A DNA stretch of 64,000 nt from Proteromonas lacertae (lineage: Eukaryota). Every line of letters begins with the position of its first letter. The first letter of the stretch is position 1. This document shows positions 1-64,000 of the stretch, one piece after another. Below the pieces are notes generated by a model. The model did not search any database, was not told the origin of the DNA, and saw only the letters and a program-made list of their open reading frames with translations. The stretch lies in NCBI GenBank assembly GCA_002245135.1, contig NGBS01000602.1, positions 1 to 64,000 of the forward strand, in the 5' to 3' direction. Both the position numbers and the translations under genes were made by a program.

Positions 1-456
1 TTGTTGTCTTGCCATAGCATTATAATCAGGTCTATTTGAATTAGCATAGATAGCAGAACCAAATAAGTGTTGTCATCAAGTTCTCTATAACTTCTTGCAA
101 TTGGATTTGCCATGCTATTACCTAATCTAAGAGAACTAGCTAGTTTGATCTACTGCATTTGTCTCTCTAATAGTTTCTGTTGAGAAGTGAGATCCATTAT
201 TTTTTCATCAAATTCATCTTTATTTTTGAAATTGCTTTTGTTCATTCATTTACCTAATATATTCTTTATTTCATCCAATTCAGTGTTTCTAGATCCTATT
301 CTTTTACTTAGAACATCATTGTAGTGTCATTATAGAATTTGCTGTAAAGTGATTGATAATATTTGTTATGCCATTAAAGCTATGCTTTCTTCTTTTCTTC
401 TAGAACACCTTTAATCCGCTTCTCTAAGAGCTTTTTTAACTGAGTTTTGTAACCAT
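1..456 (-). pseudogene. Disrupted viral ORF running off the window edge
   Basis: Coding-like segments (MNKSNFKNKDEFDEKIMDLTSQQKLLERQMQ*...) broken by stops and frameshifts; ATG at 456. Confidence 0.45.
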
Positions 457-500
457 TATAAAACAAACAAATATGAAGTGTATAGTTATTATGATAATTA

Positions 501-1078
501 TTACTTAACATAAATAGGCTCGATAGGCTCGCCTTTATTGGTCTTCCCATAATATCATTACTAATGGTTTTGATTCATTCTTCTGGCTCATCTCTTTACT
601 AGCATCTTTTGGTTTACGTTCTTTCTTTATTGATTAGATCCTTTCTCTAATTTCTTCATTAGTCTAGCATTCTTATCTCTTTCTTCTTTTAAAGCAATCT
701 GTAATTCTGCTTTAGTCATTCTGCTTGGTGGTAATGTATCCCACTATCTTTAGATCTCCGTTTACCTTTACCTTTTACTGGATTCTAAAGCATCTTTGTC
801 TTTCTTTGATCTTCTCTTTGTAGTAGGTGATCTTGAACGATGTCTCTTACGTTTGCTGTGTTTTCTATCACTATCATCGTCATCTTCACTTGGAGCATCT
901 TATATACTTTCTTTGGTGAACTCTTCATTAAGAACTGTTTAATCATCTCTTCACTTGGTTCACTAGGATCGATTCTTGAAGTTGATTTCATTTCAGGAAG
1001 TTTGTCTTCTAACTCACTCTCAGTTGATGTGACTGAACTTGTATCACTGGAATAATCATTAGATTCTGATTCACTCAT
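501..1078 (-). pseudogene. Frameshifted viral ORF (Ser/acidic N-terminus, coiled coil)
   Basis: ORF 785..1078 continues in another frame as MTKAELQIALKEERDKNARLMKKLEKG; last stop at 501-503, followed by a TGTTTGTT box at 462-469. Confidence 0.5.
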
Positions 1079-1161
1079 TTATTTCTATGCAAATTTTAAA
1101 AGCCGCCAAAAAACACAAAATTTAATAATAATAATAATATTTATGTAATTATGTCATTTTG

Positions 1162-1478
1162 TTAAGGTAAATTACATACGTCAACTTTTGTTTTTAAGTA
1201 TGCATTTAGTAACGCTTGTTGATTACTACCGCCTCCATTGAATGGCATTCTAGCTCCTCCTCTTCTTCATGTCTTCTTCTACGTCTACCGAATCCCACCT
1301 TTTCTAATGCATCTGCGATATTATCTTTACCAAACTCTCTTGCGATCTTTGAACCTATCTTGTGTTCTCTAGACCAATCGTAAGCTTTCTTTCCCAATTT
1401 AACTTTTCCCCACAATGATTTTAACACCACCTTGTGTCTTCTTCGATGTCTTCTATGTCTTCTACCACCTAAAACCAT
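1162..1478 (-). CDS. Arg-rich viral core protein precursor (pVII/pX-like), one apparent frameshift
   Basis: MVLGG-RRHRRHRRRH...KVGFG-RRRRRH. A 1-nt shift near 1268 restores RRGGARMPFNGGGSNQQ...LP* (stop 1162-1164). Confidence 0.7.
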
Positions 1479-1537
1479 TATGATAATATATTAAAAACCA
1501 ATAAAAAACAAAGAATAAAAAAACAAAAATTAAAGTA

Positions 1538-1979
1538 CTAAAGTACTCTTATCTTATTATCAGGATAACGATTAAGTGCATTATTACCACTATGACTGCT
1601 TTTTCTATGACGACGTCTTCTTGAACCTTTATTTCCTTTATAAATTCCACCAGGTCCTTTAATCCAATGTTTTTGCAGCTATTGAAAGACCGCTACCACT
1701 ATGACTTGCTTTCCATTTCAAGTATGGTTCGAGTGATTTTGGTCCACCCACTAAATCATATTTTGGATTCATCATACCACCTCTTCTACTCTTTCTATGT
1801 CTTCTACGACCATAACCTAATAACTTGGCAATACCACCAGTAAGTTTACCAGCCCATCCTGGAATCATACTTAAACCAGTTGATATTGCTTTAGTTTCTT
1901 TAAGTCCTTTATTTAAATCTCCCCAGAAACCTTTTCCTACAACACACTTGCGATATTTCTTTTTACTTTTCTTAGGCAT
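1538..1979 (-). CDS. Arg/Lys-rich viral core or membrane-lytic precursor, one apparent frameshift
   Basis: VVGKG-FWGDLNKGLK, LTGG, LLGYG-RRRHRKSRRGG, LVGG. A shift in the 5-base run near 1670-1674 restores KHWIKGPGG...SRRRRHRK...VL* (stop 1538-1540). Confidence 0.7.
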
Positions 1980-2045
1980 AATAATATTACAATTAATTAC
2001 TATATTGACATTATTGACATTACATTGACCATAAAATAATAAATT

Positions 2046-2444
2046 ATGTCAGACGGACCTATTCCTCAAAGAACTTTTTCAGGTGGTATAACTACACAGT
2101 TAGATGCTCAACATCCTATATATAAACAGCAGCCTTCTCAGACAGAACAAGAGACCCAAGCTGATCAAGAATTATATTCTACATTGAATAAGTTACCGCC
2201 AGAAGCTAAATCTATGCTAAACAGTATCAATGGTTTTTCATTCCAAGAAGCAATCAATGAAATAGTTAGAATTGTAAATCAAGTAGCAAATGAACCAGAT
2301 CCACAACCAGTTCAGCAACCTCAAGTAGTTCAGCAACCACCACCACCTCCACCACCTCCTACACCTCAAACAAATAACAATAATAATGCTAAACCTGCTT
2401 ATAATCCATATGCTTATAATAACATTGGTCTTATGAATGCTTAA
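2046..2444 (+). CDS. Viral hypothetical protein, Pro/Gln-rich
   Basis: Intact 132-aa ORF, divergent from the core gene. Confidence 0.7.
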   Translation: MSDGPIPQRTFSGGITTQLDAQHPIYKQQPSQTEQETQADQELYSTLNKLPPEAKSMLNSINGFSFQEAINEIVRIVNQVANEPDPQPVQQPQVVQQPPPPPPPPTPQTNNNNNAKPAYNPYAYNNIGLMNA

Positions 2445-2496
2445 CATAATTATTAAAAATATATTCGTTTTATTATTTTAAATTTTGTTTTGTGCT

Positions 2497-3018
2497 ATGA
2501 GCAACTCAAAAACAATTCACATTCTTCAGATTATAGACGATGATGTTAGCGATGCTGAGAAGGAGCAAAAAGAGGAGCAAAAACGAGATGATAAAGAAAG
2601 ATCTGCCAAAAAGAGAAAGAGAGAGTTAGAAGACGTCTACAATTATTTATATGGAGAGGCAGAGTGTACAGATAGTGAGGATGAGGAAGAAGATGATGCT
2701 AATGCTTCTGATGCCGATAGTGAAGGAAACTTGAAAGGCTTTGTTGTAGATAGTGATGATGACGATGAGGACTACACTATGGAAGAAGACGAAACAGATT
2801 TAAGTGATTGGGAAAATGACGAAGACTTAGAAGACATTTTGAATCCGAATGCTAGCTCAGAGATATGTACAACTAAAAGAAAGATTATGACTGCTATATC
2901 AGATTCATTAGACAGTTTAAACCCTAAAAAAAGAAAGCATTTAATCAAGCCTAACAAACAAGCCAACGGAAGCAATTCCTTTGATAATCAAGAGGAAGAA
3001 GTGTTAAGTGATTCTTGA
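2497..3018 (+). CDS. Viral acidic, probably nuclear protein
   Basis: ATG 2497; D/E tracts, DADSEGNLKGFVVDSDD motif, NLS-like KKRKR and PKKRK. Confidence 0.7.
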   Translation: MSNSKTIHILQIIDDDVSDAEKEQKEEQKRDDKERSAKKRKRELEDVYNYLYGEAECTDSEDEEEDDANASDADSEGNLKGFVVDSDDDDEDYTMEEDETDLSDWENDEDLEDILNPNASSEICTTKRKIMTAISDSLDSLNPKKRKHLIKPNKQANGSNSFDNQEEEVLSDS

Positions 3019-3065
3019 GCTAATTAATTAATTAATTCTTTTTTTTTATTTTTTACTTATTGTTT

Positions 3066-3617
3066 ATGAGTAATATACCCATAAAAACAGAATCTATACC
3101 ATTACCTCCACCTCCTGCACCTCCAGCTAGATCACCTATACTTATAATTAGAGACGATCCAGAAAATAAAAGACCTGCTCCTTCAAATGAAGATCCTATA
3201 GATGTTTTAGAAAGCCATGCAGAGAGTAGATTACCAATAGGTATTGAAGGTCCAAGAGTAATTGCTAGTATTGAAGAAATACAATACACATTGGAATTAT
3301 TTAAGTTATCTTTATCGAAATTCAAACCAAGTCTTAGAACATTGAATAGTTTAACAGCAAATCAAGTAGATTCATTATGTAAAGAAATAGATTTAATTAT
3401 AGATCTTACAGAAAATCAATCAGTTCCTTATAGTACAATAGTAGGTGCAATAAGAAGATTACTCATTATGTACAATCAGTATTTTAGAGATAACTGGCAC
3501 TTGGAAGCTAATCAGAAATTGTATTTCAAAGTTTACTTATTTACCCAATTTGAAAAAACATGTTTCAATTTCTATAGTTCTTTAGTTAATATAGTATATG
3601 TAAATGCTTTTAATTAA
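3066..3617 (+). CDS. Viral hypothetical protein
   Basis: ATG 3066; its stop abuts the stop of the convergent ORF at 3618. Confidence 0.7.
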   Translation: MSNIPIKTESIPLPPPPAPPARSPILIIRDDPENKRPAPSNEDPIDVLESHAESRLPIGIEGPRVIASIEEIQYTLELFKLSLSKFKPSLRTLNSLTANQVDSLCKEIDLIIDLTENQSVPYSTIVGAIRRLLIMYNQYFRDNWHLEANQKLYFKVYLFTQFEKTCFNFYSSLVNIVYVNAFN

Positions 3618-4031
3618 TTATTTGGTTTCTTTGATTTTTGTGTAAAGATCTAATTCTTCCAACAACACTTTGATAACTGAACCATACTCGTTAATATGAT
3701 ACTTAGGAGGAGGCATCTCTAAGTTTACTGCATATTGTTTAACCAATTTTACAAACCAATCGAATAGATTCTGAGCTTCAACTACTATTGTGTCTGGAAC
3801 TGGCTTTCTCATCTTATTAGCATACTTATTAATATGTCCTAACAATAATTGAGATACACTATTAAATTTGGTAATGTCTTCATTCTTACATATGATATAG
3901 TTTTGAGCTGCAGTCTTAATTAAACCTAGGATAGTTTCAATAAATGCTCTAAGCACATTGATTTCTTTAACAAATAAATATACTGGTTTCTTAGCTCTCT
4001 GCTCTATTACAAATATACTATCTGAATCCAT
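3618..4031 (-). CDS. Viral hypothetical helical protein
   Basis: Intact 137-aa ORF. Confidence 0.7.
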   Translation of the reverse strand: MDSDSIFVIEQRAKKPVYLFVKEINVLRAFIETILGLIKTAAQNYIICKNEDITKFNSVSQLLLGHINKYANKMRKPVPDTIVVEAQNLFDWFVKLVKQYAVNLEMPPPKYHINEYGSVIKVLLEELDLYTKIKETK

Positions 4032-4180
4032 TTATGTTGAAGAAGGGGGTATGAAAATATTCTATTAAAAAACCGCTAATTAGCATATTCGCGCTTCAAG
4101 CTTCAAACCATAAAATGCATGAAACGGATATAAAATCTTAATTCTAACATTTTATTGGATATCTAATAATCATAATAATC

Positions 4181-4927
<747 letters not shown>

Positions 4928-4970
4928 ACAACAAAATGAAACAAAGAAGATTAATTAAAATTATATTGAA

Positions 4971-5828
4971 TTAAAATCCAGATACTCTTTTTTTATAGGG
5001 TAGTATTATTGATTGAGGCACTAACATACAACTATAATCAAAGGTAGTAGGAAACTTATTTTCTTCAGTGCATAAACTAAGACAATCTTGAGCTCCCCAA
5101 TTAATTAACTCTAGTGTGTGATACTTACCGCTATTCGTTTGAAATACTAAATCTACAGTAAATTTTTCATTATCTTTATCTGGGTTGGGATCTTTACTTA
5201 TATCTAAATGAGGAATTAAGTTATTGATAAATCTTGACATTTCACCATTATCACATTTTGTTGTTAGATCAAAATGTAAAATTGTGCTACTATTTTCCTT
5301 AAATTTGTAATAATTTAATATATCTATTTTCAAGTATTGCTCATAAGCTTCAAATCTTGTATAAATGTATTTTGTTAAGGAAGTAAGTTCACCATTTAAA
5401 TACATGTATAATCTATCATCTATTCTCTTTATTAATTTATTCTCATCATCTCCTTTATGTGCATCATACAATTTCTGTGTAAAATTCCATACAGAGTCAT
5501 TGAGAGTATATGGATCACCTAAATATGTTCCTATATCACTAATTCCACCAGCTGTTGGATCATTTGATATTTTTTCATCGATAATTCTTAACAAATCATA
5601 CATGCTCTCTTCATATTGATCTAATTTCGTTTTACCAATAACATTAACAACACTTTTAATTGATTCAGCATGACTAATAGTTGTTACATCAATATCTTCT
5701 AGCATTTTTCTAATTGTCTTATCACTATCATCTTTCTTACCTAAATTGTTTGTTATCGTTATAATAGACTTAGTTATAGCACCTGTATCTATTGAAACAG
5801 CTTGTTTTTTTAAGGGACCACCAAACAT
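4971..5828 (-). CDS. Viral protein starting MFGG-P (candidate protease-matured virion protein)
   Basis: Likely start is ATG 5828, because the longer ORF overlaps the ATPase. MFGG fits the (M/I/L)xGG adenain consensus. Confidence 0.7.
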   Translation of the reverse strand: MFGGPLKKQAVSIDTGAITKSIITITNNLGKKDDSDKTIRKMLEDIDVTTISHAESIKSVVNVIGKTKLDQYEESMYDLLRIIDEKISNDPTAGGISDIGTYLGDPYTLNDSVWNFTQKLYDAHKGDDENKLIKRIDDRLYMYLNGELTSLTKYIYTRFEAYEQYLKIDILNYYKFKENSSTILHFDLTTKCDNGEMSRFINNLIPHLDISKDPNPDKDNEKFTVDLVFQTNSGKYHTLELINWGAQDCLSLCTEENKFPTTFDYSCMLVPQSIILPYKKRVSGF

Positions 5829-5877
5829 AAAATATAATAAAAGAATGATAAAAATTAAGTTACTAGCATTATGAGGA

Positions 5878-6726
5878 TTATTCTGAATCATCATCAGTAT
5901 CGGACGAATCAGAGGAAGAAGAGGAGGAGGAACTAATGCTGGTATTTTCATTATCACTTTTATAACCATTACTATCGTTTTTAATTTTCATATTAAAGTT
6001 TACACGAAATTCATGATTGCACAAATCGATGTAGAGGAATGAATGATTACTGTAGTTAGTTGCATACTTGTAATATTCTCTAAACTTACTGAAATCTACC
6101 CACAAATCTAAACTATTATGAACACTGTGTAGATTAGCTAAACTTAGATTTCTAAATACTAAGCAATAATCTAATTGTAGACGAACAGATGGTGTTAAAT
6201 CTGTAACATATTGACTTGATATAATTACTTTTGACTTGTAATGACGGTTTGATTTGAGTAGTTTTGAAACGGTCTTATTTGATAAATCGAATGATATATC
6301 ATCGAATATAAAGATATTTTCAGGATAACTATAATTGTCTTTATCAACATCTGTGATATTATTCAATACTGCATCTAATACATTCACTTTATCTTCATTT
6401 ACTATTGAATTGTAACAATGGTATTCTATTAAATTGTACTTCAGCATATCAGTGATCTTTTCATAAATAATATCCTTTGAAATTGTTCCTACAAAGAAAT
6501 ATACAGTTTGATCATAATTCTTCTTTAACAAGTGTTGTATCATGTTAAATATAAGCGTTGTCTTTCCACTGTTCTTCTTAGCTAATATAAATATATTGCA
6601 GAAAGGCTCTTCAAAATAATCATAGCCTAAAACAGTATCTCTTGATCTCTTTTTATTACCTTTGACTACTGATTCTACTGGCGTTATGACAACGTCATTA
6701 CATTTCTCTAGTTTTATTTTACTCAT
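5878..6726 (-). CDS. A32/FtsK-HerA family genome-packaging ATPase
   Basis: Walker A variant FILAKKNSGKTT, Walker B IFIFDD, and the NRHYKSKVIISSQ (Arg finger/Gln sensor) motif typical of Polinton/PLV/NCLDV ATPases. Confidence 0.93.
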   Translation of the reverse strand: MSKIKLEKCNDVVITPVESVVKGNKKRSRDTVLGYDYFEEPFCNIFILAKKNSGKTTLIFNMIQHLLKKNYDQTVYFFVGTISKDIIYEKITDMLKYNLIEYHCYNSIVNEDKVNVLDAVLNNITDVDKDNYSYPENIFIFDDISFDLSNKTVSKLLKSNRHYKSKVIISSQYVTDLTPSVRLQLDYCLVFRNLSLANLHSVHNSLDLWVDFSKFREYYKYATNYSNHSFLYIDLCNHEFRVNFNMKIKNDSNGYKSDNENTSISSSSSSSSDSSDTDDDSE

Positions 6727-6790
6727 TTAAAGAAAAAACAAAAAAACAATTATATAAAGAATATAACCATTATGTTAGTTATTAGTTAGT

Positions 6791-8248
6791 TTAAATAACG
6801 CTTACAATTCCACTTCCATTGATTGTACACATTCTTCCTGTAACTATATAGAAACGATGAGTGATATTAAAGTTAGTGAAATCATTTGTACCAGGAGTAG
6901 ACAACTCAAAAGTGATCTTTAAGTCACTAGCTAATGGTCTTCCTGATTGATTCTTGATATTATCCAAGTCTTTAGATCCAAAATTCAAAATTTCAAAGAA
7001 CTTCTTTTCAAAAGGAATATGTCTTTTGAATATATCAAACCATGAATCTTTGAAATAATCTTGTATAGTCATGTAACTATCATAATACTGCATTAATGAA
7101 TAGTCTGGTTGATACACAAAATCGTTAATCATCCATCTGAATTGTGCATTTTCAGGAATTACTGCATATCTATTTTCTGCTGTGCCACCACTCATATCAT
7201 GTGCTGTTTGATTTCCTTCGATCCATGGTCTATAGATAATGTAACGCAAGAATGGTCCATTTGAACTGTTTAATGTAAAGGAATAGTTAAATTGTCCAGA
7301 TCCACCTTGATTTACTGTTAATGTATGGCACTTTACATCATTGAACTGGATTGGTTTAGATAAACAGTAACTTCTTGTATTGTTATTACATTGAGTATCC
7401 TTATTCAAATAAGTATAGAAATAAAAGTTCTTGAATTTAATTGAATCTGGTCTTATTCCATCTGCAGGCCAGTTTATAGTTGTTTCAACACCTTTATCAT
7501 TATAAAAACCCATAATTTGTCCAAATTTAGGAGTTTGCTGGAAATTGAAACATAAATACATTCTCTCTCCAAAGAATACATCACTTTTCATTGATAAAAA
7601 TGTATTGTAAAATTTACCTAAAAACATCTTTACATGAATAGTATTAGACTTCTTATACTGTTGATATTTATCTGTTGTTCCAGTAGCTGTAACAAATGTA
7701 GCTTCTTCTTTATCCATTTCCCATTCATTTTCATCAAGAATTAAATGATCATGGTATTCATCATTCCATTTTAATTGAATTCCATCATAATAGTTTGATT
7801 GGTAAAAAATGTCTGATCTTTTTCTCACTAATTCATCCATAAACACTCTATAGTGTTCATAATTGTCATCAAGCTTTACTAGATCTGTTCCTGTATTATT
7901 ACATAAACGAAATGCTGCTAATCCAAATCCTTCTTTCATTCCTTTTATATACTTTGGATATAACTCACCACTAGCTGCTACTTTACCACAACCATCAATT
8001 TTTGCAAATGCATTTGCAGCAGCAAGTGGATGAGTTTCAATTTCGATATCATATTGAATGTAAGACTTTGCAAGGTTTATAATGTTCTCACCACTTAATT
8101 CGAACCTTATTTCATCTGAATAAGTATTATCTTTAAGTTGATAGAATGATTTTGTTTCCATTGGTGTCAACTTGACATACTGATAAAAGGCCATCATTGC
8201 TGGAACGTCTACACCGTGTTTTTGCTCTTTTGGGATAGTTAGAGACAT
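6791..8248 (-). CDS. Major capsid protein (double jelly-roll, Polinton/PLV type)
   Basis: ~485 aa from ATG 8248. N-terminal EIRFELSGENIINLAKSYIQYDIEI pattern, beta-rich, located between the penton and ATPase genes. Confidence 0.82.
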   Translation of the reverse strand: MSLTIPKEQKHGVDVPAMMAFYQYVKLTPMETKSFYQLKDNTYSDEIRFELSGENIINLAKSYIQYDIEIETHPLAAANAFAKIDGCGKVAASGELYPKYIKGMKEGFGLAAFRLCNNTGTDLVKLDDNYEHYRVFMDELVRKRSDIFYQSNYYDGIQLKWNDEYHDHLILDENEWEMDKEEATFVTATGTTDKYQQYKKSNTIHVKMFLGKFYNTFLSMKSDVFFGERMYLCFNFQQTPKFGQIMGFYNDKGVETTINWPADGIRPDSIKFKNFYFYTYLNKDTQCNNNTRSYCLSKPIQFNDVKCHTLTVNQGGSGQFNYSFTLNSSNGPFLRYIIYRPWIEGNQTAHDMSGGTAENRYAVIPENAQFRWMINDFVYQPDYSLMQYYDSYMTIQDYFKDSWFDIFKRHIPFEKKFFEILNFGSKDLDNIKNQSGRPLASDLKITFELSTPGTNDFTNFNITHRFYIVTGRMCTINGSGIVSVI

Positions 8249-8279
8249 CAGAAACTCAAAATAAAAAATAAAATAAAAA

Positions 8280-9245
8280 TTAGACTTTAAATACGACAAT
8301 ATCTAAATTAAACTCGATATTATCAAGATTGAGTTCATAACCATTTTGTTGAGTAATCTGAATAGTAATTTGACCATTGGTATAAGTATTATTGAACATT
8401 TTGCTAGTATTAAGAATGTCATTGTTCTGGTATGTAATGAATGGTAACTCAGGGTTTGCTATTGGTATATTTTCTAACACATTTGAATCTTGAATAATGT
8501 TTACAATATCTAAACGAATGGATATTGAATTAACCCATATAAGTGATGGACGATATGGTAATTGAGTAAATGGGAAATCTACTGAAAATGCAGCTATAGC
8601 TTTTTCTGTTCCTTGAGGTCCTGGAACAAATTTATCATAACATAACCAATAGTTATTATTTGGAATACCTAATATCTTGTAGGCTAAATCTTTTGTTACT
8701 ATTTCTATTTCTGTAATCCAGAAAATAGGTTTTGTTAAACTATATAATGCATTCATTTTACTTGCAATTTTTAAATGTCTGGTATGTTCATCATCTTTAT
8801 CATCTAGCTTAAATAAATCACCATTACCTTCTATTACAGGTGTATATAGCATATCCTTAACTATAAACAAATCATCATCAGGAATTTCAAAATCTAAATA
8901 TTTTATTGAACGTATTCCATCATTGATTAACTTAATAATCTGATTCTCATCATAAAAACCTTCAGGAATTTGTACTGATACACATACTGTGGGTTTTTCT
9001 GGCGCTGCGCCATCTTCTTTATCATAATCACATGTAAATAAGAACTGAAACGTATCGTTTGTCTCTGCTTGTATAGTAGGGAAAGAATTAGGGACAACTG
9101 CGTGTAATAACGACACATGAGTATAATCTTGATCAAATGATGGTAAGGCTAAGGTCTTTTTGTATCTATTCCCTACTCCGAATGTCCCTGTAGTCATTAC
9201 CATATCAGAATTTAAATAGTATACACGGTGATTAGAGACTAACAT
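8280..9245 (-). CDS. Minor capsid protein (penton, single jelly-roll with insertion)
   Basis: ATG 9245. YYLNS...VSLLHAVVPNSFPTI at the N-terminus and ITIQITQQNGYELNLDNIEFNLDIVVF at the C-terminus match the PLV/virophage minor capsid pattern. Confidence 0.85.
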   Translation of the reverse strand: MLVSNHRVYYLNSDMVMTTGTFGVGNRYKKTLALPSFDQDYTHVSLLHAVVPNSFPTIQAETNDTFQFLFTCDYDKEDGAAPEKPTVCVSVQIPEGFYDENQIIKLINDGIRSIKYLDFEIPDDDLFIVKDMLYTPVIEGNGDLFKLDDKDDEHTRHLKIASKMNALYSLTKPIFWITEIEIVTKDLAYKILGIPNNNYWLCYDKFVPGPQGTEKAIAAFSVDFPFTQLPYRPSLIWVNSISIRLDIVNIIQDSNVLENIPIANPELPFITYQNNDILNTSKMFNNTYTNGQITIQITQQNGYELNLDNIEFNLDIVVFKV

Positions 9246-9308
9246 TTTGATAAAAAATAATAATGTCAATATTGGTAATATTAGTAATATTGACACTATT
9301 TTTATTTT

Positions 9309-9932
9309 ATGGAAGATAATAAAAAACCTAAACATAGAACAGTTCCATTCAAATTAACAGAATTAGACAAACAAGTAATCATCAGAAGCTTCAGAAAAGA
9401 CGGTAAAATCAGAGCTCCCACAAAATCGAAATTATATCATTTAATTTCAGGATCAAAATCAAGACTTACATACTCAGAGATAAGATATATATTGAAATAC
9501 ATCGAAGATGAGTACAAATATTACATAGAATCAAAGTTTAAGACAGGTTGTTTTAATGGACCAATCATTGAACAAGTAAAAGTACCTCTTAACGCGCCAA
9601 AACTAACCGCTTCAAGCTTCGCTCAAGCCTTAAGTAAACACAAAGAACACAGAATTGCAGGTCAAAAGAAGACAAGAATGATGTTAGAGCAGATTTTAGC
9701 ATTACATAAGAAGGAAGAAGAGGATGTTTTACCTCCACAAGAGATAATTGACATAAAAGATGACGAAATTAAGGTAAAAGAAGAGGTAAATTACGTAAAA
9801 CCTGTCACAAAATCGAATGTAAACAGTTTAAGTGGTTTAGAAGACTTGTCTCCTGTTAACTCAGTTCCTAGTTTAAGTCCAAAATCAATAACAGATAAAA
9901 GCATTATAAGACCTAATTGTATTATTTTTTAA
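9309..9932 (+). CDS. Viral basic hypothetical protein
   Basis: Intact 207-aa ORF, divergent from the penton gene. Confidence 0.7.
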   Translation: MEDNKKPKHRTVPFKLTELDKQVIIRSFRKDGKIRAPTKSKLYHLISGSKSRLTYSEIRYILKYIEDEYKYYIESKFKTGCFNGPIIEQVKVPLNAPKLTASSFAQALSKHKEHRIAGQKKTRMMLEQILALHKKEEEDVLPPQEIIDIKDDEIKVKEEVNYVKPVTKSNVNSLSGLEDLSPVNSVPSLSPKSITDKSIIRPNCIIF

Positions 9933-9978
9933 TTTTTTTGTTAATTGATTTAAAATTTTTCTTATAGGGAACGATATA

Positions 9979-10200
9979 ATGACAATTTTACTCTCTGTAT
10001 TAGTATTTATACTCTATATGCTCGCTCTGGCACTGTACAAATACTTCAAAGCACACAATTGTATTCCAAATGAGGTAGATATCGCAGACATTCGTTCAAA
10101 TATGACCGATATGATGGAGAAAGGCTTGCAGCATGACAAGACATTGGAAGATATAAAGACATATATAGACATTGTGAATAAAAGAAAGCACACAGTTTAA
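9979..10200 (+). CDS. Small viral membrane protein
   Basis: N-terminal hydrophobic helix followed by a short coiled coil. Confidence 0.65.
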   Translation: MTILLSVLVFILYMLALALYKYFKAHNCIPNEVDIADIRSNMTDMMEKGLQHDKTLEDIKTYIDIVNKRKHTV

Positions 10201-10251
10201 ATAATTTGTAACGAATTAATTTTTTATTATATAATAAACGGCTATTTTTTT

Positions 10252-10321
10252 AGGGAAAGTGAAACGACTCATTATTTAGGGAAAGTAAAACGAGTATTTT
10301 TTCAGGGAAAGTAAAACGACT
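10252..10321 (+). repeat. Three direct repeats AGGGAAAGTRAAACGAST, 26-bp period
   Basis: Copies start at 10252, 10278 and 10304. Confidence 0.9.
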
Positions 10322-10750
10322 ATTTTTTCTTTAAAGAAAATAAAACTCATTATTGAGATTCGAACGCGTTTTCATCATTTAAATAGCAACGGTTAAACCG
10401 TCACACTAAATAATTGCCAAAAATAAAGTATAAGTGACGATTCATTTTGTACAATGTCGATTGAAGAATAATTCTCAATCGTTGTGCCAAAAATAGAATA
10501 TGAAGAAATTTCTGAGAAAATTCAAATCAATTTTGACGAGGTTTGACTTGAACGGTCGGTTTGTGCATCAAACTTCAATTTAATTTGAAAAACAAGAAAT
10601 TGGCTTGCAAATTCATTTTGAAAATAATTATTTGGCTTGTCCGAAATGAAATTGAAGAACCGTTTCAGAATTATTGTGTTTCGTCATTTTTGAAAATGAT
10701 GAAACGGCATTTTAGGCAAATTTAAAAATTTGAATTTTTGAATTTTTAAA

Positions 10751-10845
10751 TTTCGCGCGCTCTCTGTCTAAAATTTGAATTATTTAAAAAAACTAGGAGT
10801 TTTAATAATTTAGCGCGAGCTAGCTTAATTGGTTTTCGCGCCAAA
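10751..10845. promoter_or_regulatory. E2F-type sites upstream of the last viral ORF
   Basis: TTTCGCGC at 10751 and TTTTCGCGCCAAA at 10833-10845. Confidence 0.55.
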
Positions 10846-10964
10846 AACTATTTTTTAGTTATAATGATTAGTTCAAAATAGAATTTAAATTTTATATAGG
10901 AATTCTATACTATTCATTCAAATCTATTTTGAAAAATACAATTAATCTTAAAATTATTGAAAAA

Positions 10965-11249
10965 ATGTCTTCACCCATTAATCCTAAAGAAGCAGTTGAT
11001 TTAACAACTGAAAACAATGAACCTTGTATAAATACACATTCAAATTATTTTTCAGAAGCGCATTTCATCATCGATTTAACCAATGACGATGATGAAGTGC
11101 CAAAGAAGCGCAGTTACGCTGTCATGACAACCAACGGTCGCACAAAACGTTACAAAACAAGAACGGTTACAAAAATGCGAACAATTGATGAACAAGATTT
11201 ACCTGAAGAAGAAGGACCCATCAGTAGATTAATTAATTCAACTCATTAA
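10965..11249 (+). CDS. Small viral protein with two SIM-like motifs and an NLS
   Basis: ATG 10965; AVDLT, FIIDLTNDDDE, PKKR. Confidence 0.65.
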   Translation: MSSPINPKEAVDLTTENNEPCINTHSNYFSEAHFIIDLTNDDDEVPKKRSYAVMTTNGRTKRYKTRTVTKMRTIDEQDLPEEEGPISRLINSTH

Positions 11250-11426
11250 TTGTTTTTATGATTGAATTATGACTCTAAATGCTTTTTTTGATACTTTAAA
11301 AAAAAAACATAAAAAAAACTGTGCATGAGCACAGGCCCGTACTCGCCATACTTCAAATTTTAAAAAAGCTTGATTCACAAACCGCCAGTTTAAAAATTCA
11401 AAAAATGAAACGGCTATTTTTATTTT

Positions 11427-11487
11427 AGCCTCGGGTCCAGCGTCAAGCCTCGTGGTCTAGCGTCAAGCCATTTTGGGTCTGTAGCCC
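11427..11487 (+). repeat. GC-rich subterminal tandem repeats
   Basis: AGCCTCGGGTCCAGCGTCA, then AGCCTCGTGGTCTAGCGTCA, then a degenerate third copy. Confidence 0.8.
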
Positions 11488-11615
11488 TTAATATATATTA
11501 TTATTGTCTTCATCACACCTCCTACATTAGAATTAAATCACATTTTAAGTTTTGGGTTATTCAAAATTTTGATAAAAATCAAATTTCGTTATTTTTGTTA
11601 TATATTTACATAAAG

Positions 11616-14359
11616 ATGATAATAAAAGTGAATAAAGCAATAAGAGAAGAGGGGTATATTTTGTGTTTATTTTTATGATAGATTATGTCGAAAATTGGTT
11701 GAAAGTGGTTTTGGTGATATAGAAGTGAAGATTAGAGATAATCGAATAATGTCAATCAAATCAATTTTAGTGAATGGAAATGAGACTGTAAAGAAACTGT
11801 TGTTAGATCGTGAGTTTGTTGGAGTTTTGGAGTTATATGAAGAAATCGAAGAAATTGGCTATTATGAGATGGAGAAATACTACAGTGGTGGTGAACTGAT
11901 AATGTGTAAAGAGAGTGTATGTGAAGTGTTGATGTTTTGTTTATGTTATTGTGAAAAAGAGATAATAAATGATTGTTATGAATTTGTGAATAATAATATA
12001 GATGATGAAGTATTAATGAAATTAATTCATATGTGTAATGTATTTGGTGGATGTTTGAGAGAGATAGAAGAATTGAAAAATATGGAAATAGAAAAGCGAG
12101 GATATAAATATTTATATAAGAATGAATATTTGTTGAGATTAGAAATGAATAATTTGATTGAGATATTAAATATGAAAGATGTGATAATAGTGAATGAGTT
12201 ATGGTTATTAAATCGGTTATTAGAATGGTATAAATTCCAAAAGAATAAGAAAGATAATAAAGAGATACAAGATGATTTTAAACATTTGATAGAAGAAGAT
12301 ATCGATTGTGAAAAGATAAAAGAGAAAGAGATAGAAAAAGAGAATAAAGAAATGTTGAAAGAAATGAAAATAGAATTAAATAAAATGAATGTAAAAATCA
12401 TATAGAATTATATTGTATAAAAGATGAGAGAATTCAAAATGTAATAATAAACAATTACAATGAAGATAATGAAGAAGACTTTAATGAAGAAGAAAGAGGA
12501 ATATTGGATAAGATAGAAGAAGAAGAATTGAGTGATGAAATAATGTGTATATTAGAAATGAATAATATAAAAATGATCGAGATAGTATTGATGATAATGA
12601 AATATAAAAATGTAAAAATGGAAAGTATAAATACTAAAAATATATTTAAATAGAATATATCTCAAATACAGAAAAGAGAAATCTATTGGAAAGATTATGT
12701 ATGGAATACAATGAGAATAAAAGAAATCGAACAATGAAATGTTTATGTTTATTTGTTGATGATAAAAAGAATATTTCAATAATAGAAGAAGTATGTGGAA
12801 AAGAGATTCTTTTAGAATATTGAATGAAGATAATTATTTAAACTCCAAATCTAAAGAATTATTAATCCAATATATAAAAGAGAATAAACTGAGTTTCGAA
12901 GAAGAAGAAGAAATGATAAAAATAATGAAAGATAAAGAATTATTGAGTGAATTAAAAACAAAAGAAATCACCTCATTTTCATATCCTCAATCAGAATATT
13001 TATTTGGAATAAATGAAGAAATATCAATAATTCCTTTATGTGATGGAAATCGATGTGAATTTTCAGTCAATCCTTCATTGCCAGATGGAATGATGATAAA
13101 TAAAGAGAATGGAATAATTAATGGAAAAGTTGTCGCGCGCGATAAAGAAATTTGCGCGGTAAAGGAAGTAATAAGTTTCCATTAAAGTGAATATGTTAAT
13201 ACTTATTTGGAAGGCCGAGTAAATATAAATATAACATTATTTTGTCTACTAAATTACATATGTTGAAATTGTTATCAAGTTTTCAATAAGATTTATATCA
13301 TCTATTATTAATCTTTGTAATTATTTTTTTATTTAAATCGCTAGAATATATTAGCATATATGTCTTATTATCATATTGATATATATATAGCACCCTTTAA
13401 AAAAATATTAAAGAAAAAAGAAAATACGTTCAAGCCTTCTTCAAGCCAATATTTTATTTTTTATTTCAAACCATCGTAACATCGATTTTGTTTAATCTTT
13501 TCATCAAAGAACTGTTTATTTCAATTTCTTCCTGTGATATATGCAATAAAAATAATGTTAAATGATAGAAATAATTAAGATGGATATAAAGTGAATATTT
13601 ATGAATAATTGAACATAACTATTGTATATGACTGTTATAAGACAAAATGATTATATATTCATGCATAGCGTAATGACATTAACAATAATATTATATTAGA
13701 TCTAAATATAAACAATTACTTCCTTTATCGCGCAAATTTCTTTATCGCGCGCGACAAAAGTTGATAAAAAAATCGAAAAGAGAGAATATGAAATAAGTTG
13801 TAAGAATATTGTAAATGAAAAGAAAATCAAAATATCATTAGAATTCAATGATTTTAAATTCACAGAATTAAACAAAAATAATGGAATAACAATCTCAAAT
13901 AATTGAAAATTAATTATTAATAAATTCTATGATCATCGTCATTGTTATTTGAATTTGAAAATGGAAAATGGAGTTTATCATATCAAATATAAATTTCATC
14001 AAAATGGAAGTTATTATGATAGTATGATGTTAGGATTATCAACTTATAATACATATTCTGGTGATGATATTGATGAACAATCAACAACATGTAATTATTA
14101 GGCATAAAATGGTAAAAGTCAAGATATTAATGATTATTGTCATATTGGAAGAGTTGTTAATAAAAATCCAAATTTCAATAATCATGGAGATGGTTCAATT
14201 TATGAAGTGATAGTTGATATGAATAAAAGAGAATTTTGGATAAGTCATAATGATTCATCTCCTGTTTTACTTGTTAAAGATTTACCTTCTCCATTATATC
14301 CATATGCGTCAATAATAGGAAATAATGCTTCAGTTATACTATTATCAGTTTCACACTAA
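11616..14359 (+). pseudogene. BTB-like + Ig-like (He_PIG) + SPRY-like pseudogene, MITE-interrupted
   Basis: Exon 1 MIIKVNKAIREEG, then a BTB-like region and the LPDGMMINKENGIING motif. The frame resumes after the MITE; several in-frame stops. Paralog at 40914-43040. Confidence 0.7.
13131..13756. mobile_element. 626-bp MITE with TGT...ACA ends (Ginger2/TDD-like)
   Basis: 42-bp TIRs (13131-13172 and 13715-13756, 41/42 identical); 5-bp TSD AAAGT at 13126-13130 and 13757-13761. Confidence 0.93.
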
Positions 14360-14381
14360 AATTAAAAAAATCATTATTTCT

Positions 14382-17300
14382 CAGGGTTGTATAAATAGGT
14401 AACCTATAGGTTATAGGTAAAACCTATAATTTATCTTTGACTGTCAGTCGGTCAAACCTCGAGCATTATTTTGTTAAAATCTATTTAAATAACTTATTGA
14501 GTTACATTTGTTTTATACAAACTACCATACTATATAAAATATTATTCCTGCTTCTTGTTTTACTTTAGTTACTATAGTTATGACTAAGATTGGTTGAAAT
14601 TGTATAAGTATCTATTCTGATACATTATATTAATCTACAAATTACTCAATAGTGATATTTAACATATTTATAAACAACTTGTTATTTGATGATTAAGTTA
14701 TGTTGATTACTATCTCTAAAAACAAATATTGATGTAATTATAATAATAAATCTCTATTTGTGGATACACTATAAAAATTTTCTAAGTGTATTTTTTGTCT
14801 TTTTTGTCTTTTTTCTCAATAACCATAAGGAATTAAAAAGTAAAATTTTACCATAACATGAATTATATGTTAGAATATATGATAGTGTAGTTAGTTTCTA
14901 AATTACCTAATTTAGGTATCTTATCTCTTTATTGCATATTTATATATATATAGTCATAGCTACTAACATAACATAAACAAAATCTTTTGATTTTCTTTCT
15001 AAGGTTATAAAAATTAAATACAGTTTGAAGTGTTTTAACCTTAATACAACGTATTCCTTATTTGGGAACTTAAAACCATTGATATTTTTTTGTTGGCATC
15101 GGACACTAATTTAAAGGGTTGTGGTATAGGCCATTTTTGGATTGAGAGAAATTAATTTTGATGAGTAAATTTGGCTTGTTAGGCGATATTATGTGCAGAT
15201 CGTAAAAAGTATTCATATATGGATCAGTTATCAAGTTATTTCCCCTCAATTCCCTGTAGATATGAAGATATTAGCTTTTTTTATATTTACTTGCTCCCAC
15301 CTTAGTAGCTGTATTACACTATTTAACAGCATATATAAACATCATAAATATAATAAAATAATTAAATAACTGTTCTAAACTATTACTGATTCTTAAATTT
15401 CTCTAAAAATTTCTATACAACCTATTGAATATATAAATTAATAATATATACTTTATATAAATGTCATTTCTAATGCAGAACCAGCATAAGGTAATCTATT
15501 TTATAGAATCATAATCATATACTTTAGTAATGATAGAACTTTATTAAATATCTTCATATTTCATGAATTTAGTGATACAAAAATAGTATTCACTATAATT
15601 TTTATAAATTATATTAAATATTATACTTATAAATGTGAATTGATAGCTCTTTAACCTTGATAGGTAGATATACTATATTTCCTGTTTTCTTTATAGTTAT
15701 AATACTGATCATAATCTTTAATATTTTTCATTCCTCTAACACTATGTCTTACTTTCTTCCCACCTATTTTCCTTACATAACTATTACATGATCGGCAGTA
15801 ATACTTGGAAGATACAAAGTTATGATAATTCATTAACTTTATCACTCCAGGCATATCTCCAATAAACGAAATACAATACACATTATAAAACTCACTATCA
15901 ATCTTAATTCCATCTAAAAATAAGTCATTGAGTTCTTTGCATATTTTGTATGAAAACACATAAACAACATTATTATTTGTACTAAATATACTCTTTTCTA
16001 CTCCATCAAGGCTTATTACTATATTTTGTCTATTCTGTTTATGTTTATAGAGTTATTACATTTTTCAATTGATGAACTAATTATTGGAATTTCTTTTATA
16101 TTTGTCAATAAATAAACTAGACTTTCTTTAATGCTAAGATAATTATCCTTATCTGGATTTGGCAAAATATTATCTTTAATTACTTTACTCTTTAATGATT
16201 TGAAAGTTCTGCAGCTTATAAGATGAATACTAGATAATTCTTTTAATAGAATTGATGAATTGACATTAGAAATATAATTCTTTATAAAGAATTTGTATAA
16301 ATATGACATTAATCTATACTCGTTATTACTTGCATTTTCATCATCATCTTCCACTTCACTATCTTCATTATCTTAGTAAAATACTAATCAAAAAATCAAT
16401 TAAATAAATTCAATTAAGTTTGTTATTACATTGACAATGTAAAGAATATATTTTACCGATTTATTTTTTTCAATTTACTCAATTAGTTCAATCTATTCAC
16501 TCGTTTTTTTGTATAAATTAAACTATGTAAAGTAGATATAACATATAAATAGATGTAATATAGGTGTTTATTCAGTATTTGAACATATTTATTATAATAC
16601 ACATACACAGTATATATAACAGATTCAATATATTGTATTGGCTTAGACCAATTAATATTATAAGTTTAATAAAATTATTTACCACTTCTCAAAATCCATT
16701 CTAAGTTATATGAAGGTTAAGCGATAAAAATATTACCATGCCTTTAATTTTGTTTGTTGTTTAGAAATATATATATAAAATAGTAAAAATTTAAGAACTT
16801 GAGAAATTTGTTCATATTTTTTTAGACTGCAAGTGCAGCTTTTATTTTATGGTATAATTTAACTTAGTATGTACTGTACTTTAAGTTTATATAGTTAGTA
16901 TTTATATTTCACTTCATTAAAAAAACATCAAAAAATAGAATTCTTTGTTTTATAGCTATATATAAAGCAGAATATGAGATCACTATATATACAAAAAATC
17001 TTATCTTAATTTAATCTCTAACATAATGAAAAAAACAAAAGAAAAAGGTATAAAAGTCAAATATTGACAAACCAGATCTGAGCCAAGTATTGTAATCCTA
17101 TTTGCAAAATGAAATTCAATGTGAATTATTTTTTATAGTGTATTAATGATTTGTCTTCAATAAGTCTCTTACTTTCTCAGTTTCTGAAAATAAATAATCA
17201 TTATAAACCTCTCTTCGAGAGTTATACTATATCCTAGTTTGAAGCAAAACATTCTAAATACTGGTGAGTCTAATATTGTGGTACTGACTGAACTGAAGGT

Positions 17301-17638
17301 TATGAATTTAAATAGATCTTTGTTGACAGAATCTGAATTGACTTTGGCTTTTACCATATGTAATAATCTGAATATTTTATTTTAATCACGTTTTTCCAAA
17401 ACATTTTGGAGTAGTTAAAATTTTTATGAAACATTCTATAATTGAATAAATCCACAGCTTCTTTCGATGCGATAGGGGGTAATGTGATAGTAATATATTT
17501 GAAAGATGATGTATAAAACATTGATGTTCAATAGGCGGTCAACTAATAGTTAGTGTAAGGAAGGTAAAGGTCAAGCTAAAGATATAGGTTTTGACCTATA
17601 GTTAAACCTATTTTTTTTGACCGAAAAATACAACACTG
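14382..17638 (-). mobile_element. Decayed hAT-like DNA transposon
   Basis: Ends CAGGGTTGTAT / ATACAACACTG (10/11 inverted match), ACCTATA and GGTCAA subterminal repeats at both ends, hAT-like fragment at 17169-17357. No clean 8-bp TSD. Confidence 0.65.
15651..16354 (-). pseudogene. CACTA/CMC-like transposase fragment
   Basis: FIGDMPGVIKLMNY...KYYCRSC matches the D-x-P...CxxC motif; stops on both sides. Confidence 0.65.
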
Positions 17639-17716
17639 ATTATAATGAATATATGATAAATTAAGTAATTGAATCAAAATAAAACAATTATTTAATAATT
17701 GAATCAAATTTATAGA

Positions 17717-18795
17717 TTAATATTAATCTTTCAGTATAACCAATAATAATACCGATAAAACAATTATTACCACTAATAACATCAATATATAATTGTATTT
17801 TCCATAAAAATTATTAGCCTGCAATAGTATCTTACACTCACGTAATTCTTCTTGGCTAGACGCAAATACTAATGCAGAATTTAAGTATTGATCCGCTTGG
17901 TAACGTTTTTTCTATTTCATTAATAACTATGTACAGCTATGTATATATACAAGATGGAAATAAATTTTACCAATATTTAAGCGACATTGATATCTTTCTT
18001 CGTTTGTAGAGGCAAATATTAAAGCAGTTTTAAAATAATCTATCGATTCTTCACATTGGCCCTATTTCATTAATAAATATATATAAATATATACTATATA
18101 GAATTTACAACTACCTATAATAAAGTTACATGAGTACTTATCTTCATTTGAAGAGGCATATTCTAAGGCATATTCATTGTATTCTATTGCTTTTTCACAT
18201 TTTCCCTATTTCATTAATAACTATGTAAGATATGTATATATACAAGTTTGTAATAAATTTTACCAATATTTAAGCGACATTTAAATCTTTCTTCGTTTGT
18301 AGAGGCTAATATTAAAGCAGTTTTAAAATAATCTATCGATTCTTCATATTGGCCCTATTTCATTAATAAATATAAATAAATATATACTAAATAGCATTTA
18401 CAACTACCTATATTTAAGTTACATGAGTACTTATCTTCATTTGAAGAGGCATATTCTAAGGCATTTTTATAGTATTCTATAGCCATAACATAATTCCCCT
18501 AAAACTATATCATTATATATATACTAATTCAAAATATCTGTTTGCTTCATCATATTCTTCATTGAAATTTACATATTTCATTTTTATTAATAGTTTATTC
18601 ATACATTCATAATCTTCAATAGATTCCAAAAAACTCAAAATTGAGTTAATTACATCTTTTAAAGAAATATGATTAACATATAAATCAACTAACTTATGTA
18701 AATCATCTATAAACACATCTTTGTTGTTTTTTAATTCTACACGGACTTCTTCAGAGTAGAGAGGTTCTTCTTGATTTTTTGATGGAAAGAATATC

Positions 18796-18830
<35 letters not shown>

Positions 18831-19716
18831 ACTTTAAAATAATCTTTCCAGTATAATCTGAACAAATTTGAATCCATATTACTTATTTCTTTTAAAGTAT
18901 TTTCTTTAATTCTTCCATCTCTTAAATAGAAATTTAAAATTAAGGAATAATAGTAATCAGGACAAGTATATTCTTCATTTGTTGAGCCATCTGTTAATGT
19001 GGAAGAAGATAAGGAATCACTCAATAAAATAAGTGGAGCAGGACTTGACATATTACTTATTCTTTCTTCAATTTCTTCCAACTTTATTCTTTTACTTACA
19101 TCTTTTTCTAACATTTTTAATATCAATTCTTCTATCTCAAATATTCTTTTTCCACTTCTTTTAAATTCTATTTTTTTGTTTGACAGTATTTCATTCTCTA
19201 TTTCTGTTTCTTTAAATCCTTTATATGCCATTTGTAGTGTATATAATTCGTATAATATACATCCCAATGAGAATATATCACTGGCAGTTGAATAATGAGG
19301 AGGTACGTTTTGGAATAATTCTGGAGCCATGTAATTATAAGTACCTTTTAGAACATGCTCAGTTTCTTCATTTTCAATGGCCAAACCAAAATCACTTAAT
19401 ATCAATTCATAATGATTTCCTACTAAAACATTTTCAGGTTTAAGATCTCGATGAAGAATTCTTTTACTGTGAATATATTTCAATCCTCCTACCAAATCTT
19501 CTATATATCTTGCTATCAATCAATCCTGCTATCCTTTAGTATCAAAACATGACGATCTTTCAGTTCTCTTAAAATGTTAACTTCTTTTTCTATAACATCT
19601 ATTTTTCTATTCTTTATTTTTATATCCTTTCTTGCAAGTTCAATACCATTATATACAACTAAATGAACTCTACCGTATCTACCTTTTCCTATCATACCTA
19701 TCACTTTTTCATCCAT
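17717..19716 (-). pseudogene. Ser/Thr kinase with TPR-like repeats, probably disrupted
   Basis: GKGRYG, HRDLKPEN, DFG and APE are present, but the hinge region is missing at a frameshift near 19516. Repeated helical exons follow; the 3' end is approximate. Confidence 0.65.
17912..18495. repeat. Tandem duplication, ~294-bp period (two exon+intron units each)
   Basis: CTATTTCATTAATAA recurs at ~17912, 18062, 18206 and 18356, with near-identical alternate units. Confidence 0.9.
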
Positions 19717-19832
19717 TTTATAAGTTTTTTTGAACTTAATAAAATTATGTATGTAAATCTAACAAATTAGATTTCAAAAATGAAAAAGGCTTGAAAGAAT
19801 CAAACCTATATTATAAAAATTGAGTTTTCTCA

Positions 19833-20502
19833 ATGAAAGATAAAGCAAAAAAGATAAAAAAGTTAGAAATAGAAAATCCATATATAATTACATTGTATAT
19901 TCACCTGTTGTATTTATTAGACCTCAAATTCCTGAATCTGAGAGTGAAATCTATTTAGAGAAAATCAAACAGTATAATATTTGAAGTAAATGATTGATGA
20001 TATATAGTAATCTATTACCTATTTTATGTGAATATTTTGAAAGAAGAAAAAGAGTTAAAAAAGTGAAAGAGAATGAGAGTGATGATTTTATTCCATTGCC
20101 AATAAAGAAATCAAATAATGAGAAGATATGTGTGATAGGTATAAATGAATGTTTGAGATGTGTGGAGAATAAAAACCCTTTAATAGTAATAATAAATGCT
20201 CAACTTGAGTATATATATAATGAAACTGATATAATTTGAATAGACCATTGTATATGATAAATCATTTAGTGTTATTGTGTTGTTTAAAGAATATAAAAGT
20301 GTTATCAATTCCAAATTCAAGTTTTGAAGTTTCAAAGATATTGAAAATCCATCGATTTTCATCATTTTGTTTATTGGAAGAGTGTTTGAATAATGCAGAT
20401 GATAAATTTGTAGAATGTATTCGTTTGTTGTTAAAAGTTGGAAAGATTCCAAATAGTAAATGGATTCATGAGATAAAGAATAATATAAATACTAATAGTT
20501 GA
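19833..20502 (+). CDS. L7Ae-family protein, RNase P/MRP RPP38/Pop3-like (spliced)
   Basis: VIGINECLRCVE...HLVLLCCLKNIKVLSIP L7Ae pattern; three short introns. Confidence 0.7.
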
Positions 20503-20608
20503 TGTGTTAATTTGTGTTTATATTGAATAAAATGAAAAAAATGAAAATAAAAAGAAAGAAAAAGAGATTGTGAAGATTAATATATGAAAAAGTTAATAAA
20601 ATTTATGT

Positions 20609-20681
20609 GGGGATGTAGCTCAGATGGTAGAGCGCTCGCTTAGCATGCGAGAGGTAAGGGGATCGATGCCCCTCATCTCCA
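20609..20681 (+). tRNA. tRNA-Ala (AGC)
   Basis: GGGGATGTAGCTCAGATGGTAGAGCG..., anticodon arm CTCGC-TTAGCAT-GCGAG, ends ATCTCCA followed by a T run. Confidence 0.98.
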
Positions 20682-20799
20682 ATTTTCTTTTTATTTTTCT
20701 TTCTTTTTTTCTTTATCTATCTTTATTCTATACACATTTTTATTTTTAATAATCAAACAAACACACTTTTTAAAATACATAGAAAATATAATATTTAAT

Positions 20800-23700
20800 T
20801 TAACACTCAGAATAATCAGAATCTTTTTCATACGCTTTTATGGTAGATTTCTTTACCTTTTTAGCTTTGATAACTGGCATTGTAGATGTTTTTCTTCTTT
20901 TTGCTTTCTTTGATTGGTTTTCATCACCATCACCACCGTAATTCTCCATCAAACCATCATACTCCATATATATTGATTGACAATCATCCAAAGTAGTAGG
21001 CAAAACAAATTCTTTAATATAATTCTCTCCTCTTTTATGATCTTTTGATATTGCTGTTTCTCTAGACTTTGCTTGATTATAAATATCAAAATCAGCAATA
21101 TTTTTGGGTTGTAATTTATAATCTGATTTTAAACTAGATCTCAATAACAATAAGGATATGAATTTACAAGATTCTACTGCAAAACTGATAACATTATCAA
21201 GAGGTTCATCTTCTTCATTTTCCTCAGTAAATATTTGAGATAATTGATAATATGAATTAGTTGAATTTAATGATACTTCTGAATCAATAAGTGATATAAT
21301 ACATATAGGCTCTTCTTCAACAAGATATTTGATTGAATATAATAGATTACATAAAAATGATAAGTATTTTAAATCTGATTTATTGATTGCAACTGTTGTT
21401 TCATTTATTGCTGTTTTTAAGAATTGATTTCTACTACACAATTTAGGATGAATACAATGCTCATAACTATATAAAAAATATAATAATAATATAAATACAA
21501 ATAATCAAATAAACAACTTTTATTATAATTAACTTCATATCTATCAAACACTTTCATTTGATATTCATACGCTTTTTGTAGTATTAAACTATAAGAACAT
21601 TCCCAAGTATTTCCAGAAATTTCTTTAATATTGTACAATCTTGTATTACATATTTCATGTATTGAAGTATATTCTAAATCGAATAAACACATTATTATAT
21701 ATGGAATAATCCTAATTGAAGGTAATATTCCACTCTTATCAAATGATATTAACATATCTGCAGCAAGATATCTTACATCCTCTATAAAATAACAACAACA
21801 TATATACTATTTTTATAGAATAAAACATCAATTATTGAATTTAATAATGATCCAAATGCGATTGTAAATATATTGATAGCTATATGACAATTCTTTATTC
21901 TCTATATATAATATTATAATAAACATACAATTTGTATTTCACTTTGATTGGATTGAGTTATATATGATAATGAATTTGCTCTTTTACTTTCATTTTTCAG
22001 TAAAGTATTTAATGAATATAACACTGCTATTGGAATTGTTGGATTTGAATGTTTTAATGCTTTAATGATTATCTCTTTAGTGATATCTTCAGTAAATACT
22101 TGAGGAATTACTGCAAATAATAAACATAACGACTATATATATATTTAAATATATTATTATTATATTATATACAGTGATTGATTTTAGTTGTATATTATCA
22201 GATGATAATTTATTTATATAAAATTCCTGACAGATCTTAGCACATTCTAATAATAATGGTTCTAATGAACTCATATTCTTACTATAATAATAATAATAAT
22301 ATAAATACACTGTAAATGTAATAGAACCTCCCATATCACCAATTATACTCAACGCTCTTAACATTTTCATTTCTCCTGATGTTTTATCCTTCAATACCTT
22401 CTTACATACATCTAATAGAGTAATTACTAATGTCACATCATTATCACAATTACATAATAATAATGACAAACATCGACAACTTAATCTTACAATTTCAGGG
22501 GATTTATTACTCATTATAGTGATGTATAATGATTTGCCAATTGGTATTATTATATCATGTGGAATAACAAGTGGTTGGTGTTGAAATACTTTATCAAATA
22601 GTAATAAAGTATATTTATATATATTGTTGTATAATTCCACTTCATTTTTATTATTTTTATCAAATCCTAAGTCTTCAATTGATGTAGTAATATAGATGGA
22701 TAATATTCCAATATATTGAATAAATAATTCAGTACTAATATCGGCAAAGATTCCTAATATAAAAAACAATGAAATAATTTCATTATTCTTTGTAGAAGTA
22801 TATTTATCTAACTTATTAATAATTATTCTAATGACACATTGAACTATGGATAATGAATCAGCTAATTCAGAGCTTGAAGGATACAAACCTGATTCTTCTG
22901 ATAATATATATTTGATTGACTTTAATAGTGTTGAATTGATTGAATTATATTTGAATAATTGAGAGAATATACTAATAATTCTATTCGTGTGAGATTCTAA
23001 GAATAAACTATTCATCTTTTCATTCTTTTCTATACCTTCTTTTATTGATTTATAGGTTTTACTATTGGGTGATGTAATTATTACATTTTTATTGCTTTTG
23101 ACTGTATAATTCCAATCAGATGGTAAAGAATATGGCGAACAAGAATCAAACCAAATCATTTTAATAAAATTATATACCAAATTCTTAAACTTTATGTCTT
23201 GAAAAGGATCTTTTATTATATTCATAAATTGTATAAATATTGATAGTTGAAAATCACTATCTGGATTTCTATATATCAATTGTCTCACCAATTCTAAGGA
23301 ATGTTTCTTTACTGAGTAACCAGGATCAATTAATAGATCAATAATATGTGGAAAGTATAATTCAATATATTCTTCACTACTGAAGATATATTCACCTATT
23401 AACATTACTGATGCATCTCTTACACTACTTTTTGGATCTTTTAAACATGAAACTATTAATTTCTATATATGTATAAATAAATATAAATAATATACAGTTA
23501 AAATATCATGTCCAACTCTATTTTCATTGTTTTCTATAATTGTTCTAATCCCTTTAATAGCTTCTGATCTTATCTTTGGATATTGTGAACTTAATGACTT
23601 GTTTAATATCATAACAATTAATGTTTTACACTTTAACCATATACTATCTCTCATTAGCTGTAATATATAGAAAATAATGTCATTTTCATTCAATATATCA

Positions 23701-25302
23701 GTAATAAAGAATTGTGGTAAAGTTGAGATATTCTTCATAAAATCATAAAATGAGAAATCTTTACAGTTTTCTTCTTGGGAATATTGATATAAATAATAAT
23801 TCCTTGCTATCTTATATTCAATAGAATTATAGTGATTGTATTGCCAAGCACAGTAATGTAATAATATTTGTCTATTAATGAATGTATTTGAATATTTCAC
23901 TTTCTTTATAGTTCTCTTTTTAAACTTCTCATTTTTAATCAAATTTTTTACCGTTTCAATTTCTTTCATAGCTGTATTATAACAATTACATCTTTTACAT
24001 TTCCAATTATCCATTGATTCTGATAAATAAATACATTTTCGATGGAATATTCTTTTACAGTCTATACATTTTATATCTGATTTTATATTGAAATGAATTA
24101 CATTTTCATTACAACAACTATATATTGTATCTATAACTTCATCATTATCATTATTATTAGGAAATACTTCTAATCCATCGATTTTATCCTTCAATATTTG
24201 CATACTATCACATATTCTAGCTAATATCTTTAAATGAATTGCATTTATATATTTATCTTCTTTAATCATCGATGACATTATATGTAAATAAATTATTAAC
24301 ATTCTTTCAGCTAGTGGCCACATTGGATCGCTAATAACTTCTAATAAATCTGAATAAAATACAAATAACATATTTCTATAATCAAATCCACCATTATTAT
24401 TGCTATATCCACTATCTTCTACTTTTTCTTCTTCCACTATTTTATTTAGCTTTTCTATTATATATATTATCAGATTATCTGATAGATTTCCTTTGTCTGA
24501 TAATGGTGTAATTGATTGTAAAAATAAGAGGGTAATGTAGGTTAATATTTGAATATGCTTGCTTCTCATTGTAATCTTTTCTACTGCTTGCTTTGTACTC
24601 ACTTTTAATACGAATAAGTTGAAGATATCGTCAATTAAGCTGATTCTATACTCTTCATATCTAATAAATATTTCCAATAGTGCATAGATGGAATATTGTC
24701 GTATTTTTAAACTGTATTTGTTGGATGTTACCCCTACATACTTCAATAAAGTTGAAATGAGGAATACTAATGCTTCTCCAAATAAATGACGTGAATCTAT
24801 AAGTATAATAAGTTGTGATAACATTAATTCTGCATCTATAATGAGGTTTATCTTCAATTTCGTCATTGTTTGGGATTTCGTGGGCTCTAGGATAGGAAAA
24901 ATTGTATCTTGGATGGCTTTTATTAGATTCATAACAAGAAGTATATCGTCATCGTGAACCAATGTCAGTTCCAGATTTTCACAACAATACAGCTTAATTA
25001 ATGAGGTAGCTTTTTGAGTTTTTTCTGATAATGCTACATAGTCATTTTTATTGGAAAGCGATGCTTTTAGGACTGATATTAGAAAAGTGACTAATTCGCT
25101 TCCTTTGTCTGGAGTAAAATCTTGACTCAACTCATTATCCTATAATATAAGTAAAATATGTATACTGATGTAATATAAGATTCAATATCCTCTTGAGATG
25201 TGATGGAGCTACTTGGGCCTATAATTAATCATATTATCATTTATATTTACTTTCAACTATTTGAATATTCTCACTTTGGCAAGGAATAATAACTTCAGTC
25301 AT
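20800..25302 (-). CDS. SCC2: Cohesin loader SCC2/NIPBL with PHD-like insert (spliced)
   Basis: DLLEVISDPMWPLAERML, PKIRSEAIKGI, SVRDASVMLIG, DPGYSVKK HEAT region, C-terminal YLSFLCNLL. Confidence 0.85.
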
Positions 25303-25322
25303 ACAAAAAAGAGAAAAACTAG

Positions 25323-25335
25323 TTTGGCGCGAAAA
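25323..25335 (-). promoter_or_regulatory. E2F-type site 20 bp upstream of SCC2
   Basis: TTTGGCGCGAAAA on the + strand (TTTTCGCGCCAAA on the - strand). Confidence 0.6.
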
Positions 25336-25499
25336 ATCGATTAAAATTTGAATAAGCGATAGGTTTATATAATCATCAAACTTATGTAATAAAATTTGAA
25401 TTTAGTTATGATCAAAATTTTATTTTCACTTATGTAAAATGCCATAGAATTTAGTGATTCTACAAATATTTACCCAATTAAATAATAGTATATAAGGAA

Positions 25500-28116
25500 T
25501 TATAATGTAATTTTTGAAATTAACTCTTGATAATTCTTAAAAGTAAGTATATCACTTGATATTATCACAATCTATTAAAATTAGTAAATTATCTATTTAC
25601 TTCACATTCTGATGATTCTTCCAACTTCTTTATTGCAGATGCTTCTATTCTAGTAATACCACCAATAACTACTATATAATATCTCTTCCATTTCGTTATT
25701 CCTTCTGGAGGTTCAATTAGATATGGATATTCTAACAGATTCAACTCACCAGCTAATAATTTGGATGTAAAATGGATTAAAGGAGACCATGACCTCTATA
25801 TTCAACAAATGAAATTAATTCTTACAATTTCAACTGCACTGCCTGTATTTTCTACTGAACTTAATCTTTCCTTAATAATATGATGTAAATGCAATATCTG
25901 CTCACTGGAATAATGAAAAAATGAAGAAATTTCTATAAATTTATCTAAAAATGTATCTAAATTGGGAATTGTATTTGTTCCAACATTATCTTTCAATTCT
26001 TGCATATCATTATCATCAATAGTTTCATCTATTTTAATAATAATAATAAAAACAAACATAAATATATATACAATATGAATATATAAAAACAGTCAATAAT
26101 CTAATCTTATCAACACTTCTTAATTGAGGTAATGATAAGAAATACAACAATCTCTTTTTAGCTTCTTTCATTGGATAAAATTCACCTTTGAATGTTGTAT
26201 GAGTTACCATTGTTCTTTCAAATTCAATCATTGCTGGGAATTCATGATATTTATATAATCTTTTTATATATTTAATGATTCTTTGATGTGTATGAATGTG
26301 ATTTAGTGTATTTCTCTTTTCATTAATTTGAGGTGGCTAAAAATTAAATATAATATTGTTAAATATACTGGAGAGAGTGAATCTTGACAATTTGATAATG
26401 AATTTCTTGCTTTTCTCTCCATTTTAATAAAATCAATTAATAATTCATCAATATTTCTATCTTTAAAACTCTCCCAAATAATATCTCTTTTAGGAAATGG
26501 TAAAAATGTGAATCTATTAAACAATTCAACATTTGAATTAAAATAACAACTTTCAGTTGGATATAATAGATATAATCTATGATTTTCAACCAAAAATAAA
26601 TCTTCTAACAATGATTGATAAGTGGTAGGATGAAGTAATGGAGATACTAAATCTGTTGTTCTATCTAATAACAATATACAACTTCTATCTGATATTTCTA
26701 ATTGACCGTTATATACATATAATGATTTTTGTCTAATTACACTATCTAAAAAACTTTGAATTCTATTGGCTACACTACAACATAAATTAGTATTCCAATA
26801 TCTTATTAATGGATATTCGTGGAGTAATGTTAAAGTATAAATTGTTTTTAATGAGAATTGAGTTAAGACTCTTTCTCTTTGACTACTTCTGAGACAATAA
26901 ATCTTATAATTTTCATTCTATAAATATTAGAAAAAAAAATAAAAATAGTTAAATACATGCATATTATGAATAAGGCAATTTACACCTTCAATTTTTGTAG
27001 TAATTGGAATGATAGCTGGAACTTTTATAATTACATTTCTTGTAATTTCATTTAATGTTTTTATCACCATAGTTGATGGATGAGTAACAAAATTAACAAT
27101 CACTTTATCATATGTAATTGTATTAGCTAAATCATGAATAACTTGAAAAGAAGAATTCATTTTATATGAATTTAAATCATTTTCAATTAAATATACAGCA
27201 GATTTACTAGGATATCTTTTTCTATGAACATTTTCTAACAGATCAACAGTATAAAAGCCATAATTTACTAATTCATCAATATTAGTAATAGTATTAAGTA
27301 TTGAAAATGTATCTTTATCTAAGATTAAGACTGGATTATTCAACAAATGAACACATTCTATTAACGATTGTATTAATACTGATTCAAATTTTTGTTTTAA
27401 TGTTCTTGTAGCACATACTTCATAGGAAGATGGATTGTAAGTATCTTGGTAGAAATGTAAACTAAATCCTTGAAAATCGTGTAATAGGAATGGTGAAATA
27501 TTTGATTGGTTTGAAGATGGGTTTGATTGAGTTGGTAAAAATGAATCATTATTTGTTGAAGTTGTTTCTATTACTGGTGTTGCATTTATTATTGGAAATG
27601 TTGATGATGATGATAATGAAGATGATGAATTATCTGTTATTGATGGATAAGCAACTCGATTGTGAAAAGGTGTTTGTAATATTGACATTTTCTTTGAGAA
27701 TACTTTTGGAGACATTGATATACAGATTGTAGAGTGACGACGAAATAATGCTTGCGTTTTCATCTTGAGACACTTGATATATCCGATTAATGCTAGATAA
27801 TCTTTCAGTTCATGACATTTGATAAATAATGACTTAATATCTTTGAATCCAAGATATATCATATTCTTTCTACATAATATGAGTAAAAGAGATTAAATCA
27901 AACTGTTCCAATGATTTATAATCAAATGGTTTTGTTAGATCAAATTCTGTGACTTTATCATGATGTTTTTCAGACTTATATATCAAAAGTTTGTTTTCTG
28001 GAGTCAATACACATAATCTGCATATGAGAGTATATTAATTACCTTTTCTTCCATATTCCAACAGTACCTCTTTTTATTTGCACAACTGATTTAAAAATAT
28101 AATTTGCTCTATTCAT
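25500..28116 (-). CDS. Sec1/Munc18 family protein with N-terminal extension (spliced)
   Basis: VLILDK...RKRYPSKSAVYLI, LLDRTTDLVSPLLHPTTYQSLLEDL, DKIRLL, VIGGITRIE. Confidence 0.85.
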
Positions 28117-28170
28117 AATCCGCCAAAAAACAGAATTATCGAGCCTATAGGTTTGATTCTCTTTTTCAAA

Positions 28171-28794
28171 ATGAATGTGAAACAAATCAAAAATACTCAT
28201 GTATACTTGTTTAATGATTAATTTAAATAGCTTTTAGATACAAATGAAACAAAAAAGACACTATTAGCAAATATTGAAGTTTTATTGAAGATATTAAGCA
28301 AAACATATGGACCTAATGGAAAGTATACAATTTTAATTATGTCAATAGTATAATAACGCTTCAACCAAATAATAAAAACAGATACATAGAAATGACAACT
28401 TGTTCATCAGTAATTCTTGACAGTGATTGTTTTACATCCATGATTATTATGAAAATACTATATCCAATATACCACATACCAATTTTGAAATATGGTGATT
28501 GTGGTACTTTTTCACTCCTATTTTGTTTATCCTTACTTAAGAATACTCTTAATACTACTTATCATCCTATTATAGTTAGTAACATTTATAATCAAATATT
28601 AGAATTGTGTATAAAACTCTTTTCATCAGAATTATTCAAAATCGAAGTATCTTGGAGTAAATTAGAACCACTTATATCACTTATATCAAGTATAATAGCA
28701 TCAAAGTCCAGTATAATAATCACTCCAGAAGAATTAAGAGAAATTTCAACTCAATTAATTACCTCATTTATATATTGTCTAAATCTACCTAATG

Positions 28795-28834
<40 letters not shown>

Positions 28835-29895
28835 AATATGTATTATAAATAGCCAAAAAATGGAATTAACTTTATAACAACAATCGGATCACTTCATCCT
28901 AAATTAACAACATATAATTCAACTATATTTATAGATATGTCATTACCACTATTATATCCCAAACATTATGAAAATTGTAATGTCATATTATACGATATAT
29001 CACTAATGTCACCAAAATTAGAGATAGAAATAGAAAATGATTTAGAATATTCATATTCAATGGAAGAATCTGAAGAAAATGAATTATTAGTAATTGGAAA
29101 TCAATTAATTAAATATAATATACAAATATTAGCATCTCAGAGAATAATTCATCCTTTTTTAAAATCATTTTGTTTTGAACATCATATATTATATATAGAA
29201 AGATTATCTATTAGATATATTGAGTTATTTCGTAATATGAGTGGTGCAGTGATTATAAGTAGATGGAATGAAGAAATAAAACCATCTTATATTGGAAGAA
29301 TTGATGAATTGAATGAAGTTGAAATATATTCACATAAATATATAAAAATAATTAAAAAAACGAATATAATAACACCAATTTCAACTATTATTGTCTCTGC
29401 TTCAAATACAATTGAATTGAATGAATTTAAAGCTGATAATTAATCAAATATTATCTGTTTTAATAACTATATCGAATATACCATATGTTGTTAGTGGCGG
29501 TGGTTGTTTTGAATCAATGTTAATAAATGAATTAGAAAATAAATTTAAAGATCAAAAAGGAGTTGAAAAGAATATTTCTTCTATATTTATCGATAGTTTG
29601 AAATTCACTTTAGCTAATTTGTGGAAAGTGATTGTGGATGATGCGGATGAGATTATACAACAAATATTGTTGAAGAACATTGTAACAAAAGATAAAATTG
29701 TGTTATATGGTTTTGATCCAGTTGAAAATGATTATTTCATTGCTGTAGAAGCGAGTAAGAATAATAATGGATATATTGCTGATAAAATCAAAGGCTGTTG
29801 ATTGTTATGAAGCAAAGATTTCTTTGTTTGAAATAGCTGTATCAACTGCAATTACAATATCTAGAGTTCGTACAGTTGTTTTGAATAAGTCTTAA
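28171..29895 (+). CDS. MKKS: Chaperonin-like BBS6/MKKS (spliced; two apparent +1 homopolymer frameshifts)
   Basis: TYGPNGK, YGDCGTF, ASQRIIHPFLK...IERLS, VSGGGCFE. Confidence 0.75.
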
Positions 29896-29986
29896 TATTT
29901 TTCAATGTAATTTAATTAGTTTAACTTTATGTGTGAAGATTTATAAAAAAAATAAATCAAGCCTTCAAGCAAACCTATTTTTGAAA

Positions 29987-30778
29987 ATGCTAATTTTGCG
30001 GAATATGTATGTTGCTATTTTGGTATATGATATCTGTTCAAGCATCATCATGTGATTCTTTATCATATTTACCAAATGAGCATTTACCAACCAAGTGTTT
30101 AGAAATACCAGACTGTGAAACAGATAGTGCAGTACTAACAGACTTTGAGTATATAGAGAACAAAGAAAATGCCAAAGAAGAGACAATAGTATCAATTTGT
30201 CACAGTGAGTCTTTTCTTTATTTTGAATTCGAGAATAAAGCTGATCCATTGATTGTTCAAAACAATAAATATCCTTTTTAAATGTATGACTTGATAATTT
30301 AATGTTTTTTAATTTAATTATACTCTTGATTCTTCCACCTCATGTCAATTATTACTATCATTAGGTACAGACGATCCATCCAATTATTATGAGTTTTGTT
30401 TAAATCCAAATGATCAATTTGTTGGTTCATATATACTAAATCCCTCAACAGATGAAATACAGACTATATACACAAATTACACATATTATCCAGGAATTAC
30501 ACATGGAACTACTGAATTGAAACATGAGAATAAGTGGAGAGCTTCTCTTGATTTACCGTTAAGTATGTTTAGCGAAGGGAAAAAGATGTTCCCATTGATT
30601 TTTCGAGTTAATATATATCGATTCATAATGATGAAGGTATTTATTCATGTATTTATTGAATAGGAATCAATAAAATGTGATAAAAGGAGTTGTAAGTTTT
30701 TAGCATGGGAAACTAGATGATATAAGTGTTGATAATCTACATAAAACTAATCAATTTGGTGTATTTGTTTTAAAATAA
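29987..30778 (+). CDS. Possible CBM9/DOMON-like protein (spliced, boundaries uncertain)
   Basis: YYEFCLNPN, WRASLDLPL and FRVNIYR motifs. Confidence 0.45.
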
Positions 30779-31010
30779 GCTGTAAATTATCAATTTAAAT
30801 AGTATTTGTGAATAAATGACTTTATTTATTGCTTTAATAAGTTTTTTTAAGGGTATTATATCATAAATCAATATTTTTGAAGTGCTTTATTTCTTTGAAC
30901 ATGCGTTTTTTTAATGTAGGTTCGAATTCTCCTCAAGTATTTCTTAAATTTCTTTTATTTCTCAAAAATTCTTTGATAAAATTAGTATGTGCATGATTAT
31001 AATTATTAGA

Positions 31011-32290
31011 ATGGATAGTATAAATGCTAAATATACATCACGACAGTTAGATGCTGAAGGAATTAAACTGAATGATGTGTTTAAGAGGTTTAAAATGTTA
31101 TTAGTAGAAGTAAAAAAGGTAATGACACACCTAAATATATCAAATTATTGCAAATTAGTGGAAATGTTTGAAAACAACAAAGATTTTATAATGGTCGAAA
31201 GGAGCTCATCACAAGAAACAATAGATTATCTTTACAGTGATAAAATACTAATAGATTCATACAATACAACCAATAAGTCATTGATTCATACATTAATTTA
31301 CAATAAGTTAAAATCAAAGAGTGCAAACAATAAATTGATAGAAGAGAGATTATTAGAAAGTGAAAAGAGTGTAAATACTTCAATATTATATAATACAAAG
31401 ATGATGTCATTAATGAGATACAATTCAGATGATTATTACTTTAATAACATTCATATAGTAGATGATGAAACTAGTATTAACAATAATCTTTATAATTGAA
31501 TAGGATTTGTTGTAGATAGGATGCTTTATCAATATGATATTGATAATGATACTTATATTGGTTTATACTATGGTATTAATATATATTTTAGTTTATTGTT
31601 TTAGATTATATTGGCAAAAATGGAATTGAATATTTGAGTATAAGATTATTAGAAAAAACAAACTTAAGATCATTGAATTTAGAATGTATATATATCAGTT
31701 AATATTATTAAAAATAGTAAATGATATAACAAATGTAGAAATTGAGTATATAAGTAATACACTTCGTTATTTAACAAATCTTACAGATTTAAGTTTTGCT
31801 TATAACAAAATAGATAGTGATGGGATAAAAGAATTATGTTGTAGTTTAGATTGCTTAAAAGATTTAGAAGTGTTAAAATTATATGGAAATAAAATATGCG
31901 ATGAAGGATTGATAATATTATCAAAACATTTCTATTGTGTAACTAATCTTATTCAACTTGATATAAGTGGTATTATTATTATAATGCTATTTATATATTC
32001 TATGCAGAATGTTCAATTGGTAATAGAGGTGTGAATGAAATGTGTTTATATTTTAGTGATATAAAAAATTTAGAACGACTTTATATTGGAAGTATATTTT
32101 TTATAATTATAAGTATTGATTAGGGAATAATGTAAATGAAGAGTGTATGTCATGTGTAATAGACAATATTAGTATATTAGAATCGCTCTCTGTAATTGAT
32201 TTGAGGTACAATAACATTGTAAGTGTAATAAAGGATGTAGAAAGAATAAAAGAAATTCATCCAAATCATCAGTTGAAAGTTTTAATGTAA
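31011..32290 (+). CDS. RNI-like leucine-rich repeat protein (spliced)
   Basis: LTDLSFAYNKIDSDG and LEVLKLYGNKICDEG repeats. Confidence 0.75.
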
Positions 32291-32437
32291 TTTAGTATTT
32301 ATTTAGTATTACGTTTTGATTCTATCACTTTATAATATTATTTTTCTTTGTATTTCAATGAAAAAATGTAAAATAAAAATTGAAACGAATATAAAAGTAA
32401 CGATCAAAATTATTTAATTGAATTTAGTTTTAATTAA

Positions 32438-33770
32438 ATGCCAGGCCCATTGAAGTTTTTAAGTAAAAAAAATTGGCATCCAGGTACAATTAGAGTATGT
32501 AATTTTATTTTATTTATCTTAGAACAATGAGAAAGTCTGGATTGCTGAACAAAAAGATTTAGAAGAGCAAAGGAAATTAAAAGAAAAGCAAAAGGAATTA
32601 CAAGAGGAGAGAGAAGTGAAAAGACTAAGAGAATTAAATGGAACTTCAAAGAAGAAGGTATATTTCGTGTTTCTAATATAATAGAACCAAGAACGTGTGG
32701 AATGGATGTATGAAGTGCCAGCAGCAAAAAGTTCAGCAGATGATTATTTAACAGGTCAAACATTAGCAACTATTGAATCAGGAGAAGACACAATCAAATC
32801 ATTACAAGAAAAGAAGGTACCTGGTGCTACATGGCTTGATAAATCAAATAATCAAATTAGTGATGAATTTAGTAGAATAAATGAAGATCCTATGTTTGCT
32901 ATAAAAAAACAAGAAATAGAGACAAAGAAAAAGACTTTAAATAATCCACTACAGTTGAAAAGAGTGAGAGAAAAACTATTAGAAAAAGGATATATAGATA
33001 AAGCTAAATTAATAGATGCATTGTTGAAGAAAGCAGCAGGATCAATTAATAGTAAAAGACATTCAAATAAAGATGAAGAAGATGATAAAAAGGATAAGAA
33101 ACATCACCATCGTCATAATTCACATTCAAAACATCACAAAAGTCATAAAAATAGAAAAGATAGTAGTAGCAGTGTTAGTGACTCTGAATCTGATAAAATA
33201 CATAAGAATAAAGATAAAAAGAAGAATCATAATCATCATCATCATAAAAGTAGAAAAGACAGAAGTATTAGTAGTAGTGATAGAGATAGTGATAAAGATA
33301 GAAAACATCATCATAGTAAAAGACATAAAATAAGTAAAAGATCTCCGTCATCCTCTTCATCATCATCATCTAGAAGCAGTAGTGAAAGTAGGAGTAGGAG
33401 TAGGAGTAGAAATAGAAAAAAAAGTAATATTAATAATAATAATAACAGTTTTAAAAGAATAGAAGAAACAACAAAGAAGAATTTCAAACGTGAAACAGGA
33501 ATATCAAAAACACTTAGTAAAGAAGAAAGAGAAGCCAAGATAGCTGAAATGTTGAAAGATGGTAAAATAAATGAAGAGTTAAGATGGAATAGATTAATGA
33601 AGCATGAAAAGAAGGAGAAAGATGAGGAGTTGGAAGAATCGAAGAATCCTTTGTTTTTAAGAGATATTAATAAACAAGCTTTCTCTGTGAGTGAAGATAA
33701 TGATGGTAGCATTGCAGAAAGATTACAAAGAAGAAAGAATTATGTTATGGACATGAGAGAAGAGCCATAA
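32438..33770 (+). CDS. CWC25: Pre-mRNA splicing factor CWC25 (spliced)
   Basis: FLSKKNWHPG, EKVWIAEQ, VEWMY, EDPMFAIK; His/Ser/Arg-rich tail. Confidence 0.9.
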
Positions 33771-33960
33771 TTCTGTGTAAAGTATTATCTTTTATATATC
33801 TGTTTGTTTTTTTAATGAAAAATATGTTGGTGGTTTTTATTTTGCATAATAATAAGCATATTCAGCTATTTTTAAAAAGTCATTTTATAAAAAAAATAAC
33901 AAGCTCAACTTGACTCTATTCGTTATATTTATTTTTTTCTTAAGATATAGTTCAATACAT

Positions 33961-36900
33961 ATGATATTATATCAGTATTTTCTATTATTGTTACTAATTA
34001 AATTTACTACACAAGAATAGTATATATTAATACATTTAAATCATAGTTTGTCGTGTGACAGAGACAGTATTAAAGATTCAATAGATGTTGCTTACTCAAA
34101 CATTGTAAGTCGATTTACAGATTATTTGAATATTATACAACTGCAGTCAGATATATTGACAAAGCATCCAGTAATTACTCCTAAATTTCTTGTTAGTGAT
34201 TTTGTTCAGTGTAGTACAAGATTTCCAGGATATTTAAATATATCTGAACAAAAATCAGGTCAATATGCAATTATGTATATGCCAGACCCAGCAAAAGGAG
34301 ATTGGGATAATACCAAGAAACAAGAAATGCTAAACATCCTCAGTAGTGCAGATACAACTTTACATTTTCTTCAAAAGATGTTAGGAAGTCCAGCCAATGG
34401 AATAACATTAGGAGATTCTCCCTATATTGATATGACATGGCCTAGAAATAGTATTAACCCAAATAGCTGTGATTATGGTTATGGCAATATCTGGCAGAAT
34501 GAGCATTTCCTGTGGGCTTATTATGGGAATGAAGAGAATAATCCTGAAGGAATACCTTATATAACTCCGCCGTATGTAAGTAGTATGTTAACTACAGGAT
34601 TAACACGAATGATGACTTTATGTGCATTAGTTAAAGATAACAATGGTAAAAGAATAGGAATAATCAGTAGTGATATGTTATTGGATAATTATTTCAGTGA
34701 AATAATTGAGAAATATCGACCAACTGATAATAGTCATATTGTCATAGTTCAATCTAATGGAACAATTGCCTATACATTGAATGAAACAATAAATATATTC
34801 TTTAAAGAAAAATTAGATGATTCTATCAGTTATACTGATTTATATAATACAAAACCATTGCAAAATCAATCCGCTGAGTTTAAACGAATATATGAATTGT
34901 TGTTATTGAATAGAACCACTGAAAATGGAACAATTCATGAATTCAGTAATAAGCAGATTGATATGATGATAAATGATGAAATGCATATAGTAACTTGGAG
35001 TGATTTGATATATGACACATTTTATTTATTATATTTAACACCAATAACTGATTTAGAACAATTGGCTTCATGGAGTGGTAATAAAAACATTTTAGTGTTT
35101 AGATATAACACTGGAGATGAATCTGCACAAGCTGAAGTAGGCATCACTAACAATGGTTCATTACCTATCTCATTAGCATTAAGAAAACCATTAATTGGAA
35201 GTATATATAATACAAATATTGATGAATTATATGAAGTTCAAAAAGGTGAAACTTATAAATTTAATATTACTGCTAATCTAAGTCAATGCTATAATGAAGG
35301 TAATATAGAAGCAGGAGGTTATTGTGTATTGCCATTTGTTTCCATTCATAATCCCCATCCGAATACTGGAAGATGCTTTCATGATATTTCATTTAATTCA
35401 ATAGGAATGTTAAATGATTGTAAATTAAGTGATGTTGGATTGGAATTTCAGAAATGTAAAGGTACAGATTTGCCTATTAGAGTATTTTATAAACAGCCAC
35501 AATTATGTACAAAAGGTCTTGAAATACCTGATGAAGATGTAAATATTCCTTGCGATAATATATCAAAATCATGGCTGTTTTATATACAAATTGTATTTTC
35601 AGTAATTACAGTTCTACTCTCCTGTTTTATATTTATAATTTTTACCTTGCGAAAGTTTTTATGGGTTGCTTTAACCACTCAAAGAACTTATATTTTATCA
35701 ATTGGTTTAGGGTATATCATCTACACTGTATCTTGTCTTGTATTGACTGGAACTTCAGGTGATGTTAGTTGTTGGATTGGTTTGTATTTTTATTATTTAG
35801 CTAATGTTTTTATTTCATCGTATATATTTACATATTATTATTATATGTATAGTTCAAATTATTGTATAACACATCATACATCAGAAGAGGAAATAAAGAA
35901 GAATATGGTTTTAGAAAGTGATTATATATATTATTTAAAGCGATTTGGAGTGATATTCTTAATAACAGCAATTCTATCAGCTAGTTTGAATCAAAATACT
36001 TTTGTATATGAATATGATAGAGAAGGAATACCAATATTCTATGAATCATGTGGAGCTGAAATTCTGAATATCACATTATCTTTGGGTTGTTCATTAATTG
36101 CCTATTTTCTATCAATAATTGATTGTTTTAAATTACTAAGAATCAAATTAGAGCTTAAAGTATTAGTAATGATACTTGGTTTATTAATTGGTAATTGTTT
36201 ATTTATTGTATTAAACTTATTATTTGCATTACATGCGATATCATTTAGTAATGCATTAATGGTTGTTGTATTTTATATAGTAATATCAGTATTGTATTAT
36301 ATCATTGTGCCTTCATTACTCCATATTAAAATCATTAATAATAGTAAAACAGCTGTAGTTGGACCATATGCTACAATTAATGGAACTTATACTGCGATTT
36401 TAGCAGATCCAATCAGTAGATATTGTTTAATGTTTCATATGAGAGATTTGCATTTGGAGGAGAATATTTATTACTTTTTAGATTCTATAAAATTCTATAA
36501 ATATGGTAATAATCCAATGTGTAATTTGAAGAAATTACATGTTTATGCACAAAAAATAATTGACAGATATATAAAAGATGGTTCAAAGTATCAAATCAAT
36601 ATAAGTTCATCTTTGAAATCAGAGATATTGAAATCCTATAATGTTGCTAATCCAGATGTATCAATGTTTGAAAAAGTAGATCAAGAAGTATTCCATTTAA
36701 TTGTGCAAAACTGTGGACAGTCATTTTTAGCCAGTATTCATGCGACAAAAGCAAAAGATTTGATGAGATGGTTTAATGGGTTTGAACAAATGAATCCTGA
36801 GTTACAAGATGCTGTAGTTGAAAAGATAGTTGCTTATCGAGAAGAACAGAAATTAAAGAATGAAGGTGATGATGATGGAAAAGGCCAGAATTCTTCTGTA

Positions 36901-37236
36901 TTTAGTAGAAATGAAAGTTCTGATTTAGCTTTCCAATCTATTCAACATATGAATCCATCAGCTCCAAATACGATCATGAGAACTTCAAATCAGCCTGGTG
37001 GTAGTAGTAACAGTAGTAGTGCTGGTGCTGTAAGAATAACCAATTATGCATCACATGCTCACTTACTTATGAGTGATTCTTGTAGATCTATACACAACAC
37101 AATGAAAATAACCAATACTAGTAATGTTCCTACTCCAGGTAATATTACTGCTGCTTTGAATAATATTAAAGAACCAAGTGCTGCTTCTTCAAAGTTGAAT
37201 GATACAATCTCACCTGTTGAGCCTTTCAATAGTTAA
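33961..37236 (+). CDS. Cache-domain 7TM-RGS receptor-like protein
   Basis: Signal-peptide exon 33961-34019 and 27-nt intron. Cache-like YITPPY...IGIISSDM, ~7 hydrophobic helices, RGS box (EENIYY...IIDRYIKDGSKYQINIS). Confidence 0.8.
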
Positions 37237-37433
37237 ATATACATAACGTAAAATATAATAAAACCTATTTTAATCGATTATTTCTGTTTTTAAAACATTT
37301 TTTATATAACACATAGAATAAAACGATCAAATTTTTAAGAAACAAATTCGTTATTTCTTTTTCTCGTCTATATTTATAAATCTACCGAATATAATATAAA
37401 CATTAGATTATATATATAGATATCTTCAGAAAA

Positions 37434-39272
37434 ATGGGTAATTGTTTAGGAAGGTATGATTAGATCTTATTGTTTTATAGTAATTCTAACTTTAATAAAA
37501 AAATTATTAGTATAGAACATTTTGAGGTTGAAAGAGTTTTAGGAAAAGGTGGATTCGGAAAAGTAAATGCAGTTAAGAAAATTACAGCACCACACAAAGG
37601 TGAGTGGTATGCGATGAAAACTATGGATAAAAAAAGACTATTACATTCGACGAAAGGCGATGCTGCTCGTATAATGGTGTTTGCGGAAAGAAACATATTA
37701 GCACAAGTTCACCATCCTTTTATATGTAATTCTCACTGTATTAATATATTTTATTAATTATTTTATAATAGTCGCATTTCAAGATGATTATAATTTGTAT
37801 ATTGTTATGGATCTTGCTGTAGGAGGAGATCTTCGTTATCAAGTATATATATATACATTTATTATTATTTCTTAAAATAGTTATCAATAACTGAAAATGG
37901 TTTTGATGAAGAAAGATGTCGATTTTATATAGCTCAATGTGTTCTAGCATTATGCTATTTACACAGTAAAAAAATAATTCACAGAGATATAAAACCAGAT
38001 AATATGTTAATGGATGCTAAAGGTTACTGTAAATTAAGTGATTTTGGTTTATCTCGAACTTTACCTGAAGATGGGTATTGTAGAGAAGGTGGTGGTACTT
38101 TATCTTACATGGCACCTGAAATATATCTAGTAAAAGGGCATAAACACTCATATCCTTCGGATTGGTGGAGTGTAGGTATAATGACATATGAATTCCTTAC
38201 AAAAAGGAGGCCATACCATCAGAGTGAATTAAAAGAGATGACAGGAAGTACAGCTCACAAAGTACTGAGATTCGAAAAAGATTCACCAGCTTATGAAAAA
38301 TTAGCACCATTTTCAGATGAAGTGAAAGACTTTATCTATCAATTATTGCGAATAAATCCAAATAAACGACTAGGTGCCAATGGAGATAAAGAAGTTCAAT
38401 TTCATCCTTGGTTACAGTTTTTCGATTATAAATCCCTAATATCATTTAAATATCCATCAGTTCCATATGTTCCACGAACAGACGAAGCAAATTGTAGTAA
38501 TAAATACGAAGTGGATGATTTATATGAACAGAATAGGAATAAAATGAATGATCCATTTGTAGCAATGCAAAATGAATTATTCAGAGGTTATGAATATAAT
38601 ATAACGAATGATGAAGAAGAAGAGAATCGAAAACGACATCATCATCGTCATCAAGTAGTTCCAATTCCACAGAAGAAGCCAATAGGAGGAGAAGATGAAG
38701 ATGATAATAAAAGAGAACAACAAAATCATCATCATAATGATGATGGTGATGGTGAGAATAATGATGAAAATGATGAAAGTCATAAGTCAAGACACCGAAG
38801 TAATGAAGTAGTTCCATTTCAACCACCAACACCAGAATATAATCATCATGAAACACCAAATGAAGGAGAAAATAATGAAAATAATAATAATAATAATAAT
38901 AATAATGAAGATGAAAGAGGAGGTGAAGAAGAAGAAGATAAAGATATGCATCATCATGAACATTACAATCAACAACAAGGAGAAGAAATGATATTAGATT
39001 CAGCAGTTCCAGAAATGAAAATCAAAGCAAAAACCATCTTAACTCCACCACAATTAGCATTAAAGAATATGAAGAAACAATTTTCAAATGACTGTAATAA
39101 TATGGAGAGTACGTTTAGTAGAGTAGAAAGTTTTGAATTGAATAGTGGTAGACCATTAGCCTCTACTCTGTGTACCGAATCTGCAGTATGTAGTGGAAGA
39201 GAAGAATCTGGAAGACAAAGTGAAAAAACTTGTGAAGATGTAAGGGTAGTAGAAGATCCAGAACATCTTTAA
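37434..39272 (+). CDS. AGC kinase, STK32/YANK-like (spliced)
   Basis: MGNC N-terminus, [34 protein letters not shown]; low-complexity tail. Confidence 0.88.
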
Positions 39273-39565
39273 ATGATTATTTATTCGTAATTTGAATAAA
39301 AATAAAAATAATAATAAAAAGTGTGTATATAATAAATTATATATAGTATTAAATTACTCTCTACATTTTTAATTTTTCTAATTTGTAATGTAATGTGTTA
39401 TTTTATGGGGGATATCTATCATTATTTCATGCAATCAATCAAATAATATATTGAATAATATATGGATGAATATGTTAGTGAAAATAAAGATAAAAAAATT
39501 TACTATTAAACCACTCAATTATTGGTTTGAGGCTTGATTTGTTCTTTTTCTCTTTACTTTAGAAA

Positions 39566-40868
39566 ATGAGTGATTTATTGGATGAAAATTTACTATCCTT
39601 CTTGAAAGACGAATACAAAGTATATTCCGGCGTAAATATATTATTTAGATCATAAAATCATCACCTCGTTGTGGTATTTCGTATATCCTCGTGATAGAAA
39701 ACAAGTTAAGTACCGAACATGAAGTGTTGAAGGTGATTGATGTTAGAAAGTACCAAAAGAAAAGATCCAAGAATATTTGTCAGCTTTAGAAGTAGTTAAT
39801 AAAATCAATGATGAGCATAACTATCTTGTAAAATATTCGATGATAAAAGAAGAAAATGGTTATATTTATTTGAAGATGCGAGAATTTATTGGTTCATTAG
39901 ATGTTGAAGATATAAATATATATCCAATATATGAGAATATGATGAGTAAAGACTATAAAGAGAAAACAGAAGAGGAAGAAGAAGATGATGATGAAAAAGA
40001 AGAAGATGACGATGAAAAAGAAGAAGAAGAAGAAGATGATGATGAAGATGAAGATGATGAAGATGAAGATGATGATGATGATGATGAAAATAATCATAAA
40101 AATAAGAAATCACAAAGAAGAAGAAAGAAAATAGAATATAAATACAGAAAAGGAAGTTACAGATATAATGCATATTATGATATTTGTTATTCAGTATATC
40201 TTTTACACTCAAACAATCTTATTCATGGAAATATAAGTAAAAAGAATATATTCTATTACAGCAAACATTTCTATTTATCTGATTACTGTCAATACTTATT
40301 ACATGATGTTGACATTACAGAAAAAGTAGATGATGATATACATTATACAACTGTCAGAAGTAGAAAAGTATATGTCGGTAATAAAAAAGAAGATATATCC
40401 AGTTTAGGATATATTCAAGAATATTTATCTAAAATAGTTACAGGCCGTTCCTTTTATGATAGATATAACAAAATAGATGAAGATAGTAATCCTGATGCAG
40501 TAGTGCAATGGTTATGGGAAGATACACAAGATGGAGAATATTGTATTGAAGAAATTCTTAAGAAACTAAATAGTATAATTGATTATATATTATTTAATCA
40601 ATAATAGAATTGAAAGTTAAAGAATGGGAAAACGAGTATGGATTTGATCCAGAAACAGAGAGCTGTATGTATGATGAGATTGATAGATCTAGAGATGAAT
40701 AGTAAAAGTTTAAGAAAGAAGATTAGTGGATTAAGAGCAAAAATATTTGCATTTGAAAAAGAAAAAGAAGAATATATAAAGAGAATAAGAGAATTAGAAA
40801 ATGAGAATGAATCATTAACTAAAGGAAATAATGAATTATCTGTAAAAAGAAAGAAATTAACAGATTAA
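39566..40868 (+). CDS. Pseudokinase with acidic insert and coiled-coil tail (spliced)
   Basis: IHGNISKKNI replaces HRD and SDY replaces DFG; D/E run at ~39970-40086. Confidence 0.55.
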
Positions 40869-40913
40869 TGATAATAAAGATAATCATATTTTTATTATTC
40901 TACAATCAACCAT

Positions 40914-43040
40914 TTAGGATAGAGTTACTATTGTATAAAATCCATCATTGTTTATAATTACATATGGATATAAATTGTTTGGAAGATCTGTATATAATAC
41001 ATTATTACATTTAAATATATCAATAATTGAGAATGTTCTTTTCTTCTTATCAAATATTACTTCACAATTGTATTTATCCAAATGTAGTTTATCTATTTTG
41101 TGAGTTTTACCAATATTACCCCATTGAATTCTATTGCCAAGATTTATCTCACAATATTCTCCTTCTTTGCCATACTCCATTCTAGATGATTCTACAACAG
41201 CACCTATTCTAAAATCTAGTGATGAAGATGAGAAATAAGAAGTGATAGACTGCATTTTCCCATCTTTTATTTAACATACATCTTTTATTATTATTCCTAC
41301 TATTACTTCGAGTTGTTCTTTTATTTTCACTAATTTTATAGCCAAAAGTTTCTATAAAATGAATTTCTAAGATAGAATATAATTTCATTTTTTATACTTT
41401 CAAATATCGCTAATCTTATTGAATATTCTTTTTCATCCCAGATATTCTTAGCAACTATTCTTAAATAGCCTGCACATAATTCAGTTGTTAATCCACTAAT
41501 TTCACCTGTCTCTTTATTGAATGATAAACCATTTGGTAATTCTATTGATAAAATTATAACATTTATACTTGATTTTAGATAGAATTCTTCTACATCTACC
41601 ATCAACTATTGGTATTAAACATACTTTCACGTTTAAATATATCTCTCCTTCATATTCGAATTCTTTTATTCTTCTATCTATCAATATTACATTACATCTT
41701 TTATATACATTTTATTCTTTTTCTTTTCTTTCATCTTTTATAATCTCATTAATTAATTCATTCTCTCTATCTTCAATTCCTCTATTATGAATATAATAAT
41801 ATATATTGTTAATGTTTTCACCATGCTTTAAAAAGATTTTGTCATTTTCAATTAAATCATATACAATTTCCATTCCACATTTCTCTACCATTACATCAAG
41901 TATTTGATATAATTCACTTTCGTTTTCTCTCATATATGTAAATAAACATTTCAAAATATTTTCATTTCTTTTCTTTCTTTTCATAAAATCATTCCATTTA
42001 TTCATTTTATATTCATTTAATATTTCATCAAATAATTCTTTATATGTTTCATAGATTAAACATAAGTCATTTTCATATATCATTAACATTACCATCATTT
42101 TAATAATCATATTTCCTTCAACTAACAATACTTTTAACTCTTTATTATTTTCCATTAAAAAATTAGGATTAATCATTTCTTCTTCTATTAAAAAATAGAA
42201 TAGAAATGGTTTATACTTTTCATTTCGATTTCTTCATTTTCTTTTGGATACTTATCTATCACATATTCATATAATATTTGGTTTTTGATTTTTGGAATTG
42301 AGATATATCTTATTAACTGATTTGTTTCATTTTCATTTATTCTGTTCATTATCTCTTTCATTATTTCATTTTCTTCTTCATTCAAATATTTCTCATTCAT
42401 TAACATATAACCATTCAATAATTCTTTTAATTCACTTCTATTTCCATTAAATGTTACTTCATTACTAAAGATTTCTTTTATACTATTCACATTCATCTCA
42501 TTTATCATTTTATCATTCAATAATCGATAATTTTTCATACTTAAGTATTTATTCATTTCTATCTTCATTTCTAATAGATTCTTATTCTCAAGTATGTATT
42601 TCTCATTCAACAATTCAACAATCATTTTATCATTTTCATTCATTCTTTTCAGTATATACTCTTTCAGTATTTTCAACAATCTATTCTCATTATAACAAAC
42701 ACAAATCAATAACAGTTTAACACAGTTATTATCTTCAACATTTATATCATTTCCTTCATAATATCTTTCTAACATCAGAAATACATCTTTATTACATCCT
42801 TCATATAACTCTAATGGTTCTTTAAACTCTTTATCTTCTAAAATCTCTCGAAATGTGTCATTACAACAACACAATAATGATTTCAATGTTTTCATTTCTT
42901 CATTTTCAACTAATACTCTCAAATCACCATATCCACACTTTATCATTTTTCGAATAAGACTATTTAGATATATTATAGCATAATTGAGCCGATTGATTAT
43001 TATACCCTTCATTTTTATGTATATTTGATTTAATTATCAT
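40914..43040 (-). pseudogene. BTB-like + Ig-like (He_PIG) + SPRY-like paralog, apparently disrupted
   Basis: Exon 1 MIIKSNIHKNEG with the same intron position as the 11616 copy; LPNGLSFNKETGEISG; in-frame stop at 41712. Confidence 0.6.
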
Positions 43041-43325
43041 TTCTATAGTCTTAAAATTGATAAAATATGAAAAAGCTTGATACTTGTCAAATCAATGTAA
43101 TTTACATTTCAAATGTCATAATCAATTTTTCATTTCATGAGTTATTAATACTTAGTTACACATAAATAATAATAATAAACAATACACCTAACAACTATTT
43201 TTAACATATTAATTTCTAAACATTACAAATAAAACACAAAAATACAAAATATAGAAAAACAATTTCAATGTAAAACAAACTATGTAGTATTACACTAATA
43301 TTCACCATAATAGTAATAATAATTA

Positions 43326-44806
43326 CTATTGCTTATCCTCAAATACATAATTAATCAAATGTTCAATAGGAATTATTCTTCCACAACGATCAAGTTGATA
43401 TCTTGGATGGGTAATATCATATTCTAAATATCTTTCAATATCATCACCATTTGGAGCAATTTCAGTCCTTCTATAGTCAGAAATTGGAATATTCTGGATA
43501 AATCTGAAATATTCTTTCGCTGTTCCATCTTCTTCTTTTACAAATGATGTAGTTGAATTAATACCTGGTAAATTCTCCATCGTTTCTCTTTTACCTTTTA
43601 ATTCCATCACTTGAGTTGGTTTTGGTGATTCTGGTTCATTCTTTGTTACTGTTTTTGAATTTAAGTGTGTTTGAGAATTACAGGGAGATAATGGTGGAAA
43701 TGAATTAATAACATCTGATAATGAACCCATATCCATGTAATCTACATCATAATTGAATATATTATTATTATTATTATTATTATTTTGAATTGGTGTATAT
43801 TGTAATGGAGTTGTGTAACTTTCATTTTTTATTGATATTTGTAATGGAGGTGGTAATGTTGGTGATAATGGTTCAATTGGTGGTGGAGGTATTTCAATAT
43901 CTTGTACTTTCGATGTTTCATTGATATCTGGATATGATGAAATTGGTAATTCATTGTTAGTATATTCCATCACATCTGATGACTTTTCATCTAAAACTAT
44001 ATCATTCATCATTAATGGAGTAATATTGTTATTATTATTTGTAGATATTTTCATTGGTGATTTTGGTATGTCTTTATTATTATTATATTTATTATTCAAC
44101 TTCTTTGATGATGATGATAATGATGATTTCAAGGAATGAATAGGTGATAGAATACTCGATAGATTATTACTTAATCTATTTGTTATTGTGGTTGTGATGG
44201 ATGAAGGTGTTGTTGGAGTTGGAGTTGGAGTAGTAGTTGAACATCGTCGTGAGGTACATAGACGAAAAGGAGGTGAAGTAACTCTATCTCTACAGATTAA
44301 ATTATTATCGTCAAATTTTTCAAATAAATAAACATAAAAACTATACAAGAATTCTGTGTGTGTCAATGGTCTACCATAATTCCATCCCTTTAATCTTGGA
44401 TTTATAGTAAATACTATCTTATCAACCAACTATTCATATACATAGTGTTTAAATTTATACATTTCCTTTTTCTACAGCTAGATAATATGGAGATTCACTC
44501 AACATATCTGTATTTATACTGTCAATTGGAACTACATCACCCACGGAGTGAGCATCTGACTGTACACCTATTAATGAGAATCTGCCATAAACTAAAAAAG
44601 CAGGAGATTTGATTTCACTAGCATTGATATAGACATTTATTGATTGACCACAAAATCCATTTTCCTATTAGAATAACATTCTTCAAGACAAATACTTTAT
44701 GTTTACCATCGGTATGATCTGGAAAGCATAGGAGGTGTTTTTTGTTCTTTGTTTTATTGTTTCTCCTATAAATGGAACTCCAATTTATAGTTGGGTCTAA
44801 AAACAT
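43326..44806 (-). CDS. Hypothetical protein with Pro/Ser/Asn-rich middle (spliced)
   Basis: Two long ORFs joined through short introns; no family recognised. Confidence 0.65.
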
Positions 44807-44898
44807 GAAATAAAATTCTTCTGAAACGACTAACTATGCATTATTTTTAAAAATTCTAGTGAAAATAACAGCATTAAGAAACAAACAAATTAAATAAT

Positions 44899-45489
44899 TT
44901 ACAAACCAAGTAACTCATAATCATCATGTTCTTCTTTGAAATCTTGTAAATGTTCCCTGATTTTACTACTATCTACCCATGTGACATAATCTTCATTGTT
45001 TCTAGTGACTAAAAATGCAGGGTCAGTTACTATTTCTGGACCTACTCTCACTTGTCCTGTTTCAATTAATGTAATTGCTTCAGTCAAGTTTTGAGACATT
45101 CTTAAGCTTACCATCACAACTGGTAAACGTCTTCTGCAAAACCTAGAAGCTCCCAATTTTTCACAATCTACTAAACTACCTTGCTTTGGGATTAGTCCCA
45201 TATTATATAATTTTCCTAACAGCTGTTCTGTTGTTTTTTGACGATATGGACTATTAGCTTTCATTGCTTTCAATTTTGTTACTAATGAGGTTACTAAACC
45301 ACATATTTTGTTATATCTATTATTATATAATACACATAAAATGATTTACTTATAATAATCTTCTTTATGTTCTATGTGAAATCTTCTTATGACAGATATA
45401 TCGTGGAATTTCTTCTCTTTCTTATATTCTAAGAAGTTAGTTTTCTTTAATAACTTCTGTTCGTGAAATTTCAGCTTACGTAATGACAT
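44899..45489 (-). CDS. IMP3: U3 snoRNP protein IMP3
   Basis: RKLKFHEQKLLKK, FCRRRLPVVM, GQVRVGPEIVTDPAFLVTR; one intron. Confidence 0.97.
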
Positions 45490-45569
45490 TTTTATAATGC
45501 AAATATAAATACACTCAATACAATAGAAGACATCAGTTTTTTGTATTAGACAAAAACAAAGTGCAATAG

Positions 45570-47807
45570 ATGAATAATGAAAAGAATAATAGTTTAGATT
45601 TTAGTAATTCCTCCTTATGTAATTTAATAACTGTTGAAAACAGTGATAATACTTTTCATAAGTTAGTTCCTCTCCAGTTAGCTTTTTTATCTCCTACAAT
45701 TGTTAATATACTGAAACATAAGCATTTTAAAGAAAATAAAGAGAGAAGAATTATATTCCACTCAATATCAGCTAGTGTTTTAGAAGAAGTGATAAAATAT
45801 TTGAATTATGAATATTTAAGACAATGTAAATCATCTAAATCAGAAATGAAGTATAATGTACCAACTAATTTATCATATGATCTTTTATGCTTTAGTGATT
45901 ACTTAGAGTTAAATGGTTTAATAGATAAATCATCACAATCATTTGCTTTAAATTTTGAGAATATTATGACCTTTGATTTATTACCAGATTATATAATAGA
46001 CATAGTTTTAAGTTATCTATCAATCCCCAATCTAGTCAGAGCTGAGAAAGTAATTAAAAGAGAAAGGATTAATGTTTGTATAGATAAATATTGGAAAAAA
46101 TTATATCAGAAACAAACAGATACAAGAGATAAATTAATTCAATATTACTTAGAAAATTCAATATCAAATTCAGTATTTAATAGTAAATCAAATGAAGTGA
46201 TAATAATTGATTTAATTGAATTATTATTGCCAGAAGTAATAGAAATACATATTCATAATCCAAACTTATCTTTAAATATAATATCTACATTCTGTAGCAA
46301 TATGAATAAATTGAAGTCATTGGATTTATCAAATAATAATATAAATACTAAAATGTTGGAGATTTGGTGCAAATGTTTGAAGAAACATGAAATATATATA
46401 AATAAATTGAATCTGTCATCAACTAATATGAGAGATGAAGATATTAAAGTGTTATTTTCAAATATAAAATCATCTTATTTCCCTCCAATTCGTAATATCA
46501 AAACTTCTCCAATAACATGTGAAAGAAAATCATTGAAGAATGATAATAATATTTCATATTTTTATTCACCACATTCACCATTAAACAAACCAAAATCTAA
46601 CATAAATAATATAAAGAAAAAGAGAATTATTACATCAATAAACAAGTCAAAAATTAGTATAAATATCACTATCCCAAATCACCATTATATCTCCTTAGAT
46701 ATCCATAACAATCCTCTTAATAACAATAACAACTCAATATCTAAATCATCACTTTTATTAAAATCTTTAATTAATAAGAAATTAGATTTAATAGAGTTAA
46801 ATATATCAAATAATATACATATTGGAAATGAATGTAGTAGTATTATTGGAGAGTTATTAGAATACACAAAGACTTTAGAATGTTTGAATATTTCCAATAT
46901 AAACTTAGGATGTAATGGAATAAATGATATATTTGAAGGTTTAAACCATAATTCTACTCTAAAATCTTTAGATATTTCTTCAAATATTACATCTCCACAG
47001 TGTTTATTGGAAGAGCCAATGAATTATTTTTCATTAGAAAATGCGTTAAGAATTAATACTTCTTTAAAAGAACTTTCTTTATCAAATAATATATGTTCAA
47101 ATCAATTAATAGATAGTTTGATTAAAGGAATAGAAGTAAACACTTCAGTTGTTGTATTGAAATTATCAAGTTGTCATTTAAATAATATAAATTTCAAAGG
47201 TTTAACAACATCACTTTTTAATCATTCAATTCTTACTTCATTGGATATATCTAATAATTATATATCATCAAAGAATATGTGTGAATTTATTCAAATAATA
47301 AATAGATGTAAAATAAAGCATTTGGATATATCAAATAACAATATGAATTCTAAATTCATTTCTAAATTATCAAATGAGTTGAATAACAACAGCATTCTTA
47401 GTGTTTTAAATTTATCAGGTAAAATAAATAATGATAAAAATGAAATAGAATTGATTGGAAGTTATGGATTTAGTGAAATAAAAATATTCAATAATAATTT
47501 ACAAAAGTTATTTTTAAACAATCAAAATATTCGAGATACAGGTTGCATAAGTCTTTCTAAATGGTTAATTAATTCAAAAATAAATGAATTGTATGTGAGA
47601 AATAATGGAATAACTGCAAGAGGAATGATGTTTATCATTGATACAATCTCTGCGTTGTTTAAGAAATTAATAATAGATAATAATAATAATGAGTTAATAA
47701 TAATTTATATCGATTTAAGTGATAATTGCATAGATGAAACAGGTTTAATGACAGTAAAAGACATTTACAAATTATATGGTGAAAAGGTGAAGATTAGGTT
47801 GAATTGA
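45570..47807 (+). CDS. Skp1/ElonginC-like BTB + RNI-like LRR protein
   Basis: LSPTIVNIL...ISASVLEEVIKYL...SDYLEL, followed by LxxLDISxN repeats. Confidence 0.8.
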   Translation: MNNEKNNSLDFSNSSLCNLITVENSDNTFHKLVPLQLAFLSPTIVNILKHKHFKENKERRIIFHSISASVLEEVIKYLNYEYLRQCKSSKSEMKYNVPTNLSYDLLCFSDYLELNGLIDKSSQSFALNFENIMTFDLLPDYIIDIVLSYLSIPNLVRAEKVIKRERINVCIDKYWKKLYQKQTDTRDKLIQYYLENSISNSVFNSKSNEVIIIDLIELLLPEVIEIHIHNPNLSLNIISTFCSNMNKLKSLDLSNNNINTKMLEIWCKCLKKHEIYINKLNLSSTNMRDEDIKVLFSNIKSSYFPPIRNIKTSPITCERKSLKNDNNISYFYSPHSPLNKPKSNINNIKKKRIITSINKSKISINITIPNHHYISLDIHNNPLNNNNNSISKSSLLLKSLINKKLDLIELNISNNIHIGNECSSIIGELLEYTKTLECLNISNINLGCNGINDIFEGLNHNSTLKSLDISSNITSPQCLLEEPMNYFSLENALRINTSLKELSLSNNICSNQLIDSLIKGIEVNTSVVVLKLSSCHLNNINFKGLTTSLFNHSILTSLDISNNYISSKNMCEFIQIINRCKIKHLDISNNNMNSKFISKLSNELNNNSILSVLNLSGKINNDKNEIELIGSYGFSEIKIFNNNLQKLFLNNQNIRDTGCISLSKWLINSKINELYVRNNGITARGMMFIIDTISALFKKLIIDNNNNELIIIYIDLSDNCIDETGLMTVKDIYKLYGEKVKIRLN

Positions 47808-48382
47808 TATGTTGTGTATTACACAGTGAATAATAAGTTATTTATTTATTTATTTATTTATTATGTTTAATACAGGAAATATGATAATGATATACCTAAT
47901 AACAATATCATCCAAAATTTCGAATTATCTTCTTATTTCGATTATTTGTTGAATTTCAATATTTTTTTCTCTTTTATTCCATCCAAATTAACAATTTTCA
48001 TCATTTTCATATCATTTTCATGTTTTATAACCAAATCTATTTCATTAACATTCTTTTCTATTCTGTCTTTTATATTTCAATAACTCTTCTATTTCATGAA
48101 TTTTTCACCTTCTGATCCACTGCTATTCGTGACATGGATTTAATAATAATTATGCTGATGTTGAACTATCTTGACTTCTTCACTTCTTCTCATTTTTACT
48201 CTATTCTTTGTCTACAAATAAAAACAACTAAAACACTTTTGGATGAAATGGTATTATTAAGATTAATACTTCATTTATCACATATTTCATTTGATGAAAA
48301 TAGAGTCGTTTCAATAATCATTTTTATTATTTTTAAAGCAAAATTTATATTAAATTGTATGTATGAATATAAATAGTTTATA

Positions 48383-51300
48383 TTATTGTTTTGTTGAAGC
48401 ATTTTTCAAAGTTAAATAACCTCGAGTATGAGTCATTGTTCTAGAAGACATTAATAAAGACTGACCTCCTGCTGTAGATGTTGAAAACGTATTTAATACA
48501 CGATTTGTTCCATCAACTTGACTTCCTGAATCAGTTTCTCTTCCTCCATCTTCACTTATATACAAATTCACTAATTTCATTCCATATTGAGTAATACAAA
48601 GTATTATCACCATTATTTGAATTCCAATTCCTCGAAATATCAATACACTGTCTGGTTCATTGTTAATATTAAAATCTAAAGCTATTAATACTATTCCTAA
48701 AATTGGTAAAATAATTAAGAGAACTATATAAATAGATTATTAAAGAAAGAAAAAAAAAGATATTAGTTATAATTGAGGATAAAAATAAACTTAAAGAATC
48801 ATTAAATTCATTTGCTACATATTTTGAATAATAGCTCATATATAAAAACAATAAACACATTATTCCATCAATTGTAAATTCGATTATTGTAAATGGAGTT
48901 GAAATTGTACATTCTCGAATATATTCGTCAACAAAATAAGAACTATATTTTTGACTGTATACTTCAATATATTCATTTGGATCAATATATCGCCATAATA
49001 AATGCAATATTACTTCTATCACAATTCCACCAAATATAAATATTAATAATCGCAATAAAGAGATTTTACTTTTCAATATTGAATAATTTCCACTTCTTCT
49101 GGCTTTTGAAAATAATTTTGTACATTTACATAACATTGTCATTATATCTAATTTTGAAAATAAACCCAACAACAAAGTTCTTGTCATACAAATATCATTA
49201 GATTCGGATGGAAATATACCAATTGGAATAGCTGATAACGATGTACCTAATAACAATATCGATAAAAACAATGAATAATATCTTCCAAAATTTCGAATTA
49301 TCTTCTTATTTCGATTAATTATTGTAAATATTAAACATAAAATACTCAATAAAGAAGATAATCCCATCAATACCCAATAGATTGAATATAATACACTGTT
49401 ATACTCATAATACTCATTCCGTTTTCCAAATTTACATACAGATGGAGTATCAGATGCATATGGATGGCTTTCTATATTCAATACACTCCCTCCACGATAT
49501 GGATGGATTTGATTCAAATCACCATTCCCATTGATTTCTAATAAATAAATACTTCTTTCACTATAACCATCACTTCCAACTACTAAATCACCTGATGGAA
49601 CTGAATTTTCACTTGATATTATATTCATTATTTCATAATCTAAGGATGGTAATGGAACACCTTCGTCTTCAGATCCTTTTCTTATTGAATTTTCCCATAT
49701 GTTTAAACCAATTTTTACTGCTTCAATCTCTTCACTAATCACACTATTTACACCTATATTATCTTGAGTATCACTTATATAAGATTGTGGTAAAGCAGAT
49801 TGTAATACTGGATGAAAACTAACAGATACCCAAGAACCACTAAATGGAGATAAATCATAATTTATATAATCATAATAACTGTAAGTAACAAACAACAATA
49901 TCATTTCTCGAGTATATTTTCCAGAGTTCTTTAATAAATCTAAAAATTCAATACTTCTTTTACCTCTTAAGCAATAAATTAAACCAATTTTACCTTCTTC
50001 TGTTTGAATGTTATTCAATCGAGACATTAATGTGTTTATTGTTTCACTTGTGAAAACTTTATCTTCGATTAAACTTCCTTTCAATGATTGAGAATATTTT
50101 TCTTTTAAATAATTTGAAGCTACATTTTGTATTTGTTCAGATTCTATATTCTTTTCTCCTACTATATAAAATAGACTTACTGATTGTTCTATCGCATAAT
50201 CTATTGAGATTTTTAATCTTTGATAAACTGTTGTACCAATATTTATTACATTCTTACTACAATAATTTCCTTCAGTTTGACCTGAATATATAAACACCTT
50301 TTTGGTCTTTTCAGCATGTTTTCTTGCTGCTTCTCTACATTCTATACTTCGACATCCAATATAGGAAATAACCTTTGCATCTTCATCATATTGACTTAAC
50401 TGATAATCAAAATCTTCACTCGAATTACCAAATATATAAATACCCATTACATCATTGTTATTTATCTTATTATAATTTATTTCTTTAATCATTGTTTGTT
50501 CTTCTAAATATATTGGTATTTCTCTAGCTTGATTATTTGCTTCATGTAAAAATATTATCTTAATTGAATCTAACTCATACTTATCTCCTTTATCTGTCCA
50601 ATCACAAGTAAAACCAACATTTTCCTCCAAATTCTGATCATATGCTTCTCCTTCTTCTGGTTTAGAAGCATAATTCACAATGGCTATTGATTTCTTTTCT
50701 ATAACAACACCATAATACATTACACGACTAGCAAAACCATTTACATTCATTTCTAAATCACCTGTTGGACTTCTATACAAATATCCATACATTCTTTTTC
50801 TGGCTAATTCAATATCAAATGAATAAGTGTTTTCTATTACATCTGCCCATAGTTTAACTGATGTATAACCAGCTTCCATTGCTGCAGATAATTGAATATC
50901 AGCTCCATAACTATCCATCATATTTGAAACAAATTCTTCAGTTGATTCTATAAAAGTACCTTTAGAGGATGATGATTTTCCCATTTCAGTCATAAATGTA
51001 GTAAAGAAATACATTCCATTAACACATTTTTCATCTAATTGATCTAATATACGTTGATCTAAAGTAGTTACAACAATAGTTGATGTTTTACCTGTTATTC
51101 CTCTTGCACATAAGTAGGCAATACTTGGCGGAATTCCATCTGCACCAACACTTAGTATAATTGCACTTCTTTTCATTACTTCATTATCTAATTCATCCAT
51201 TGCTTGAAAATCAGTTGTGTTGTAAGGTCCATGTAATATTGATTGTGTCATTTTTATTTTACTTACTATAGATCTTGTGCTTATTGTTGAATATGGATTA

Positions 51301-54300
51301 GTAGGTACTTGTACTACAATATATTCATTATGATTCTGTAATATAAACTTCTCAAACGTATGAGTAATTTGACTTGTTGTACTTTGTAATGAAAACGTAT
51401 ATTTACTACAGAATTCACCAGCTGAATTACCTGGATAAAAGAATGGTGTTGCATATTTGTCAAATATTGGAGCTAATTTCAATTCAATTGCATATCTTCC
51501 TGTTCCAAATACAGCTTTTACTTCATCTAATTTTCCCAATTCTTTAGCTAAAAGAAGATAATTATCATCATTCGATTGTGGATCTCTTATTTCAATTTGT
51601 ATTTTTCTTTTCAATACACCACCTTTTTGATTGATTTCATTTATACCTTGAATTATACCATCAGTCATTGCTCGTTCAGTTACTTCGAATTTACCACTAA
51701 ATGAGTTTAATATACCAACAGTTACTGATTGATCTTTCTGTTGAGAACCAATTGTATCTTGACTGAAATCACATATATAAGTACCTGAATTAATAAACTG
51801 TTTGAAAGGAACTGGTTGAATAGGTGTAGAAGAACGATAAATAAGATCAAACCCAGTACAACTACTATTCATTCTACCAACAGATAAGAAATGGCTTAAA
51901 TAATTATTACCATTCATTTTAATCACTCCTTCTGGTGATTGATAATCATAACCATACATTTCATTTTTAATTACTGATGAATTTGTTGAATTAGTATGCA
52001 GAACAGCAATTGCCCAAATATTGAACATAGAATAAGAACTACTAACTAATTCAGTGATTGGTTCTGTAGTTGATGTTCTTACTAAATCCTCAAATGTTTT
52101 GCTTGAATATACTATCTCTTCTGATTGCCTATTGATGATTAATGATGTTAAAGTTGTTACACTTTCTGGGAAATAACTTTGAGCTGAATAAAACTGAGAA
52201 ACTCCTGAATCAATCATATTTGCACCTGTTGAATAACTATAAACAGGATATTTCTCAAATGTTAAACCACTTTTTCTGTAAGAAATATCAAAATTTTTAT
52301 GATTTGTTTTTGTTCCAAAGAACAGAATTGTACATCCATTTGTACACTTTGATTTGATTTCTTTTGCTATTATATCATAATTAGTTTCCTCTGGTTTAAC
52401 TGTAACAGAATAAAGAACTTCTACTTTCTTAAAATTCAAATATTTTTGAATATAATTAATTGAATCAACAGAAAAATCATCTGTATTTCCAACTATTGAA
52501 TACTTCATTGTAACTGGTTTATCTGTTCTTAAATAAACATTAATCATTCTATCAAGCGTACTTGGTTCTCTTCCTCCATAAAATACATTCTCCATGCAAG
52601 TTTCACCACTTATATAACCAATTGAAATCACAGGAATATCATCTGGTTTAACATATTTTGCTACTGCATCAATACATTTTTGAGAAGATGTAGTGAAAAC
52701 AACATCATATTTTGATTTTACTAATTGAGATTTGATATTATCAAAACAAGTAATATCAGATTCTATATCAACACTTGTTAAATACAACTGTTTATTCAAA
52801 ATACCATTATTATTATCATTATATGCATTAACCAAAGTATTTAGTATAGATTTCACACCAATATCATAATCAGCAGAACTACCAGTTTCAATAACAGCTA
52901 ATAATATCCTCAAAGCAATTAAATTACCTTTACTACCAATTAATGCATTTGACCAATCACAAACATATCCATAGCTTGAAGGTAAATCCCAATTCCATGC
53001 CATTGGATTAATAGCATTAGATTGTGTTGTTATTATTTCAATATCATGAGTATGTGGTATTAACTTTCCCATTTGCATATATAATGACGCATAATGATTA
53101 GTTTTGATTGTCACTGGACCATATGATGCATTTACATCAATCCCATATACATATGGAGATAAATCATTGTGTAATAATATTCTGGGTGATATTTTTCTTA
53201 ATGTACTTATCCATGCTTTGATTGCTAATAGACAAGCTTCACCAAGCATTGTATTATAAGATCTACCAGAATATTTCTTTGTGACTGCTTTAATTCCTTC
53301 ATCACTTACATCAGCTTCATCAAAATAAGTAGATGATAATAACAAATCAAATTTGCCAGAAATGGAAATTCTATTGATTATATCTCTATCAATTGCTGGA
53401 GATATCACATCATACATTCCAGATTTCTGGATATTGTTCTCTAATTCATTTAAACATGTGATAAAATCACCAGCAATGAATGTTGGATAAAATGTACCAC
53501 CTTCTGGTGTATCTTTAATAGCTTGTCTTATTACATTTCCTACTTCAACCATAGAATCAAAATTATATGTATAAATCTTAAATCCACTTGTCTCTAATTT
53601 ATTCTTCATTATAGTAAACATTATATTTGACCAACTACGATTATCTCCTAATAGAATAAGTGATCTGCTTTTTGTACTTTGCCTTAATAAATAATTAGTT
53701 ATTGCTTCTAAGAATTGATTAGCAATTGGACCTGTATAAAACACATTTTCAAAACACTCTTCACCTTCAAATATTGTTGGATACCATAATGTCATATTAT
53801 TCTCAGATAAAATAGAAGCAGCTTGAATTCTACATTCATTAATATAACAACCAATAATCAATGAAGCATTATCTTTAACTATATTGTTAATACCTTCAAC
53901 ACTTCCTTCTACTGTACTTTTACTATCATATATTTTATAATTCAAATAATAACCAGATACTCCTCCTTTATTATTAATATCTATGATATAAGACACAACT
54001 GGGTCTATTTCTGTATATTCAATCTCTCTATAAGCACCACTGATTGATACTAATAAAGCTACTAATAATGTTGGTTCAGAATACATATCAGTATTGTATT
54101 TATTCCAATTACAAACATAATATTTTGTTGTATCTTCATAATAATAATGTCCATCCCAAGTATTCGCTGAGTAAGTACTATCATAACTATATACCATTTC
54201 TCTAACATATTTATTATTCTTTTTGCTAATTTTTGTTAATGAAACTCCAAAAGACATATGATTACTTGAGTCTATATGAATTGAATATTCAGGTGCATTA

Positions 54301-57300
54301 ATATTTGAAGCACAGGCATACACTTCTTCGAATGTATATCCTATAATAGTATTCATATTATTCTTATCCTCATCATTAGTATGTTTTGTTTGGTTTAAAA
54401 ACATTAATGTAAAGTGATTGATTAATATAGAAAAGACAACACCAGAATGAATAGTGTTTGTAGTTGAATAAGCGTATTTGTCTATTAAATATGAGTGAAA
54501 TATTGATCCTTCCATATCTAAAGCATAATTCATAGTATAATCATATTCCCAATAATAATGTCCATTCATTAACTCCATATTCTCAAATACAAAATTTCTA
54601 CTTAAATATGTATTAACAATATGATATTTTTCACCATCTGTATATTTCTTCCTATGCATTTCTTTCAAAAAGTCAATTGCAACAAATGAATCTAATAATG
54701 AGATAATTGTTCCACTTGACATTTGACTTACTATGAAATTAACAATTTTGTCAATCTCATAATTTTCGATTGGTACTTCAATGGATGAAATGATATTCAC
54801 TCCTCTTTCTTTCAATCTATTTGAGATAGAATAGAAATTAGTTTCATCTTTCAAAGTTGCTGAATATACAATCACTATATTTCTTCCTAATTCACTTATT
54901 ATGTATGGTATATAGGCAAAATTTGCAGTGAATGGAACACCAGTATATATAATGTTTTTATTACATTCCAATCCTTCATAATCGATTGGATAATATAATA
55001 AAGCTCCTTCTTTTTCAAGGGTTGGAATTAATGCTTTTCTTGTCTTAGAATCATAAACACCAAACAATATTCTTGTTTTATACTCAATCATCATTGAGTG
55101 TAAATCCTTTTTTATCTTTTCAACATCATTTTCTGTATCATATATTATTGGTTGATAATATCTTGATCTTTGCATAGAATCAGCAAAATCAATTGCTATT
55201 AAAAATGATATTAGCATCTCTTCACCTTCTAAAGAAAGTTCACCTGTCAATGGAACTAGTAATATCAATGGAGTAATTTTTACTGAAACAACTTCACCTG
55301 ATCTACATATATCATTTGAATCTTTCATATTGAGAAATTCTCTGAAACTATCACTTGGATAATTGTCATACAATTTTCTAATAATCTCAAAATGAGACAT
55401 TTTATTTTCATCATTATTATCACTTTCATAATCTTCCAACTTTCTTATCATATACATTGGAATATTAGCATAATTATCTTCTCCTACTTTCACTGTAGTA
55501 ATTGAAGTCTTAAATGCTTGACTATGCAAAACATCTCTCAATGATAACTCACTTCTTATTTGAATAGCATTTCCTAGTAGTTCAAATGTAATTAAAATAG
55601 TACTCTCTTCTTCATTTAAGTATGTATTTTCACCATAAACACTTTCAGCTATTGAATAGATCATAGGAGATGTTGATTTATCAATATATCCACTACTTCT
55701 ACATAAATGACCTATGCTAATATTATTTGGTATTCTATTGAATAAATCAATTGAATTTGTTACTATAACATAATCAGATGAATAATCTTTTGATGTATTG
55801 CAATTATTATACATTGGAGATAAGACTTTATACACTGTTTCATATACACTTTTAAACACTTCATATACTTCTAAATAATTAATAATTACAAGACTATCTG
55901 CATTATCAATCTTTATTTTTGATAATTCTTCATATATTTGTTGTATTGCAATTTCTTTATCTGTTTCATTGACTAATATAGTATTACTTATTTCACCATT
56001 ATATGACTCTATTGTATCTTTCAAAAGTCCTAATTCTGTTAAGTTACTATAATATGCAGGAACAACTAATAAAAAGTCATGTGAGTATTGATTTATTAGG
56101 AAATTCACCATTGGAGCAGTTCTTTGCAATGGAGATGTACTAGTAAATATTACTTGATTAAAACATTGATCTGAATCTTCATTCTTCACTGCAAATATTA
56201 CAGCTTTTCTTCTGATTAATATATCTTCAAAACTTCTAATGTTTTTACTTCCACATTGTGTTATTGCTAGTGATACATCAGTTCGATTAATGAATTTTGT
56301 TATGTTTTCATCATCATTACAATTAAATACATGCAATTCCTATAATTAAATAATAATATATAAAATATACAAATAATTTACCATTAGTACCACCATTAAC
56401 ATTATAAAGACTAATATATCTGTCTAATAAATAAGAATAACTTTCAACAGATTCATCAATATATAAACCAACTGGATATATTGAAGCAACTTGTTTATCT
56501 GCTGAAACACTATAATCATAAGTATATTGAACGCTATTTACACCAAACTATAAATTTTAATAATTAATATATATACATCATAAGAAATTGGATACACATC
56601 TAAAAGACTAGTAGGTGACAAGACAATCTCATAATCATTATCACCAACACATTTTAATAAATAAATACTAATCATACACATGTTTGAATCACTGACAGAT
56701 ATTTTTCCACCTGGTAAATCTAAAGATAATCTGTAGATTTCATCTCTAACTGTATCACTATCAAATGAACTTACTGTTTCAATTGCATTTCGTAGAAACA
56801 TAAGTGATTGATATCTATAATATAAAAATTATTAACAATTAGTATATATATATACATATTAATTGACACTTCTGTTGCTAAATATTTTGATTCACCAAAT
56901 TTAGTTTCAATGAAATTTTTAGTAATTGTATTAATATTGCTATCTATTTTATATACATAAGAACTAACAAAATAATAACCTTTATAAAGATCAGGATCCT
57001 TTGAATGAGTTACAAATGCACATAAAATATCAATCATATACATTGGATATGCAATACTTGTCATATTCTTTTCTTTTAAAAACACTATCATATCTTCAAC
57101 TTTCTTTTCTATCATAGTAATAATACCAACTCCTTTAGGATAATCATCTTTGATTCTATCGACTGTTGTATTTATATTTTCGATTGTTTTGATTGGATAA
57201 TACTTACATTTCATTGATATTCTACTATTGCAATATTTATCAATATAATCTACAATCACATCGTTGGATCTATTATAAAATTACTTTAATATAATATAAA

Positions 57301-60217
57301 CATACTTTAATGATGAATCATAAACAATAGCGAAATCTTTCACTGTCCTACTTTTATATCCAAAAATAACGTTAATATAATGAGCAGGAATTCTACTCAT
57401 TTGTATTATATTCTCATTGCTATATTCACCTTCACTTGGAAATACATCAAACAACAATTTATGATGTTTTGATAAATAAGGTGCTACAATATCTCTTTCT
57501 TCATTAGTAAAGTCAAAATTAAGGTATTGATATATAAAAAAACAATAATAATAAAAAGATATTTTGCAGTTCCAAAGAATGCAACAACATCTTCATAATC
57601 TATACTATCCAAATACGATTTCAAATCATTTATATTGCCTAAATGAGGCATAATTCCTTTAATAACTTTACCATCTATCCCACCATAATTTTCATTCAAT
57701 AAATTGATCATTAATGTGAAATACTGTGTATAATATTCATCATAATCTTTAGTTATTTCATTTCTAATATGTAAAAAAATGATTCTAGAAGTTTCTCTTG
57801 TAATAACATTTCCATCATCTATCCAATCACATCTCTTTGATAAATCACTATAACTGTAACTTAGTGGAATATTAAATCCATCATCTAATAATTCAATTTC
57901 ACCATTTCCATTGATTTTTCCTAATTTTATTTGTGCAATACTAAATCCTTCATTATTCCAAGATATTTTACCACCAGGACCATTATAGCTTGCATAACCC
58001 ATTACAGATTTAATGGCATTTATATCATAAGAATATACAATATTAACTGCATTTGCTAGTAAGAATATTTGACTATAACTAATAGCCATATTTGAAGTAA
58101 TAACTGGATCTTCACCATAAACATCTTTTAGCTTTTTTCTTAATATATCTGAAGTATCATCTCTAATTGTATTGAAATAATAACCCATTACATATTGATT
58201 TTCAAACTATTACATAATAATCATATATATATATATATATAATACATATGTTTTATTAGAATTAGCTATCATTCTTTCATCTACAGTAAATGCTAATACT
58301 GGATATTTCTCAGGATCAAGTTCTTTTCTTTTATAACTTTCAAAGAAAGGAATTTGATATTCCATATCACATACATCCACTACTAAACACTCAATATTCT
58401 CACAACTCTTCAATATACTACTACAAGCTCCTTGGCTTGGCGCAGAATCAGCAAACATTAGTGAATACTCACCTCTCAATGTTAATCTTTCTTGAGCTAT
58501 AATATATTTAATTGCACTATATCCTTGTTGACATAACAGTGTATTGCATGTTAATATAAATATGTTAGTGTATTGCTTAAATAATGTATGAATACCTCTT
58601 GATAAATATGTATTGAATGGTATATCAGCATTCATTATATATTTATTACAATATTCTCCTCCTATTGGTGCTATATTGATATAGAGTAAATTCATAAATC
58701 CAAAATCTATTAATATATATATATATATATAACACAATCAAATATATACATTGAAGTAGTGTATCAAGATCATCGATTGTTGCATATATTAAAACAGCTG
58801 CTATTTTGAACTGACTTGAATATCGAATAAATTGATTTCCAAATTCTATTTTACCCACTGCAGAGTCAATTAATATTGGAACAATTGGTTTACCCATAAC
58901 AAGATTCTATATATATATATATAAATTAAATAATAATATACTTCTTTATTTATAGTATCAATTGCAGTTAAAACAGCAATCAAACTTTGGCTTGACAAAT
59001 ATCCTTTTTCTTTCAAACCATAAAATGATAATATAATAAACAATCCATCTAATGGATAATAGGGAGGAGAATTTAATATATTACAAGTCATATTTATTGG
59101 ATAACCTGTAATTTGAGCTGTTGGAGTATTTGTTAAATCACCAACAACTATTTCCATATCCTTTTCCAATACTACAGATGCTGTACTATCTACTTTTCCA
59201 ATGAATATATTACTGATTAAATGATTGCTTTTAAGCAATGTATAAGATATACCCAATGATTCAGTAACTTTACCATACAGTTCATAATACAATAGATTAA
59301 GTGTCAAACCACTTTTTGCCATATATTTTTGACTGAATAACTCCAACATTTGATATCTATAAAAAGTATAGAGAAGTAAAGAAATATAAAATATACAATA
59401 ATATTTCAAATGAACTAAAAGTATATGGAGAACTATAACCCAATCTTGTAGCTAATTCATCATCATCAATAAATAAAAATTCACTTGCAATATAACTTTT
59501 ATCATAATCAGCTGGAGTATCCAAGACAGTTTTTCTATCTAAATCAAAATGAATTAATTTATAATTATCAGTAAAAATAGCTGTAACATAACCTGCAATA
59601 TCTGATGCTAGTTTAGGATAAAAGTTATATATAACAAAACTATCTTTACCTATTAACGATTTAACTTTCTTCAAATGGTCTTCCACTTCTGTATTTAACG
59701 GATCTGTTTTTAAAAATGTAAAATCACCATTATTAGCATATTGAGTTAGAAATACTTTCAATTGAATATTACACGCATCGTCTGGTCCAAGGATAATATT
59801 CTGTCTGTACCTGCTCTTTAACTTGTCAATTACTAAAAATTTCGAATGACAACTATCAAAACCATAAGCTGTGTGAGATGTGCAAGAAGTGTGTGTAGAT
59901 GGAGCAATATTTATGGATGCTTGACCATAATCATTAGCTACACTATTTAACAGATCTGGAGATATGTTTGGCATGTAACTATAAACAAATTGATAATCTC
60001 TAGATATGTGTGAATAGGTAGTATTAACCTCATCAATATTCGATTCATCAACGTTTGCATAATCTACTTCAAATGCTGTTGTCTGTAGGGATGAATATGA
60101 GGTACATAAGGTATTAAACATTGTTTTTAAGTTTAAATCTGCATTTATAAATTTCACTTTTATTTTGGCTAATGCCAATTCTACTACTATTATCAGCAAT
60201 ATAAATAAATTAAACAT
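48383..60217 (-). CDS. Giant class-C-like GPCR with ~9 tandem UrtA/AmiC-type periplasmic-binding domains (spliced)
   Basis: Signal peptide, ~390-aa repeats (GILNSFSG..EINQKGGV..VFG..YP..EG.EC..N..Y.G..CDW), then a 7TM region (ICMTRTLLLGL, LWRYIDP, EFNDS). Confidence 0.85.
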
Positions 60218-60287
60218 AACGAAATTTTAAATTTTAAAATGAACAAGCTAATATCAAACTTTAACAAATTTGAAATTTGAAATTTGA

Positions 60288-61526
60288 ATGTTATCAATAT
60301 ACTTTTTATCAATTATATTATCAATTTCAATAGTAATATGCGATGATAATGTATATTCTTCCTTTAAACCACATAAAGTATATTCTCATACTCAGACCGT
60401 TGAGTATTTGGAGTTTTCTAATGTATGCTTAGGATTAAATCCAAGCAAAAATGTGATAATATATTTTGAAAACCCAGAGGAAGAAAGATTTCAGATTTCA
60501 CTGTTAAAATTATATAGAAGTTTTTTTGAAACTACAAATTTTGTATATAAGTATGGATCATTACCAAATACATCCTTTGTACAATCTGAGAATGTGTGGG
60601 TGATAAGTCAGTATGTAAAAAGACATATAATTCATTTTATGGAGTTATATATGTCTTTATGGTTTTATAATAATGAATATGATATGCCTCCAATTGACAC
60701 ACTTATAAATCTTGTATATTTACCAGAGAATGATCTTGATTTTAATTATTTACTATATAAACTATTAATAAACAATCTAAAATCCAAAACCAATATCTAT
60801 GAAACAGTATATATAAACAAAGTATTAAGAAAATATAAAATGTTATGTTTTAAACATATTAATCTATTCTTGAAACATGAAACAATCGGATTATTTACTT
60901 GTTTCAGTAATAAGAATGAACATATAAGATTTCGAGATTATATACTTGATGAATTAAAAATGAAAAGAAAGATCGAATCCTCAAAAATAAGAAGAATCCG
61001 AGTTGGATTAATAGTTCGAAATGAAAATGAAAAACTACAAAATCGAAATATCTTAAATTTGAATGAAGTATATAGATTAATAAAAGCGAAATGTAAAAAT
61101 GTAGATGAAATTTCAATAATCTCATTTGAGAAACTAAATCCAAAAGAACAAATTAAAGAAATAATGAAATACAATTTAATAATCTCTCCTCATGGTTGTT
61201 CTTTGTTTAATATGATTTGGTTAATCGAAAGAAAAGTGATGATAATCGAGATATTTAATCGATATTTCATAAGACAAGAGTTATTGAAACAATCAATATC
61301 ATATGAATATCATTATATTCCAATATTTACAACTCAACAGATATATTCAAACGAACAAGAATATGATTATTATGATAATCCGTTGTATTATATAAAGAAT
61401 GATTTAATTTGTAATGGATTTGCTTGCCTTGGTATTAGTTTTGATCGAACCAATTATGATATATATGTAAATCTTCGAGTTTTATCCTTTAGTATAGATT
61501 TAAGTATAAATTATTTAAATAACTAA
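60288..61526 (+). CDS. Glycosyltransferase family 61-like
   Basis: Signal/anchor; RNILNLNEV, FEKLNPKEQI...IISPHGCSLFNMIWL. Confidence 0.8.
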   Translation: MLSIYFLSIILSISIVICDDNVYSSFKPHKVYSHTQTVEYLEFSNVCLGLNPSKNVIIYFENPEEERFQISLLKLYRSFFETTNFVYKYGSLPNTSFVQSENVWVISQYVKRHIIHFMELYMSLWFYNNEYDMPPIDTLINLVYLPENDLDFNYLLYKLLINNLKSKTNIYETVYINKVLRKYKMLCFKHINLFLKHETIGLFTCFSNKNEHIRFRDYILDELKMKRKIESSKIRRIRVGLIVRNENEKLQNRNILNLNEVYRLIKAKCKNVDEISIISFEKLNPKEQIKEIMKYNLIISPHGCSLFNMIWLIERKVMIIEIFNRYFIRQELLKQSISYEYHYIPIFTTQQIYSNEQEYDYYDNPLYYIKNDLICNGFACLGISFDRTNYDIYVNLRVLSFSIDLSINYLNN

Positions 61527-61664
61527 TTATCATACTTGAATATTTTGTTATGTGTGTTAAAATTACAGTTACAGTATTGAGTTTGTGTAGTATAACAAAT
61601 TATATTCATAAATTAGCAAAATAGAATATCAAACACACAAGCTTTTCATTTTTTAAAAACCAAT

Positions 61665-63989
61665 ATGAAGCCTATCCAATTTAGTTTGAAGAGTTCAAAA
61701 TCTTCATCTTTAAGTAAAATGAATCAAGAAAAAATTGCAACATTCGCTTTTGGTAATACCACAAAATCTAAATATCAGGCTGTATTTCATTGAAGTTTAT
61801 CCTATAGGAAAAAGAAAAGAAAGAAGAAAGGGAGAAAAAAGAATTAGAAGAAGCTATGAAACTCTACAAAGACTTTGAAGAAGATAGCTTCAATTTTGTT
61901 CCAAAGAAGAAAATAAAAACATCAAACATATTTGATGATAGTTCATCACAGATTAGTATAGTTTATTGATGTTAAGTAAAATAATTTAGATGATAATTTT
62001 GATGAAAATAAACCACCAGCTCCACCACCTCCTGCAGCTATTAGAAGAGGGAAACCTAAGTATTATTTTGTATAAGATGTTTATGATAGAAAGAAAATAG
62101 ATGAATTTCTAGAGAAAATAAAAAATGAACAAGAAAAAGTTGGTAATAAAGATGAATATGATTCGAAAGAAAGGAAAACTAATATGTAAATATAATAAAA
62201 AACTACTTTTGTGTAATATATATAATATAGATTTATTATAAATATATCTCGAAGTGTAACAGAAGATGATTTATATAATTTCTTTTCAAAATATGGAACA
62301 ATTACTAGTGTAAAAATAAAAGCACCAAAAGATACTGACAGAAAAACAAATGTTGCATTTGTTAATTACACCAAGCCAAGATTTGCAGAAATTGCAAAAG
62401 CTGAATTAGATGGAAAAGAATTTAGAGTATATTTGAATATCAAAATTATATTTATTGATAGGGTTTAACTATAAGAATATCATGGGGAAGAGATCAACCA
62501 GATTCTTCAGATAATAACAATTGTTTCTATTTAAAACAATTACATTTTCAAAATAGAAATTACAAAGGTGAATTATTAGATGATAAAATGATATATGTAA
62601 AACCACCAAAGCTCGAAATTAAAAGAAAGATAATCGATTTATTAGCAGAATATATATCAAAATGTGGAAGTGTATTTGAAGAGAGAATAATTCAAAGAGA
62701 AAGGAATAATAATGATTTTACATTTCTATTGCATGAAGGATCACCAGAAAATCAATATTATAGATGGAGAGTTTATTCATTGTGTAATGGTGATAGTTTT
62801 TATAATTGGAATACTGAACCATTTCAGATGTTTATAAATGGACCAAAATGGATTCCTCCTAGTTATGAAGAGATGGGAATGTATATATATATATATATAT
62901 ATATAAATTGTGAAATATATAAATAATATTTATTATTATAGCACACAATCAAAGTATGAACATATGAAAAGTCAAGCAATAATGAAATTGACAGATAAAG
63001 AATATGAAGTGTTTAGTGATTTATTACTGGATGTTGATTTGACTAGAAAGTCAATAAGAAATGCGATGGTATATTGTCTTGAACATGCAGAAGCTGCAAG
63101 TGAAATTGCTAATATAATTTGTCAAAATACAACAACTACTAATACATCCATTCCTTCCAAAGTATTATTATTATAAATAAATCTATTAATAGGTTGCAAA
63201 GATATATTTAATAAGTGATATATTGTACAATAGTAGTAGTGGTGTAAAAGGTGCATCAGCATATAGATCAGAGTTTGAAGTATTTTATATTTATATATTT
63301 ATGTATAGGATCGATTACCTGATTTGTTTGAAGAATTAGGAAAAATATATAGAAATATTGATGGGCATTTAACAAGCGTAGGAATGAAAGAAAGAATGAT
63401 GAATATATTGAAAGTATGGCATGATTGGGGATTATTCCCAACATCGTATATATTAGGTTTAGAAGCATCTGTATTTTATGATGTATTATTATATTTTTTT
63501 CTCTTTTATTTTTTTTAGCCAAATATTGATGCAATTGAACATAGTGATGATTTGCATATTGAAGATATGAATGAAACAAAATTAAAAGGAGAATGTTTAA
63601 AATGTGGTATATCAATAGATTCTACACCCAGTGAATTAATACAAAAATTAAATAGAAATAGAAGTTACATTAATAGGAAATACGAAAATCAAGATAAAGA
63701 GAATGAAAATGAAAAGAAGAAAGGAAAAGAAGAGTATGATATAATGAAAAGTTATGAAAAGAATGAGAAGAAAACTCAGAAAATAGGAACATGGGTAGAA
63801 ATGACTAGTGATAACGAAGATGAGCAGCAAACTGAGATAATTCAGACAAATTCTGAAATTAATGAAGAAAGTCAACAAAAAGAGAATATAAATACAGAAG
63901 ATGATGATATTGATGGAGAACCAATAGATAATGATGATATCGATGGAGAACCTATAGATGATGAAGACATCGATGGTGAGCCATTGTAA
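61665..63989 (+). CDS. U2SURP: U2 snRNP-associated SURP protein SR140 (spliced)
   Basis: RRM, SURP (FEERIIQRERNNNDFTFL..YYRWRVYSL), CID (IYLISDILYNS), DIDGEPI repeats. Confidence 0.92.
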
Positions 63990-64000
63990 TTTATAAATTT

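Follow-up and report, generated by a model that had tools for sequence, protein, structure and literature searches.

Positions 1-11523 of the analysed window, a 64,000-nucleotide stretch of DNA, form a compact foreign gene block. This block is probably the right arm, with the capsid genes, of a double-jelly-roll (DJR) DNA virus, likely of the Maverick/Polinton type, inserted just upstream of a BTB gene in the genome of what is probably a Proteromonas-type gut stramenopile. Endogenous DJR viruses are well known in protist genomes. The Polinton/PLV-type identity proposed in the initial annotation of this DNA is upheld by a predicted DJR major capsid protein (MCP), a probable penton and the motifs of an ATPase (Table 1).

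Table 1. Features of the viral block and the first host gene to its right
Feature	Position	Strand	Remarks
Broken coding stretch	1..1078	-	Ser/acidic, Lys/Arg-rich and coiled-coil-like pieces; frame switches; runs off window edge
Arg-rich small protein, K+R 29%	1206..1478	-	Putative DNA-condensing core protein
Basic small protein, K+R 24%	1659..1979	-	Putative core or membrane-lytic precursor
Pro/Gln-rich ORF, 132 aa	2046..2444	+	
Acidic ORF, D+E 31%, 173 aa	2497..3018	+	Two NLS-like KKRK motifs
ORF, 183 aa	3066..3617	+	
ORF, 137 aa	3618..4031	-	
ORF, 248 aa	4181..4927	+	Perfect CAA (polyGln) tract at 4702-4802 after N-terminal part
Candidate virion protein, 285 aa from probable start	4971..5828	-	Fourth gene of capsid cluster; start and function putative
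Probable FtsK/HerA (A32-like) genome-packaging ATPase, 282 aa	5878..6726	-	Motifs
Predicted MCP, 485 aa	6791..8248	-	AlphaFold2 and Foldseek
Probable penton, 321 aa	8280..9245	-	ESM Atlas match, 8 homologues
Basic ORF, 207 aa	9309..9932	+	Divergent in orientation from capsid cluster
ORF, 73 aa	9979..10200	+	N-terminus hydrophobic
Right terminal arm, virus-like composition, CpG-rich	10201..11523	.	Candidate terminal inverted repeat
ORF inside arm, 94 aa	10965..11249	+	Two (V/I)DLT motifs and basic tract
CCTCCT	11518..11523	+	Candidate terminus of (NCT)2 type; chance rate ~0.15 such motifs per 100 bp
Host BTB/BACK-family gene	11616..12405	+	First right of junction; paralogue at 42188-43033

Extent, composition and right end of the block

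The block is gene-dense, with a GC content of 30.5% against 25.6% in the remaining window and a GC3s of 0.196 against 0.136, and (AT)4 runs occur twice in its 11.5 kb versus 32 times in the 52.5-kb flank. It holds 19 ATG ORFs of at least 60 aa, four of them nested or antisense, and the other 15 together with the broken coding stretch at 1-784 agree with the approximately 16 intron-less ORFs counted initially. As had been noted, no polymerase, integrase or protease was matched in the window, either in Pfam, searched with all 15 viral ORFs, or in PHROGs and NCBIfam (14 of the 15). Searches of IMG/VR and JGI contigs returned no related loci. The Blastocystis motif TGTTTGTT was enriched in neither part (three in 11.5 kb, nine in 52.5 kb), and ATTGAC, present at both divergent promoters, was dropped as a signal because its frequency of 0.69 per kb compares with 0.71 per kb in the host.

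A compositional boundary lies at about 11.5 kb. The right end had been placed at 11523, and a Markov model trained on 2000-10200 versus 16001-64000 put the change point at 11485, i.e., 38 bp away, with host-like composition from there. The arm leading to it, described earlier as repeat-rich, contains tandem repeats of 26 bp (3.6-4.2 copies, 10236-10346) and of 20 bp (2.2 copies, 11427-11469), and no partner copy of it was found within the window. We take the (V/I)DLT motifs of the ORF inside the arm to be SUMO-interacting-like. Motifs of the (NCT)2 type have the same density in arm and host (0.15 per 100 bp), and CCTCCT is weak taken singly. The BTB gene, whose paralogue was recovered by tblastn at E 5e-14, has its probable start ~90 bp from the junction.

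The left edge is rich in errors, which suggests that the contig end is poorly supported, and the virus DNA could be real but free or co-cultured and fused to the host contig by mis-assembly. We regard such a fusion as very improbable, as the boundary is sharp and lies at a terminus-like motif after the repeat arm, the probable start of the neighbouring host gene is left in place, and the figures given in PMC10120064 put the family at ~11% of the Proteromonas lacertae assembly, with some copies >100 kb into contigs.

Capsid cluster and small basic proteins

The penton, MCP and ATPase ORFs are each unbroken, adjacent and all on the - strand, as originally described. Prediction of the MCP structure from the single sequence gave a pLDDT of 30, and a 92-row alignment was needed for a usable AlphaFold2 model (pLDDT 85.3, pTM 0.86). 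The jelly roll expected for this unbroken ORF appears in the model as a double-jelly-roll fold, with a Foldseek E value of 1.5e-12 against the PDB. In VIA, the structural match reached a Z of 22.3 (340 aligned, rmsd 3.3), and NCLDV-type chains scored Z 19-22 versus 15-16 for virophage MCPs, those of Sputnik and mavirus being among the matches. By sequence, no capsid was matched in PDB, Pfam, PHROGs, NCBIfam or phage records; the only Pfam matches in the capsid searches were T4 Y03C in 1 of 92 sequences and a weak delta-endotoxin beta-sandwich in 3 of 9. In the MCP tree, the window MCP and 15 close Logan relatives split from 20 distant rows with an SH-aLRT of 100.

The adjacent ORF likely encodes the penton, as annotated, judging by one language-model match of the Sputnik type: its top ESM Atlas cluster, at a score of 0.98, was 'Sputnik minor capsid V18/19', the family being assigned to 26% of its members, with an Atlas recognition of 2026, which is under the 2300 mark of the tool and weak by its own scale. 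Pfam and PDB sequence searches with the penton alignment found no capsid family. The ORF as listed opens at 9335, and the start was set at the position common to all eight homologues, which are 46-62% identical.

All four A32-like FtsK/HerA motifs were found in order in the presumed ATPase (a variant Walker A at aa 49-56, a Walker B at 138-143, Arg 161 and Gln 172), corresponding to the set of Walker A, Walker B, Arg finger and Gln sensor given for packaging ATPases in PMC11703096. The protein is thus likely an A32-type packaging ATPase. It matched phrog_2666 in PHROGs at E 2.3e-5, the P-loop/FtsK matches in Pfam were below threshold, Pox_A32 was not matched in Pfam at E<=1, and no family exceeded the threshold in Pfam or NCBIfam. 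The fourth protein of the cluster opens from its probable start with a strict protease-type site; PDB sequence searches with 4971-5828 and 4181-4699 returned chance-level matches only.

The two small basic proteins are weakly similar to each other. The one at 1659-1979 carries four adenovirus-protease-type sites, three of them strict, against 0.97 in shuffles (P 0.009, uncorrected), and the one at 1206-1478 carries a single site near its start with V at P4. Over three candidate ORFs, six sites were observed versus 1.6 in shuffled sequences, a comparison that is post hoc, since the ORFs were picked after the sites had been seen, V was permitted at P4 and 15 ORFs were tested. The MCP likewise carries three such sites (P 0.028). 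We consider the putative cleavage sites in the Arg-rich small ORFs a candidate new lead.

We hypothesize that the intron-less viral genes would be transcribed in the nucleus by host RNA polymerase II, and that the linear genome would be copied from terminal repeats by a protein-primed polymerase encoded to the left of the window. The shell would be built from MCP trimers and pentons, with the DNA pumped in by the ATPase. The Arg-rich proteins could serve to condense the DNA, an Ulp1/adenain-like protease could trim them at sites of the Gly-Gly type, and new copies would be inserted by an rve integrase.

State of the copy and viral affiliation

The term intact, used initially for the capsid module, holds for approximately 2046-10200 only and fails for 1-2045, where stop-free pieces change frame repeatedly. 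The coverage by ATG ORFs of at least 70 aa drops from 95% in the former region to 43% in 1-2045 and 0% in 1-784, and 785-1078 is the sole ATG ORF of the broken stretch. Such a pattern would fit a decaying remnant of the same virus, with an open capsid cluster, broken genes to the left and no virions formed by this copy alone. This is somewhat unlikely in our opinion, because four long adjacent ORFs are unbroken and frameshifts in such elements are, according to section 7 of PMC10120064, often assembly artefacts. Moreover, frame switches with no intron are likewise seen in a chaperonin-like gene of the host (28.2-29.9 kb), which suggests that the assembly itself contains indel errors. The frame breaks in 1-2045 are possibly errors of this kind.

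With the Maverick/Polinton viruses (Polintoviricetes, including the Gosseviruses of protists) the block shares the predicted DJR MCP, the probable penton and the A32-type ATPase, its AT-rich and intron-less character, protease-type sites in basic proteins, and a candidate end motif made of a trinucleotide repeated twice. However, the end would here be (AGG)2//(CCT)2, whereas vertebrate Mavericks end in (AGT)2//(ACT)2 (PMC8097293), no sequence-level link leads from the MCP to any Polinton MCP model, and none of pPolB, rve, protease, left TIR and target-site duplication lies within the window. A replication module on the left, as initially proposed, is supported indirectly by genome-wide counts for the presumed host, the P. 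lacertae proteome containing 172 viral-type pPolB, 60 A32, 54 rve integrase and 79 Ulp1 protease entries, with 0 for tyrosine recombinase and one for SF3 helicase (PMC12129017 Table S5). The abundance of pPolB, rve and Ulp1 together with the lack of tyrosine recombinase therefore suggests that the missing left arm is likely of the Maverick/Polinton type.

The same counts argue against an integrated PLV of the Aquintoviricetes type, or a virophage-like element in need of a helper, with helicase/primase and tyrosine recombinase, which would replicate only with a giant virus. Like the block, the virophages Sputnik and mavirus have a DJR MCP and a penton-like protein. Sputnik V18/19 is the nearest named cluster for the penton, the MCPs of both virophages are among the fold matches, and a 2026 preprint places Proteromonas MCPs among PLVs. 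On the other hand, virophage MCPs score structurally below NCLDV-type chains, none of the 92 aligned MCPs matches a Pfam model of virophages at E<=0.01, and the MCP is, at 485 aa, shorter than the named virophage entries of full length (577-606 aa). In the clustering reported in PMC10120064 (25% identity over 30% length), the P. lacertae MCPs are assigned to a 'new' cluster separate from that of virophages. We thus find a PLV or virophage origin clearly unlikely.

The Blastocystis MELD virus resembles the Maverick/Polinton-type element proposed here as a gut Opalinata-associated midsize DNA virus with PolB, integrase and virion genes, the last visible by HHpred only (PMC8502044). It differs in its probable host, and the BFVD fold matches include a single capsid labelled 'MELD virus sp.', perhaps that of the Blastocystis virus, which is 10% identical to the MCP.

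Host and known viruses of Proteromonas lacertae

The host had been called Blastocystis/Proteromonas-type; the Proteromonas part of this assignment stands, while Blastocystis is disfavoured by domain counts and by IMP3. A 2556-aa ORF at 48669-56339 with periplasmic-binding repeats and 7tm_3 (E 5e-20) represents a class-C GPCR-like receptor. The GPCR family 3 C-terminal domain is counted 116 times in P. lacertae and in none of eight Blastocystis genomes, and the periplasmic-binding domain 182 times versus 0-1 in Blastocystis (PMC12129017 Table S5). The host is therefore probably not Blastocystis. The IMP3 of the window shares 59% identity with its counterpart in Blastocystis sp. Blastoise, which is no nearer than unrelated eukaryotes are, and in a tree of the query plus 39 of the 120 hits listed, 38 of which were picked for names or rank, it grouped with three Logan proteins only, apart from named taxa.

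The novelty first attributed to the element was overrated. In 2023, Bellas et al. found P. lacertae to contain 285 endogenous MCP genes, which form one new cluster (PMC10120064 Tables S1, S3 and S4), and the window MCP likely belongs to this family. Compared by eye with the MCP printed in Table S3, it has seven motifs in identical order, with identities of, e.g., 11/14, 9/10 and 6/6 residues; the motifs were composed with both sequences in view. Each occurs in 4-9 of 13 close MCP relatives, whereas among 92 distant MCPs a three-letter motif occurs in 14, one other in a single sequence and the remainder in none. Both proteins have PBCV-1 6ncl_d2 as a Foldseek neighbour (7-9% identity), and the host domain profile agrees with the window; the printed MCP differs in length (450 aa versus 485 aa). 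Since the capsid genes of apparently the same family had already been counted, the element illustrates a known kind well and does not represent a new one. Gene maps, pentons, ATPases and termini of P. lacertae elements were not found in the main texts, and the value of the block is that it provides an annotated member of a lineage otherwise known from a table, with a probable penton and ATPase, a candidate right end and basic core-like proteins.

Virions have so far not been seen for Maverick-Polintons (10.64898/2026.06.19.733378), and a host that has unbroken capsid clusters, and whose genome is estimated to consist to ~11% of such elements, would be a reasonable place to seek them. Only tentatively do we propose that the Proteromonas elements could form a distinct Polinton lineage that is still active in the animal gut, with an NCLDV-leaning capsid, all genes of the Maverick set, and core proteins that resemble those of adenoviruses and are matured by an adenain-type protease. 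If so, a culturable protist would provide a system to look for Polinton virions. Close relatives of the IMP3 are present on 34 Logan contigs, yet the closest MCP relative found is only ~70% identical, and the copies of an active lineage would thus be isolate-specific.

Capsid module of the probably integrated virus

The initial annotation placed an integrated Polinton-like virus with an intact capsid triad of major capsid protein (MCP), penton and ATPase at the left of the window, and structure prediction bore out its MCP. The AlphaFold2 model (pLDDT 85.3, pTM 0.86) matched PBCV-1 Vp54 in Foldseek (E 1.5e-12) as well as iridovirus, Sputnik and mavirus MCPs, with identities of 8-10%, and a BFVD Foldseek search also returned similar proteins. 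VIA-align scored a PBCV-1 capsid chain at Z 22.3 (340 residues, 3.3 A); faustovirus, ASFV and D13 reached 19-21 and virophages 15-16. On this predicted fold we regard the MCP assignment as established. The eight MCP homologues (32-69% identity) all come from Logan, and searching 1.84 billion representatives with a profile yielded 120 proteins at E<=0.001; for the alignment, the query was joined by 91 proteins, mostly of full length, drawn from both searches. A tree built from the query with 15 close and 20 distant rows split the close from the distant set at SH-aLRT 100. Environmental proteins of 430-530 aa, distantly related to the family (E 1e-11 to 1e-3) and free of Pfam capsid matches, may represent an unclassified PLV group.

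The rest of the triad stood at lower strength. The penton candidate has eight Logan homologues (46-62% identity), and in the ESM Atlas it scored highest (0.98) with the cluster 'Sputnik minor capsid protein V18/19', a family named on 26% of the cluster members with a recognition of 2026, below the tool's mark of 2300. Sequence searches (Pfam, PDB) matched no capsid family, and it is graded as a likely penton. The ATPase candidate shows a variant Walker A, a Walker B, an arginine and a downstream glutamine, following one another as PMC11703096 describes for packaging ATPases of the FtsK/HerA type, with family matches that are sub-threshold or indirect only.

Features of the window discussed in the text
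Feature	Position	Strand
Virus block	1-11523	
Arg-rich ORFs	1206-1478; 1659-1979	-
Perfect 33-copy CAA repeat (polyGln) within a viral ORF	4702-4802	
Gene after the ATPase	4971-5828	-
ATPase candidate	5878-6726	-
MCP	6791-8248	-
Likely penton	8280-9245	-
Right terminal arm	10201-11523	
Small ORF in the arm	10965-11249	+
CCTCCT end	11518-11523	
Inverted repeat	13130-13201 / 13686-13757	
ORF pieces	15651-16372	-
Degenerate tandem repeats	17847-18501	
Chaperonin-like gene	28247-29895	+
dCache-TM-RGS protein	34021-37236	+
Fused receptor ORF	48669-56339	-
Receptor region	48669-61526	-

Composition and boundary of the virus block

The first description of the block proved accurate, except that 1-2045 is not intact. 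Positions 1-16000 hold 23 ATG ORFs of at least 60 aa, 19 of them within the block (15 after removal of nested and antisense frames), and 2046-10200 is 95% covered by ATG ORFs. Coverage drops to 43% in 1-2045 and to 0% in 1-784, and the stop-free pieces of 1-2045 shift frame. A decayed virus copy is therefore possible, but the host chaperonin-like gene also shifts frame without an intron (apparent switches near 29430 and 29800, which suggest indel errors of the assembly), and breaks of this type are reported in PMC10120064 (section 7) to be frequently artefacts.

The block differs from the rest of the window in GC (30.5% vs 25.6%), GC3s (0.196 vs 0.136) and (AT)n runs (2 vs 32). Blocks of 400 bp were scored with a Markov model of order three that had 2000-10200 as virus and 16001-64000 as host training sequence. 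All four blocks in 10001-11600 came out virus-like (+0.019 to +0.032 per base) and all five in 11601-13600 host-like (-0.022 to -0.051); host blocks averaged -0.020 (SD 0.013, maximum 0.021, n=119), and the cumulative maximum fell at 11485. The arm contains 26-bp and 20-bp tandem repeats. A chimeric join of virus and host DNA seems unlikely, given this clean boundary and the reported abundance of the P. lacertae MCP family. The closest MCP shares about 70% identity, yet near-identical host IMP3 occurs on 34 Logan contigs; an insertion specific to the isolate would explain this contrast, and so would repeats poorly assembled from short reads.

In the small ORF of the arm, (V/I)DLT occurs twice, together with a basic tract; we take these to resemble SUMO-interacting motifs and an NLS, and the ORF product is a candidate antagonist of SUMO-linked silencing.

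Relation to known elements and proposed cycle

The block is a real and well-supported arm of an endogenous DJR virus, which most likely belongs to a family already tabulated for P. lacertae. For this species, Tables S1 and S4 of PMC10120064 place 285 MCP genes in a single 'new' cluster and estimate the elements at 5.7 Mb, about 11% of the assembly; its tables leave the MCP count blank for 10 Blastocystis assemblies, and the main text, as far as available, does not mention Proteromonas. The P. lacertae MCP printed in Table S3 (450 aa, ColabFold/Foldseek-confirmed against PBCV-1) shares with the window MCP seven motifs in the same order (residues 54, 154, 223, 282, 320, 372 and 416 of the latter), composed with both sequences in view and compared by eye. 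Among 13 close relatives each motif occurs in 4-9, and five of the seven motifs are missing from all 92 distant proteins. In the Polinton literature consulted, Proteromonas MCPs appear only as points of a network plot, and literature on Blastocystis with Polinton and P. lacertae with virus yielded no gene-level description, although the P. lacertae genome paper may contain one. A Blastocystis MELD virus has PolB and integrase (PMC8502044 section 10); neither genus name occurs in the available supplement text of that paper.

Replication and integration genes were not found in the window. The P. lacertae proteome has 172 viral-type pPolB, 54 rve integrases, 79 Ulp1 proteases, 60 A32 and 0 tyrosine recombinases (PMC12129017), the gene set that defines Polintons in PMC11161782 and 10.64898/2026.06.19.733378. 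Provided that the host is P. lacertae-like, these counts, which are genome-wide and not tied to this copy, predict such genes outside the window; the recombinase and helicase counts make a PLV or an element dependent on a helper less probable.

Two local hints agree with the Polinton gene set. The CCTCCT end, a trinucleotide given twice, resembles vertebrate Maverick ends (PMC8097293) and adds little weight, since motifs of this kind have a local frequency of 0.15 per 100 bp. In the two Arg-rich ORFs and the gene that follows the ATPase there are six sites of the adenovirus protease type, (M/I/L)XGG-X or (M/I/L)XGX-G (PMC7998265), against 1.6 in shuffles (P 0.002), in a post hoc test involving 15 ORFs and allowing V at P4 (four of the six are strict). 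ORF 1659-1979 alone has four against 0.97 (P 0.009), and the MCP likewise has three. As a lead from sequence, the three products could be precursors of core proteins that a viral protease would mature. In the Polinton-type cycle we propose, the host would transcribe the viral genes in the nucleus, DNA would be copied from its ends by protein-primed replication, the capsid would assemble before ATPase-driven packaging and proteolytic maturation by the viral protease, and the rve integrase would mediate integration.

Host flank

The flank is intron-bearing eukaryotic DNA with kinases, IMP3, CWC25, BTB genes and tRNA-Ala. Its divergent chaperonin-like gene matches Cpn60_TCP1 and no solved CCT or thermosome sequence, presumably resembles MKKS/BBS6, and has a very short first intron candidate (about 26 nt). 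In a table of PMC12129017, MKKS/BBS6 has one entry for P. lacertae and none for Blastocystis.

The large receptors of the flank carry domains expanded in P. lacertae. One ORF (2556 aa) fuses five periplasmic-binding stretches to a class-C 7TM domain (7tm_3), and exons resembling it continue upstream as far as about 60.2 kb; the dCache-TM-RGS protein (1071 aa) is another very large receptor. In Supplemental Table S5 of PMC12129017, P. lacertae has 116 GPCR family 3 C-terminal domains (0 in each of 8 Blastocystis strains), 182 periplasmic-binding domains (Blastocystis 0-1) and 75 RGS domains (Blastocystis 2-3).

Among the 120 matches listed, IMP3 shares 59% identity with its counterpart in Blastocystis sp. 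Blastoise, a value that unrelated eukaryotes also reach, and 97% and 76% with Logan proteins; its tree joined it to no named taxon. On these grounds the host probably belongs to Proteromonas or a near relative of it; other flagellates that have receptors of this type are less likely candidates. A possible MITE lies in the first host gene region: an inverted repeat of 72 nt (79%) that contains CGCG motifs and has its arms 484 nt apart. Two ORF pieces lacking Pfam matches, one with CxxC pairs, lie in gene-poor surroundings and give the impression of a possible transposase remnant, and degenerate 144/293-bp repeats beside a kinase are probably a TPR-like coding array.

What the first reader, a model, noticed from the sequence alone, without database searches (positions are those of the whole stretch)
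48383..60217. Giant GPCR with about nine tandem bacterial urea/amide-binding (UrtA/AmiC-like) modules
Seen: ~3,800 aa after splicing. Modules recur every ~1,150-1,200 nt, most ending in a C-[DN]-W-type linker (~57825, 55305, 54110, 52957, 51770, 50602, 49432), followed by a class-C-like 7TM. The best modules follow UrtA closely (VFG..., LYYPIDYEGLECNKNIIYTG, YPTIFEGEECFENVFYTGPIANQ, PMAWN...GYVCDWS). Established: class C GPCRs carry one Venus-flytrap domain, and UrtA/AmiC are bacterial urea/short-amide binders. Inference: a laterally acquired binder was amplified and diverged into a multi-ligand nitrogen-sensing antenna, a receptor type I do not recognise as described.
Basis: partly seen in the sequence, partly recalled or inferred. 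Interest (0 to 1): 0.87.

Follow-up and report, generated by a model that had tools for sequence, protein, structure and literature searches.

The report
Nine-flytrap GPCR from cyanobacterial urea binder
A protist gene is predicted to encode a 3,808-residue surface receptor with nine bacterial urea-binder-like domains in a row ahead of a class C GPCR membrane domain; relatives with the same nine-domain layout keep the urea pocket and are likely urea sensors, whereas this copy has lost it and likely senses other small molecules.

Summary
The architecture is real. Eleven predicted exons (ten introns of 29-58 nt, two U12-type AT-AC) give one open 3,808-aa protein: signal peptide, nine tandem UrtA-type (Peripla_BP_5) domains, a GABA-B-like 7tm_3 domain and a Ser/Thr-rich tail.

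It is not a local amplification. Three compositionally very different proteins (P0007, P0178, P0179; 3,745-4,080 aa) are single ORFs with nine modules plus 7tm_3, and 31 related low-GC representatives were found. The inter-module linker matches the C-terminal Cys-Asp-Trp tail of cyanobacterial UrtA, pointing to a cyanobacterial-type donor.

The relatives keep all five core urea-binding residues in 8, 7 and 5 of nine modules, never in the membrane-proximal one. The window's nine modules keep only 0-2 of five, so urea/amide sensing by this protein is not supported. It is more likely a re-specified chemoreceptor.

Caveats: no RNA evidence; the tree alone cannot fix where the long-branched window modules sit (AU p 0.575); ligand and G-protein coupling are untested. 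Ten literature searches found no description, though a generic Peripla_BP-7tm_3 pairing has been tabulated. Verdict: a new, striking variant of class C GPCRs.

The parts
48383..60217 (-). Whole gene, 11 predicted exons: 60217-59397, 59356-58942, 58906-58750, 58706-58246, 58206-57563, 57506-57306, 57269-56856, 56814-56577, 56547-56371, 56339-48764, 48705-48383; 3,808 aa
   Evidence: junctions collinear with the single-ORF homologs P0018 and P0014
60167..60217 (-). Predicted signal peptide (hydrophobic N-terminus, about 17 aa)
   Evidence: hydropathy peak at aa 1-25; no dedicated predictor run
59077..60166 (-). Module 1 (most diverged UrtA-type domain)
   Evidence: 34 bits vs shuffle maximum 6.4, 0 of 200
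57823..59076 (-). Module 2
   Evidence: 152 bits; ends in C-D-W
56530..57822 (-). Module 3; lacks both paired cysteines, as does slot 3 of P0018 and P0014
   Evidence: 164 bits
55299..56529 (-). Module 4; split by intron 9, so it ties the 5' exons to the long exon
   Evidence: 75 bits
54105..55298 (-). Module 5
   Evidence: TIGR03407 E 3e-20
52953..54104 (-). Module 6
   Evidence: 8HIC UrtA E 1.5e-28, full length; TIGR03407 E 4e-30
51765..52952 (-). Module 7
   Evidence: TIGR03407 E 1e-22; AlphaFold pair model
50598..51764 (-). Module 8; among the best-conserved slots in close relatives (90/75/40% to P0001/P0008/P0002), with a non-urea pocket identical to P0008's at 9 of 9 positions
49428..50597 (-). 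Module 9, membrane-proximal; urea pocket absent in every family member examined
48554..49409 (-). Class-C-type 7TM (7tm_3), joined to module 9 without an NCD3G domain
   Evidence: Pfam E 5e-20; best PDB hits GABA-B2/B1; seven hydrophobic peaks
48386..48553 (-). Ser/Thr-rich cytoplasmic tail (about 56 aa)
   Evidence: sequence
57507..57562 (-). U12-type AT-AC intron 5 (ATATCTTT donor, CCTTAAT branch-like site)
   Evidence: restores the frame and the Gly-x6-Arg spacing of UrtA; collinear with P0018 and P0014
48706..48763 (-). U12-type AT-AC intron 10 (in TM6)
   Evidence: gives a gapless TM6 against 7 of 7 homologous 7TMs, whereas the AT-AG alternative left a 6-residue gap against P0014

Best explanation
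The gene is predicted to encode a class-C-type G protein-coupled receptor whose ectodomain is a chain of nine UrtA-type clamshell domains, likely inherited from an ancestral urea-sensing receptor and likely re-tuned in this lineage to small molecules other than urea. Steps. (1, shown in sequence) Signal peptide, nine modules, 7tm_3, Ser/Thr tail. (2, inferred) A cyanobacterial-type urtA was acquired, fused to a GABA-B-like 7TM and multiplied to nine copies before the lineages of P0007/P0178/P0179 split; UrtA's own C-terminal tail, probably pinned by a disulfide, became the linker. (3, predicted) Neighbouring modules pack rigidly, so closure of a distal clamshell could be passed along the chain. 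(4, inferred) The membrane-proximal module, pocket-less in all members examined, acts as the coupling element to the 7TM, and the distal modules are the sensors; in the relatives 5-8 urea sites would give avidity or a graded response. (5, inferred) In the low-GC lineage the gene family multiplied, each slot diverged and the pockets changed, giving a chemosensory repertoire with unknown ligands; module 8 is the best candidate active site. (6, untested) Output is through heterotrimeric G proteins.
For: One ORF with homologous single-ORF support. Slot order matches P0018 (p 1/40,320). Nine modules in the window, P0018, P0178/P0183, P0179 and at least nine in P0007. Pocket table: all five core residues in P0178 modules 1-8, P0179 modules 1, 2, 4-8 and P0007 modules 2, 3, 5-7; module 9 has 0-1 of five in every row; window modules 0-2 of five. 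30 of 32 cyanobacterial UrtA loci examined have both the GQEC cysteine and the C-[DN]-W tail. Both cysteines are present in 44 of 53 low-GC and 25 of 33 GC-rich array modules, against 15 of 87 bacterial/other rows. Array modules form a 33-row clade (SH-aLRT 99) inside the cyanobacterial UrtA clade (96). AlphaFold of modules 7-8 with a 30-row alignment: pLDDT 90.7, pTM 0.91; the top 10 Foldseek rows are urea-binding proteins and AmiC. Low-GC modules cluster by slot. A dCache-7TM-RGS-like gene in the same window suggests G-protein signalling in this organism.
Against: No transcript or protein evidence. No ligand known for any window module; pocket identity to paralogs is mostly no higher than whole-module identity, which also fits relaxed, ligand-blind domains. 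The AU test did not reject a tree with the low-GC modules outside the cyanobacterial/eukaryote clade (p-AU 0.575; the constrained tree was 2.7 lnL better). Slot correspondence between low-GC and GC-rich arrays is not significant overall (10 tests, p 0.024-0.44, two under 0.05; pooled 0.062), so the shared 'nine' could be partly convergent. The 7TM has drifted: the A-K-T-W-R motif after TM3 and the P-K motif of TM7 (both seen in P0007; their class C role is recalled) read C-K-C-T-K and M-K here. The genome was not available to look for G-alpha genes. A high pTM is a prediction, not a measured interface.
Confidence: 0.52

Rival explanations
1. The nine domains of this copy are ligand-blind. The ectodomain is a long, rigid, glycosylated stalk for adhesion, protein or surface contact, or mechanical sensing, still coupled to the 7TM.
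For: All nine pockets are degenerate; pocket positions are mostly not more conserved than the rest; 22 N-glycosylation sequons in the ectodomain; fold and cysteine pairs kept while pockets drift; many divergent relatives (31 representatives), as in surface-protein families.
Against: Module 8 is 75% identical to P0008 with 9 of 9 pocket positions identical while other slots fall to 33-54%; slot identity is kept across the family; relatives keep real pockets in the same layout.
Confidence: 0.24
2. The protein is a signalling-dead or partner subunit (like one half of the GABA-B heterodimer) that works only with a paralog.
For: 7TM closest to GABA-B2/B1 in the PDB; TM3-end and TM7 motifs altered against P0007; many co-existing relatives.
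Against: P0179, with seven intact pockets, also lacks the TM7 proline; a Ser/Thr-rich tail is kept; no coiled-coil tail was seen (not tested with a predictor).
Confidence: 0.11
3. One reading: this protein itself senses urea and short amides with its nine modules.
For: Best sequence and structure matches are UrtA and AmiC; Tyr141 and Glu146 equivalents survive in modules 5 and 6.
Against: Ser122, Gln144, Tyr190, Asn246 and Trp120 mutations reduce or abolish urea binding in UrtA (PMC10392092); the window's modules keep 0,0,0,2,1,0,0,0,1 of these five; module 6, whose alignment to 8HIC is unambiguous, keeps none.
Confidence: 0.1
4. The region is several genes or an assembly artefact.
For: No RNA data; two of ten junctions need U12-type introns.
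Against: Five and a half modules plus most of the 7TM lie in one stop-free exon; the introns fall inside modules; modules are only 9-20% identical, so not a repeat-assembly error; P0018, P0014, P0007, P0178 and P0179 are uninterrupted ORFs of the same layout.
Confidence: 0.03

Closest known systems
GABA-B receptor subunits (class C GPCR without NCD3G)
   Same: 7tm_3 domain (best PDB hits, E 1e-4); type I clamshell ectodomain joined to TM1 by a short stalk
   Different: One ANF-type flytrap versus nine UrtA-type domains; the flytrap is of separate, bacterial ABC-transporter descent (GABA-B first appears at rank 21 in Foldseek); ectodomain of about 3,460 aa
Cyanobacterial UrtA (ABC urea-binding protein; PDB 8HIC, 7S6E, 7S6F; TIGR03407)
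   Same: Fold, length, GQEC-type cysteine and C-terminal C-D-W tail; full urea pocket in relatives P0007/P0178/P0179
   Different: UrtA is a monomeric single-domain transporter component (PMC10392092); the window's modules are 17-23% identical to it, far below the family cut-off (57-114 bits for modules 5-9 vs 492.75), and lack the pocket
AmiC amide receptor of Pseudomonas (PDB 1PEA)
   Same: Same structural family; a binding protein used as a sensor
   Different: More distant than UrtA (E 2e-9 vs 1.5e-28); cytoplasmic and single-domain (recalled)
Non-canonical protist and fungal class C GPCRs (Peripla_BP-7tm_3, Bmp-7tm_3, OpuAC-7tm_3; anaerobic-fungal SBP type II GPCRs)
   Same: A bacterial-type solute-binding domain fused to 7tm_3 (PMC3971589 supplement lists Peripla_BP//7tm_3; PMC5168858 passages)
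   Different: In the text seen, no copy number, no UrtA subfamily and no tandem array is given; the fungal N-termini are 200-1,600 aa and type II
Bacterial UrtA-domain sensor kinases and cyclases (P0004, P0006)
   Same: UrtA-like domain co-opted as the input of a signalling protein
   Different: One or two copies, no C-D-W tail in those rows, histidine kinase or cyclase output

Membership tests
Class C GPCR | 7tm_3 heptahelical domain | tested here: met
   Pfam 72.6 bits vs cut-off 33.5; seven hydrophobic peaks; GABA-B best in PDB
Class C GPCR | Large N-terminal type I clamshell (Venus flytrap) ectodomain | tested here: met
   AlphaFold/Foldseek of modules 7-8; present as nine copies
Class C GPCR (canonical mGluR/CaSR/GABA-B) | Single flytrap of the ANF_receptor family | tested here: not met
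   Nine modules; Peripla_BP_5 443 bits vs ANF_receptor 38 bits
Class C GPCR (mGluR/CaSR/T1R branch) | NCD3G nine-cysteine domain before TM1 | tested here: not met
   No NCD3G hit; module 9 ends about 10 aa before TM1, as in the GABA-B type
Class C GPCR | Conserved TM3-end Lys/Arg, TM6 acid and TM7 P-K motifs (recalled) | tested here: inconclusive
   Lys and an Asp retained; Trp-Arg and Pro replaced relative to P0007
Class C GPCR | Obligate dimer and G-protein coupling | not testable with these tools
   No genome held; no complex prediction was run
UrtA (TIGR03407) | Score above the family cut-off of 492.75 bits | tested here: not met
   Modules 5-9 score 57-114 bits; the exon-10 part of module 4 has no hit
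UrtA (TIGR03407) | Urea pocket W120, S122, Q144, Y190, N246 | tested here: not met
   0-2 of 5 in each window module; 5 of 5 in 20 of 27 modules of P0007, P0178 and P0179
Cyanobacterial-type UrtA lineage | GQEC-type cysteine plus C-terminal C-D-W tail | tested here: met
   30 of 32 cyanobacterial loci; a cysteine at the tail position in 8 of 9 window modules
Cyanobacterial-type UrtA lineage | Phylogenetic nesting of the window's modules | tested here: inconclusive
   Nested with SH-aLRT 99/96 but exclusion not rejected, p-AU 0.575

The most novel reading that the evidence does not exclude
A so far undescribed, ancient eukaryotic receptor family exists in which a cyanobacterial urea-binding protein was concatenated into a fixed nine-clamshell chain on a class C GPCR. 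Members with up to eight intact pockets are dedicated urea-sensing GPCRs that count occupancy along a rigid chain and pass it through a pocket-less ninth module to the 7TM. A gut-protist lineage turned this scaffold into a large nine-slot combinatorial chemoreceptor repertoire, of which this gene is one member.
Probability: 0.4. Interest if true: 0.9.

Novelty: new variant of a known kind. Interest (0 to 1): 0.76.

Why it matters
Class C GPCR activation is understood as closure of one flytrap per subunit reorganising a dimer. A receptor with nine clamshells in series, in which the one touching the membrane has no pocket, needs a different way to pass the signal, and the recurrence of nine modules in very different sequences suggests a geometric constraint. 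The intact relatives give an immediately testable candidate for a urea-sensing GPCR (single 380-aa modules can be expressed and titrated like UrtA) and a ready scaffold for biosensors. The degenerate low-GC family offers a handle on how a probable gut protist senses its surroundings, a topic absent from the main text of the two Blastocystis genome papers checked.

Tried and rejected
No whole genome is held, so paralogs, G-alpha genes and urease could not be counted. No sequencing run was listed; this is no evidence on expression. Single-sequence AlphaFold of modules 7-8 failed (pLDDT 32) and was replaced by an alignment-based run. BLASTP of exon 1 against P0018 found nothing significant (E 0.19), and phmmer of P0018's first module did not rank window module 1 above shuffles; module 1 rests on the family HMM. 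An AT-AG reading of intron 10 was rejected for AT-AC on homolog alignment. Metagenome contig scans with module 6 and with P0179, and viral scans with P0070 and the capsid-like ORF, confirmed no locus, so the hosts of P0007, P0037, P0178 and P0179 are unknown. The AU test was inconclusive. ATATCYTT is not enriched in the window as a whole (24 vs 24.1 expected), so the U12 calls rest on frame and homology, not on motif rarity. Recent tandem duplication was rejected (modules 9-20% identical). 'Ordinary ANF domains' was rejected. Four answered look-ups of earlier scan findings returned nothing.
Full report
OBSERVATION. The region is about 25-29% GC and eukaryotic. On the minus strand a 2,556-aa stop-free frame (48669-56339) is preceded by a run of short frames. 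Pfam gives the long frame five Peripla_BP_5 stretches (443 bits), Peripla_BP_6, 7tm_3 (72.6 bits) and only a weak ANF_receptor hit (38 bits); three upstream frames also hit Peripla_BP_5. I joined the frames by hand at ten short AT-rich introns. Eight are GT-AG (29-43 nt). Two have no usable GT donor at the frame switch but carry ATATCTTT donors, branch-like sites and AC ends, i.e. U12-type AT-AC introns (57562-57507, 48763-48706). The result is one frame of 3,808 aa; in the first version of the model, retaining any intron gave a premature stop. Junctions 1-9 are collinear with the single-ORF homolog P0018 (5-9 also with P0014), and the AT-AC reading of intron 10 gives a gapless TM6 against seven homologs. 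The introns fall inside modules and there is one hydrophobic N-terminus, so this is one gene. No RNA data could be obtained.

MODULES. A family HMM finds nine modules. Module 1 is weak but real by shuffling (34 bits; 0 of 200 shuffles). The modules are only 9-20% identical to one another, which excludes a recent duplication or assembly echo. Module 6 aligns end to end with Prochlorococcus UrtA 8HIC (E 1.5e-28), ahead of AmiC (2e-9); none of the 7 PDB sequences matched at E 0.001 is an animal flytrap. An AlphaFold model of modules 7-8 built on a 30-row alignment has pLDDT 90.7 and pTM 0.91, so the relative position of the two domains is predicted with confidence. Foldseek ranks urea-binding proteins 1-6, AmiC 7-10 and GABA-B first at rank 21. 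The 7TM's best PDB matches are GABA-B2 and B1; there is no NCD3G domain.

IT IS A FAMILY. A search of 1.84 billion representatives with module 6 gave 934 hits, 150 listed. Among them are 31 low-GC-type multi-module proteins of 865-3,244 aa. Those inspected start or end inside a module, as expected of exon-sized ORFs; of the 22 hits scanned against Pfam, 8 carry 7tm_3. P0018 has a signal-like N-terminus and nine slots at nearly the same positions as the window protein. In a tree the low-GC modules group by slot, so the nine-slot chain predates this expansion. A second group is Ala/Gly-richer: P0007 (3,745 aa, Logan), P0178/P0183 (4,080/4,131 aa, ENA) and P0179 (3,909 aa, JGI), each a single ORF with nine modules and 7tm_3. 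P0178 and P0179 begin with signal-like peptides; P0007 starts inside module 1. P0037 (at least 3 modules plus 7tm_3) and the fragments P0016, P0027 and P0028 are N- or C-truncated. P0180, labelled Pfiesteria piscicida by EukProt, has four such stretches with ephrin-receptor-like repeats and no 7tm_3 hit. Caveat: one search covered only proteins of 2,059-6,554 aa and scored 1,991 candidates, so complete members with other counts may exist. Slot order is shared among the three GC-rich proteins (p 0.022, 0.005, 0.0004) and between the window and P0018 (p 2.5e-5), but is not demonstrable between the two groups (ten tests, p 0.024-0.44).

ORIGIN. These loci were the 29 new ones from 121 genomes of the phylum of G001 plus 3 of the 80. 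The two cysteines co-occur in 44 of 53 low-GC and 25 of 33 GC-rich array modules and in 15 of 87 other rows, and no bacterial/other row has the tail cysteine alone; slot 3 has lost both in three proteins. A disulfide is inferred, not observed. In a 75-row IQ-TREE (quick, LG+C20 PMSF; rows picked from 173 plus 14 cyanobacterial loci; the pocket-less and truncated GC-rich modules and window modules 1-4 and 9 left out), the array modules form a 33-row clade (SH-aLRT 99) within a 51-row cyanobacterial UrtA clade (96). The seven low-GC rows are long branches, and forcing them outside was not rejected (p-AU 0.575). A cyanobacterial-type donor is therefore well supported for the GC-rich arrays, and for the window protein rests on the shared tail, cysteine pair and architecture.

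LIGAND. In UrtA, Ser122, Gln144, Tyr190 and Asn246 hydrogen-bond urea and Trp120 positions Asn246; mutants lose or reduce binding (PMC10392092, parts 1-2 of 5 read). P0026 (Synechococcus UrtA) has these residues at the same numbers and served as the reference. All five are kept in P0178 modules 1-8, P0179 modules 1, 2 and 4-8, and P0007 modules 2, 3 and 5-7 (its truncated module 1 keeps all three visible); module 9 has 0-1 in all three. The window's modules keep 0,0,0,2,1,0,0,0,1 (alignments of modules 1 and 4 are uncertain). So the relatives look like urea receptors and this protein does not. Module 8 is 90/75/40% identical to P0001/P0008/P0002 and shares all nine pocket positions with P0008; elsewhere pocket identity is mostly no better than background.

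MECHANISM. Most likely (0.52): a class-C-type GPCR with a rigid nine-clamshell chain; distal modules bind, the pocket-less ninth couples to the 7TM; ancestrally urea, here other solutes. Rivals: ligand-blind stalk (0.24), partner subunit (0.11), still a urea/amide sensor (0.10), not one gene (0.03). Architecture and pocket states are shown; binding, chain coupling and G-protein output are inferred.

HOST. Very short introns, two AT-AC introns in one gene, low GC and a mild excess of TGTTTGTT (12 vs 5.8 expected; 0 of 100 shuffles) fit a Blastocystis-like gut stramenopile. Blastocystis has hundreds of short, mostly AT-AC minor introns (PMC10639083 and PMC5608401, passages), and some lineages have 21-23% GC (PMC12129017, passages). 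This is an inference; no taxonomic test was run.

WHAT IS KNOWN. Ten full-text searches were run. Those aimed at this architecture gave 0 papers (23: Blastocystis + GPCR + periplasmic binding; 66: Peripla_BP_5 + 7tm_3; 70) or listings with no such title (37, 65, 84, 94, 104; only listings seen unless named here). PMC3971589 (passages and a text search of its supplements; figures not seen, file 1 not searched) lists Peripla_BP//7tm_3 among glutamate-receptor architectures without copy number. PMC5168858 (passages) describes anaerobic-fungal class C GPCRs with type II binding domains and N-termini up to 1,600 aa. PMC12965686 (passages) describes a single GPI-anchored flytrap in Entamoeba. PMC5447177 (passages) mentions only cAMP/Frizzled-type GPCRs. 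The main texts of PMC5608401 and PMC12129017 contain no 'GPCR' or 'urea'; their supplements were not searched and could list these genes. The ESM Atlas returned only single-domain bacterial binders for modules 7-8 and single-flytrap 7tm_3 clusters for module 9 plus 7TM; it covers only large clusters. Subscription literature was not searchable.

VERDICT. Observation confirmed; interpretation partly supported. Fusing a bacterial binder to 7tm_3 is a known kind; a recurring nine-module UrtA chain with intact urea pockets in some lineages and wholly remodelled pockets in this one is, as far as these searches reach, undescribed. New variant of a known kind; interest 0.76.

Noticed in passing
window 2482-9932: Cluster of long, apparently intron-free ORFs at slightly higher GC, with a P-loop ATPase (5878-6726, weak PHROG terminase hit E 2e-5) next to 503-aa and 357-aa ORFs without Pfam or PHROG hits; the layout recalls a Polinton-like or virophage endogenous element (label recalled, not shown). 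A viral-contig scan found no relative.
   Followed up: partly
window 34021-37236 (+): A 1,071-aa frame with dCache_1 (below cut-off), a Cys-rich stretch, a hydrophobic multi-helix region and an RGS domain: a second unusual receptor, and a sign of G-protein signalling in this organism.
   Followed up: partly
window 57507-57562 and 48706-48763 (-): Two U12-type AT-AC introns in one ten-intron gene; P0001, P0021 and other relatives end in a similar Ile/Phe/Tyr-rich read-through near the same TM6 position, suggesting a conserved intron there.
   Followed up: partly
P0038, P0067, P0070 (535-543 aa): AT-rich-type proteins with N-terminal membrane helices and one UrtA-type domain fall inside the eukaryotic array clade; contigs up to 34 kb. 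Possibly giant-virus genes (guess); a viral-contig scan with P0070 found nothing.
   Followed up: partly
P0180: EukProt protein labelled Pfiesteria piscicida with alternating intact and pocket-less UrtA modules, ephrin-receptor-like repeats and a hydrophobic C-terminal region with no 7tm_3 hit; it sits outside the array clade, possibly an independent recruitment of the same domain.
   Followed up: partly
P0178 about aa 3063-3170: Module 8 of P0178 carries an insertion of about 100 aa, and a Cys-rich segment lies between module 9 and TM1, unlike the window protein.
   Followed up: no
window 60288-61526 (+): Glycosyltransferase family 61 gene head-to-head with the receptor gene, start codons only 70 nt apart: a probable shared promoter.
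   Followed up: no
P0004, P0005, P0006, P0029, P0035, P0036, P0181, P0182: Bacterial-type proteins in which UrtA-like domains are fused to histidine kinases, cyclases, HEAT/STAND NTPases or Ser/Thr kinases, some with two copies flanking the NTPase.
   Followed up: no
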